DNA of 32,000 bases, taken from positions 300,001-332,000 of the forward strand of contig CAWJMG010000003.1 in assembly GCA_963843975.1 (NCBI GenBank), read 5' to 3'. Positions 1 to 32,000 of the stretch are shown piece after piece. Both the position numbers and the translations under genes were made by a program. This DNA comes from an uncultured Actinomycetes bacterium (lineage in GTDB: Bacteria > Actinomycetota > Actinomycetes > S36-B12 > CAIYMF01). Under the pieces are notes generated by a model that ran no database searches, was not told where the DNA came from, and saw nothing but the letters and a program-made list of their open reading frames with translations. Numbering within the stretch: position 1 is the stretch's first letter; each line of letters starts with the position of its first letter.

Positions 1-531
1 TTCACGCCGATCACGAAGTCCGGTCGCGGCGACAGCATCATCAAGCTGCCTTCGGGCGTGACGGCGGGGCTCGTGTCTATGCAGTACTCGGGCTCGTCGA
101 ACTTCGCCGTGAACGTCATCGACGCCTCCAACCAGGCGACGGGTGACCTTCTCGCGAACGAGATCGGATCCTGGACGGGCAACGCGCCTTTCGGCATCAA
201 CAGCTTCGGCGAGGCACCGGCAAAGCTCGAGGTCACCGGCCAGGGGTCGTGGACGATCAAGATCGCGCCGCTCTCGACCGCGAAGCGGATCGGCGTCCCC
301 GGAGCCGGGAAGGGGACGGGAACGTTCCTCTACACGGGTGACGTGAGCGACTGGACGATGACCCACAAGGGGTCCAGCAACTTCTCCGTGATCACGATCG
401 GCACCGACGGCACCAGTGATCTGCTGGTGAACGAGATCGGCAAGTACGCCGGCACCGTGGCGGCCAGCCCTGGCCCCGTGCTCATCGAGATTGGCGCCGA
501 CGGCGCCTGGACGATCAAGCCGGCCACGTAG
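1..531 (+). CDS. hypothetical protein, 3' part (5' end outside window), with two tandem copies of a ~75-aa module
   Basis: Frame 1 is open from nt 1 (FTPITKSGRGDSIIKLPSG...) into listed ORF 58..531, with strong GC3 bias. Module 1 'SGSSNFAVNVIDASNQATGDLLANEIGSWTG...GQGSWTIKIAP' recurs as 'KGSSNFSVITIGTDGTSDLLVNEIGKYAG...ADGAWTIKPA'. I do not recognise the family. Confidence 0.6.
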   Translation, partial: FTPITKSGRGDSIIKLPSGVTAGLVSMQYSGSSNFAVNVIDASNQATGDLLANEIGSWTGNAPFGINSFGEAPAKLEVTGQGSWTIKIAPLSTAKRIGVPGAGKGTGTFLYTGDVSDWTMTHKGSSNFSVITIGTDGTSDLLVNEIGKYAGTVAASPGPVLIEIGADGAWTIKPAT

Positions 532-534
532 TCC

Positions 535-578
535 GGCCTCTGATGAGGCCGGCCGGGCGTCTTCCGGTCGGCCTCATC
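535..578. terminator. GC-rich hairpins between convergent genes, a possible bidirectional terminator
   Basis: GGCCTC-tgat-GAGGCC (535..550) overlaps a perfect 10-bp inverted repeat GATGAGGCCG (542..551) / CGGCCTCATC (569..578). They lie between the stop at 531 (+) and the TetR stop at 619 (-). No clear U-tract. Confidence 0.4.
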
Positions 579-618
579 GTTCGTGACGGCCGGCACGCCA
601 TGAGCTCGTGGCCCGCGC

Positions 619-1269
619 TCAGACCTCGAGTCTGCGTGCCGCGGCTGCGACCTCAGCCAGGTCGTCCGGGTCGGCAAGGATGGCGCGGAGGATGAACTCG
701 GCCACGAACTCGGGCACGTCCACCGACGTCGACGGCCGACCGGCATGGGCCATGCGGATCGTGTTGAGGTTCATGCCCGAGATGAGCTCCTGCGTCAGCA
801 CAGGGTGCACGTCGCGCAGCGAACCGTCCTCGACGCCCTGCTTCACGATCACCTGGATGTCGCGGCGCAGCTGCTGGGTCTTGCGCCGCCACGTGGAGAA
901 CTCCGGTGCCCCGATGAGGTCGTCACGGTGGACTCCCGTCAGGTCGTACGGCGAGTTCAGCAGGTGCTGTGTGTCGAACCAGGCGTAGCGGTAGACGCGC
1001 GCTGCCGCCGGTGCAGGCACGCGGATGAGTCGACGGGCGAGCAGCGTCGGCTCGTCGACGCTGTAGCGCAGGAGCTCCTCGGCGATCTCCTGCTTGGTCG
1101 CGAAGTGGAAGAAGAGGGACGGCTGCCTGATCCCCACTGCGTCGGCGATGTCGCGCGTGGCCGTGCCGAAGTAGCCGCGCACGGCGAACAGGCGAGAGGC
1201 CTCGACGAGGATGCGGTCGCGGGTCACCGCGCCACGGGTCGCGGCCTTCACCTGGGTGGCCTCAGCCAC
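619..1269 (-). CDS. TetR family transcriptional regulator
   Basis: N-terminal HTH signature 'TRDRILVEASRLFAVRGYFGTATRDIADAVGIRQPSLFFHFATKQEI'. GTG start preceded by GGAGG (ctgacGGAGGtggacaGTG). Lies 12 nt downstream of the peptidase gene stop, same strand. Confidence 0.9.
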   Translation of the reverse strand: MAEATQVKAATRGAVTRDRILVEASRLFAVRGYFGTATRDIADAVGIRQPSLFFHFATKQEIAEELLRYSVDEPTLLARRLIRVPAPAAARVYRYAWFDTQHLLNSPYDLTGVHRDDLIGAPEFSTWRRKTQQLRRDIQVIVKQGVEDGSLRDVHPVLTQELISGMNLNTIRMAHAGRPSTSVDVPEFVAEFILRAILADPDDLAEVAAAARRLEV

Positions 1270-1281
1270 TGTCCACCTCCG

Positions 1282-3290
1282 TCAGAGCCGCGGCGCGGGC
1301 GCCAGCGTGTCGTCGAGCCCCATCGTGTCAGCCACCCAGGCCAGGAGCTCGGAGGTGAACGCCACTCGTTGCCAGCGACCGGGCGTGGGCCAGTGGCCGC
1401 GGGCACCCAGGTCGACCTTCAGCAGCACGCGGTCGCGCGCACCGCGGGCGGAGATGCGGGCCACCCAGCGCGCGGGCTCCCACACCGACACCCGCGGATC
1501 GTGCAGCGCGGACGTCACGAGGAGTCGCGGCTGCACCTCGGGCGGCGGGGTGTTCTCGAGCGGCGCCCACGAGCGCATCCACGCCAGATCCTCGGCGCGA
1601 CGCGGGTCGCCCCACTCGTCCCGCTCGACGATGACGAGCGGCTGGGTCGGGTCGGACATCGTGGTGATCGGGTCCACGAACGGCGCCTCGGCCAGGATTC
1701 CGGCCCAGCGCTCAGGTGCCAGCCCGTTGACCGCGCCCATCAGCAGCCCGCCGGCCGAGAGCCCTTGCGCCACGATCCGCCGAGGGTCCACGATCCCGTC
1801 GGCGAGCGCATCGGCCGCGTCTACGAAGTCGTGGAACGTGTTCTCCTTGCGGTCCATCCGCCCCTGGCGCCACCAGCCGCGCCCACCCTCGCCGCCACCG
1901 CGGATGTGCGCGTGCGCGTAGACGACCCCGGCGCGCACGAGCGCGATCCGCGACGGCTCGAACTCGGGCTCGATCACGGTCTCCCAGGCGCCGTACCCGT
2001 AGAGCAGGCAGGGGGCGCTGCCGTCGAGCGGAGTCGTACGGGCTCGTAGCAGGGTCACGGTGATCGGTTGCCCGTCACGTGCGTCGATGCTCAGCTCCTC
2101 CACCAGCAGGTCGCTGGTGTCCGGTGCATCCGGCCCGGGCGAGGACGCGCGCACGAGCACCCCCGTCGCGAGATCCAGCTGCTCCCACCATGTCGGCTCG
2201 GTCCACGAGGTGCAGCTCGATGCAGACCGTGCCGGCAGGGGAGTCGTACGGTGCCAGCGAGATCGACGTGCCCGGTGCGGCCTGGACGACGACTGGCCGG
2301 TGCGAGTCGTCGCGCAGGTCGATCGCCCAGAGCGTGGGCGCGCCGCCTTCGCGGCCGCGCACGACGAGGTGATGGTCGACGGCGGTGAGCGACAGCGGGC
2401 GGCGTCCCGGAGCCTCGTCGAGGAGCTGCCGGACAACGCGCCCGTCGTGCTCCTCGAGCGTCACCCGGTAGCCGTCGCCGTACTCGCGCGAGTGCACGAG
2501 CATCCGCGTGCCGGCGACCTCCACCGGCTCGACGGCGTAGTCGACGCCCTCCGTGCGACCGCGGGCCGACGAGACCTCGAGCGTGCCGAGGTCGACCAGC
2601 CACTCCTCGGCCGTGAGGCGGCTCGCGGCCCGGATCACGGCCAGCGAGCCGTCGCCGCTCGTCCGCAGGCTGACGTGGAAGCGATCGTCCGTCTCCTCGA
2701 GGAGCAGCGCGGCTGATCGGTCGCTCACGTCGTACGCCCAGACCTGGAAGGGGCGGTCCGCGTCGTCGTGGCGCACCGACAGCAGCGTGCGCCCGTCGGG
2801 CGCCCAGGCCAGCCCGTAGTAGGCCCGCTCGGAGACAACCTCCGCCTGCTCCTGGCGCACGTCGGCGTCGAGGGGGAGGAGGCGCAGCTCGTACGCCTCG
2901 GCCCCGAGGGTGTCGACGGTGAAGGCCAGCCAGGCGGCATCCGGTGACACGGCGACGTCGCCGCAGCGCACGAAGCCCGTTGAGGTGAGGGCTTCGAGGT
3001 CGACGACCGCTCGCTCGAGGCCGTCGTAGCCCATGAGCAGCACGGGGTTGTCGGCGCCCTCCGCCCAGTGCCAGCGGAACGTCCGGCCGGCGACCGTCCA
3101 GACCGGTGTGGTCGAGGTCGCGGGCAGGAGGGCGCGGGCCCGTTGCTCGAGCGCCTCTCGAGGCTCCGTCCCACGCCGCGCGGGCGCTGAGGTAGCGAGC
3201 GTTCTCGTGCGCGAGCCAGGCCTGGAGCCGAGGGCCGCGCGAGAGATCGCGGAGGCTGTCGAGGTCGTGCTCTGCAGGGTCCGAGCTCAC
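1282..3290 (-). pseudogene. ptrB: S9 prolyl-oligopeptidase family gene (oligopeptidase B-like) interrupted by two frameshifts
   Basis: Three consecutive reading frames each carry one part of a single protein.
- Frame A, 3290 to ~3170: 'VSSDPAEHDLDSLRDLSRGPRLQAWLAHENARYLSARAAWD'.
- Frame B, ~3165 to ~2210 (beta-propeller): 'REALEQRARALLPATSTTPVWTVAGRTFRWHW...GYDGLERAVVDLE...TVCIELH'.
- Frame C, ~2205 to 1282 (catalytic domain): 'SWTEPTWWEQLDLATG...GLSAGG...HDPRVSVWEPARW...GARGHW'.
The junctions fall near 3160-3172 and 2200-2215. Each is equivalent to a 1-nt insertion or a 2-nt deletion. The GTG start at 3290 overlaps the upstream stop as GTGA. Confidence 0.75.
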
Positions 3291-4207
3291 GGGCGGGTGC
3301 CTCCGGTGGGTACGAGTGCAGCGATGTCGCGGTGGGTGGCGAACCACACGCCGGGGGTGGACGAGATCTCCTCGACGAGGGCGGCGAACGCCTGGAACGG
3401 GCCGCGGCGGCCGATGAGGTCGGGATGCAGCGTGAGCTGGAACATCCCACCCTCGGCCACGGCCGCACGGAAGTCCTGCAGCCACGCATGCGTGATCGCG
3501 GCGGGGTCGGGCACCGGGCGGAGGCCGCCGTACCGGTCGGTCACGAGGAACGCCGCATCATCGCGCAGCCAGTCCACGGGCACCTCGACGAGCGCGGAGG
3601 GCTCGCCGTCGAGGTCGATCTCGTACGGCATGTCGTCCGCCATGAGCGACGAGTCGTAGAGCAGGCCGGCGTCGCGGGCCACGTGGAGCGTGACGCCGGA
3701 CGTGCCGAACGACGGCGTACGGCTCCCAACCGGCCGCGTGCCCGTCATCTGCTCGAGGACGTCGGCCGAGCGGAGCAGCAGCTCGCGCTCCTCTGCCGGA
3801 GTCAGCAGCTCGGGACGCTCGTGGATCCAGCCGTGGAGGCCGATCTCGTGATGGGCCGCCGCGATGGCCGCGACATCTCCGGGGTGCAGCATCGCGGCGA
3901 CGGCGGGCACGAAGAACGTGGCGGGTACTCGGTGCCGGTCGAGGAGGTCGAGGATCCGCGGCAGCCCGACTCGGCTGCCGAACTCTCCGTGCGCCAGGCC
4001 GGCGGGATCCAGGGCGCCGTCGCGCAGCCACGGGGTCTCGTGGTCGACGTCGAACGAGAGCGCGACCGCCACGGTCGCGTCACCGGGCCACATCCCGTGG
4101 GGAAGCCGGTGACCCGCGCGGACGCGGGCCACCGGTGCTTCCCAACGCTCTCGCTCCCACGCCCACGGGGCATCCCCGTGGGACGTGGAGGCGGGGGAGT
4201 CCGTCAT
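3287..4207 (-). CDS. polysaccharide deacetylase (NodB-fold, PuuE-like) family protein
   Basis: 'VAVALSFDVDHETPWL', 'RVPATFFVPAVAA' and 'HEIGLHGWIHE' match NodB-homology metal and catalytic motifs. The ATG at 4207 overlaps the SBP stop as ATGA. Confidence 0.8.
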   Translation of the reverse strand: MTDSPASTSHGDAPWAWERERWEAPVARVRAGHRLPHGMWPGDATVAVALSFDVDHETPWLRDGALDPAGLAHGEFGSRVGLPRILDLLDRHRVPATFFVPAVAAMLHPGDVAAIAAAHHEIGLHGWIHERPELLTPAEERELLLRSADVLEQMTGTRPVGSRTPSFGTSGVTLHVARDAGLLYDSSLMADDMPYEIDLDGEPSALVEVPVDWLRDDAAFLVTDRYGGLRPVPDPAAITHAWLQDFRAAVAEGGMFQLTLHPDLIGRRGPFQAFAALVEEISSTPGVWFATHRDIAALVPTGGTRP

Positions 4208-5208
4208 GGGATGAGGGGCTCCTCGACGATCTTGTTGATCTCGACCGCGCCGGTGAGGACCTGCTGCTGGCCGTACTTCGTGTAGAGCTGCTCGAGCGTC
4301 CCGTTGTCGATCAGCACCTTGAGCGCCGCGGCGACGGCGTCGCGGAGCTCGGGGGAGTTCTTCGGGATGCCCGCGCCGACCCAGCGCGGCAGGTAGCCGA
4401 AGGGCCTGTCGGCCGGCGTGACGATGTCGTAGCCGGCACCCTCAGGCTTGGACTTCAGGTCCGCAGCGGTCGCGACGCCGAGGTACTGCGCCGAGGCGCC
4501 GCCGCTCTTCACCGCGAGGAGCGCGTCCGAGGTCTTCGGCAGCTCCTTGATGGTCATCTTGTCCTTGCCGTTGTCGGCGCAGTACTTGTCGAGGTCGGCG
4601 AAGTACTCGGCCGTCACGTTGCCCGCCTCGACCGCGAGGGTCTTGCCGCACATGTCGGTGAGTCCCGTGATGCCCTCGGGGTTGCCCGCCGGGACGAGCA
4701 GGATCTGGCCCTGCTTGGAGTAGTTCACGAAGTCGAGCACCTTCTCGCGCTCGGGGGTGTCGCCGATGCTCGCCAGCACCATGTCGTACTTGTTCGCCTG
4801 CAGCGCCGGGATGACGCCGTTGTAGTCGATCGAGGTCCACTCGGACTTCGTGCCCAGGACGGCGGCGATCGCGTCACCGGTGTCGATGTCGAGGCCGATC
4901 AGCTTCTGGTCCGCGTCGAAGTACTCGAAGGGCGGGTACGGCGCGGACGTCACGATGCGGATCGCGCTCTTGTACTGGTCCGGAAGCAGCGCGGCCGCAG
5001 CCGGATCCACGGCGATCTCCACGCCGTTCACGGTCGTGGTCGGTGCCGCGGCGCTGGAGGTGCCGGCGCCCGAGGGCGTCGTGGCCCCAGAGCCCGAGGG
5101 GCTCCCACCGGAGCTGGACGAGCCGCACGCGCTCAGAGCCAGTGCGACGACGATCCCAGCGCCGACCGTGGTCGTGAGCCGGGCGCGGGAGCGAACGAGG
5201 GTGCTCAT
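4204..5208 (-). CDS. amino-acid ABC transporter substrate-binding lipoprotein (family 3 SBP)
   Basis: Signal peptide with lipobox 'VVALALSAC' followed by a Ser/Gly/Thr-rich linker. Body resembles polar amino-acid binding proteins ('IRIVTSAPYPPFEYFDADQKLIGLDIDTGDAIA', 'NGVIPALQANKYDMVLASIGDTPER'). Confidence 0.85.
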   Translation of the reverse strand: MSTLVRSRARLTTTVGAGIVVALALSACGSSSSGGSPSGSGATTPSGAGTSSAAAPTTTVNGVEIAVDPAAAALLPDQYKSAIRIVTSAPYPPFEYFDADQKLIGLDIDTGDAIAAVLGTKSEWTSIDYNGVIPALQANKYDMVLASIGDTPEREKVLDFVNYSKQGQILLVPAGNPEGITGLTDMCGKTLAVEAGNVTAEYFADLDKYCADNGKDKMTIKELPKTSDALLAVKSGGASAQYLGVATAADLKSKPEGAGYDIVTPADRPFGYLPRWVGAGIPKNSPELRDAVAAALKVLIDNGTLEQLYTKYGQQQVLTGAVEINKIVEEPLIP

Positions 5209-5236
5209 GTTTCTCCTTGGCTTGGTTGGTCGGCGA

Positions 5237-6472
5237 TCAGAGGGCAGTGCTGTGGATCAGTCCGTCCTTGACGACCAGGCGGATGCCCGCCTCGTCGCCG
5301 AGCACGGAGAGGTCGCTGGTCGGGTTGCCCGCCACAGCGACGAGGTCGGCGCGACGGCCCGGCTCGAGGACGCCGATGTCATCGCGGCCGAGGATCTCGG
5401 CGTTGGCCCCGGTCGCCGCGTGGAGCGCGGCCGGTGCCCCGAGCACCTCTGCCTTCAGCAGGTGCTCGTGGTTGAGCCAGGCGATCTCCTCGCCGAGCAG
5501 GTCGCTGCCGGAGCCGATGACAACGCCTGCACGATGCGCGGCCTCGAGCGCCCGGAGAGCAGCCTCGGCGGCCGAGTTGACCTTCGCCGTCACCTCGGGC
5601 GGGTCGTCGTACCGCTCGGGATGCCTGCTGGCCATCACGTAGGTCGCCACGGTCGGCACGAGGTAGGTGCCGTGGGCGGCCATGAGCTTGGCGGAGTCGT
5701 CGTCCAGGAAGTTGCCGTGCTCGATCGTGCGGGCGCCGGCGCGCACGGCCCGTTCGATGGCGACGACCGGGATCGCGTGCGCGGCGACGTACACGCCGGC
5801 CATGTCGGCTTCCTCGACGATGATCCGCAGCTCCTCCTCGGAGTACTGCGCGCGATCGAGCTTGTCGGTGGGAGAGGCCGCGCCGCCGCTCGCCATGACC
5901 TTGATGAAGTCGGCCCCCATCCGCACCTGCTCGCGGACGGCGCGCCGGACCTCGGAGACGCCGTCGGCGATGGAGAAGACCATGCCGAACTGCGCGTGGC
6001 CGTCGCAGAGGTCGCCGGTCTGGCCGCGGGTGCGCATGTCGCCGTGGCCGCCGGTCTGGCTCAGCATGCGGTTGCTGATGATGATGCGCGGTCCCGGGAT
6101 CAGGCCCTGGTCGACGGCCTGCTTGAAGCCCCAGTCGGCGCCGCCGCAGTCGCGGATCGTCGTGTAGCCGCGGTCGAGGAGGTGCCGCAGCCGCTGGGCC
6201 ATCATGAAGGCAATGACGCTGCTCGGGTGCTTGGCGGCCTGACGCCCGAAGTCGACCTCGACGGCGCCGACGTGCACGTGGGCGTCGATCAGGCCCGGGA
6301 TGAGCGTGCTGTCGCCTGCATCCACGACTCGGCCCGACACGGTCGGCCGTGCGCCGTCGACGTGGATCTCCTGGACGAGCCCGTCCGCAAGGACGATCGA
6401 CACACCTTCGACGAGGTCGGGTGATCGGCCGTCGTACATGGTGGCCGCGGTCACGACCAAGGGCTGGTTCAC
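5237..6472 (-). CDS. amidohydrolase family metal-dependent hydrolase
   Basis: 'LIPGLIDAHVHVG' HxH metal motif, plus 'HAIPVVAIERAVRAGARTIEHG' and 'VIGSGSDLLG'. I chose the GTG start at 6472 (VNQPLVV...) because it has AGGAG 6 nt upstream. The longer track ORF (to 6607) would overlap the ATPase gene. Confidence 0.8.
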   Translation of the reverse strand: MNQPLVVTAATMYDGRSPDLVEGVSIVLADGLVQEIHVDGARPTVSGRVVDAGDSTLIPGLIDAHVHVGAVEVDFGRQAAKHPSSVIAFMMAQRLRHLLDRGYTTIRDCGGADWGFKQAVDQGLIPGPRIIISNRMLSQTGGHGDMRTRGQTGDLCDGHAQFGMVFSIADGVSEVRRAVREQVRMGADFIKVMASGGAASPTDKLDRAQYSEEELRIIVEEADMAGVYVAAHAIPVVAIERAVRAGARTIEHGNFLDDDSAKLMAAHGTYLVPTVATYVMASRHPERYDDPPEVTAKVNSAAEAALRALEAAHRAGVVIGSGSDLLGEEIAWLNHEHLLKAEVLGAPAALHAATGANAEILGRDDIGVLEPGRRADLVAVAGNPTSDLSVLGDEAGIRLVVKDGLIHSTAL

Positions 6473-6494
6473 GAAAGCTCCTGTCCGCACTGGT

Positions 6495-7265
6495 TCACGC
6501 CAGCACCTTCGAGAGGAAGGCCTGGGTCCTGGGGTTGCTGGGGTTGTCGAGCACCTGGGACGGCGTGCCGTACTCGACGACGACACCGCCGTCCATGAAC
6601 GCGACACGGTCGGCCACCTCTCGGGCGAAGCCGATCTCGTGGGTGACGACGATCATCGTCATGCCGTCCTCGGCGAGGCGGCGCATCACGTCGAGCACGT
6701 CGCCCACGAGCTCGGGATCGAGGGCGCTCGTGGGCTCGTCGAACAGCATGAGGTGTGGGCGCATCGCGAGTGCTCGCGCGATCGCGACACGCTGCTGCTG
6801 ACCGCCGGACAGCTGCTTGGGGTAGGCGTCGACCTTGTCGCTCAGGCCGACCTGCTCGAGCAGCTGCCGGGCGTGCGCGCGCGCCGAGTCCTTGCTCTCG
6901 CCGTTGACCCGGATCGGGGCCTCGACCAGGTTGCCCAGGACGGTCATGTGCGGGAAGAGGTTGAACTGCTGGAACACCATGCCGACCCGTGCGCGCTGAG
7001 CCGCGATCTGGCGTGCCGGCAGCTCGCGCAGGTGCGTGCCCGCGTTGCGGTAGCCGATGTACTCGCCCTCGACCTGCAGGGTGCCGGCGTCGATCTTCTC
7101 GAGGTGGTTCACGCAGCGCAGGAAGGTGGACTTGCCCGAGCCGCTCGGACCGAGGAGGCACAGCACCTCGCCTTGCTGGACGTCGAGCGTGATGCCGTGC
7201 AGGACGGCGAGGCGGCCGAAGCTCTTGCGTACGTCGACCGCACGCACCATGGGCTGCTCGGTCAT
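6495..7265 (-). CDS. amino-acid ABC transporter ATP-binding protein
   Basis: Walker A 'GPSGSGKST', Q-loop, signature '[15 protein letters not shown]', Walker B '[12 protein letters not shown]', H-loop 'VTHE'. The ATG at 7265 overlaps the permease stop as ATGA. 256 aa counted from [10 protein letters not shown]. Confidence 0.95.
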
Positions 7266-8206
7266 GAGGTCACCTCGCCCGTGGTCGGGGGCTTCAGGCC
7301 CGTCAGGCGCTGCAGGACCCCGGTGCGGGCGGGGAGGTGGCCGCGGCCGTAGCGCCGCTCGAGCCATGCCTGCGGGATGGACAGCAGGGAGGTGAGAGCC
7401 AGGTACCAGATCGACGCGACCACGAGCAGCGGGATGACCTGGTAGTTCTGCGAGTAGATGCGCTGCAGGACCGTCATGAGGTCCTGGCCGGCGATGACCG
7501 ACACGAGTGCGGTCGTCTTGAGCATGGTGATCACCTCGTTGCCCATCGGCGGCACGATGACCCGCATCGCCTGGGGAAGCACGACCCGACGCAGGGTCTG
7601 GGAGGGGCTGAGCCCCAGTGAGAGCGCCGCCTCGGTCTGGCCGCGGTCGACGGAGCTCACGCCGCCGCGCACGATCTCGGCTGCATAGGCGGCCTCGTTC
7701 AGGCCGAGCGCGAGCAGCGCGGCAACGGGTGCGGTGATGACGTCGCTCGTGCGGCCCGAGAACAGGACGACATCCGTGAAGGGGATGCCGATCGACACGC
7801 TCGGGTAGAGCGCGCCGAGATAGCCCCAGAAGATGATCTGCACGAGCACCGGCGTGCCGCGGAAGAACCAGATGAACGTGCGCGCGACGCCTGAGAGCAC
7901 GGCGTTGTCCGACAGCCGCATCACCGCGACGATCACGCCGCCGACGACGCCGATGACCATGGACGCCGCAGTGAGGTAGAGCGTCACGACGACGCCTGAG
8001 AGCGTGACGGGCGCGAAGAGGTACTCGCGGACCGTGCTCCAGCCGACGTTGGGGTTGGTGAACAGAGAGCGCAGGACCAGGAAGGCCACCAGCGCCACGA
8101 GGGCAGCCGCCACCCACCGACCCGGGTGGCGCAACGGACGGACCGGCAGCCCTGTCTGGGCTGCCTCGCTCGGTGCTGCGTTCGGTCGTTCAGTGGCGGG
8201 TTCCAT
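7262..8206 (-). CDS. amino-acid ABC transporter permease (His/Glu/Gln/Arg/opine-type)
   Basis: Multiple TM helices and the conserved '[19 protein letters not shown]' and '[33 protein letters not shown]' (EAA loop). GAGGAGG lies 6 nt upstream of the ATG at 8206. Confidence 0.9.
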
Positions 8207-8235
8207 CCCGGCCTCCTCGCTCGACTGAGGCCGTA

Positions 8236-8253
8236 GCCTATCGATTGATAGGC
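8236..8253. promoter_or_regulatory. AT-rich palindrome, candidate operator (TetR?) at the ABC-operon promoter
   Basis: GCCTATC-gatt-GATAGGC has 7-bp perfect arms and lies 30-47 nt upstream of the permease ATG. It is conspicuously low-GC in a very GC-rich context. The only regulator in the operon is the terminal TetR. Confidence 0.4.
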
Positions 8254-8389
8254 AACGCGCAAGGGTTCGCGGGCATCAGTTTTCCCGCGTTGGGCGGGCA
8301 GCCTCGCACTGCTGATGCCCCGCGCGACGAGGCGCTCACGGATACCGGAGCGGCACCCTCGTCCGCGGCTTAAGACTGGTGAACAACGA

Positions 8390-9343
8390 TCAGCGGGTCG
8401 CCCTGGCGAAACGCTTCGACCAGTTCTTCAGGTGGTCAGCGAACTCCGGCGGGCCGAGCACGCGGAACTCCGCTCCCACCACGCCCATCGCGAACGTCGG
8501 CCAGTCGAGCATGTCGGCCATGAGCCGCGCGTGGCATCGCTCGTCGTCGATCGGGGTCACGGTCGCCCAGCGTCCGATGCGCTGCTCGACGAGCGGCGCC
8601 GGGGCGTCGATCTCCACCTCGATCACGTACGTCGGCGTACTCCCGCCCAGCTGCTGGTTGAGGAACGACGGCACGTCGGCGGCCGGCAGCTCGCGGGGGA
8701 GGAACGACGCGCCCGTGCCGACCGGGTCGGAGAGGCGGTCGAGGCGGAACGAGCGCCACGCGTGCCGGCCGAGGTCGTAGGCCACGAGGTACCAGCGCTG
8801 GCCGTGCCGGGCGATGTGCGTCGGCTCGACCTCGCGGTGCGACGGTGTGCCGTCGCGCGCGACGTACTCGAACTCGGCTCGCTCGTGGTCGCGGCAGAAC
8901 TGCGCGAGGCGCACGAGCACGTCGGTCTCGATCGGGCCCGACATCGACGGCAGCGCCATCGACACCGTCGCCGAGCGCAGCGCCTGCACCTGGGCGGCGA
9001 GGCGCCTCGGCATCACCTGCGCGAGCTTGCCGAGCGCGCGGACGGACGAGTCGGCGATGCCGGCCACCGACGCCTGCGACGCGAGCTCGAGCCCGACGGC
9101 GAGGGCGATCGCCTCCTCGTCGTCGAGGATCAGCGGCGGCAGCACCGCGCCGGGCGCGAGCTGGTAGCCGCCGTCGACGCCGGGAGCTGCGGTGACGGGG
9201 TAGCCGAGGTCGCGCAGGCGGTCGACGTCGCGGCGGACCGTGCGCACCGACACCTCGAGGCGCTCGGCCAGCTCGTCGCCCGACCAGTGCCGGTGGGTCT
9301 GCAGCAGGCTCAGCAGCCGCAGGGTGCGCTCGCTCGTGGCCAT
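8390..9343 (-). CDS. YafY-family transcriptional regulator (HTH + WYL domain)
   Basis: 'ERTLRLLSLLQTHRHWSGDELAERLEVSVRTVRRDVDRLRDLGYPV' (DeoR-like HTH), and later 'RWYLVAYDLGRHAWRSFRLDRL' (WYL motif region). I chose the ATG at 9343 (MATSERT) rather than the upstream alternative start. Confidence 0.85.
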   Translation of the reverse strand: MATSERTLRLLSLLQTHRHWSGDELAERLEVSVRTVRRDVDRLRDLGYPVTAAPGVDGGYQLAPGAVLPPLILDDEEAIALAVGLELASQASVAGIADSSVRALGKLAQVMPRRLAAQVQALRSATVSMALPSMSGPIETDVLVRLAQFCRDHERAEFEYVARDGTPSHREVEPTHIARHGQRWYLVAYDLGRHAWRSFRLDRLSDPVGTGASFLPRELPAADVPSFLNQQLGGSTPTYVIEVEIDAPAPLVEQRIGRWATVTPIDDERCHARLMADMLDWPTFAMGVVGAEFRVLGPPEFADHLKNWSKRFARATR

Positions 9344-9361
9344 GCCTGGAATCGTCTCAGA

Positions 9362-9386
9362 ATTGCGGACAGGAACTGACCGCAAT
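9362..9386. promoter_or_regulatory. inverted repeat in the WYL-regulator / DinB divergent promoter, candidate operator
   Basis: ATTGCGG-N11-CCGCAAT (7-bp perfect arms) lies between the divergent starts at 9343 (-) and 9435 (+). Confidence 0.35.
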
Positions 9387-9434
9387 GGCTCCTAGCGTCG
9401 GTCACACGTTGATCGCCTCGCTAAGGAGAACGCC

Positions 9435-9995
9435 ATGACCACCAGCCCGTCCGACACCGCCGTCGACGTCACCACTTCGCTCGACCGCGAGCGCACCGAC
9501 CTGCTCGAGACCCTGCGCCAGCACCGCTGGTTCTTCACGTACACCGTGCAGGGGCTCACCGACGTACAGGCTCATGAGCGCACGACCGCCAGCGAGCTGA
9601 CGCTGGCCGGTCTCGTCCACCACGTCGCCGACACCGAGGCCACGTGGGCGAAGTTCATGGTCGACGGGCCGGCGGCGATGGCCGCGGAGACCGAGTTCTG
9701 GACAGACCCCGCGAACGATGTCGACCCCGCGAGCCGCTTCCGCCTGCGCGAGGGGCAGACGCTCGCGCAGGCGCTCGCGGAGTACGCCGCCATCGCCGCC
9801 CGGACCGACGCTCTCGTGGCGTCTCTGCCCAGCCTCGACGCCGACCACGAGCTGCCGCCGGCCCCTTGGTTCGAGCCCGGCAAGCGCTGGAGCGCGCGAC
9901 GCGTGCTGCTGCACCTCATCGCCGAGACCGCGCAGCACGCCGGTCACGCCGACATCCTGCGCGAGTCCCTCGACGGCCAGAAGACCATGGGCTGA
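9435..9995 (+). CDS. DinB-family (DUF664 / mycothiol-transferase-like) protein
   Basis: 'LLETLRQHRWFFTYTVQGLTDVQ', 'LAGLVHHVADTE' and the C-terminal 'LLHLIAETAQHAGHADILRE' are typical of the DinB_2/DUF664 four-helix-bundle family. AAGGAGA RBS 5 nt upstream. Confidence 0.8.
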   Translation: MTTSPSDTAVDVTTSLDRERTDLLETLRQHRWFFTYTVQGLTDVQAHERTTASELTLAGLVHHVADTEATWAKFMVDGPAAMAAETEFWTDPANDVDPASRFRLREGQTLAQALAEYAAIAARTDALVASLPSLDADHELPPAPWFEPGKRWSARRVLLHLIAETAQHAGHADILRESLDGQKTMG

Positions 9996-10017
9996 CGCCG
10001 TACTCGGTGTTGCCGGC

Positions 10018-10064
10018 GTACCTCGTGCCAGAGCGCGTCGCAGGGAGCGCGTTCCGGCACGAGG
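10018..10064. repeat. interspersed intergenic repeat, copy d (strong hairpin, possible terminator of the DinB gene)
   Basis: GTACCTCGTGCCAGAGCGCGTCGCAGGGAGCGCGTTCCGGCACGAGG. The arms CCTCGTGCC / GGCACGAGG are perfect. The core GCGCGTCGCAGGGAGCGCGTTC aligns with the other copies listed in the repeat-family finding. Confidence 0.55.
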
Positions 10065-10207
10065 TTGCCGGGAGATCGTGGCTCAGCAGACCGGTACCGA
10101 TATGCGCATGCCGTGACCCGACACGCTTCGGAGCAACCAGCGGATGCGAATTCCGTCGTATAGCGCCCGCACGTCCTCCGTTGATCGCGCGGAGGGATTC
10201 GGGTAGC

Positions 10208-10531
10208 TCAGGCGGTGGGGAGCGCCGGGCGGTGCATCACGGCCCAGGTGGGGGTGACCTCGACGTGGTCGTCGTACGCCGTCGCGTCGCCGTCGACGAT
10301 GAGGCTGTAGTCGGTGCCGCTCGCGCCGGGGAACATGAGGGTGACCGCAGGCCGTGCGGTCGCGTTCTCCGCTGTACGGCGGCCCACGCTGGCGACGAGC
10401 ACGCCGTCGACGTACTGCGTGGGTACGGCGAGGCTCTGCGCGCGGCCGTCGTCCCTGACCGTGACGAGGTAACCCCAGGGGTAGCCCTCGAGCTTGGCGG
10501 CCAGATCGTCGAGCGGCACAGGGATGCTCAT
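10208..10531 (-). CDS. pyridoxamine 5'-phosphate oxidase-like (split beta-barrel) family protein
   Basis: 'YPWGYLVTVRDDGRAQSLAVPTQYVDGVLVASVGRRTAENATARPAVTLMF' resembles small PPOX/F420-type split-barrel proteins. I took the ATG at 10531 (MSIPVPLDD). Confidence 0.55.
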   Translation of the reverse strand: MSIPVPLDDLAAKLEGYPWGYLVTVRDDGRAQSLAVPTQYVDGVLVASVGRRTAENATARPAVTLMFPGASGTDYSLIVDGDATAYDDHVEVTPTWAVMHRPALPTA

Positions 10532-10614
10532 GCCCCGCAGCCTAGGCACCACGCCGCTCCGGCGGCGCGGTTCGCGAGCGGCTGACGGTCTGCCCGGCGT
10601 CGGCGTACCGGGAC

Positions 10615-10730
10615 GTAGCTGGGTGGGGAACCCGTCGTGGAGCGCACGGTGGTTACCCGGGTAACGCGATTGCTTGGTAGGTGGGTGGCGAATCCGTCGT
10701 GGAGCGAACGCTTGTTACCCGGGTAGTGCG
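10615..10730. repeat. interspersed intergenic repeat, tandem copies a and b (62-nt period)
   Basis: 10615..10668 is GTAGCTGGGTGGGGAACCCGTCGTGGAGCGCACGGTGGTTACCCGGGTAACGCG. 10677..10730 is GTAGGTGGGTGGCGAATCCGTCGTGGAGCGAACGCTTGTTACCCGGGTAGTGCG. The two are about 83% identical and lie in the divergent region upstream of pta. Confidence 0.7.
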
Positions 10731-10828
10731 GGTGATGTGGGTCGCGTTGTCGGGTGGTGCGGGCGCGGCGTACGGCGGGGTCTGGCAGGGTCGGCGGTAC
10801 GCGCACACCTGAGCCGGAGGGGCTGGCG

Positions 10829-12913
10829 ATGTCGGAGAGTCTCTACATCACCTCGGCCTCGCCGCGCGCGGGCAAGGCGGTCGCGGCGCTCGGGGTGCTC
10901 GAGCTGCTGGCGCGGCGCGTCGACCGGATCGGCCTGTTCCGCCCGCTGATCGACGGCGACGGCACGTCGGATGCCCTGGTCGAGCTGCTCGTCGACCGCT
11001 ACGACCTCGACGTCGACCTCGCGACCGCCTGCCCCATGACGTACGCCGATGCCGCGCGGCACCTGGAGTCGGGCCACCAGGACGCGGTCGTGACGGCGGC
11101 GGTCGAGGCGTTCACCGCGCTCAAGGCCCGCTACGACTTCGTGCTGGTCCTGGGCACCGACTACACCGGGCCGGCGGCGTCGACCGAGCTCGACCTCAAC
11201 GCGACCCTCGCGGCCAACCTCGGCACGCCTGTGCTGTCGGTCGTCTCGGCGTGGGACAGCGAGCCGGACGACGTACCCGCCGCCGTGGCCCAGGCACGGC
11301 ACGTGCTCACCGACCACGGCTGCACGTTGGTGGGCACGCTCGTGAACCGCGCGGACCCTCTGCGGCGCGACGAGATCGAGGGGCTGCTGGCGGCGTCGGC
11401 ATCGGACGAGCCGGTCTGGGTGCTGCCCGACCTGCCCGTGCTCTCGGCGCTCACCGTCGACGAGATCGCGACCGCGCTCGGCGGCACGGTGCTCGCGGGG
11501 GAGCCGGCCGACCTGCAGCGCGAGGTCGACCGCTTCGTCGCCGGCTCCGCGCACGTGCCCAACGTGCTGCCTCTGCTCGACACCGGCGTGCTGCTCGTCG
11601 CGGCCGGCGACCGTGCGGATCTGGCCGTCGCGATGGCGGCGTTCGCCTCGAGCCCCGACCTGCCCACGCCGGCCGGACTCGTCACGACTCTCGGCCTCGT
11701 GCCGGATGCCTTGACGCTGCAGCTGCTGCGGGCGTCGCGGCTGCCCGTGGTGGCGGTCGAGCGCGACACCTACGCCACGCTGCACCAGATCGAGGGCCTG
11801 CGCGGCGAGATCCGCGCGGGGTCGCGGCGCAAGATCGCTGCGGCGCTGGGGGAGTTCTCCGAGCATGTCGACACCGAGCGGCTCGCATCGCGCATCCGGT
11901 TCAGCACGTCGGAGACCGTGACGCCGTTGATGTTCGCGGTCGACGTCCTCGAGCGAGCGCGCGCGGATCGCAAGCGCATCGTGCTGCCGGAGGGCACCGA
12001 CGAGCGCATCCTGCGCGCGGCGGAGGAGCTGCTGCACGGACGCGTCGTCGACCTCGTGCTGCTTGGCGACCCGGGTGTGATCGCGGCGAAGGCGGCTGCG
12101 ATCGGCGTCGACATCACGGGCGCGTCGATCATCGACCCGGCATCTTCGGACCTGCTGCCGCTGCTCGCCGCGCGGTACGCCGAGCTGCGCGCGCACAAGG
12201 GCGTGACGCTCGAGCAGGCGCGCGACCGCGTGATCGACCCGTCGTACTTCGGGACGCTGCTCGTCGAGACCGGTCGCGTCGACGGCATGGTGTCGGGTGC
12301 GACGCACACCACCGCCGAGACCATCCGGCCGGCGCTCGAGGTGATCAAGACCGTGCCGGGCGTGTCCCTGGTGTCGTCGACGTTCCTCATGTGCCTGCCC
12401 GACCGCGTGCTGGCCTTCGCCGACTGCGCGGTCAACGTCGACCCGACCGCGCAGCAGCTCGCCGAGATCGCGTCGTCGACCGCCGACACCGCCGCGGCGT
12501 TCGGCATCGTGCCGCGCGTGGCGATGGTGTCGTACTCGACGGGATCGTCCGGGTCTGGTGCCGACGTCGAGAAGGTGCGCCTCGCGACGTCGCTCCTGGT
12601 CGAGCGGCGGCCGGATCTGCCCGTGGCCGGCCCGATCCAGTACGACGCGGCCGTGGATCCCGCGGTCGGCGCGTCGAAGATGCCGGGCAACGAGGTGGCC
12701 GGGCACGCGACCGTGCTGGTGTTCCCCGACCTCAACACGGGCAACGCGACGTACAAGGCCGTGCAGCGCTCGGCCGACGCCGTGGCGGTGGGGCCGGTGC
12801 TGCAGGGCCTGCGCCGTCCGGTGAACGACCTCAGCCGCGGCTGCACCGTGCCCGACATCGTCAACACGGTGGCCATCACCGCCATCCAGGCCCAGTCAGT
12901 CGCCTCGTCCTGA
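10829..12913 (+). CDS. pta: phosphate acetyltransferase, long form (N-terminal regulatory domains + PTA_PTB catalytic domain)
   Basis: N-terminus 'MSESLYITSASPRAGKAVAALGVLELLARR'. C-terminal catalytic half 'RIVLPEGTDERILRAAEELL...DGMVSGATHTTAETIRPALEVIKT...VFPDLNTGNATYKAVQR'. GGAGGGG RBS upstream of the ATG at 10829. Confidence 0.92.
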   Translation: MSESLYITSASPRAGKAVAALGVLELLARRVDRIGLFRPLIDGDGTSDALVELLVDRYDLDVDLATACPMTYADAARHLESGHQDAVVTAAVEAFTALKARYDFVLVLGTDYTGPAASTELDLNATLAANLGTPVLSVVSAWDSEPDDVPAAVAQARHVLTDHGCTLVGTLVNRADPLRRDEIEGLLAASASDEPVWVLPDLPVLSALTVDEIATALGGTVLAGEPADLQREVDRFVAGSAHVPNVLPLLDTGVLLVAAGDRADLAVAMAAFASSPDLPTPAGLVTTLGLVPDALTLQLLRASRLPVVAVERDTYATLHQIEGLRGEIRAGSRRKIAAALGEFSEHVDTERLASRIRFSTSETVTPLMFAVDVLERARADRKRIVLPEGTDERILRAAEELLHGRVVDLVLLGDPGVIAAKAAAIGVDITGASIIDPASSDLLPLLAARYAELRAHKGVTLEQARDRVIDPSYFGTLLVETGRVDGMVSGATHTTAETIRPALEVIKTVPGVSLVSSTFLMCLPDRVLAFADCAVNVDPTAQQLAEIASSTADTAAAFGIVPRVAMVSYSTGSSGSGADVEKVRLATSLLVERRPDLPVAGPIQYDAAVDPAVGASKMPGNEVAGHATVLVFPDLNTGNATYKAVQRSADAVAVGPVLQGLRRPVNDLSRGCTVPDIVNTVAITAIQAQSVASS

Positions 12914-12940
12914 GGGCGCACGCTTTGACGTGGTGGCGGC

Positions 12941-12996
12941 GTACCTGGGTGGCGAACGCGTCGCAGACCACACGCTCGTTGACCAGGGTCGGGGCG
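12941..12996. repeat. interspersed intergenic repeat, copy c
   Basis: GTACCTGGGTGGCGAACGCGTCGCAGACCACACGCTCGTTGACCAGGGTCGGGGCG, located between the convergent pta and nuclease stops. Confidence 0.6.
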
Positions 12997-12997
12997 A

Positions 12998-13543
12998 CTA
13001 GCAAATGTTGGCGCTCGCTTCGTCGGCGGCGATGTACTCCGCTTCGGCGGGGTGGGGGCCGTAGCCGTCGCGGGAGTCGTAGCGGGCGATGGCGACGCCG
13101 CTCTCGATGAGGCTGAGGCCGACGTCGGTACTGCCCACCCAGACGTAGCGCAGAAGTCGGCCGTAGCGGTCGGTGTCGTCGTCGTCCGGCACTCTCAGCA
13201 ACCGCGCCGCAGAGCCGACCGGGGCGAGCGCCTCGGCCTGGGCGGTCGCCTCGTCGAAGCCGCAGCGGCCGTGCTCGGGGGTGTCGATCCCGAGCAGCCG
13301 GACGCGCCCGGCCGTGGTGTCGACCGTGTCGCCGTCCACCCACCGGGTGATCACGACGTCCTGGCTCGGCAGCGAGGTTGCGTCGGGCCCGTCCGGGATC
13401 GACGTCGTGCGCGTGGTGGGGGCGGGGGTAACGCCGTCGGTCGACTGCGGCGCGCTGCTCGTTGGCTTGCTGTCGCTCGAGGGCTGGGGCGTGCACGCGA
13501 CCAGCGCGAGCGAGACCGCGACGGCGGCAAGACGCATCCCCAT
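12998..13543 (-). CDS. thermonuclease (SNase-like) family lipoprotein
   Basis: Lipobox 'SLALVAC'. 'VITRWVDGDTVD...RVRLLGIDTPE' and 'DRYGRLLRYVW' are staphylococcal-nuclease-fold motifs. Confidence 0.8.
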   Translation of the reverse strand: MGMRLAAVAVSLALVACTPQPSSDSKPTSSAPQSTDGVTPAPTTRTTSIPDGPDATSLPSQDVVITRWVDGDTVDTTAGRVRLLGIDTPEHGRCGFDEATAQAEALAPVGSAARLLRVPDDDDTDRYGRLLRYVWVGSTDVGLSLIESGVAIARYDSRDGYGPHPAEAEYIAADEASANIC

Positions 13544-13622
13544 GACACGTCGATCATGCCGCACCCGTACGACCCCAGTCCGATTCCACTGCCCGGGCGC
13601 CGGATCGGGGGTGCGTGGCGGC

Positions 13623-13680
13623 CTAGGTGTGTGGGGAACGCGTCTCAGGGAGCGCTTTCGCCGTACAGCTCGCGGGGCCG
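13623..13680. repeat. interspersed intergenic repeat, copy A
   Basis: CTAGGTGTGTGGGGAACGCGTCTCAGGGAGCGCTTTCGCCGTACAGCTCGCGGGGCCG. It shares the exact string TTCGCCGTACAGCT with copy B at 23522..23570. Confidence 0.6.
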
Positions 13681-13721
13681 AGGGGTGGGGAGCGTGGGCG
13701 GGCGGCGTCTGCCGCGGCGGC

Positions 13722-13727
13722 TAGGGT
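13722..13727 (+). promoter_or_regulatory. -10 hexamer TAGGGT placed for a leaderless recQ transcript
   Basis: TAGGGT-cggggc-ATG. The TANNNT hexamer ends 6 nt before the ATG at 13734 and there is no Shine-Dalgarno. This geometry is typical of actinobacterial leaderless mRNAs. Confidence 0.45.
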
Positions 13728-13733
13728 CGGGGC

Positions 13734-15569
13734 ATGACTCGTGATGCCTCCTCCGTGCTGGCGGAGGTGTTCGGGTTCTCGTCGTTCCGGGGTGCTCAGC
13801 AGGCGATCGTCGAGCGCACGGTGGCGGGTGACGACTCCGTCGTCCTCATGCCCACCGGTGGCGGCAAGTCGCTGTGCTACCAGCTGCCGGCGCTGCTGCG
13901 GCCGGGCGTCGGCATCGTCGTGTCGCCGCTGATCGCGCTCATGCACGACCAGGTCGAGGCGCTGCGGCTGCTCGGTGTGCGGGCGGCGTACTGGAACTCC
14001 ACGTCGTCCGCCGAGGAGACCGCGGCCACCCGCCGCGCTCTGCAGAGCGGCGAGCTCGACCTCCTGTACGTCGCCCCCGAGCGGCTGCTGCTGCCGTCGT
14101 TCCTGTCGGTGCTGCAAGAGGTAGCGAAGACCACGGGCATCGCACTGTTCGCCATCGACGAGGCGCACTGCGTCTCGCAGTGGGGCCACGACTTCCGGCC
14201 GGAGTACCTGCGGCTCGCGGAGATCACCGCGCACTTCCCGGGCGTGCCGCGCATCGCGCTCACCGCGACCGCCGACCCGATCACGCGCACCGAGATCTTC
14301 CAGCGGCTCGGGCTCGTGGGCGCGCAGGAGTTCGTGTCGAGCTTCGACCGTCCGAACATCAGGTACGTCGTCGAGGAGAAGACCGAGGCCCGCGCGCAGC
14401 TGCTGCGGTTCCTGGAGTCGGGGGATGACGGCGAGTCGCTGCGTGGCTCCGCGGGCATCGTGTACTGCCAGTCGCGCAAGCGCACCGAGGAGATCGCGGG
14501 CTGGCTGCGCGACGCTGGCCACGACGCGATCCCGTACCACGCGGGCATGGCCAACGACGACCGCTCCGCCGCGCAGCAGCGCTTCCGCCGCGAGGACGGC
14601 GTGGTGGTGGTCGCGACGATCGCGTTCGGCATGGGCATCGACAAGCCGGACGTCCGTTTCGTCGCGCACGTCGACCTGCCCAAGAGCCTCGAGGGCTACT
14701 ACCAGGAGACCGGACGCGCCGGCCGCGACGGTGACCCCGCGATCGCGTGGATGGCGTACGGCCTCGCCGACGTCGTCCAGCAGCGCTCGTTCATCAACGG
14801 CTCCGGCGGATCGCCCGAGCATCAGCGCGTCGACCAGATGAAGCTCGACGCCATGCTCGGGTACGCCGAGGCCTCCACCTGCCGCCGTCGGATCCTGCTG
14901 GCGTACTTCGACGAGGAGTCGGAGGACTGCGGCAACTGCGACACGTGCCTCTCGCCGCCTGAGCTGTGGGACGCGACCGTGCCCGCGCAGAAGGTGCTGT
15001 CGGCTGCGATCCGCACCGGGCAGCGCTTCGGCGCCGGGCACCTGATCGACGTACTCCTGGGCAAGCGCACGCCGAAGGTCGAGCAGTGGGACCACGACCA
15101 GCTGCCGACGTTCGGCGTCGGTGCTGACGTGAGCGACCGCGAGTGGCGCAGCATCGTGCGGCAGCTGGTCGCGCGCGGGATGCTCTCGCCCGATCCTGCG
15201 CGGATGGGGGCTTTGACCGTGTCTGAGGCGGCGCGGCCGGTGCTCGAGGGCGGCGCTGTGGTGCAGCTACGGCGTGTGTCGGCTCCAGTTGGCCGCACGA
15301 AGAAGGCGCGATCCGCTTCTGGCGCAGCGGCTTCGGCCGCTTCCCCTGCGGACAACGCGCTGTTCGAGCGGCTGCGAACGCTGCGGCGCGAACTGGCCGA
15401 CGCCGACGGCGTGCCGGCGTACGTCGTGCTGCCGGACCGCACCCTGTGGGAGCTCGTGGCGTCGAAGCCCACCACCACCGACGGCCTGCTCGCCGTCAAC
15501 GGCATCGGCCCCGCGAAGGCCGAGAAGTACGGCCCCCAGTTCCTCGAGGCCTTGGCCGAGACGGGCTGA
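13734..15569 (+). CDS. recQ: ATP-dependent DNA helicase RecQ
   Basis: '[42 protein letters not shown]', '[17 protein letters not shown]', 'YHAGM', '[20 protein letters not shown]', '[12 protein letters not shown]', Zn-binding '[12 protein letters not shown]...CGNCDTC', and a C-terminal HRDC ('[33 protein letters not shown]'). Confidence 0.97.
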
Positions 15570-15718
15570 TCCAGCTCAGCCCGCGTTGACGGGTCCGACT
15601 CCCTGCCCGCCTCGGATCCGCGTTCGTAGATCCCGGTCCGGTTTTGGCGTTCGTGAATGCCTCGTTTGTTGCGCTCTTAGCAACGAAGGCCCCCTTCATC
15701 GCAAACAGACCGCCGTTG

Positions 15719-18691
15719 TCAGGTGGCGTCGCTCCAGCTCTCGGGCGGGGTTGCGGGCGGCTCCGCGCCGGGCGGGGCTTCGGCCTCGGGTGGTTCGGCT
15801 CCGGAGGACGTCGGTGCCTCGGCCTCAGGCGGTTCGGCTCCGGACGGTGTGGCGCCTTCGGCCCCGGGGGGCGTCGATGGCGTCACCGGCAGGTCGGGAG
15901 CCTCCGGCGTCGGCGTCGGCGGCATCGGGGTCGACGTCGTCTGCGTACCTCGCGGTTCGGCGAGGTCAGCTACGACGACGTCGAAGACGGGGTCGAGGGG
16001 GTAGTCGCTGTGGCCCAGCGGTGGAAGGCGCGGCTCGAGGGCCGACTCGGCGACGACGGCGGGGTCGACGAGGCGCAGGTCGGAGCCGATCTTGTACCAG
16101 CGGTGAGGCACGCCGCGGACCGTCGTGACGCGCGGCTCGGCCGTGCGCGGCCGCGTCGGATCGTCTGCGGCCCAGGCGAATCCGAGCCACTCCGTGGTCT
16201 GCGGCCCCGGCCGGTCGACGCCTGCAGGCCAGGAGAGCGCGGGCGCGCCGAGCGGGTCGGTCCAGCGGTAGACGTTGCGCCAGCGCGACTCGGCCGTGGG
16301 CGGCAGCGGCTCGGAACCCGACGTACGCCGCAGGGCCTGGAGGTAGAGCCACGACATGCGGCCGTAGCCGAAGTACGTCGGGAACATGCGGCCGTAGAGG
16401 AACTGCAGCTGCGAGCCGTACGTGACGAGCGACAGCCGCGGCAGGACCGACCGGGCGCGCGCCGGATGCAGCCACGGGAGCCCGGGGGAGTCGAAGACCG
16501 GTGCCGCCGCGGCGACCGGACCATCGTCGGCGGCGGCGGCCTCGGTACGGCTCACCGGGGGATCGGCGCTGGGCCAGCCCAGGTAGTCGAGGACGGCGAT
16601 CGCGCCGACGCTGATGAGCGAGCCCTGGCTGTGCCCCGACACCACCACGGCGCGGGCGCCGAGACCGCCGACGTCGCGCGGCTCGGCGAGCTGCACGGCA
16701 CGGGTCGCCACGCCCAGCACCGCGCGTCCGCCGTACGGCGGTGGGCAGAGGGGATGGGCGTCGCGCGGCCAGAACGACAGGACGTCCCAGATGATGCCGA
16801 CGGTGCGGCGCTTCTCGGGGTCGCGCAGCGTCGTGAGGCCGAGCCCGATGAGCGCCGCGGCGACGGCCGAGACGACCGCGACGCCGAAGGTGAAGAGCGC
16901 GCTCGAGGTGACGGCAGTGACGCCCGACGACACCGTGCCGCCGAGCACGGTGGGCCGCAGGTTGCCGAGCGACGCGATCGAGGCGAGCACCAGCGCGAGG
17001 CCGCTGACCGCGGCGAGGAAGCCGATCACGCGGTGGTAGCGGGTGCGCGACTCCGCGATGAACCAGCGCGTGAGCACAGCGCGCCGCCCGCGCTGCAGGT
17101 CGTCGGCGCCACCACCGGCGACGGGGTCGGGCGGGTAGTCCTCGGCGAGCAGCGCGGTGTACGGGCCGTCGGCGTCCTGGCCCAGCAGCAGCCGGAGCGA
17201 GAGCCCGACGAGGGCGAGGGGCACGAGGTACCAGAGGTCGCGGAGGTCGACCGTCGTACGCCGGTCCTGCACGAACAGCACCGCGGCCGCGCCGATCGCG
17301 ACGAACCACGGCCACTTCGCGAGCGGCCGCTCGAGCGCAGCGCCGGCGAGCGGCACGATCGACGCCGCGAGCAGCAGCGCGGCGCCTCCCCAGATCGCGG
17401 CCGAGAAGCCGAAGATCGTGGGCAGCCGTCCGTTGCCGATCACGCTGCTCGTCCAGAACACCAGCACGGTCGAGAGCCCGAACGCGAGGGCGACAGCGAC
17501 CACGGTGAGCAGCCACGGCCCCCACCCGCGCCAGAACGGCCGGAACGCAGGCGGCACAAGGGGATACGACGGATCGGTTGCGTCTCCCTTGAGCAGTCGG
17601 TCGGCCACGGGACCCTGGCGCTGCTGCCACGTGGTGATCGCCAGGGCGACGAGCAGCAGCGACACGATGACCGCGAGCCAGCTGATGGTGATCTCGGGCG
17701 GGCCGGCCGGTGCATCGGCGGCGACTGCATCGCCGAGGGGGCTGCCCGCGCCGTGGTCCTGCGCCCACGCCGCGAGGAACACCGACGCCGCTGTCACCGG
17801 CACCGCGGCGATCCGTGCACGAGCCACCCGGTCCGACAGCCGCACGGTGTCGAGCGACGACGACTCCACGCGCCGCGAGCGCGACGGCTCCAGGGCGACG
17901 AGCCACACGCCGTACAGGACCACGACCGCGTTGACCGCGACGAGCACCGACCACGCGATCGGCGCGGCAACTGCAGCGTCGGCGTCGAACGGCGCAACTG
18001 TCGCGAGCGCGAGCAGGCCGAAGAGGCCGAGCGAGGCGACCACGTGCGCGGCGCGCAGCCGGGACGCGTTCGGCGACCCGCTCCAGAAGCCGACGTCGTC
18101 GAACGAGCCGTAAGGCGTCCGCCACGGCACCATGCCGCCGGCCGGATCGTGCGTGAACACCTGCCGCCCGAACCACCACACGAGTGTCACGATCACGGCG
18201 GCGGGAATCGCGCCGAGCAGCACGAAGTACCCGCCGCCCTCGGGGTACCAGTCGAAGCGCGGTGCGCCGATCGTCCAGCCGACGAAGCACGCCGTGGCGA
18301 CGAGCAGCAGCGTGAGGCCGAGGCCGAGCAGGCGCAGCACCGCGGTGGCGGCCTGGTCGCGGCGGCGTACGTCGCTCTGCTGGTGGGGGAGCAGCATCGT
18401 GAAGCGCGCGAGGTTGAGCAGCGCGAACGGCACAAGCAGGAGCCACAGCGCCCGGGTGGCCGACCCCGATGTGAGCCGCCCCCAGTGGAACGCCTCGACG
18501 ATGCGGCTGCGCCCGTACGTCGCCTCCACCACCGGAGTCGTACGGCGGAAGATGCGCGCGGCCTCGTCGCCCGCGACCTGGGTTGGGTACGGGTCGCCGA
18601 GCACGCTCTCGGGCTTGGTGCCGCTCACCCCGTGCACGCGCAGCTCGACCACCTGGTCGAGCGTGCCGTCGCCCTCAGCCCCTGACCCCAT
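15719..18691 (-). CDS. large polytopic membrane protein with split alpha/beta-hydrolase (lipase-like) motifs and a Pro/Glu/Ala-rich C-terminal tail
   Basis: - N-terminus: 'VVELRVHGVSGT', a beta-strand plus HG oxyanion-type motif.
- Then about 13 hydrophobic helices, e.g. 'ALWLLLVPFALLNLARF', 'LLGLGLTLLLVATACFVGW', 'ISWLAVIVSLLLVALAITTW'.
- Then 'FWPRDAHPLCPPPYGGR...AVVVSGHSQGSLISV' (GxSxG nucleophile elbow), 'YRWTDPLG' and 'PPLGHSDYP' (candidate Asp and His).
- Tail with a 13-aa tandem repeat, 'AEPPEAEAPTSSG / AEPPEAEAPPG'.
I chose the ATG at 18691 (MGSGAEGDG). The start is uncertain, and the track ORF extends to 18784. Confidence 0.7.
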   Translation of the reverse strand: MGSGAEGDGTLDQVVELRVHGVSGTKPESVLGDPYPTQVAGDEAARIFRRTTPVVEATYGRSRIVEAFHWGRLTSGSATRALWLLLVPFALLNLARFTMLLPHQQSDVRRRDQAATAVLRLLGLGLTLLLVATACFVGWTIGAPRFDWYPEGGGYFVLLGAIPAAVIVTLVWWFGRQVFTHDPAGGMVPWRTPYGSFDDVGFWSGSPNASRLRAAHVVASLGLFGLLALATVAPFDADAAVAAPIAWSVLVAVNAVVVLYGVWLVALEPSRSRRVESSSLDTVRLSDRVARARIAAVPVTAASVFLAAWAQDHGAGSPLGDAVAADAPAGPPEITISWLAVIVSLLLVALAITTWQQRQGPVADRLLKGDATDPSYPLVPPAFRPFWRGWGPWLLTVVAVALAFGLSTVLVFWTSSVIGNGRLPTIFGFSAAIWGGAALLLAASIVPLAGAALERPLAKWPWFVAIGAAAVLFVQDRRTTVDLRDLWYLVPLALVGLSLRLLLGQDADGPYTALLAEDYPPDPVAGGGADDLQRGRRAVLTRWFIAESRTRYHRVIGFLAAVSGLALVLASIASLGNLRPTVLGGTVSSGVTAVTSSALFTFGVAVVSAVAAALIGLGLTTLRDPEKRRTVGIIWDVLSFWPRDAHPLCPPPYGGRAVLGVATRAVQLAEPRDVGGLGARAVVVSGHSQGSLISVGAIAVLDYLGWPSADPPVSRTEAAAADDGPVAAAAPVFDSPGLPWLHPARARSVLPRLSLVTYGSQLQFLYGRMFPTYFGYGRMSWLYLQALRRTSGSEPLPPTAESRWRNVYRWTDPLGAPALSWPAGVDRPGPQTTEWLGFAWAADDPTRPRTAEPRVTTVRGVPHRWYKIGSDLRLVDPAVVAESALEPRLPPLGHSDYPLDPVFDVVVADLAEPRGTQTTSTPMPPTPTPEAPDLPVTPSTPPGAEGATPSGAEPPEAEAPTSSGAEPPEAEAPPGAEPPATPPESWSDAT

Positions 18692-18732
18692 GCGCCGATC
18701 GTGCCCCTCGCCACCCACCCTGACCAGAGCCG

Positions 18733-18797
18733 AAAGGGTCCGCTCTGGATGCGTGAGAGGAACGAAGACGTGCCTCCCAGGCATCCAGAGCGGGTCC
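18733..18797 (-). terminator. long stem-loop directly after the flavoprotein-reductase stop, a candidate intrinsic terminator or attenuator
   Basis: The arms GGGTCCGCTCTGGATGC (18736..18752) and GCATCCAGAGCGGGTCC (18781..18797) pair over 13 perfect bp, extending to 17 with two G-U pairs. On the minus-strand RNA the stem is followed by UUUCGG. It lies between the stop at 18797 and the next start at 18691. Confidence 0.5.
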
Positions 18798-20039
18798 TAC
18801 AGCAGCGTCTTGAGCGGCACCTCGGGGTCGGCGAGCTGCGCCGCGTCGATCGGCTTGCGGCTCGCGATGAGCGCCTTGATGTCGTCGGTGACGTCCCAGA
18901 CGTTCACGTTCATGCCCGCGAGCACCACGCCCTGCGCCGTCCAGAACGCGATGAACTCGAGCTGGTCGACGTCGCCGCGGATCACCACGGCGTCGTACCC
19001 GCCGGGTTCGGCGTACCCCGTGTACTCCATGCCGAGGTCGTACTGGTCGCTGTAGAAGTACGGCTGCCGGTCGTACGCCGCGTCGGTGCCGACGATCCCG
19101 GCCGCGGCGACCGCCGGCTGGTTGAGCGCATTGGCCCAGTGCTCGACCCGGATTCGCTTGGCCAGCACGGGATGCCAGGCGTTCGCCACGTCGCCGACCG
19201 CGTAGATGTCGGGGTCGTTCGTGCGGAGGTGCTCGTCGACGAGGATGCCGTTGTCGACCTCGAGGCCGGCGTCCTGCGCGAGCTGGACGTTCGGCGTGAT
19301 GCCGACCCCGACCACCACGGCCTCGGCGGCGACGGCGGTGCCGTCCTCGAGCTGGACGGCGACGACGCGGCCCCCGTCGCCCGTGAGTGCGGCGACACCC
19401 ACGCCGAGGCGGAGGTCGACACCCTTCTTCGCGTGCAGGTCGGCGAAGACCTGCGCGACCTGGGGGCCGAGGACGCCGCCCAGAGGCAGCGGAGCCATCT
19501 CGATCAGGGTCACCTCGACGCCGGCCGCGCGCGCTGCCGCTGCGACCTCGAGCCCGATCCACCCGCCGCCGATGATGGCGACATTGCTGACGGCGGCGAT
19601 GGTGTCGCGCAGGCGGTCGCTGTCGTCGAGGCGGCGCAGGTAGAGCACGCCCTCGAAGCTCGGAGCCCTCGACCGTGAGCGGACGCGGGCTGGATCCGGT
19701 TGCGATCACGAGACGGTCGTACGGCAGCTCGGTGCCGTCTGCGAGCACGACCGTGCCGCTCGTGCGATGGATCGCGGTCACGTGGGTGCCGCGCATCAGA
19801 GTGACCGAGTTCTCGTCGTACCACTCCTCGGGGTGCAGCGATACCTTGTCGAGGCCTGCCTTGCCCTGCAGGTAGTCCTTCGAGAGTGGCGGCCGGTCGT
19901 ACGGCAGGTGCGGCTCGTCGCCGATGATCGTGATTGCGCCGGCGTACCCCTGCGCGCGCAGCTCCTCGGCCGTCTTCGTGCCGGCCAGGCCGGCACCGAT
20001 CACCACGACGCTCGTCACGTCCGACATGTGCACCTCCAT
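18797..20039 (-). pseudogene. ferredoxin/rubredoxin-reductase-type FAD-dependent pyridine nucleotide-disulfide oxidoreductase, frameshifted
   Basis: The N-terminal half sits in one frame: 'MSDVTSVVVIGAGLAGTKTAEELRAQGY...IIGDEPHLPYDRPPLSKDYL...YDRLVIATGSSPRPLTVEGSEL'. The rest sits in another frame (track ORF 18797..19648): 'GVLYLRRLDDSDRLRDTI...VAIIGGGWIGLEVAAAA...AVGDVA...QPYFYSDQYDLGMEYTG'. The junction is at ~19650-19662, where the minus strand reads GAGCTTCGAGGGC. Removing one T gives GAG CTC GAG GGC GTG CTC TAC, a continuous protein. Candidate starts at 20039 or 20027, both preceded by GGAG-type RBS. Confidence 0.75.
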
Positions 20040-20181
20040 CAGGTCTCCTCTCCACCTTCCGTCGGATCGGGCGGATCCGCTAGGGGAAGGGCCCTCGAGT
20101 TCGGCGTGGACGTCGTGGTGTTGCGTCAACCTGGTCGCGGCGGCGTGGATCGCGTCACGCCGAGGGCGGAGACCCGGGCGG

Positions 20182-20187
20182 TAGGTT
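20182..20187 (+). promoter_or_regulatory. -10 hexamer TAGGTT placed for a leaderless transcript of the FAD oxidase gene
   Basis: TAGGTT-cggcgc-ATG has the same TANNNT-N6-ATG geometry as recQ and no SD. Confidence 0.45.
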
Positions 20188-20193
20188 CGGCGC

Positions 20194-21552
20194 ATGTCCG
20201 TCGATGAGCTGGTCGCCGCGCTGCCGGGCGACGTCGTGGTCACCGATGCCGAGCGCACCGACAAGTACCGCTGGGACCGCGCCAACGACCCGCGCGCCGG
20301 TGTGCCGCTGGCCGTGGTCCGCGCCGAGTCGACCGAGCACGTGCAGACCGCCGTGCGGTGGGCGGCGAAGCACGGCGTGGCCGTCGTACCCCGGGGTGCG
20401 GGCACCGGTCTCTCGGGCGGCGCTTCGGCCATCGACGGCTGCCTCGTCATCTCGACCGAGCGGATGCGGGCCGTCGAGATCGACCCGCTCACGCGCATCG
20501 CGTACGTCGAGCCCGGTCTGCTCAACGCCGAGCTCAAGGCCGAGGCCGCGCGGCACGGCCTCTGGTATCCGCCGGACCCGTCGTCGTACGAGATCTGCTC
20601 GATCGGCGGCAACATCGCCACGAACGCCGGCGGCCTCTGCTGCGTGAAGTACGGCGTCACCACCGACTACGTGCTCGGCCTCACCGTGGTGCTCGCCGAC
20701 GGTACGGCGGTGGAGCTCGGCGGGCCGCGGCTCAAGGACGTGGCCGGGCTGTCGCTGACCAAGCTGTTCGTGGGCAGCGAGGGCACGCTCGGCATCGTCA
20801 CGCGGATCGTGCTTCGGCTGGTGCCGGCGCAGCGGACGCCGTCCACCCTGGTGGCGACGTTCGCCTCGCTCGACGACGCGACCGCGACGGTGCTCGCGAT
20901 CTCGAGCCGGATGCGGCCGTCGATGCTGGAGTTCATGGACCGCGCGTCGATCAACGCGGTCGAGGACATGACGCACATGGGCCTCGACCGGTCGGCGGAG
21001 GCGCAGCTGGTCGTGCAGTCGGACGAGCCGGCGGCGTACGCGGCGGCGGAGATCGCGGCCGTGGGCGCGCTGTGCGAGGACAGCGGCGCCACCGAGTGGT
21101 TCTCGACCGACGACGCCGACGAGGGCGAGCAGTTCGTCGTCGCGCGGCGCCTCGCGATCCCCGCGCTCGAGCTGAAGGGTGCTCTGCTGCTCGAGGACGT
21201 CGGCGTGCCGCTGCCGCTGCTCGGCGAGCTCGTGCGCGGCATCGAGGCGATCAGCGCCGACAACGACGTGCTGGTCGCGGTCGTCGCGCATGCGGGTGAC
21301 GGCAACACGCACCCGCTCGTCGTGTTCGACCCGGCGGATCTTGCGCAGGTCGCGCGCGCCGAGGCGGCGTACGACGCGATCATGCGGCTCGCGATCTCGC
21401 TCGGCGGCACGATCACGGGCGAGCACGGCGTGGGGAGGATGAAGCAGCCGTGGCTGCGCGACTACCTCGGCCCCGAAGTGCACGACCTCAACCGCCGCAT
21501 CAAGGACGCCTTGGACCCCCAGGGCATCCTCAACCCGGGCGCCGGCATCTGA
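20194..21552 (+). CDS. FAD-linked oxidase (GlcD / D-lactate dehydrogenase family)
   Basis: FAD_binding_4-type N-terminus 'PLAVVRAESTEHVQTAVRWAAKHGVAVVPRGAGTGLSGGA', plus 'ICSIGGNIATNAGG' and the C-terminal 'GTITGEHGVGRMKQPWL...LDPQGILNPG'. Confidence 0.9.
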   Translation: MSVDELVAALPGDVVVTDAERTDKYRWDRANDPRAGVPLAVVRAESTEHVQTAVRWAAKHGVAVVPRGAGTGLSGGASAIDGCLVISTERMRAVEIDPLTRIAYVEPGLLNAELKAEAARHGLWYPPDPSSYEICSIGGNIATNAGGLCCVKYGVTTDYVLGLTVVLADGTAVELGGPRLKDVAGLSLTKLFVGSEGTLGIVTRIVLRLVPAQRTPSTLVATFASLDDATATVLAISSRMRPSMLEFMDRASINAVEDMTHMGLDRSAEAQLVVQSDEPAAYAAAEIAAVGALCEDSGATEWFSTDDADEGEQFVVARRLAIPALELKGALLLEDVGVPLPLLGELVRGIEAISADNDVLVAVVAHAGDGNTHPLVVFDPADLAQVARAEAAYDAIMRLAISLGGTITGEHGVGRMKQPWLRDYLGPEVHDLNRRIKDALDPQGILNPGAGI

Positions 21553-21561
21553 GCCACCACC

Positions 21562-21617
21562 TCACCCAGGACGATGTCGGAAACCGTCGCCGTTCTTGAG
21601 CATCTGCCTGGGCGAGG
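21562..21617. repeat. 56-nt hairpin element H1, 10 nt after the FAD-oxidase stop (terminator-like)
   Basis: TCACCCAGGACGATGtcggaaaccgtcgccgttcttgagCATCTGCCTGGGCGAGG. The 5' and 3' arms are imperfectly complementary. 77% identical, ungapped, to H2. Confidence 0.55.
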
Positions 21618-21693
21618 TGCGGTCGCCGGGACCGCCGACGCATGGCCGGGGGTACGTCGTCGCTGCGATCCGCGGCGTCGCCCGGGCGGCACG

Positions 21694-21749
21694 TCACCCA
21701 GGACAATGCCCGAAACTGCCGGTGTTCTTGGCCATCGTCCTGGGTGAAG
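21694..21749. repeat. 56-nt hairpin element H2, abutting the esterase stop (terminator-like)
   Basis: TCACCCAGGACAATGcccgaaactgccggtgttcttggcCATCGTCCTGGGTGAAG. The 15-nt arms pair at 14 of 15 positions. Its start lies 132 nt after the H1 start, in the same orientation. Confidence 0.6.
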
Positions 21750-21752
21750 TCG

Positions 21753-22613
21753 TCAGCTCGCCCACGTCTTCAGCCACGCCAGGATCGGTTCGCTCACGAC
21801 GCCGACGGTGATCACGCTCATGTGGGTCTCGGCCGTGATGACGTCGAGCGTCACGGGATTCCCCGCCTTCTTCAGCGCGGCGGCGAAGGTGGTGGCCTGC
21901 TGGAGCGGTACGACGTCGTCGCCGTCGCCGTGGATGAGCAGCACGTGCAGCGTCTTCGGTGCCTGGCCCGTCGTCACGTAGTGGATCGGGTCGCCGCAGT
22001 CCCAGAGCGCGGGATCGTCCGCGCGCGGCGTGCCGAACCAGTCGTCCATCATCGGCTGGAACGCCTTCGCGTCGTAGATCCCCGCGAGCCCCACAACGCC
22101 TGCGATCTCAGGGATCGGATCGGCGCACGGTCGTGCGAGCGCCGTACCCGACACGCCGGCCAGCGCCACCAGGTGCCCGCCCGCCGAGTGCCCGACCAGG
22201 ATCACGGGGCCAGGCTTAGGGTCGGACGACTTCACCAGGGACACGGCGTACGCCGCGGAGCACAGCACGTCCTGCAGCGACGTCGGGAAGCCGATGCCGT
22301 CGTCGCCGGCGCGGTACTCCGTGGTCGCGGCGTAGTAGCCGGCGTCGGAGATCGCCTGCGCGAGAGGGACGAGCCCGGAGCTGTCGTGCGACTGCCAGCC
22401 GCCGCCGGGCACGAGCACCACCATCGGCACGGTCGGGCGAGCGGGGACCGCGACGGGCGAGTAGACCTCGGTCGTCAGCGACGGGTCGAAGGTGGACGGC
22501 GACGGGAGCGGTGCAGGCTCCGTCGTCTCCAGCGGCCCAGTCGACGACTGGCTGCAGCCGGTGAGCATCAGCGCGAGCGCGATCCCGGCCATCCAGCGCA
22601 TACGCGTCCCCAT
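21753..22613 (-). CDS. alpha/beta hydrolase (esterase/lipase) lipoprotein
   Basis: Lipobox 'ALMLTGC'. 'VVLVPGGGW' (HGG-like oxyanion region), 'VILVGHSAGGHLVALAG' (GxSxG), and 'LLIHGDGDDVVP' (acid/His region). Confidence 0.8.
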   Translation of the reverse strand: MGTRMRWMAGIALALMLTGCSQSSTGPLETTEPAPLPSPSTFDPSLTTEVYSPVAVPARPTVPMVVLVPGGGWQSHDSSGLVPLAQAISDAGYYAATTEYRAGDDGIGFPTSLQDVLCSAAYAVSLVKSSDPKPGPVILVGHSAGGHLVALAGVSGTALARPCADPIPEIAGVVGLAGIYDAKAFQPMMDDWFGTPRADDPALWDCGDPIHYVTTGQAPKTLHVLLIHGDGDDVVPLQQATTFAAALKKAGNPVTLDVITAETHMSVITVGVVSEPILAWLKTWAS

Positions 22614-22912
22614 GAGGCCATCATCGTCCAGCCGCTGCTAGTGGAGGCCGAGGGCACGGCGAGGGTGGCCGAACCGAGACCGGGCGGACGTCGCGCGAGC
22701 CCGTGCCCTGCCCGGTGTCGGTCACGAGTCGTACGAGTAGCGGGGGGCGCGCCGCGTGGGCGTCGCCGGGACTGTGTCATGACCGGTGTCGACGGGCCGG
22801 CGTACGAGTCGCGGGGTGCGTGTGCCCGGGTGAGGATGGTCGCGCGGTCGCTCCGCGACCCGCCGGGTGCCCGGACCTGGATCCGACGACCACTGCAAGG
22901 AGCACCGACGCC

Positions 22913-23506
22913 ATGCGCTCCCGACGTCCCCTCGCCCTGGCCGCCACGGCCCTCGCCCTCGCTGCCGCCCTCAGCGGCTGCAGCAGCCACTCCTCAGGGA
23001 CAGCGTCCGGTGATGCAACCGCGGCGATCGTGGCGGGGCAGGCCGGCGACATCGCCTTCGCCCAGCTGATGATCCCGCACCACGAGCAGGCCGTGGAGAT
23101 GGCCGATCTCGCCCTCGAACGCCAGACCTCGCCCGAGGTCAAGGCGCTCGCCGAGCAGATCAAGGGTGCTCAGGATCCCGAGATCGAGCAGATGTCCGGC
23201 TGGCTCACGACCTGGGGCGCACCCCGCGAGATGCCGTCCGACATGGACCACGGCTCCGACCACGGCGGCATGTCCATGGCCGGGATGATGAGTGACGAGG
23301 ACATGGCTGCCCTCGCTGCCGCGTCGGGAGCCGAGTTCGACCAGAAGTGGCTCACCCTGATGATCGCGCATCACGAGGGCGCGCTCACGATGGCGCAGCA
23401 GGTGCTCGGCACGACGTCCGACACCCAGGTGCGCACCCTCGCCGAGGCCATCGTCGCCGGCCAGAAGGCCGAGATCGCCGACATGAAGGCCCTCCTCGCC
23501 CCCTGA
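22913..23506 (+). CDS. DUF305 family lipoprotein (metal/copper-stress associated family)
   Basis: Lipobox 'AAALSGC'. Duplicated 'MIPHHEQAVEMA' and 'MIAHHEGALTMA' DUF305 His motifs, with a His/Met-rich segment 'DMDHGSDHGGMSMAGMM'. AAGGAG upstream of the ATG at 22913. Confidence 0.85.
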   Translation: MRSRRPLALAATALALAAALSGCSSHSSGTASGDATAAIVAGQAGDIAFAQLMIPHHEQAVEMADLALERQTSPEVKALAEQIKGAQDPEIEQMSGWLTTWGAPREMPSDMDHGSDHGGMSMAGMMSDEDMAALAAASGAEFDQKWLTLMIAHHEGALTMAQQVLGTTSDTQVRTLAEAIVAGQKAEIADMKALLAP

Positions 23507-23521
23507 CGACTGTTCGCCGAC

Positions 23522-23570
23522 GTAGCTGCGAGGCGACGCATCGCAGAGAGAGCGCGTTCGCCGTACAGCT
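23522..23570. repeat. interspersed intergenic repeat, copy B (runs into the apbE stop codon)
   Basis: GTAGCTGCGAGGCGACGCATCGCAGAGAGAGCGCGTTCGCCGTACAGCT. The internal dyad GGCGACGC...GCGTTCGCC lies between the convergent DUF305 and apbE genes. Confidence 0.6.
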
Positions 23571-24369
23571 AGGCGAAGGCGGGACCGAAGAACTCGGCTT
23601 GTCCGTCCTTGACGAGGTAGACGGACCACTCGGGCAGGCCGACGAACCAGCGGTTGCAGGTGGGGCCCTCGACCAGGCACGCCGTGGCGAGCGCATCGGC
23701 CAGGCCCGCATCCGGACCGACGACGGTCGCGCTGTCGTAGTGGACGCCGAAGTCGCCGGTCACGGTGTTGGCGATGTGCGAGCCGCGCTCGTAGAGGCCG
23801 CTCGTCGCGATCGCCCAGCCGTCCGGCACCGACACCGCACGGATGACCGACTGCGTGTCGTAGGGGTTCGTGATCCCGACCGTCCAGTCCTCGCCCGGAG
23901 CCTGGAGGCCGCGGCAGGCGATGTCGCCCGACGCGTTGACGCACACGTTCGAGACACCGGCCGCCACGATCTGGTCGGCCACCACACCTGCGGCCCAGCC
24001 CTTCACGTAGCCGCTCGGGTCCACGCCGCCGCGCACAGCCCAGGGGTCGAACACGCCGTCGGTCAGATCGCGAGCGCCGGCGCAGGCGGCAAGCACCGAC
24101 CGCACGACCGACGGGAGCCGGAACTCCTCCATCAACCCGTTGCGGTACATGGTGATCGGGGTGTCGGCACGGTACGTCGAGAACCACGCGTCGACCTGGT
24201 GCAGGTATGCCGCGGCCGAGGCCACGATCGCGTCGACGTCGGACGGAAGCGAGGGCGAACGGAGGTCGAAGAGCACGTGCGTGCCCCACACGGGCTCGAC
24301 GTGCAGCTTCTGCTCCCAGCCGCCAGGACCGGCGTACGAGATGAGGCCGTCGGTGCCGAGCCCGGTCAT
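23569..24369 (-). CDS. apbE: ApbE-family FAD:protein FMN transferase, with no signal peptide or lipobox
   Basis: 'VWGTHVLFDL', 'VDAWFSTYRADTPI', 'GVFDPW', 'DPSGYVKGWAAG', 'VCVNASGDI', 'AIATSGLYERG', 'HIANTVTG' and 'DALATACLV' match ApbE conserved blocks. The ATG at 24369 is preceded by CGGAGG. Only about 25 residues precede the first conserved block, and none form a hydrophobic signal. Confidence 0.88.
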   Translation of the reverse strand: MTGLGTDGLISYAGPGGWEQKLHVEPVWGTHVLFDLRSPSLPSDVDAIVASAAAYLHQVDAWFSTYRADTPITMYRNGLMEEFRLPSVVRSVLAACAGARDLTDGVFDPWAVRGGVDPSGYVKGWAAGVVADQIVAAGVSNVCVNASGDIACRGLQAPGEDWTVGITNPYDTQSVIRAVSVPDGWAIATSGLYERGSHIANTVTGDFGVHYDSATVVGPDAGLADALATACLVEGPTCNRWFVGLPEWSVYLVKDGQAEFFGPAFA

Positions 24370-24494
24370 ACGAGCCTCCGAACGAGCGGACCGGAGTACG
24401 ACGTCGGCGCGGCGAAGCCGCACGTGCCCACGTGCGAAGCACGAGCGCGCGGACCGGCGTACGACGCCGGAGCGTCGGTGCCGAGCCCGGTCAT
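24366..24494 (-). CDS. 42-codon leader ORF formed by a duplicated apbE 5' end (translation unproven)
   Basis: ATGACCGGGCTCGGCACCGACG occurs at both 24494..24473 and 24369..24348 (minus strand). The upstream copy opens 'MTGLGTDAPASYAGPRARASHVGTCGFAAPTSYSGPLVRRLV*'. Its TGA overlaps the apbE ATG as ATGA, and its ATG lies 1 nt after the stop of the upstream FMN_bind gene. Confidence 0.35.
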   Translation of the reverse strand: MTGLGTDAPASYAGPRARASHVGTCGFAAPTSYSGPLVRRLV

Positions 24495-24495
24495 G

Positions 24496-25158
24496 TCAGA
24501 TGCCCGCCTTGCTCATCGCCGAGGCGAGGGAGGAGACCCAGGCCTTCGACGTGAGGGTAGCGCCCGACACCGCCGCGACCGACGCGCTGCGAGCGCCGAC
24601 GGTCTCGGACGACAGCTTCGGGATCGAGAACTCCGAGTACGGCGACGACTCGCCGGTCGGGTACTTCGCGGCCCAGGCCTTGGTGATCTTGCCGTCGACG
24701 ACGCGGATTCCGACCTGCACGGTGCCGTAACGGTGGGTGACGGCGCTGCCGACGAAGTCGCCGTTGGGCAGGGACTTGGTCGGGGTCGGCTTCGGTGCGG
24801 GCTTGGGTGCGGCCTTGGTGGGCGTCGGCTTCGGCGCGGCGGTCGTCGGGTCGGCGGCGGGCGCGGCCGGGTCGGCGGCGGCCGTCGTGGCACCGGCCTT
24901 GGTCGGCTTCGCGGAGGCCTTGGCCGTCGAGGACGGCTTCGGCTTCGCGCCCTTGGTCGCGGCCGCGGACGGCGACTCCGACGGCGAGGCGGATTCGCCC
25001 GCAGCCGGGGACTCGTCGGCCGGGGGAGCACCGAGGCCGTCGACCGGGCCGGCTGCCGACGCGAGGTCACCCGCGATGGACACCTGGCCGTCGGAGTACG
25101 ACAGCACGGTGGCGAGGCCTGCGACGGTGCCCACTGTCACCAGCAGTGCTCGTCTCAT
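24496..25158 (-). CDS. membrane-anchored FMN_bind-domain protein with a long Pro/Ala/Lys/Thr-rich linker (NqrC/RnfG-like flavinylation target)
   Basis: N-terminus 'MRRALLVTVGTVAGLATVLSY' (signal-anchor with RR). Then ~110 aa of low complexity (AAPKPTPTKAAPKPAPKPTPTK). C-terminal FMN_bind domain 'FVGSAVTHRYGTVQVGIRVVDGKITKAWA...VAAVSGATLTSKAW' carries the SGAT[LS]T flavinylation motif. Confidence 0.85.
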   Translation of the reverse strand: MRRALLVTVGTVAGLATVLSYSDGQVSIAGDLASAAGPVDGLGAPPADESPAAGESASPSESPSAAATKGAKPKPSSTAKASAKPTKAGATTAAADPAAPAADPTTAAPKPTPTKAAPKPAPKPTPTKSLPNGDFVGSAVTHRYGTVQVGIRVVDGKITKAWAAKYPTGESSPYSEFSIPKLSSETVGARSASVAAVSGATLTSKAWVSSLASAMSKAGI

Positions 25159-25175
25159 GATCAGTTCCTTCTCTC

Positions 25176-25220
25176 AAGACCTAGAACGCAAAGACCTAGA
25201 ACGCAAAGACCTAGAACGCG
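25176..25220. repeat. 3 x 15-bp perfect or near-perfect tandem repeat spanning the NOX-like gene stop codon
   Basis: Plus strand: AAGACCTAGAACGCA, AAGACCTAGAACGCA, AAGACCTAGAACGCG. Minus strand: GCG TTC TAG GTC TTT x3, giving three in-frame TAG codons 15 nt apart. The first of these is the stop of the 25211..26824 gene. This is a low-GC island. Confidence 0.9.
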
Positions 25221-26824
25221 AACGCTTCGTGGTGCTGCCGATCGGTCGGCACTCCGGCGTCCTCCGCCGCCTCGAGCACCTTCTCCGTGAACCCGTCAGG
25301 TCCACAGACGTACACGTCGCAGTCGGCGAGGTCCGGGATCATCTCCAGGATCACGTCGGTGCGCAGCCGCGCCTGGCGCCGAGAACCCTCGAGGTACCAG
25401 AGGCGGAACCCGCGCGACATCGCGAGCTCCTCCATCTCCGCGCGCAGCGGCGCGGAGTCGAGCGAGTGCACGCGGAAGACGACGTCGACGTCGGCGCCCT
25501 CGGGCAGGTCCTCGAGCATCGCGCGCACCGGCGTGATGCCGACGCCGGCCGCGAACGCCGCGATCCGGTTGCTGTGCCGCTGCCCGGCGGTGAAGACGCC
25601 GTACGGGCCCTCGGCCCACACCCGGGTGCCGGGCTTGAGCCGCCAGATCAGCTCGCGCGACTGGTCGCCGAGGTCCTTGACCGTGACGCGGAGGAAGGAC
25701 GAGTTCGGGGACGCCGACAGCGAGTACGGGTGCGCCTGCCACCACCAGTGCCGCGTGAGGAAGCGCCACTGGAAGAACTGGCCGCCGCGCGCCTTGAGCA
25801 GGTCGAGGTCGCGGCCGGAGATGTAGATCGACACGACGTCCGGCGTCTCCCGGACGACGGCGGCGACGCGCAGGTCGTGCTTGATCGACGTCGAGACCGG
25901 GGCGATGAAGCGCGAGCCGATGATGATCGCAGCGACCAGCACGTAGAGGCCGATCCAGAACCACTTCTGCATGGGGTGCTTGGCGAACATCGAGCCGAGC
26001 TCGATCTGGTGGCCGAAGGCGAGCGCGACGGCGACGTAGAAGTAGAGGTGCGCCACCCACCAGGTCTCATACTTCATCCGCTGGCGGATCTTGCGGTACG
26101 ACATCACACCGAGGCCCATCATGAGCACGAACGCGGTCGTCGCGGGGACCATCCACGGCGAGTGCGCCACGATGTTCCAGAACTGCTCGAGCACACCGGA
26201 TTCCGCGGCCTGCGCGTAGCCGATCGTCGTCAGCACCATGTGCGCGAGGATCAGGAGCAGGGAGTACGGCGCGACCTGACGGTGCAGCCACACGAGCTTG
26301 TCGTGGCCGACCTCGCGCTCCACCCACGGAACGCGCGCGACGAGCACGAGCAGCACGAGGCAGAGGTACGTGCCCGCCATCGCCGTGATCGAGCCCAGCG
26401 CCGTCATCGGTCCGCCGAGGTACTGCCAGGTCGCGGGCGCGTCCCCGACGGCGAAGGCCGTGGTGATGCCGAGGCCGATGCCCGCGATCAGCACCGCGAT
26501 GTCGCCACGGCGGGTCGAGGTGCCACGAGCATGGATGCCGCTCTCGACCGGGATCGGGTACGTGACGGGAGCCATGGCAGCAGGCGAGGCGGTGCCCAGC
26601 GCGCCCGAGGCGAGCTCGGCGTCGTAGTCGGGCTCGGGGATGAACACCCGCGGTGGGATCACGGCGTCGTGCGCAGGAGCCGGCGGCTCGAGCGGCAGGG
26701 CGGGACCGGTCGGCACGGGCGGCAGCAGCAGGCTGCCGTACGACGCGTCCGCGGGGAGCGGTGCGACGCCGCCGTGCCGGCCGACCGGACCGCCAGGGCT
26801 GAACCTGGTCTGCTCGAGCGTCAT
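25211..26824 (-). CDS. NOX / ferric-reductase-type transmembrane oxidoreductase (bis-heme FRD domain + FAD-binding + NAD(P)H-binding domains)
   Basis: - His pairs with NOX-type spacing: 'LHRQVAPYSLLLILAH' (14 apart) and 'AHLYFYVAVALAFGH' (13 apart).
- FAD motif 'HPYSLS'.
- NAD(P)H motifs 'AFAAGVGITP' and 'VYVCGPDGF'.
- About 110-aa Pro-rich N-terminal extension.
- The ATG at 26824 lies 2 nt after the upstream TAG. Confidence 0.88.
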   Translation of the reverse strand: MTLEQTRFSPGGPVGRHGGVAPLPADASYGSLLLPPVPTGPALPLEPPAPAHDAVIPPRVFIPEPDYDAELASGALGTASPAAMAPVTYPIPVESGIHARGTSTRRGDIAVLIAGIGLGITTAFAVGDAPATWQYLGGPMTALGSITAMAGTYLCLVLLVLVARVPWVEREVGHDKLVWLHRQVAPYSLLLILAHMVLTTIGYAQAAESGVLEQFWNIVAHSPWMVPATTAFVLMMGLGVMSYRKIRQRMKYETWWVAHLYFYVAVALAFGHQIELGSMFAKHPMQKWFWIGLYVLVAAIIIGSRFIAPVSTSIKHDLRVAAVVRETPDVVSIYISGRDLDLLKARGGQFFQWRFLTRHWWWQAHPYSLSASPNSSFLRVTVKDLGDQSRELIWRLKPGTRVWAEGPYGVFTAGQRHSNRIAAFAAGVGITPVRAMLEDLPEGADVDVVFRVHSLDSAPLRAEMEELAMSRGFRLWYLEGSRRQARLRTDVILEMIPDLADCDVYVCGPDGFTEKVLEAAEDAGVPTDRQHHEAFAF

Positions 26825-26826
26825 GA

Positions 26827-29800
26827 CTACAGGCCTGCCTTCGTGAGTGCGGACTGGAGCGAGGTCTTGTACGCGGCGAAGGTGAGGGTCGCGCCCGACA
26901 CCTTCGCGATGTTCACGGACTGCGCCACGACGACCTCGCTGTTGTACTTCGGCAGCGCGGTCGAGTTGATCTGCTGGGTCTCGCTGCCGTCGTTGGTGAG
27001 CAACGTGCCCTTAGCCACCGTGATGACGCCGTTGACGACGGTGAGGGTGACGTTGAGGGTGCCGTGGCCGCTCGAGATCGAGGCCGTGTTGCCCACGAAC
27101 GTCCCGTTGACCAGCGGCAGGCTCGGGGTGCCCGAGACGGTCGACGAGGCGGGCGAGACCGCGGTGCCGGCGACGGCGGTCACGTAGTACGAGTAGCTCG
27201 TGCCGTTCGTCAGCGCGGTGTCGCTGTACGTCGTTCCCGTAGGCGACCCGACGAGCGTGCCGTTGCGGTAGACGCGGTACGACGCCGCACCGGAGACCGC
27301 CGTCCACGACAGCGCGTTGGTCGCGTTGCCCGGCGTGACGGTGAGACCGGTCGGCGCTGCGGGCGTCGGCGTGGCGGTCGCTGCCGTCGACGCTGCGCTC
27401 GCACCGCCGGCGTTCACCGCCACGACGGTGTAGCTGACCGCGGTGCCCGGCGTGAGCCCGGTCTCGACGTACGACGTGGTGGCCGTCGTGGTGAGCAGCG
27501 TCGCGCCGCGGTAGACGCGGTACGACGTCGCGCCCGAGACCGCGGCCCACGCGACCGTGACCTGGTTCGCGCCGGCCGTGGCGGTGACACCGGTCGGCGT
27601 CGCCGGTGCGGGCACCTGCGGCGTCGCGCTGGCCGAGGCCGAGGCCGTCGACTCCGCGCTGTTCTGCTTCACCGCGGTGACGGTCCAGCTGTACGACGTG
27701 CCGTTGGTGAGGCCGGTGTCGGTGTACGACGCGCTGACCACCGAGGCGACGAGGACGCCGCCGCGGTACACGCGATAGCCCGTTGCGCCGGCGGGCGCGG
27801 TCCACGTGAGGGCGACCTGCGTGTTGCCGGCGACGGCGACCAGGCTGGTCGGGGCGGACGGCGCTGCGGCGACCGGAGTGGCCGACAGGGGCGACGACGC
27901 GGCGGACGATGCGGTGCCGTTCACGGCCACGACCGTGAACGCGTACGGCGTGCCGTTGGTGAGGCTGCTGACCGTGGCGCTGGTCGACGAGGGCGAGGCG
28001 ACGAGCACGCCGTCGCGGTAGACCCGGTACGACAGCGCGTGCGCGGACGCCGTCCAGGACAGGGCGATCGAGCCGTCGCCCGGCGTCGCGGCGAGACCCA
28101 CGGGGACGTCGGGCACGATCGGGACCGGCGTCACGTAGACCGACGACGACGCCGCCGACTCCACGCCGCCCACGACCGCGGTGACCCAGAACGTGTAGCT
28201 CGTGCCGTTCGCGAGCGAGGACTCGGTCCACGTGTTGCCCGCGGTCGAGGTCACCAGCACGCCGCCGCGGTAGACGTTGTACGACGACGCGCTGCCGACC
28301 ACGTTCCACGTGAGCGTCGCGATCGTGTCGCCCGGCGTCCCGACGAGACCGGTCGGTGCTCCTGCGGCTGCGGCGACGGGGGAGGACGTGAAGGGGGCCG
28401 ACGCGGCGGACTGCGGCGAGTTCTGCTTCACCGCGGTGACGGTCCAGGTGTACGACTGGCCGTTCACGAGCCCGGTGTCGGCGTACGACGCACCCGCGGC
28501 CGAGCCGACGAACGTGCCGTCGCGGTAGACGCGGTAGCCGGTGGCGCCGCTCGACGGCGTCCACGACAGCGACATGCTCGAGTCGCCGGGCATCGCCGAG
28601 AGGCCGGTCGGGGCCGAGGGTGTCGCGGCGACGGCGCTGGAGGTGACGGTGCTCGACGCCGTCGAGGCCGACGAGTTCTGGCGGTACGCCACGACGTAGT
28701 AGCTGTGGCTCGCGCCGTTCGCCGCGGACAGGTCGGTGTACGACGTCGTCGCGAGCGAGGTGAGCAGCGTGCCGTCGCGGTACACGGCATACGCGTCTGC
28801 ACCTGACGGTGCCGACCACGACAGCGCGATCTGGCCGTCGCCCGGTGTCGCGGCGAGACCGGTGGGTGCGGACGGCGCGGTGGCGACCGGGGTCGTCGAG
28901 GCGGCGCCCGACTGCGCGGACGGCGCCGAGTTCTGCTTCACCGCGGCGACGGTCCAGCTGTACGACGTGCCGTTGGTGAGCCCGGTGTCCGTGTACGCGT
29001 TCGTGGCGGGGGAGCCCACGAGCACTCCGCCGCGGTAGACGCGGTAGCCGGTGGCGCCGCTGACGGCGTTCCACGTGAGGGACGCCGTCGCGCTGCCGGG
29101 CGTGACGGCGAGACCGGTCGGGGCGGCCGGCGTCGCGGCCACGGGAGTGCCGTTGACCGCGGTGGTGCGGGTCGACTCGGCGCTGTTCTGCTTCACCGCG
29201 GCGATGCGGTACGCGTACGACGTGCCGTTGGCGAGGCCGGTGTCGGTGTACGACGGCGTCTCGGGCGAGGCGACGAGCACGTTGTTGCGGTAGACGCGGT
29301 ACGCCGTCGCACCGGCGGGCGCGGTCCACGTGATGCTCAGCTGCGCGTCGCCCACCGAGATCGCGACGCCCGTCGGCATCGATGGCGCGGTGGCGACCGG
29401 GGTCGAGGTCACGGCAGCGCTGGCACCCGAGGCGCGTGAGCCGTTCACCGCGACGACCGTGTAGGAGTACGTCGTGCCGTTCACGACGCCGCTGTCGGCG
29501 TACGTCGCGGCCACGGGCGACGCGACGAGAGCGCCGTCGCGGTAGACGCGGTAGCCCGTCACGCCGGGGACGGCGGTCCACGTGAGCGTGATGCGCGCGT
29601 CGGCGCCGACGGCTGCCAGGCCGGCCGGCGTGCTCGGGATGCCGATGTCCGGCGTCGCAAGCACCTGCGCGGAGATCGCGCCCCAGCCGGCGACGTTCGT
29701 AGCCATCACCGTGTAGGCGTAGGTCGAGCCGTTGGTCACCGCGGTGTCGACGTACGCCGGGCTCGCGACGCGCGTGATCTCGAGGCCGTCGCGGTAGACG

Positions 29801-30354
29801 CGGTAGGCGCTAGCACCGGCGACGGCGGGCCAGCTGAGCGAGACCTGCGTGTCGGCGGGCGCGGCGAGCACGCCGGTGACCTGACCGGGCTTGGCGACGA
29901 ACGGCGCCTGCACGTAGTGCCGCGCGCGGATCGTGGCGGTGAGGGTGTCGACCGTCTTGGTCATCGCGAGCTGCGAGGCGACGATCTCGGCAGCGGCGTC
30001 GAGCTTGGCCTTCTTGGCCTTGTTCCACGCGGCAAGCGCACTGGCGTCGTCGGCCGACCCTGCCGTGGCCTGAGCCGTCACGTAGTCGTCGTACGTCGAG
30101 GCCACGAGCGTGACGGCCGCGGAGTAGGCGGGCAACGAGTCGGTGTAGCGCTGGCGGGCGGCGACGACCGTGGGGTCGGCGTCGACGGCGGCGGTGATCT
30201 CTGCGGTCACCTCGTCGGCGGTCTGGCCCCAGTCGTTGAGGACGTCCTGGCCGGGGGCCGGTGCGGCCACCGCGGGCGTGAGCCCGCCGGCGGTGCCCGC
30301 GAGCGTGCCAAGGGTCGCTGCGACGGCGGCTGCACTCCTGGTCGAGGTACGCAT
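26827..30354 (-). CDS. secreted giant protein: signal peptide + ~115-aa helical module + 11 FN3 domains + C-terminal FMN_bind domain
   Basis: Single 1175-aa ORF with strong GC3 bias.
- N-terminus: 'MRTSTRSAAAVAATLGTLAGTAGGLTPAVAAP'.
- Eleven ~85-aa repeats of the pattern 'PTGL.a.PGd..i.LsW.a.sGAtgYRVYR.G.LV.s....sYtDtGLtNGTsYsYtV.AV'.
- C-terminus: 'FVGNTASISSGHGTLNVTLTVVNGVITVAKG...AKVSGATLTFAAYKTSLQSALTKAGL' (FMN_bind with SGAT motif).
- The ATG overlaps the upstream stop as TGATG. Confidence 0.9.
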   Translation of the reverse strand: MRTSTRSAAAVAATLGTLAGTAGGLTPAVAAPAPGQDVLNDWGQTADEVTAEITAAVDADPTVVAARQRYTDSLPAYSAAVTLVASTYDDYVTAQATAGSADDASALAAWNKAKKAKLDAAAEIVASQLAMTKTVDTLTATIRARHYVQAPFVAKPGQVTGVLAAPADTQVSLSWPAVAGASAYRVYRDGLEITRVASPAYVDTAVTNGSTYAYTVMATNVAGWGAISAQVLATPDIGIPSTPAGLAAVGADARITLTWTAVPGVTGYRVYRDGALVASPVAATYADSGVVNGTTYSYTVVAVNGSRASGASAAVTSTPVATAPSMPTGVAISVGDAQLSITWTAPAGATAYRVYRNNVLVASPETPSYTDTGLANGTSYAYRIAAVKQNSAESTRTTAVNGTPVAATPAAPTGLAVTPGSATASLTWNAVSGATGYRVYRGGVLVGSPATNAYTDTGLTNGTSYSWTVAAVKQNSAPSAQSGAASTTPVATAPSAPTGLAATPGDGQIALSWSAPSGADAYAVYRDGTLLTSLATTSYTDLSAANGASHSYYVVAYRQNSSASTASSTVTSSAVAATPSAPTGLSAMPGDSSMSLSWTPSSGATGYRVYRDGTFVGSAAGASYADTGLVNGQSYTWTVTAVKQNSPQSAASAPFTSSPVAAAAGAPTGLVGTPGDTIATLTWNVVGSASSYNVYRGGVLVTSTAGNTWTESSLANGTSYTFWVTAVVGGVESAASSSVYVTPVPIVPDVPVGLAATPGDGSIALSWTASAHALSYRVYRDGVLVASPSSTSATVSSLTNGTPYAFTVVAVNGTASSAASSPLSATPVAAAPSAPTSLVAVAGNTQVALTWTAPAGATGYRVYRGGVLVASVVSASYTDTGLTNGTSYSWTVTAVKQNSAESTASASASATPQVPAPATPTGVTATAGANQVTVAWAAVSGATSYRVYRGATLLTTTATTSYVETGLTPGTAVSYTVVAVNAGGASAASTAATATPTPAAPTGLTVTPGNATNALSWTAVSGAASYRVYRNGTLVGSPTGTTYSDTALTNGTSYSYYVTAVAGTAVSPASSTVSGTPSLPLVNGTFVGNTASISSGHGTLNVTLTVVNGVITVAKGTLLTNDGSETQQINSTALPKYNSEVVVAQSVNIAKVSGATLTFAAYKTSLQSALTKAGL
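27100..29890 (-). repeat. array of 11 FN3-encoding repeats (~255 nt each) inside the giant gene, with some near-identical DNA blocks
   Basis: For example, 27662..27727 versus 28931..28996 differ at 3 of 66 nt (ttctgcttcaccgcgg[t/c]gacggtccagctgtacgacgtgccgttggtgag...). Further copies of ttctgcttcaccgcgg start at 28421 and 29177. There are two repeat subtypes: 'AVKQNS' (repeats 3, 4, 6 and 9, plus the variant 'AYRQNS' in repeat 5) and 'AVNG/AVxG'. Confidence 0.85.
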
Positions 30355-31106
30355 CAGAACTTGTACCCCGCCTTCACGAGCGCGGAGGCGAGGGACTTCG
30401 CGAAGGCCTCGGAGCTGAGGGTCGCGCTCGTGACCGTGGCGACCTTCGCGGTGTCGCCCGCGTTCATCGCCTCGACCAGCAGGGTGGGCAGCGCGATCTC
30501 GTTGTAGTACCGGGAGCTTCCGGTCTGGGTGTACTGCACCGCGGCGACATCGCTGACGTGACCGCCGTACACGGTGATCTGCACCTGCATCGGCTCGAGG
30601 CCGATGCCGCCGATGAAGTACTGCGCGACGTCGCCGGTGTAGGTGCCGTCGATCGGGCGGTAGTGCTTCGCGGTCCAGTAGGTCTTGTACTTCGAGAGCG
30701 TCGCGAGCATGGCGGAGTACGCGGCGTCCGAGGACCTCTTCGCAGCGTCGCGGGCAGCCCTGGTGCTGACGTAGGCCTTCTTGGCCGCAGCGATCTTCGT
30801 CGCCGAGTGCGTCGCCAGCGCCTTCTTGTACGCCGTGTACCGCGTCGCGGTGACCTTGACGAGGTAGAGGTAGCGCGCGTGCTTCGTGGCGTACGTCGCG
30901 CGGGCCGTCTTCACCGCGGATGTCGCCTCGACCTGCGCTTTGATCTCGACCGAGCGCTCGTAGTCGGACTGCCCGTAGTCGTTGTTGACCGCCTGGCCCG
31001 GCTCGGCGGCGGCGAACGCCGGAGCTGTGCCGAGCACAGCGGCGGAGCCCCCCGCGATGACGGTGGCTATCCCCGCGGACGTCATGACTCGACGGCCGAT
31101 ACCCAT
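30354..31106 (-). CDS. secreted FMN_bind-domain protein with a Tat-like signal and the same N-terminal helical module as the giant protein
   Basis: 'MGIGRRVMTSAGIATVIAGGSAAVLGTAPAFAAA' (RR + h-region + AxA). The helical module 'PGQAVNNDYGQSDYERSVEIKAQVEATSAVKTARATY...AKHY' aligns with 'PGQDVLNDWGQTADEVTAEITAAVDADPTVVAARQRY...ARHY' of the giant. C-terminal FMN_bind 'GGIGLEPMQVQITVYGGHVSDVAAV...VATVTSATLSSEAFAKSLASALVKAG' carries the variant motif TSAT instead of SGAT. Confidence 0.8.
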   Translation of the reverse strand: MGIGRRVMTSAGIATVIAGGSAAVLGTAPAFAAAEPGQAVNNDYGQSDYERSVEIKAQVEATSAVKTARATYATKHARYLYLVKVTATRYTAYKKALATHSATKIAAAKKAYVSTRAARDAAKRSSDAAYSAMLATLSKYKTYWTAKHYRPIDGTYTGDVAQYFIGGIGLEPMQVQITVYGGHVSDVAAVQYTQTGSSRYYNEIALPTLLVEAMNAGDTAKVATVTSATLSSEAFAKSLASALVKAGYKF

Positions 31107-31160
31107 GTCCGAACCCCTTGCGCCCCGTGCTGCCATCCCCGTGCTTGGCATATCGCCGGT

Positions 31161-31171
31161 CCGGAATCCGG
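31161..31171. promoter_or_regulatory. 11-bp palindrome CCGGAATCCGG in the divergent control region (site 1)
   Basis: Perfect 5-1-5 palindrome, 55-65 nt upstream of the ATG at 31106. A related palindrome lies 75 bp away. Confidence 0.35.
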
Positions 31172-31235
31172 TCTTGAGCGCTGATCGGTCAAGGTTCGTC
31201 CAAGGCCTGTGACGTGAGTTGCTCCGTCCCGGCTC

Positions 31236-31246
31236 TCGGAATCCGA
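31236..31246. promoter_or_regulatory. 11-bp palindrome TCGGAATCCGA in the divergent control region (site 2)
   Basis: Perfect 5-1-5 palindrome that shares the 9-bp core CGGAATCCG with site 1. Centre-to-centre spacing is 75 bp. Confidence 0.35.
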
Positions 31247-31443
31247 CCGACCGTGCGCAGCAGCGGTTAGGACGGCCGCGGTTCACCTGTTCGGCCCTGC
31301 CCGACCGAGGAGGTGGTCCCCTAGCGTCACTGTTTGACCCACGGCATCCACGCGAGTCGCTCTGGCTGCGCCCGGAAGTCGGGCATCGAACGCCGCCCGT
31401 CGGTACTCTCCCCACGAAGCATCGTGTCGTTCGGGGGATCGAG

Positions 31444-32000
31444 ATGACGACGGGGACTGCGCAGCTGCTGTTCGGCGCTGCACACCAGAAGCTCGGGGGC
31501 GTGACGCCCTTCCTCACCATGTGGCTCGTCGAGGGCCGTATGGCGCGCTGGCGCGTCGACGACGTCGGCGACGGTCCGCTCACCTGGGTGCCGCGCACTC
31601 CCGACCGCGTCGTGTCCGACGCCCTCGTGCTGCTGCTCGCGCTCACGACGACGCCGCGCGACCCGGTGCCCGTCGCGCTGACAGCGATGGCCGGCGGCCT
31701 CCCGTGGCGGCACGGCGACGTCGACCTCAGCACGTGGCGGCACTACGACGCGCAGCAGCTGGACGCGCTGGTCGCGGCCTCCGAGCCGGGCGGCAAGGTG
31801 GTGCTGTCGGTGCTGCCGGAGGCGAGCGTGCCCGAGACCAGCCTGGCGCCGCTCGAGCACCTCGACTGGGATGTCGACGTCCTCATGCCGCGGCTCACCC
31901 GGCGTCGCCGGGACCGCGATGTGCACCAGGCGCCGCCGCCGGGGCTGCCCGGCCCGGCACTGCCCAGAGAGCCTCAGGAGCCACGTCAGTCCCACCGGTC
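31444..32000 (+). CDS. hypothetical protein, 5' part (runs off the window end); not in the supplied ORF track
   Basis: The ATG at 31444 is preceded by GGGGGA 6 nt upstream. The frame is open to nt 32000 with very strong G/C at third positions (MTTGTAQLLFGAAHQKLGGVTPFLTMWLVEGRMARWRVDDVGDGPLTWVPRTPDRVV...). The listed antisense ORF 31327..31995 (-) is its shadow. No family recognised. Confidence 0.65.
   Translation, partial: MTTGTAQLLFGAAHQKLGGVTPFLTMWLVEGRMARWRVDDVGDGPLTWVPRTPDRVVSDALVLLLALTTTPRDPVPVALTAMAGGLPWRHGDVDLSTWRHYDAQQLDALVAASEPGGKVVLSVLPEASVPETSLAPLEHLDWDVDVLMPRLTRRRRDRDVHQAPPPGLPGPALPREPQEPRQSHR

Follow-up and report, generated by a model that had tools for sequence, protein, structure and literature searches.

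The operon lies on the minus strand of the analysed window, which is a 32,000-nt stretch of DNA from an uncultured Actinomycetes bacterium, between positions 23569 and 31106. All five open reading frames listed there by an earlier note on this DNA were real and lay where they had been placed. The order on the minus strand is P1, P2, a NOX-type protein, P4, a 42-codon ORF and ApbE. The note had described a tight chain of five genes, and this description stood only in part. The TGATG junction at 30354 (P1/P2) and the 2-nt gap at positions 26825-26826 (P2/NOX) were correct. The NOX gene and P4 are separated by a 52-nt spacer without overlap, a junction missing from the note, and P4 is not joined directly to ApbE: the 1-nt gap at 24495 and the ATGA at 24366-24369, listed by the note as further links of the chain, flank the 42-codon ORF instead (24366..24494, minus strand; MTGLGTDAPASYAGP...), which begins 1 nt past the stop codon of P4 and overlaps the start of apbE. 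This ORF arose through partial tandem duplication of 125 bp from the 5' end of apbE, inserted between P4 and apbE, and thus the chain consists of six ORFs rather than five tightly coupled genes. The insertion was absent in two relatives, L001 (93%) and L004 (91%), in which a single nucleotide separates the P4 stop codon from the start of apbE, while a second assembly (L084) carried it in identical form. The 42-codon ORF had no Pfam match and is unlikely to be a functional gene, although it might keep translation coupled.

Pfam, motifs and fold identified the 537-aa product of the third gene (25211..26824, minus strand) as a NOX-type (MsrQ-like) transmembrane NAD(P)H oxidoreductase. Ferric_reduct (65.9 bits), FAD_binding_8 (27.3 bits) and NAD_binding_1 (34.3 bits) all exceeded their gathering cut-offs, and the MsrQ model gave a weak match (16.8 bits, cut-off 130). 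Residues 1-103 form a Pro-rich, disordered N-terminus; the ferric-reductase domain has six helices and carries His181, His195, His259 and His272. The proposed NOX spacing of the His pairs (14 for His181/His195, 13 for His259/His272), the FAD motif HPYS at 365 and the NAD(P)H motifs GVGITP at 427 and CGP at 507 were all found and were invariant in 18 homologues. Sequence searches of the PDB matched SpNOX (8qt6, 8qq7) over residues 161-513. The best fold matches of the AF2 model (pLDDT 71) were SpNOX (E 8.5e-13), NOX5, NOX2 and DUOX1, which bore out the NOX-type nature of the membrane protein.

Three FMN_bind proteins accompany this enzyme, each with one FMN site and no other cofactor domain. 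P4 (220 aa; 24496..25158, minus strand) is membrane-tethered and scored 26.1 bits for FMN_bind (cut-off 22). Its N-terminal anchor, MRRALLVTVGTVAGLATVLSYS, is predicted to be oriented N-in and is conserved, the consensus M[KR]RA[IL]LVxxGTxAGL being kept in about 75 of 80 homologues. The anchor is followed by a linker of ~110 aa (residues 25-134; 27% Ala, 19% Pro, 11% Ser, 10% Thr, 10% Lys). P1 (250 aa; 30354..31106, minus strand) and P2 (1175 aa; 26827..30354, minus strand) are secreted, with cleavable signal peptides (that of P1 ends in AFA) and a conserved mature N-terminus, PGQxxNND[YW]GQ. Profile searches upheld Ferric_reduct, FAD_binding_8, NAD_binding_1, ApbE, fn3 and the FMN_bind domain of P4, whereas FMN_bind in P1 (residues 154-245, 19.5 bits) and P2 (19.8 bits) fell just short of the cut-off of 22. 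All domain calls nevertheless hold. The C-terminal domain of P1 matched SaFMN3-D2 (8p2a) both by sequence (E 3.8e-8) and by fold (TM 0.91, 40% identity), P4 matched the same structure (E 6e-13), and the acceptor Thr motif was present in all three proteins as claimed. SaFMN3-D2 has been crystallised in covalently flavinylated form, and the acceptor Thr residues of P1 and P4 align with it in register; its Em is -184 mV (PMC10339131). The predicted acceptors are Thr229 in P1 (variant motif TSAT), Thr1156 in the C-terminal FMN_bind domain of P2 (SGAT) and Thr201 in P4 (SGAT).

In P1, the region ahead of the flavin domain (residues ~39-150) forms an antiparallel helical hairpin: the AF2 model (pLDDT 82) has two helices (63-99 and 102-147) and then a beta/alpha domain. 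This N-domain had no Pfam match even at E<=10. P2 carries an alignable N-domain with 33% identity to that of P1. The domain gave 26 matches among 1.84 billion representatives, and the P1 family is small (60 clusters). Its presence in both proteins suggests pairing or docking at one site, and the hairpin probably serves such a role. Between the N-domain and FMN_bind, P2 has 11 tandem FN3 domains (~residues 153-1080, period 84-85 aa; Pfam fn3 169 bits), which place its single FMN site ~930 residues away from the N-domain. P2 showed neither an LPXTG motif nor an SLH domain nor a membrane anchor. An FN3 array without redox cofactors is unable to conduct electrons, and a lone FMN at the tip of a ~35-40 nm rod cannot serve as an electron relay unless the domain physically shuttles.

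The last gene (23569..24369, minus strand) encodes a short-form ApbE-type FAD:protein FMN transferase of 266 aa (Pfam ApbE, 104.9 bits) with the motifs KGW (123), SH (His198) and DALAT (225). Compared with ApbE structures in the PDB (V. cholerae and others), it has a ~50-aa gap relative to residues 97-151 of 6nxi. The earlier note had assumed an enzyme working outside the cytoplasm, as with NqrC and PplA, and this did not agree with our searches. Neither a signal peptide, a lipobox nor a hydrophobic segment was present, and an N-terminal export signal was lacking in all relatives examined (66 loci and 120 gene-called homologues). The enzyme therefore appears, from its predicted sequence features, to stay inside the cell, and FMN attachment is most likely cytoplasmic before export, or is performed by another, exported ApbE. 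Twin-arginine motifs were not consistently present. That this ApbE and all relatives examined have no export signal, though the three substrates are exported, looks new. The acceptor motif [ST]GA[ST] was kept in 24/24 P2-like (as SGAT, SGAS or TGAT), ~74/80 P4-like and 20/25 P1-like proteins. The family motif does not have the canonical Asp. In the clade of the window, the Gly of the P1 motif is swapped for Ser, Thr or His; in another system, a Gly-to-Ala change halved flavinylation (PMC12052999).

Co-conservation of the genes, anticipated by the earlier note, was confirmed by the neighbourhood analysis. Relatives down to ~55% NOX identity keep this gene order, an arrangement far beyond chance. 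Essentially all 83 related loci with sufficient flanking sequence had the core order NOX, P4, ApbE, the P4-type gene following the NOX gene. The P1+P2 pair stood upstream of the NOX gene in 18 of the 65 loci with adequate flank, all of which belonged to the long-tether paralogue group; at least 18 related genomes keep the pair in this place. The genomes contain two paralogous types of the system, one with a long tether and often with accessory proteins, the other with a short tether and none. This coexistence looks new, as do the helical-hairpin N-domain and the conservation of the P1/P2 pair. Among the genes beside the cluster, none for a terminal reductase, an iron transporter or a quinone-linked function was conserved, and nothing in the window or the related loci named a terminal acceptor or indicated respiratory extracellular electron transfer.

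Under the operational definition used in the literature, the cluster counts as an MsrQ-like system. Méheust et al. (2021, eLife) described this system on bioinformatic grounds from 1,797 clusters, mostly in Actinobacteria, and proposed that electrons pass from NAD(P)H to a flavinylated protein outside the cytosol (PMC8238504). Huang et al. (2024; PMC10979944) presented a model of its complex with the anchored flavoprotein. The core, made up of the NOX-type cytochrome, the tethered FMN_bind protein and ApbE, is an already known system, with an adjacent membrane-anchored FMN_bind protein and apbE and an identical core model. In the literature searched, we found no experimental test of any MsrQ-like system, and the term was met only in three comparative papers. 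Electron-export systems of this kind had been predicted from genomes before, and the version in the window differs by adding two unusual secreted proteins with a single FMN each; both have an undescribed helical-hairpin N-domain, and one also has 11 FN3 domains. It also differs in being a long-tether paralogue beside a minimal short-tether paralogue in the same genomes, and in the predicted cytosolic location of its ApbE, which is not discussed in the searched portions of the texts of Méheust et al. and Huang et al. We consider it probable, at roughly 60%, that the operon is an elaborated, lineage-specific form of actinobacterial MsrQ-like (NOX-type), flavinylation-associated transmembrane electron transfer.

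Judged from sequence, the membrane enzyme probably takes electrons from NAD(P)H and passes them to flavin-carrying proteins outside the cell. In the 537-aa protein, NAD(P)H would reduce the FAD of the cytosolic dehydrogenase domain, and electrons would cross the membrane through two b-type haems, the inner one presumably bound by His181/His259 and the outer one by His195/His272, by analogy with NOX2. The outer haem would then reduce the covalent FMN on Thr201 of P4. P4 may be held beside the cytochrome by its conserved N-terminal helix, with the flavin domain moving on the flexible ~110-residue tether; the high conservation of the anchor helix points to a specific membrane complex like the one in the model of Huang et al. 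From P4 the electron could exit directly, or via the single covalent FMN of P1 (Thr229) and P2 (Thr1156), in which the eleven cofactor-free FN3 domains would be a spacer or leash of ~35-40 nm rather than a wire. ApbE would attach the FMN, most likely in the cytoplasm before export, unless another, exported ApbE does so. Candidate terminal acceptors are Fe(III) complexes, quinone- or humic-type compounds and O2. The three-reach relay proposed earlier (tether, small protein, FN3 rod) is a plausible hypothesis.

The identity of the acceptor leaves room for other readings. The operon could encode an assimilatory ferric reductase, in which extracellular or wall-bound Fe(III) complexes would be reduced for uptake as by eukaryotic FRE enzymes, with P1 and P2 extending the reach into the wall. 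Since the mechanism would be unchanged, this would refine the favoured explanation by naming acceptor and purpose. The Ferric_reduct domain agrees with it, and the presence of one of two paralogous systems per genome fits an accessory nutritional role. Furthermore, 153 MsrQ-like clusters contain a VIT1 iron transporter, and assimilatory iron reduction was proposed for some of them (PMC8238504), while in Bifidobacterium breve the anchored FMN_bind protein SifE and apbE were required for growth under ferrous-iron chelation (PMC5449479). However, no iron transporter or siderophore gene was found in the window's flanks and none recurred in related loci, no IdeR-like box occurred within 6 mismatches anywhere in the window, and the conserved repeat upstream of P1 bears no resemblance to an iron box. 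We regard iron assimilation as a possible, but rather unlikely, purpose. It is very doubtful that the protein is an O2-reducing NADPH oxidase whose outer haem would pass electrons to O2 to form superoxide, with the flavoproteins as modulators, scavengers or unrelated passengers rather than the electron acceptors. SpNOX, the closest relative with a solved structure, needs no partner to reduce O2, and the NOX-type His spacing and the FAD/NADPH motifs are present here; reduced SaFMN3 itself also reacts with O2 (PMC10339131). However, SpNOX-type enzymes are ~400 aa long and do not require a partner, whereas in essentially all 83 loci the NOX gene is linked to apbE and a gene for an anchored FMN_bind protein, and the P4 anchor helix is highly conserved. 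This linkage argues that the flavoprotein is the partner, and the acceptor of the ferric-reductase-domain protein is then probably protein-bound flavin rather than O2.

The roles of the accessory proteins and of ApbE can also be read otherwise. P1 and P2 might be parallel end-stations, each reduced directly by the long-tethered P4 and then acting on its own substrate or at its own site, or structural wall proteins rather than a series relay; alternatively, the N-domain and FN3 array might mainly anchor or space a surface layer. Modularity speaks for this: an N-domain+FMN_bind protein is the sole accessory in some loci, upstream in L028 and downstream of apbE in L030, L031, L033, L037 and L055, an FN3+FMN_bind protein occurs by itself in L035 and L036, the FN3 count varies from 5 to 13 across loci, and the P4 tether is long (97-183 aa) throughout the long-tether group whether P1/P2 are present or not. 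Nevertheless, P1 and P2 were together and adjacent in 18/18 complete five-gene loci, and their shared N-domain points to pairing or a common docking site, so that we judge a parallel arrangement unlikely. It would be more surprising still if ApbE were not the flavinylator of the exported proteins and had a cytosolic target or another role in flavin handling, P1, P2 and P4 being modified by an exported ApbE or binding flavin non-covalently. A signal is missing throughout this ApbE subfamily, the acceptor motif does not contain the canonical Asp, and cytosolic ApbEs with cytosolic substrates are known, as for Klebsiella fumarate reductase (PMC12052999). However, apbE follows P4 in 66 loci and is translationally coupled to it in relatives (1-nt gap), the catalytic His and DALAT motif are kept, the cluster encodes no cytosolic protein with an acceptor motif, and an Asp-to-Ala change had only minor effects elsewhere.

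Several characterised systems share parts of the proposed MsrQ-like path. SpNOX, NOX2, NOX5 and DUOX have the same predicted transmembrane and dehydrogenase fold, the same bis-His spacing and the same HP[FY][ST] FAD and GxGxxP/CGP NADPH motifs. However, identity to SpNOX was only 15-16% in the Foldseek structure alignment, the window protein has an additional disordered N-terminal region of ~100 aa, and EF-hand, p22phox or DUOXA partners are absent. In the extracellular electron transfer system of Listeria monocytogenes (Ndh2, EetA, EetB, DmkA, PplA, FmnB), likewise a monoderm, NADH-derived electrons also reach ApbE-flavinylated extracytosolic FMN_bind protein(s). The distinction drawn by the earlier note is nevertheless justified: the cluster contains no Ndh2, quinone step, EetA/EetB or FAD exporter, and the membrane would be crossed by a NOX-type dihaem protein. 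Moreover, PplA is a lipoprotein with two FMN_bind domains whereas the window has three proteins with one each, and FmnB is an exported lipoprotein whereas the ApbE here has no signal. SaFMN3 of Streptomyces azureus resembles the system here in being an exported actinobacterial protein with the FMN_bind fold and the acceptor Thr, and in having a flavin transferase gene beside it. It has three FMN domains on short flexible linkers, which allow flavin-to-flavin hopping, whereas P2 has one FMN and eleven FN3 domains. MsrPQ (E. coli YedYZ) also uses a haem b membrane subunit with a ferric-reductase domain to reduce a periplasmic redox partner, but MsrQ has neither of the FAD and NAD(P)H domains, NAD(P)H does not drive it through a fused dehydrogenase domain, and its partner is the molybdoenzyme MsrP rather than a flavinylated protein.

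Two repeats accompany the operon. The direct repeat TTGGACGAACCTTGACCGA (consensus TTGGACGnnnCTTGGACG; 31185..31203, minus strand) lies ~80 nt ahead of the P1 start. It had no match to Rfam families and its region contained no sigma-70 consensus. It sits within a block that five relatives, two of them at 69-70% NOX identity, share in their upstream regions. With <=4 mismatches allowed, 10 loci had the motif ahead of their P1-like gene and on its strand, and elsewhere it gave only 2 weak matches in 1.4 Mb, so that the repeat is a candidate promoter or operator of the operon. The other is a perfect 15-nt tandem repeat, GCGTTCTAGGTCTTT x 2.9 (25176..25219, minus strand; Tandem Repeats Finder, 100% matches), which begins in the final NOX codons, spans the NOX stop codon and occupies most of the 52-nt spacer. 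Its copy number varies among close relatives (one in L004, three in the window and four in L001) and leaves the protein sequence unchanged.

The PF01794 gene, apbE and three FMN_bind genes formed a single co-directional cluster on the minus strand of the window, whose G+C content was about 71%. The genes encode a small secreted FMN_bind protein (P1; 30354-31106, 250 aa), an FMN_bind protein with a fibronectin type III (FN3) array (P2; 26827-30354, 1175 aa), a NOX-type transmembrane oxidoreductase (NOX; 25211-26824, 537 aa), a membrane-tethered FMN_bind protein (P4; 24496-25158, 220 aa) and the flavin transferase ApbE (23569-24369, 266 aa). The sequence observations of an earlier note on this DNA were largely confirmed, and every domain that it named was supported by Pfam. 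The TGATG junction between P1 and P2 at 30354 and the 2-nt gap between P2 and NOX (26825-26826) were found as described. However, the tight chain of five genes that it had proposed is interrupted in its second half. NOX and P4 are separated by a 52-nt spacer, and the 1-nt gap at 24495 and the ATGA at 24366-24369, which had been taken as a direct join of P4 to ApbE, flank a 42-codon ORF (24366-24494, minus strand) that arose from a 125-bp partial tandem duplication of the apbE 5' end. The duplication was identical in a second assembly (L084) and left apbE intact; it was absent from the 93% and 91% relatives (L001 and L004), in which apbE starts 1 nt past the P4 stop. A SYAGP-coding segment is present in three consecutive copies in the duplication region (window 24366-24494). 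The spacer itself is mostly made of a perfect 15-nt tandem repeat, GCGTTCTAGGTCTTT (25176-25219, minus strand), which begins in the last NOX codons and spans the NOX stop. Its copy number was one in L004, three in the window and four in L001 with the NOX protein unaltered; the repeat at the NOX stop is a VNTR-like locus.

The NOX protein carried Ferric_reduct, FAD_binding_8 and NAD_binding_1 domains, all above the curated Pfam cut-offs (for example, 65.9 bits against 28 for PF01794, Ferric_reduct, and 34.3 bits against 22 for NAD_binding_1). The NOX-spaced His pairs noticed earlier were placed at His181/His195, 14 residues apart, and His259/His272, 13 apart, and they were invariant in 18 homologues down to 52% identity, as were the HPYS (365), GVGITP (427) and CGP (507) motifs for FAD and NAD(P)H. 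By its HP[FY][ST] and GxGxxP / CGP motifs, the protein has a fused FNR-like dehydrogenase domain. Sequence search returned the Streptococcus pneumoniae NADPH oxidase (SpNOX), with the match covering both membrane and dehydrogenase parts. The AlphaFold2 model of NOX alone was of moderate confidence (pLDDT 71, residues 1-103 disordered), and its best PDB matches were SpNOX (8qt6, E 8.5e-13, TMt 0.61), NOX5, NOX2 (8x2l_B) and DUOX1. Taken together, the motifs, the sequence match and the predicted fold justify the label 'NOX-type' at the level of architecture. A flavinylation site inside NOX was rejected, for HPYSLSAS is an ordinary FNR-family FAD motif. Residues 1-103 form a Pro-rich extension of about 100 residues, predicted to be disordered, which some homologues have and others lack.

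Each of P1, P2 and P4 had one FMN_bind domain and one acceptor motif. The domain of P4 scored 26.1 bits, above the Pfam cut-off of 22, and those of P1 and P2 scored 19.5 and 19.8 bits, slightly below it. The assignment for P1 was confirmed independently by the crystal structure of SaFMN3 domain 2, which is covalently flavinylated, at the level of both sequence (E 3.8e-8) and fold (TM 0.91, 40% identity); P4 matched the same structure at E 6e-13. The FN3 array of P2 was recovered as well (fn3, 169 bits), with eleven repeats at a period of 84-85 residues. Cleavable signal peptides with AxA sites were present on P1 and P2. P4 starts with a strongly conserved anchor, M[KR]RA[IL]LVxxGTxAGL, followed by an acidic flank, indicating an N-in, C-out topology. 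The lipobox was absent from all three proteins. ApbE recognizes the motif D-x-x-[S/T]-G-A-[S/T] in its substrates, and the predicted acceptors were Thr229 of P1 (TSAT; codon at window 30420-30422), Thr1156 of P2 (SGAT) and Thr201 of P4 (SGAT). Compared with the canonical motif, P2 and P4 keep [ST]GA[ST] whereas Gly is changed to Ser in P1, and Ala stands at the canonical Asp position in P1, P2 and P4 and throughout all three protein families. Replacement of the Gly was seen in P1 of the window's immediate clade (including L001, L003, L004 and L005), where TSAT, STAT, TTAT and THAT occur, while more distant P1-like proteins retain [ST]GA[ST]. In another system, mutagenesis of Asp to Ala had a minor effect and Gly to Ala left about 50% flavinylation (PMC12052999).

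P1 and P2 have in common an N-terminal domain (N-domain) of about 115 residues directly after the signal peptide, with 33% identity between the two, which starts at a conserved mature N-terminus, PGQxxNND[YW]GQ, and ends at an invariant His-Tyr. In the AlphaFold2 model of P1 (pLDDT 82), it folded into an antiparallel hairpin of two long helices (63-99 and 102-147) before the FMN_bind fold. No Pfam or NCBIfam family was assigned to it even at E<=10, and Foldseek searches against the PDB gave generic coiled-coil resemblances only. Among 1.84 billion cluster representatives, a profile of the domain retrieved no more than 26 proteins, all with the domain directly after the signal peptide and with lengths of either ~240-300 or ~590-1365 residues. 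In layout, P2 resembles a P1 whose hairpin and flavin domain have been separated by an FN3 array. In the literature searched, no paper combined FMN-binding domains, fibronectin type III and ApbE.

To our knowledge, MsrQ-like systems are the most widespread predicted exit route for cytosolic NAD(P)H electrons in actinobacteria. The system was defined by a PF01794 gene clustered with apbE and/or FMN_bind genes, and 1,797 such clusters were counted in 1,468 genomes and called 'broadly conserved in Actinobacteria', with NAD(P)H proposed as the cytosolic donor (Méheust et al., 2021; PMC8238504). Later, the cytochrome was modelled with AlphaFold together with a flavinylated protein anchored in the membrane (Huang et al., 2024; PMC10979944). 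In the window, apbE is accompanied by FMN_bind proteins with a signal peptide (P1, P2) or an anchor (P4). The core thus fits both the definition and the model, indicating that it belongs to a published, uncharacterised class, of which this cluster is a compact, self-contained five-gene version. In the literature searched, the term 'MsrQ-like' was found only in three papers from the Méheust/Huang group, and no experimental test of any such system was found. The earlier note, which saw in the operon a flavin-based trans-envelope electron conduit from NOX to a relay of three flavoproteins, was partly supported. It was right about the class of system, but this class had already been described, and the assumed extracytoplasmic flavinylation is at odds with where ApbE is predicted to be. 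It was also right in separating the operon from the Listeria type. The Listeria EET locus has a membrane Ndh2, EetA, EetB, DmkA/DmkB and the PplA lipoprotein, none of which is in the window's cluster, and each flavoprotein here has one FMN_bind domain and no lipobox, in contrast to the two domains of PplA. The multi-flavinylated proteins of Méheust et al. (2021) are different too, with more than one FMN_bind domain per polypeptide. What looks new here is the undescribed pair of N-domain and FN3 flavoproteins, the presence of two paralogous types of the cluster and the puzzle of ApbE localisation.

The assignment of ApbE was well supported (PF02424, 104.9 bits). It aligned to V. cholerae ApbE (6nxi) and retained SHI (His198) and DALAT (225), which line up in solved ApbEs with the catalytic His and with the Asp/Thr that bind the metal (Mg2+), though at 266 aa it is short, its N-terminal half lacking about 50 canonical residues. 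An N-terminal lipoprotein or secretion signal is typical of ApbE but not universal. The window protein had neither a hydrophobic segment nor a lipobox; none of the 66 homologues of related loci had a signal peptide or lipobox, and neither was seen in 120 independently gene-called homologues (54-100% identity), which had a median of 26 residues before the first conserved strand. A 2.76-Mb contig encodes an ApbE identical to the window's. The predicted location of ApbE conflicts with extracytoplasmic action. Its presumed substrates P1, P2 and P4, by contrast, are exported. Cytosolic ApbEs with cytosolic substrates are known (PMC12052999); no report of a cytosolic ApbE serving exported proteins was found in the literature searched, nor anything relevant on Tat-dependent flavinylated proteins. 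The flavin could be attached in the cytosol before export, by a second ApbE that is exported and encoded elsewhere in the genome, or by this ApbE after an unconventional export. The cluster had no FAD exporter genes, which fits, without proving, the cytosolic option. RR was found in 33 of 53 P1-like signal peptides, in about 9 of 21 P2-like ones (the window's P2 has none) and in 7 of 80 P4-like anchors, about 62 of which had KR. With motifs so inconsistent across the three families, Tat export as an answer to the signal-less ApbE appears neither supported nor excluded.

Scanning one genome per species, with annotation by profiles built from the window's own proteins, gave 80 loci. Nearly all were from Actinomycetota or unclassified MAGs, mostly of the Nanopelagicales type, together with Sporichthyaceae, Jatrophihabitans and the cultured Longivirga aurantiaca; the nearest match in the genome collection was a Candidatus Nanopelagicales MAG (L004, 91% NOX identity). 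Wherever enough flank was available, the gene-neighbourhood check recovered, essentially without exception, the order NOX, anchored FMN_bind protein, ApbE. Two groups of NOX proteins were distinguished. Scored against the window protein, the window's group reached 500 bits or more and had P4-like tethers of 97-183 residues, whereas the other stayed at or below 485 bits, had tethers of 41-76 residues except for three outliers (83, 84 and 116) and never had the accessory flavoproteins. This short-tether cluster is a minimal NOX, FMN_bind and ApbE set, with NOX 46-51% identical to the window's. When loci were paired per genome by shared accession prefixes, at least 19 genomes had one locus of each group, and the window's genome probably has a short-tether cluster too. 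The short-tether loci L045, L047-L054, L056-L070 and others came from the same genomes as L004, L005, L010 and others. Longivirga aurantiaca CGMCC 4.7317 had both a long-tether core and a short-tether paralogue (L010, L049) and lacked P1 and P2. In the long-tether group, 65 loci had enough sequence upstream, and 18 of these carried an adjacent pair of P1-like and P2-like genes there. Variant loci had only an N-domain plus FMN_bind protein, encoded either upstream or after apbE, or an FN3 plus FMN_bind protein downstream; the FN3 count ranged from 5 to 13 across loci.

The published MsrQ-like path is the best-supported reading of the operon. Electrons would pass from NAD(P)H through FAD and two b haems to the covalent FMN of anchored P4, and this lineage would have extended the path with a long flexible P4 tether and two added secreted single-FMN proteins. 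A three-tier relay of P4, P1 and P2 would be a reasonable elaboration of that path, and P1 and P2 might be consecutive or parallel steps, or might dock through the hairpin that they share. The FN3 rod holds no cofactor. Conduction along it is excluded on first principles, and P2 would widen the reach only if its flavin domain moves on the rod or if the rod merely positions that domain. A further elaboration would be a 'tethered flavin shuttle' that spans the wall. Leashed single-FMN carriers would swing physically, with no cofactor wire, and bring electrons from a NOX-type cytochrome b driven by NAD(P)H to acceptors past the monoderm wall. The three leashes would not be equally long or stiff: one would be the disordered membrane tether (~110 residues), one a coiled-coil hairpin and one the rod of 11 FN3 domains (~35-40 nm). 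The common N-domain would pair or dock P1 and P2. The signal-less ApbE subfamily would flavinylate in the cytoplasm, making an FAD exporter unnecessary, and the holo-proteins would be exported via Tat, or via Sec as modified chains. As a whole, with leashed carriers and cytoplasmic flavinylation before export, we consider this unlikely, at a probability of roughly 0.15. Two features of the cluster matter more widely. Single-flavin domains on long passive leashes may carry electrons across a thick wall, which would be an alternative to multihaem or multiflavin wires, and exported flavoproteins may be modified by a signal-less ApbE, which bears on the biogenesis and export of covalent flavoproteins in monoderms. 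Should its carriers be redundant and its job no more than iron reduction for uptake, the system would be an ordinary member of the known class.

The Actinomycetota that carry the cluster are abundant in fresh water and soil, and most of what is known of them comes from metagenomes. The acceptor, be it iron, humic quinones or O2, would therefore be informative on their ecology too. No reductase or transporter that would point to it was found in the window flanks or among the recurrent neighbours of related loci. VIT1 is associated with other MsrQ-like clusters (PMC8238504), and an anchored FMN_bind protein and apbE matter in Bifidobacterium breve under iron chelation (PMC5449479); these data are indirect hints that iron may be the acceptor.

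When flanking ORFs up to 6 kb from the core were clustered across all loci, no terminal reductase, iron transporter or FAD exporter appeared as a recurrent neighbour. Around the long-tether clusters just one protein family recurred, a GGDEF-EAL family seen in 10 loci with varying position and strand. This membrane protein was encoded in L003 (712-2847), L006, L008, L009, L011, L081 (downstream of apbE), L018, L022, L034 and L071 and was absent from the window's flanks; the association may stem from chance paralogy or from a link in regulation. The window's own flanks encode DUF305, a hydrolase, a GlcD-like oxidase, a ferredoxin reductase, RecQ and Pta, all unrelated housekeeping functions. The DUF305 gene (180 bits; 22703-23506, plus strand), whose product has a signal-peptide-like N-terminus, is convergent and lies just downstream of apbE; its position beside the cluster was not conserved in relatives. 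Farther away, 15719-18784 (minus strand) encodes a 1021-aa predicted multi-pass membrane protein with a C-terminal GHSQG (lipase/esterase-like) motif and a Pro/Glu/Ala-rich tail, for which there was no Pfam match at E<=0.001.

Scans of 23000-32000 returned no promoters or terminators. An FMN or other riboswitch upstream was rejected, with no Rfam match at gathering thresholds in the whole window or at E<=1 in 31000-31500, and so was iron regulation, as no site in the whole window came within 6 mismatches of an IdeR box. The block upstream of P1 (31107-31260) was conserved down to relatives with 69-70% NOX identity. Inside it lies a direct repeat, TTGGACGnnnCTTGGACG (31185-31203, minus strand), preceded by GGAGCAAC...GTCACA and followed by the palindrome CCGGATTCCGG. 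The TTGGACGnnnCTTGGACG repeat may be an operator or promoter; 10 loci had it upstream of their P1-like gene, and it was almost absent from the rest of the 1.4 Mb of related sequence.

Follow-up and report, generated by a model that had tools for sequence, protein, structure and literature searches.

The window, i.e., the whole stretch of 32,000 nucleotides analysed here, holds an operon of five co-oriented genes that overlap or lie 2 to ~70 nt apart, the second of which encodes a giant protein with an array of FN3 domains. This operon context, missed in the preliminary description of the giant gene, is key to reading the protein. The features, in the order of transcription, are as follows.

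30354..31106 (-), paralogue, 250 aa: signal-like N-terminus, hairpin and directly attached FMN_bind, no FN3
26827..30354 (-), giant gene, 1175 aa, 116 kDa: signal, helical hairpin, 11 FN3, FMN_bind
30265..30354 (-), signal-peptide-like N-terminus of the giant, aa 1-30: A-V-A site before A31, read from sequence
29899..30264 (-), N-module, aa 31-152: AlphaFold2 (AF2) helices 46-59, 61-97 and 104-144, antiparallel hairpin
27121..29898 (-), eleven FN3 domains, aa 153-1078: period 81-85 aa, short Pro/Ala junctions
26830..27120 (-), C-terminal FMN_bind-type domain, aa 1079-1175: phmmer match to 8P2A, Pfam score below cut-off
26887..26898 (-), predicted flavinylation site S1153-G-A-T1156: context A-K-V-S-G-A-T
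25211..26824 (-), NOX/MsrQ-like reductase, 537 aa: Ferric_reduct, FAD_binding_8, NAD_binding_1
24496..25158 (-), membrane-anchored FMN_bind (leash) protein, 220 aa: Pfam FMN_bind 26.1 bits
23569..24423 (-), ApbE-family FAD:protein FMN transferase, up to 284 aa: Pfam ApbE 104.9 bits

The operon and its class

The genes are tightly packed: the stop codon of the paralogue overlaps the ATG of the giant (TGATG), and the reductase gene begins 2 nt past the giant's stop. The same gene order recurs in at least 11 related loci and in one independently annotated 4.05-Mb contig; synteny beyond the five genes is lost outside the closest relatives, and the operon neighbourhood contains no conserved adjacent gene for a terminal acceptor or transporter. 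The reductase, for which 68 related loci were found, is recognized by Pfam Ferric_reduct (haem-binding membrane domain) at 65.9 bits, and its NCBIfam MsrQ score of 16.8 bits is far below the cut-off of 130. The leash protein consists of an N-terminal TM helix, MRRALLVTVGTVAGLATVLSY, a Pro/Ala/Lys-rich leash of ~106 aa and an FMN_bind domain with A-A-V-S-G-A-T. Where a cluster includes a giant, the leash spans 99-147 aa, and its length does not scale with FN3 number; where the giant is missing, the median is 75 aa. Orthologues of the paralogue are 250 aa long at 100% coverage, and its flavinylation site is the variant V-T-S-A-T. The ApbE reading frame reaches a stop-bounded maximum of 308 aa, and neither here nor in ~20 orthologous loci does it show a signal peptide, a hydrophobic N-terminus or a TM segment, a puzzle that counts against the proposed flavinylation outside the cell.

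By its gene content, this operon is an 'MsrQ-like' flavinylation system of Méheust et al. 2021 (PMC8238504): Ferric_reduct, ApbE and FMN_bind, the signal-like and TM N-termini being called by eye and hydropathy, lie in adjacent genes. The 1797 clusters of this class, mainly from Actinobacteria, combine PF01794 and PF00175 with ApbE and FMN_bind, with NAD(P)H as the proposed donor (PMC8238504). A NOX/MsrQ-like reductase, two further FMN_bind proteins and ApbE in one operon thus place the giant in a flavinylation-associated electron-export class.

Ends and predicted flavin head of the giant protein

The architecture that had been read from the sequence, i.e., a signal peptide, a helical module, 11 FN3 domains and one C-terminal FMN_bind domain with SGAT, is reproduced by the reading frame, the repeat scan, AF2 and phmmer. 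Residues 1-30 comprise two Arg, an Ala/Gly/Thr/Leu h-region and A-V-A ahead of A31. The Kyte-Doolittle hydropathy of the N-terminus peaks at 1.25 over 19-aa windows, and since none reaches 1.6, this segment is a signal peptide rather than an anchor. The signal, MRTSTRSAAAV, has no RR, a twin-arginine motif being present in 20 of 41 giant orthologues; among the partner proteins, an RR does occur, as GRRVMT in the paralogue and as MRRALLV in the leash protein. In the AF2 model, aa 1-42 have pLDDT below 50, and the mature N-terminus, APGQDVLNDWGQ, is conserved and starts directly after A-x-A in the orthologues. There is no LPXTG signal (no match to LP.[TSA]G; the C-terminus reads ...SALTKAGL), no lipobox, because the protein has zero Cys, no TM segment and no hydrophobic segment at the C-terminus, so that motif, Cys and hydropathy scans agree with the earlier statement that sortase signal, lipobox and C-terminal anchor are all missing.

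The N-module of ~120 aa is predicted to consist of three helices, of which two are long and run antiparallel. It opens with the conserved motif PGQxVxNDWGQ, the hairpin closes with HY-x-x-AP, and conservation peaks in a charged and aromatic cluster at the hairpin base and in the mature N-terminus. The module is homologous to the helical module of the 250-aa paralogue; it matches no Pfam family, and its likeness to PDB structures is limited to generic coiled-coil hairpins.

At the other end, Pfam FMN_bind (PF04205) scores 19.8 bits, under the cut-off of 22, and precomputed Pfam assignments list PF04205 for just one (P0098) of the best 120 matches. In a phmmer search of the PDB, however, the domain matches domain 2 of SaFMN3 (8P2A; E 5.9e-12), a crystal structure with covalent FMN, in an alignment that covers aa 12-95 of the 97-aa domain and runs through VSGAT, the flavinylated motif region. 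The profile of the paralogue family reaches E 4e-19 in a homology test against this structurally proven covalent FMN domain, and the C-terminal domain in the AF2 model of the paralogue (pLDDT 83) superposes on 8P2A with TM 0.91, rmsd 1.8 Å and 40% identity (Foldseek). Across 16 orthologues of the giant, S1153 and G1154 never vary, and conservation is 90% or higher at A1155 and T1156. All three FMN_bind proteins of the operon have Ala at the position of the leading Asp of the canonical D-x-x-[ST]-G-A-[ST]; this Asp has been called strictly conserved, yet its change to Ala had a minor effect in one test protein (PMC12052999). FMN_bind is the most conserved domain of the giant, sharing 93% of its residues with the L001 orthologue and 89% with that of L002. 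The head is thus predicted to carry covalent FMN on T1156. The flavin heads are complementary in charge, with a net charge of +1 to +5 in the giant and of -8 to 0 in the paralogue (~50 sequences each); between the hairpins of the two proteins, charge complementarity is not general.

Taken together, these observations largely establish the giant as an exported, unanchored accessory flavoprotein of an actinobacterial NOX/MsrQ-like plus ApbE electron-export operon.

The FN3 array and its stability

Scanning for an anchor motif locates 11 repeats across aa 153-1078, at a spacing of 81-85 aa, and our own HMM also counts 11; their mutual aa identity is 35-66%. Pfam fn3 (PF00041) scores 169.4 bits against a cut-off of 25 (E 2e-50) over 7 separately scoring stretches, and the invariant residues of the repeats coincide with the Trp, Tyr and Asn-Gly positions of the typical FN3 core. 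AF2 models every repeat as a beta-sandwich of 6-7 strands (pLDDT mostly 80-93), and Foldseek matches the array to the FN3 chains of titin, fibronectin (1FNF, 3T1W) and GhpA (E 1e-16 to 8e-36), so that structure prediction bears out the FN3 identity first read from the repeats. Although the individual domains are confident, the pTM of the whole model is 0.30, which suggests that the domains have no fixed mutual arrangement. Ala, Thr and Ser make up 47% of the array, and its charge is low. By textbook FN3 dimensions, 11 domains would extend over ~38-45 nm, in line with the tens of nm envisaged previously, and given a single redox centre on a chain of this span, the stalk cannot be a wire, as had also been argued.

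Judging by its DNA, the array is old and diverged: among five 85-aa repeats compared, nucleotide identity is only 59-74%, and Tandem Repeats Finder reports no long-period array. Purifying selection acts on every domain of the giant (dN/dS 0.09-0.50 per FN3 domain against two orthologues), and the repeats keep positional orthology.

Proteins with the same C-terminal head (n=64) have 5 to 13 FN3 domains (7 in 43 and 11 in 13 of them) and, like the giant, a single C-terminal FMN_bind domain. In sister architectures, the spacer is missing (the paralogue), replaced by a Pro/Thr-rich linker (L016, P0003, P0016) or reduced to one FN3 (L013). By contrast, the five closest relatives, which come from independent assemblies and share 75-95% identity with the giant, equal it in length and have all 11 repeats, in the same order in the relatives where order was compared (P0080, L001 and L002); the contigs of relatives reach 109 kb and 469 kb. 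This agreement argues that the array is stable and no artefact of assembly. The repeat number differs only between deeper lineages, array length being lineage-stable, and the variation between strains anticipated in the preliminary description finds no support, given that five of the five closest relatives have 11 repeats.

That description had further inferred recent recombination or gene conversion from two near-identical blocks.

27662..27727 (strand unassigned), 66-nt block in repeat 9, candidate short gene-conversion tract
28931..28996 (strand unassigned), partner 66-nt block in repeat 4, pairs with 27662..27727

The blocks indeed differ at exactly 3 positions. The repeat-9 block is 3-4 differences away from repeat-4 sequences, versus 7 and 7 from the orthologous repeat 9 of two relatives, which lends weak support to conversion within the block. 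Whole repeats, however, keep positional orthology, with ~80% nucleotide identity to the orthologous repeat versus ~72% between repeats 4 and 9. One short gene-conversion tract in the giant gene is plausible.

A proposed tethered flavin carrier, its alternatives and its known relatives

The rod proposed earlier fits the comparative data as a spacer or tether because relatives put nothing, a Pro/Thr linker or 1-13 FN3 domains between the same end modules. The FN3 middle accordingly looks like a length-adjustable tether, an evolvable spacer. We therefore favor, at somewhat less than even confidence, an accessory flavoprotein whose spacer array makes it a tethered flavin carrier rather than a wire. 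In such a scheme, the membrane reductase would draw electrons from NAD(P)H in the cytoplasm and relay them via FAD and two haems to the outer face, where tethered flavin heads, those of the leash protein with its ~106-aa Pro/Ala leash and of the stalk-less paralogue, would take them up. The hairpin of the giant might dock non-covalently to a partner, and the semi-flexible chain of ~40 nm, if it is as flexible as other FN3 chains, would let the head sweep between donors and acceptors. Electrons would move by collisions of flavin heads, never through the stalk, and candidate acceptors in or beyond the cell wall include Fe(III) complexes, humic quinones or O2.

The polarity could also be reversed, with the flavin head docked at the reductase as a redox-dependent anchor or switch and the stalk projecting the hairpin outward as the distal binding or adhesion end. 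AlphaFold-multimer models do place an FMN_bind protein on an MsrQ-like cytochrome (PMC10979944), the conserved charged and aromatic hairpin base could form a ligand site together with the mature N-terminus, and helical hairpins such as the colicin R-domains matched in the PDB serve docking. Nevertheless, the paralogue hairpin abuts FMN_bind without a spacer, so that the hairpin has no need of distance from a flavin; a dedicated FMN_bind partner, anchored in the membrane, is already encoded by the operon; and no ligand-binding family in Pfam or the PDB matches the hairpin. We regard this arrangement as unlikely but credible.

Distinctly unlikely, in our judgment, is an undocked soluble flavoprotein, released to trap its covalent flavin in the wall or capsule zone, in which the FN3 chain adds only size, solubility or protease resistance. 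The scans show no anchor in the giant, its Ala-, Thr- and Ser-rich stalk bears little charge, and covalent flavinylation has been proposed to stop flavin loss outside the cell (PMC11334425). However, the strongly conserved N-module, common to the paralogue, would be left without explanation if nothing were bound, bulk retention alone does not predict stable 7 or 11 repeats within lineages, and a free 116-kDa protein would drift away from a planktonic cell.

It is improbable that the chain itself binds a polymer or mineral (polysaccharide, cell wall or metal oxide), holding the flavin on a substrate, e.g., for mineral reduction or as an electron source for oxidative polysaccharide enzymes. The repeats are similar to the FN3 linkers found in glycoside hydrolases of actinobacteria (Pfam RGI_lyase and GH85_C; the NCBIfam model for exoglucanase CbhB gives 317 bits, far under the cut-off of 1950), but only at the domain level. 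The operon and the scanned neighbours contain neither a carbohydrate-binding module nor a gene for a glycoside hydrolase or LPMO, and the replacement of the FN3 array by a Pro/Thr linker in other lineages argues for a spacer, not a binder.

There is a very slim chance that the C-terminal domain is a degenerate FMN_bind, never flavinylated, in a purely structural envelope protein. Its subthreshold Pfam score, the missing motif Asp and an apparently cytoplasmic ApbE beside a giant whose signal lacks the twin-arginine motif would fit, but the (near-)invariant SGAT lies in the best-conserved domain, which is closely homologous to a proven covalent flavodomain, and ApbE and the reductase invariably accompany the giant gene. 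Finally, although assemblies are known to go wrong in repeat arrays and many database homologues are fragments on short contigs, the probability that collapse or expansion created the 11-repeat array is negligible, given the divergence of the compared repeats (longest near-identical stretch 66 nt), the agreement of five independent assemblies on length and repeat number, with matching order in P0080, L001 and L002, and the purifying selection seen in each repeat.

The tethered carrier shares parts with several known systems. Titin, fibronectin and the GhpA 'grappling hook' likewise use bead-on-a-string FN3 chains as mechanical spacers, at 9-21% identity and thus alike at the fold level only; none of the listed matches is described with a redox cofactor head. 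The resemblance to bacterial NOX and MsrQ concerns the 537-aa reductase alone, with its Ferric_reduct, FAD and NAD modules. NqrC and RnfG also expose FMN_bind outside the membrane, with FMN phosphoester-linked to the Thr of S-G-A-T, but they are fixed subunits of ion-pumping complexes, whereas no Nqr or Rnf subunit is present here. The Listeria lipoprotein PplA, which has two FMN_bind domains, is supplied by Ndh2, a quinone and EetA/B. It shares with the giant the Gram-positive envelope, ApbE-type flavinylation and a surface FMN_bind passing electrons outside; by contrast, the present system has no lipobox, a NOX-like membrane module and a 40-nm stalk. PplA/FmnB is the characterised extracellular electron transfer system named in PMC8238504.

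SaFMN3 (8P2A; PMC10339131), secreted and actinobacterial, has the same FMN_bind fold and VSGAT site; it is flavinylated by ApbE, its measured potential is -184 mV, and, once reduced, it reacts with O2 (PMC10339131). It carries, however, several flavin domains on flexible loops, possibly a multi-step relay, whereas here a single flavin is combined with repeated, redox-inert FN3 domains, and the giant falls outside the multi-flavinylated class, which has several FMN_bind domains per polypeptide. The MsrQ-like clusters (PMC8238504) resemble this operon in having apbE, an FMN_bind gene whose product bears a signal or TM segment, and a haem membrane protein (PF01794) in fusion with an NAD-binding domain. 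Unlike them, the operon described here has three FMN_bind proteins, one of which has a head below the PF04205 threshold used in that survey; PMC8238504 contains no occurrence of 'fibronectin', no hairpin module and no stalked flavoprotein. The FN3-stalked flavoprotein seems to be an undescribed accessory of this known class of systems, and the stalked form is conserved in many uncultured relatives.

A predicted FN3-stalked flavoprotein in a five-gene operon

The giant protein encoded by the minus-strand ORF 26827..30354 (1175 aa), in a window of ~71% G+C, contains 11 FN3 units spaced by 81-85 aa (aa 153-1078), located through the motif of the FN3 B and C strands. The preliminary description of an array of 11 tandem FN3 domains is borne out by the Pfam fn3 profile (169 bits, E 2e-50) and by an AlphaFold2 model of the full chain (16 orthologues as input; mean pLDDT 82), in which eleven beta-sandwiches are predicted and for which Foldseek retrieved FN3 chains of titin, fibronectin and GhpA. 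The pTM of this model is only 0.30, so that no defined arrangement between the domains is predicted. The repeats share 35-66% pairwise identity and are too diverged for tandem-repeat detection at the DNA level (TRF), which reported only short, trivial repeats. Several open frames overlap the array, namely, 27064..28806 (+), 27011..29581 (-) and a number of 80-110-aa plus-strand ORFs between 27515 and 29293; these are not genes but by-products of a coding sequence that is repetitive and high in GC3.

The end modules and the missing anchor were also described correctly. The N-terminus is of the signal type, with two Arg residues, an Ala/Gly/Thr/Leu stretch of weak hydrophobicity and A-V-A preceding A31, and none of its 19-residue windows reaches a Kyte-Doolittle value of 1.6. 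Residues ~46-144 are modelled as a short helix plus two long ones that run antiparallel. The last 97 aa form a single C-terminal FMN_bind-type domain that scores below the Pfam FMN_bind cut-off (19.8 bits against 22) and matches domain 2 of SaFMN3, the crystal structure of a covalently flavinylated FMN_bind domain (8P2A; E 5.9e-12), in an alignment passing through V-S-G-A-T. Such stalked heads are thus likely to be missed by domain-based surveys. The protein has no covalent anchor: LPXTG, a lipobox (there is no Cys at all) and a hydrophobic C-terminal tail are all absent from its sequence.

The giant is the second of five co-oriented genes, which overlap or are separated by gaps of 2 to about 70 nt.

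Genes of the operon, first to last
30354..31106, minus strand: 250-aa paralogue with the giant's N-terminal motif and helical hairpin, FMN_bind attached directly; its stop overlaps the giant's ATG
26827..30354, minus strand: giant, 1175 aa
25211..26824, minus strand: 537-aa reductase, Ferric_reduct haem membrane domain + FAD_binding_8 + NAD_binding_1
24496..25158, minus strand: 220-aa FMN_bind (leash) protein, N-terminal TM helix, ~106-aa Pro/Ala/Lys-rich leash
23569..24423, minus strand: ApbE flavin transferase (Pfam)

The preliminary description, right on the architecture, had made no use of this context. Judging by gene content, the operon fits the working definition given for the 'MsrQ-like' flavinylation-associated clusters, 1797 of which, mostly from Actinobacteria, have been reported, with NAD(P)H as the proposed donor and an uncharacterised function, iron reduction being suggested for a subset (Méheust et al., PMC8238504). 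FN3 domains are mentioned neither in that study nor in its 2024 follow-up, and within the searched library we found no relevant paper that links FN3 to flavinylation. We are confident in identifying the giant as the FN3-stalked FMN_bind protein of an operon for an NAD(P)H-haem reductase, ApbE and FMN_bind proteins. The giant is a real, conserved gene and represents a new architecture in a known, uncharacterised class of extracytosolic electron-transfer systems.

The leash of the 220-aa protein is apparently disordered and separates the TM helix from the flavin domain. Where an FN3 giant is present, it spans 99-147 aa, versus a median of 75 aa in clusters without one (p = 5e-4, for loci that are not independent and with no phylogenetic correction); the difference is solely between presence and absence of the giant, and among giant-bearing clusters leash length does not scale with FN3 number. 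The reductase carries a Pro-rich N-terminal extension of ~100 aa (about 26525..26824) ahead of its first TM helix, which aligns in the closest relatives only; tblastn matches of more distant loci begin at residue ~90-137.

Scans for sigma-70 promoters and intrinsic terminators gave no sites. The neighbours scanned in the window (FAD-linked oxidase, hydrolase, DUF305, RecQ, Pta, ABC transporter) appear to be unrelated genes of general metabolism or repair, and no conserved neighbouring terminal reductase or metal transporter was found, synteny stopping at the five operon genes. The DUF305 protein (22703..23506, plus strand; 180 bits), which has a signal-like N-terminus, converges with the operon at its ApbE end and is absent from the synteny screen of related loci. 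Farther away, a 1025-aa ORF (15719..18796, minus strand) has a gene-like GC3 of 0.91 and a 74%-identical counterpart in the related locus L001, and matches no Pfam family at E <= 0.001.

Age and stability of the repeat array

Contrary to the initial expectation that repeat number varies between strains, all five closest relatives of the giant (75-95% identity; JGI, NCBI, ENA and Logan assemblies) carry 11 repeats and are 1174-1176 aa long, or 1147 aa where a later start is called. In a comparison with a 75%-identical orthologue, the best match of 9 of the 11 repeats is the positional counterpart. At the DNA level, repeats 4 and 9 are ~80% identical to their counterparts in L001 and L002, versus ~72-73% to one another in all three genomes, and thus keep positional orthology. 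Every domain of the giant shows a dN/dS of 0.09-0.50, with the FMN_bind head being the most conserved. The same repeat number in independent assemblies, the positional orthology and the dN/dS values together indicate that the array is real, old and under selection, and rule out an origin as an assembly artefact.

The two 66-nt blocks in repeat 9 (27662..27727) and repeat 4 (28931..28996) do differ at three positions, as originally counted. The recent recombination or gene conversion proposed on this basis does not extend to whole repeats, which retain their positional relationships, but finds some support within the block, where repeat 9 of the window differs at 3 and 4 positions from repeat-4 sequences versus 7 and 7 from the orthologous repeat 9. 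Codons at identical residues are themselves identical in 20/21 cases inside the block against 17/29 outside it (Fisher p about 0.004, for a post hoc choice of region). A short gene-conversion tract between repeats 9 and 4, resting on few sites, is plausible.

Relatives and the spacer series

With the reductase as query and one genome per species, 68 loci were retrieved, the closest of which (91% identity) are in MAGs labelled Candidatus Nanopelagicales, and scanned with HMMs made from the window's own domains. The order paralogue-giant-reductase-leash protein-ApbE recurs in eight loci (L001, L002, L007-L011, L051) and on an independently annotated 4.05-Mb contig; L003 and L066 share it with a diverged upstream gene, and in L005 a truncated giant is followed by the three downstream genes. 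More distant loci retain the reductase, leash protein and ApbE alone, and synteny outside the five genes does not extend past the two closest relatives.

Of the top 120 database matches to the giant, 64 share its C-terminal domain at the end of an FN3 array, with 7 FN3 domains in 43, 11 in 13, 13 in 2, 9 in 2, and 5, 6, 8 and 10 once each; the spacer is thus of evolvable length. The counts are mostly odd (7, 11, 13, 9, 5; proteins P0076-P0195), which probably reflects inheritance, or perhaps duplication of repeat pairs, rather than a structural rule, any parity rule being contradicted by 6, 8 and 10. When 1.84 billion representative proteins were searched by profile, thousands of FMN_bind-like proteins emerged, with the hairpin module in only about 25 representative clusters, and among the 150 representatives listed, FN3 occurs only in company of this module. 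Elsewhere, the same two end modules are joined directly (the paralogue), by a low-complexity linker rich in Pro and Thr (L016, P0003, P0016) or by a single FN3 (L013). Of all the evidence, this series argues most strongly for the middle of the protein being a spacer and for its two ends being the working parts.

The Pro/Thr-linker proteins (L016 12852-13838, L017, L019; P0003, P0014, P0016) carry TPTPTD repeats in place of FN3, and their gene lies downstream of ApbE in L016, L017 and L019. A second lineage combining FN3 with FMN_bind, which has 1 or 9 FN3 domains (L013 12843-14039 and 15475-16452; L014 12689-15985; L018 2444-5746), is likewise encoded downstream of ApbE and has a diverged helical N-module without NDWGQ and a Cys-containing head, GCWATYPT.

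In the model of the paralogue (pLDDT 83), the hairpin helices span residues 63-99 and 102-147, and the conserved N-terminal segment N-D-Y-G-Q forms a beta-bridge beside the conserved H-Y-R-P at the hairpin base, directly preceding the FMN_bind domain, which superposes on 8P2A with a TM of 0.91 and an rmsd of 1.8 A. The hairpin base is likewise where the conserved residues of 49 giants are concentrated (PGQxVxNDWGQ, E..E, D, R.RY, QLAM, HY..AP). The hairpin matches no Pfam or NCBIfam family, and Foldseek searches for a specific homologue in the PDB gave generic coiled coils only. The flavin heads differ in net charge, from +1 to +5 in giants and from -8 to 0 in paralogues, which would at most be in keeping with brief contacts between heads. 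All paralogue hairpins are strongly basic, with a median net charge of +10; those of giants are mildly basic outside the 11-FN3 clade, the only one in which they are acidic. Acid/base pairing of the two hairpins, considered as a sign of a heterodimer, is thus not general.

Predicted flavinylation and proposed electron transfer

The Thr of S-G-A-T is the residue to which ApbE links FMN (PMC12052999), and this site is conserved in the giant. The paralogue site, near 30419..30430, reads V-T-S-A-T in the window, versus a family consensus of V-S-G-A-S; T-T-A-T, T-H-A-T or S-T-A-T is found in other close orthologues of the paralogue, and this sub-clade does not conserve Gly at its canonical place in the motif.

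One rival to a flavin-carrying giant is a non-flavinylated structural protein, which is kept alive chiefly by a puzzle over where flavinylation would take place. In the window, the stop-bounded ApbE frame (23569..24495, minus strand) has room for 308 aa at the most, the corresponding figure being 272-290 aa in many orthologues, and its N-terminus lacks a hydrophobic segment, so that the enzyme cannot have a signal peptide; neither a signal peptide nor a TM segment is present in the ApbE of the window, of L001 (12284-13099), of L069 (12630-13448) or of about 20 other loci. All three presumed substrates, the giant, paralogue and leash protein, have export-type N-termini. Tat export does not solve the problem, given that the twin-arginine motif is inconsistent (20/41 giant orthologues) and missing from the window giant. 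As read from the sequences, a signal-less ApbE with exported substrates calls into question the site of flavinylation in actinobacterial 'MsrQ-like' systems. The same rival could also invoke the replacement of the canonical motif Asp by Ala in all three substrates, but in another protein this substitution was nearly harmless (PMC12052999).

An FN3 domain measures ~3.5-4 nm, and eleven would extend to about 40 nm. Such a stalk far exceeds tunnelling distance, so that electrons would have to be carried by movement of the head. In ferric-reductase-domain proteins, electrons pass outward via two haems. The most economical model, which we hold tentatively, is that the giant would be a docked, semi-flexible tether, with its head reduced by the membrane-proximal flavin heads of the leash protein and paralogue and oxidised by acceptors in or outside the cell wall. 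For comparison, a potential of -184 mV and reduction of O2 are reported for SaFMN3 (PMC10339131). Other rivals to the tether are a reversed polarity of the giant, its release as a bulky carrier and a surface-binding array.

A bolder and, in our estimate, rather unlikely version would make the giant a 'fishing rod' for electrons, in which one covalent flavin on a 25-45-nm FN3 stalk (7, 9, 11 or 13 domains depending on lineage) would carry electrons mechanically through the actinobacterial envelope, taking them up from a NOX-like exporter with its leash-borne flavodomains and delivering them to acceptors beyond the wall, possibly after cytoplasmic flavinylation by the signal-less ApbE followed by export.

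The family offers a natural experiment, with donor machinery and flavin head held constant and an inert spacer ranging from nothing to about 45 nm. The spacer can be shortened or lengthened experimentally, and the natural series of lengths brings the range over which one tethered flavin can carry electrons within reach of direct tests. The hosts are actinobacteria of freshwater and soil, abundant and for the most part uncultured, which carry the annotations Nanopelagicales, Frankiales or Jatrophihabitans, and iron, humic or oxygen reduction outside their cells would matter for carbon and metal cycling.

Electron transfer across the thick insulating envelope of monoderms is an open problem, for which cofactors lined up at short distances, or diffusible mediators, are the solutions known. 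The profile search also returned P0265, an 1853-aa representative with 14 separate FMN_bind-like stretches, an extreme multi-flavinylated protein of a design opposite to the single-flavin stalk of the giant. If the fishing-rod reading is true, the giant would add a third way of moving electrons over long distances outside the cell, next to relays of the multi-haem or multi-flavin kind and to small shuttles that diffuse.
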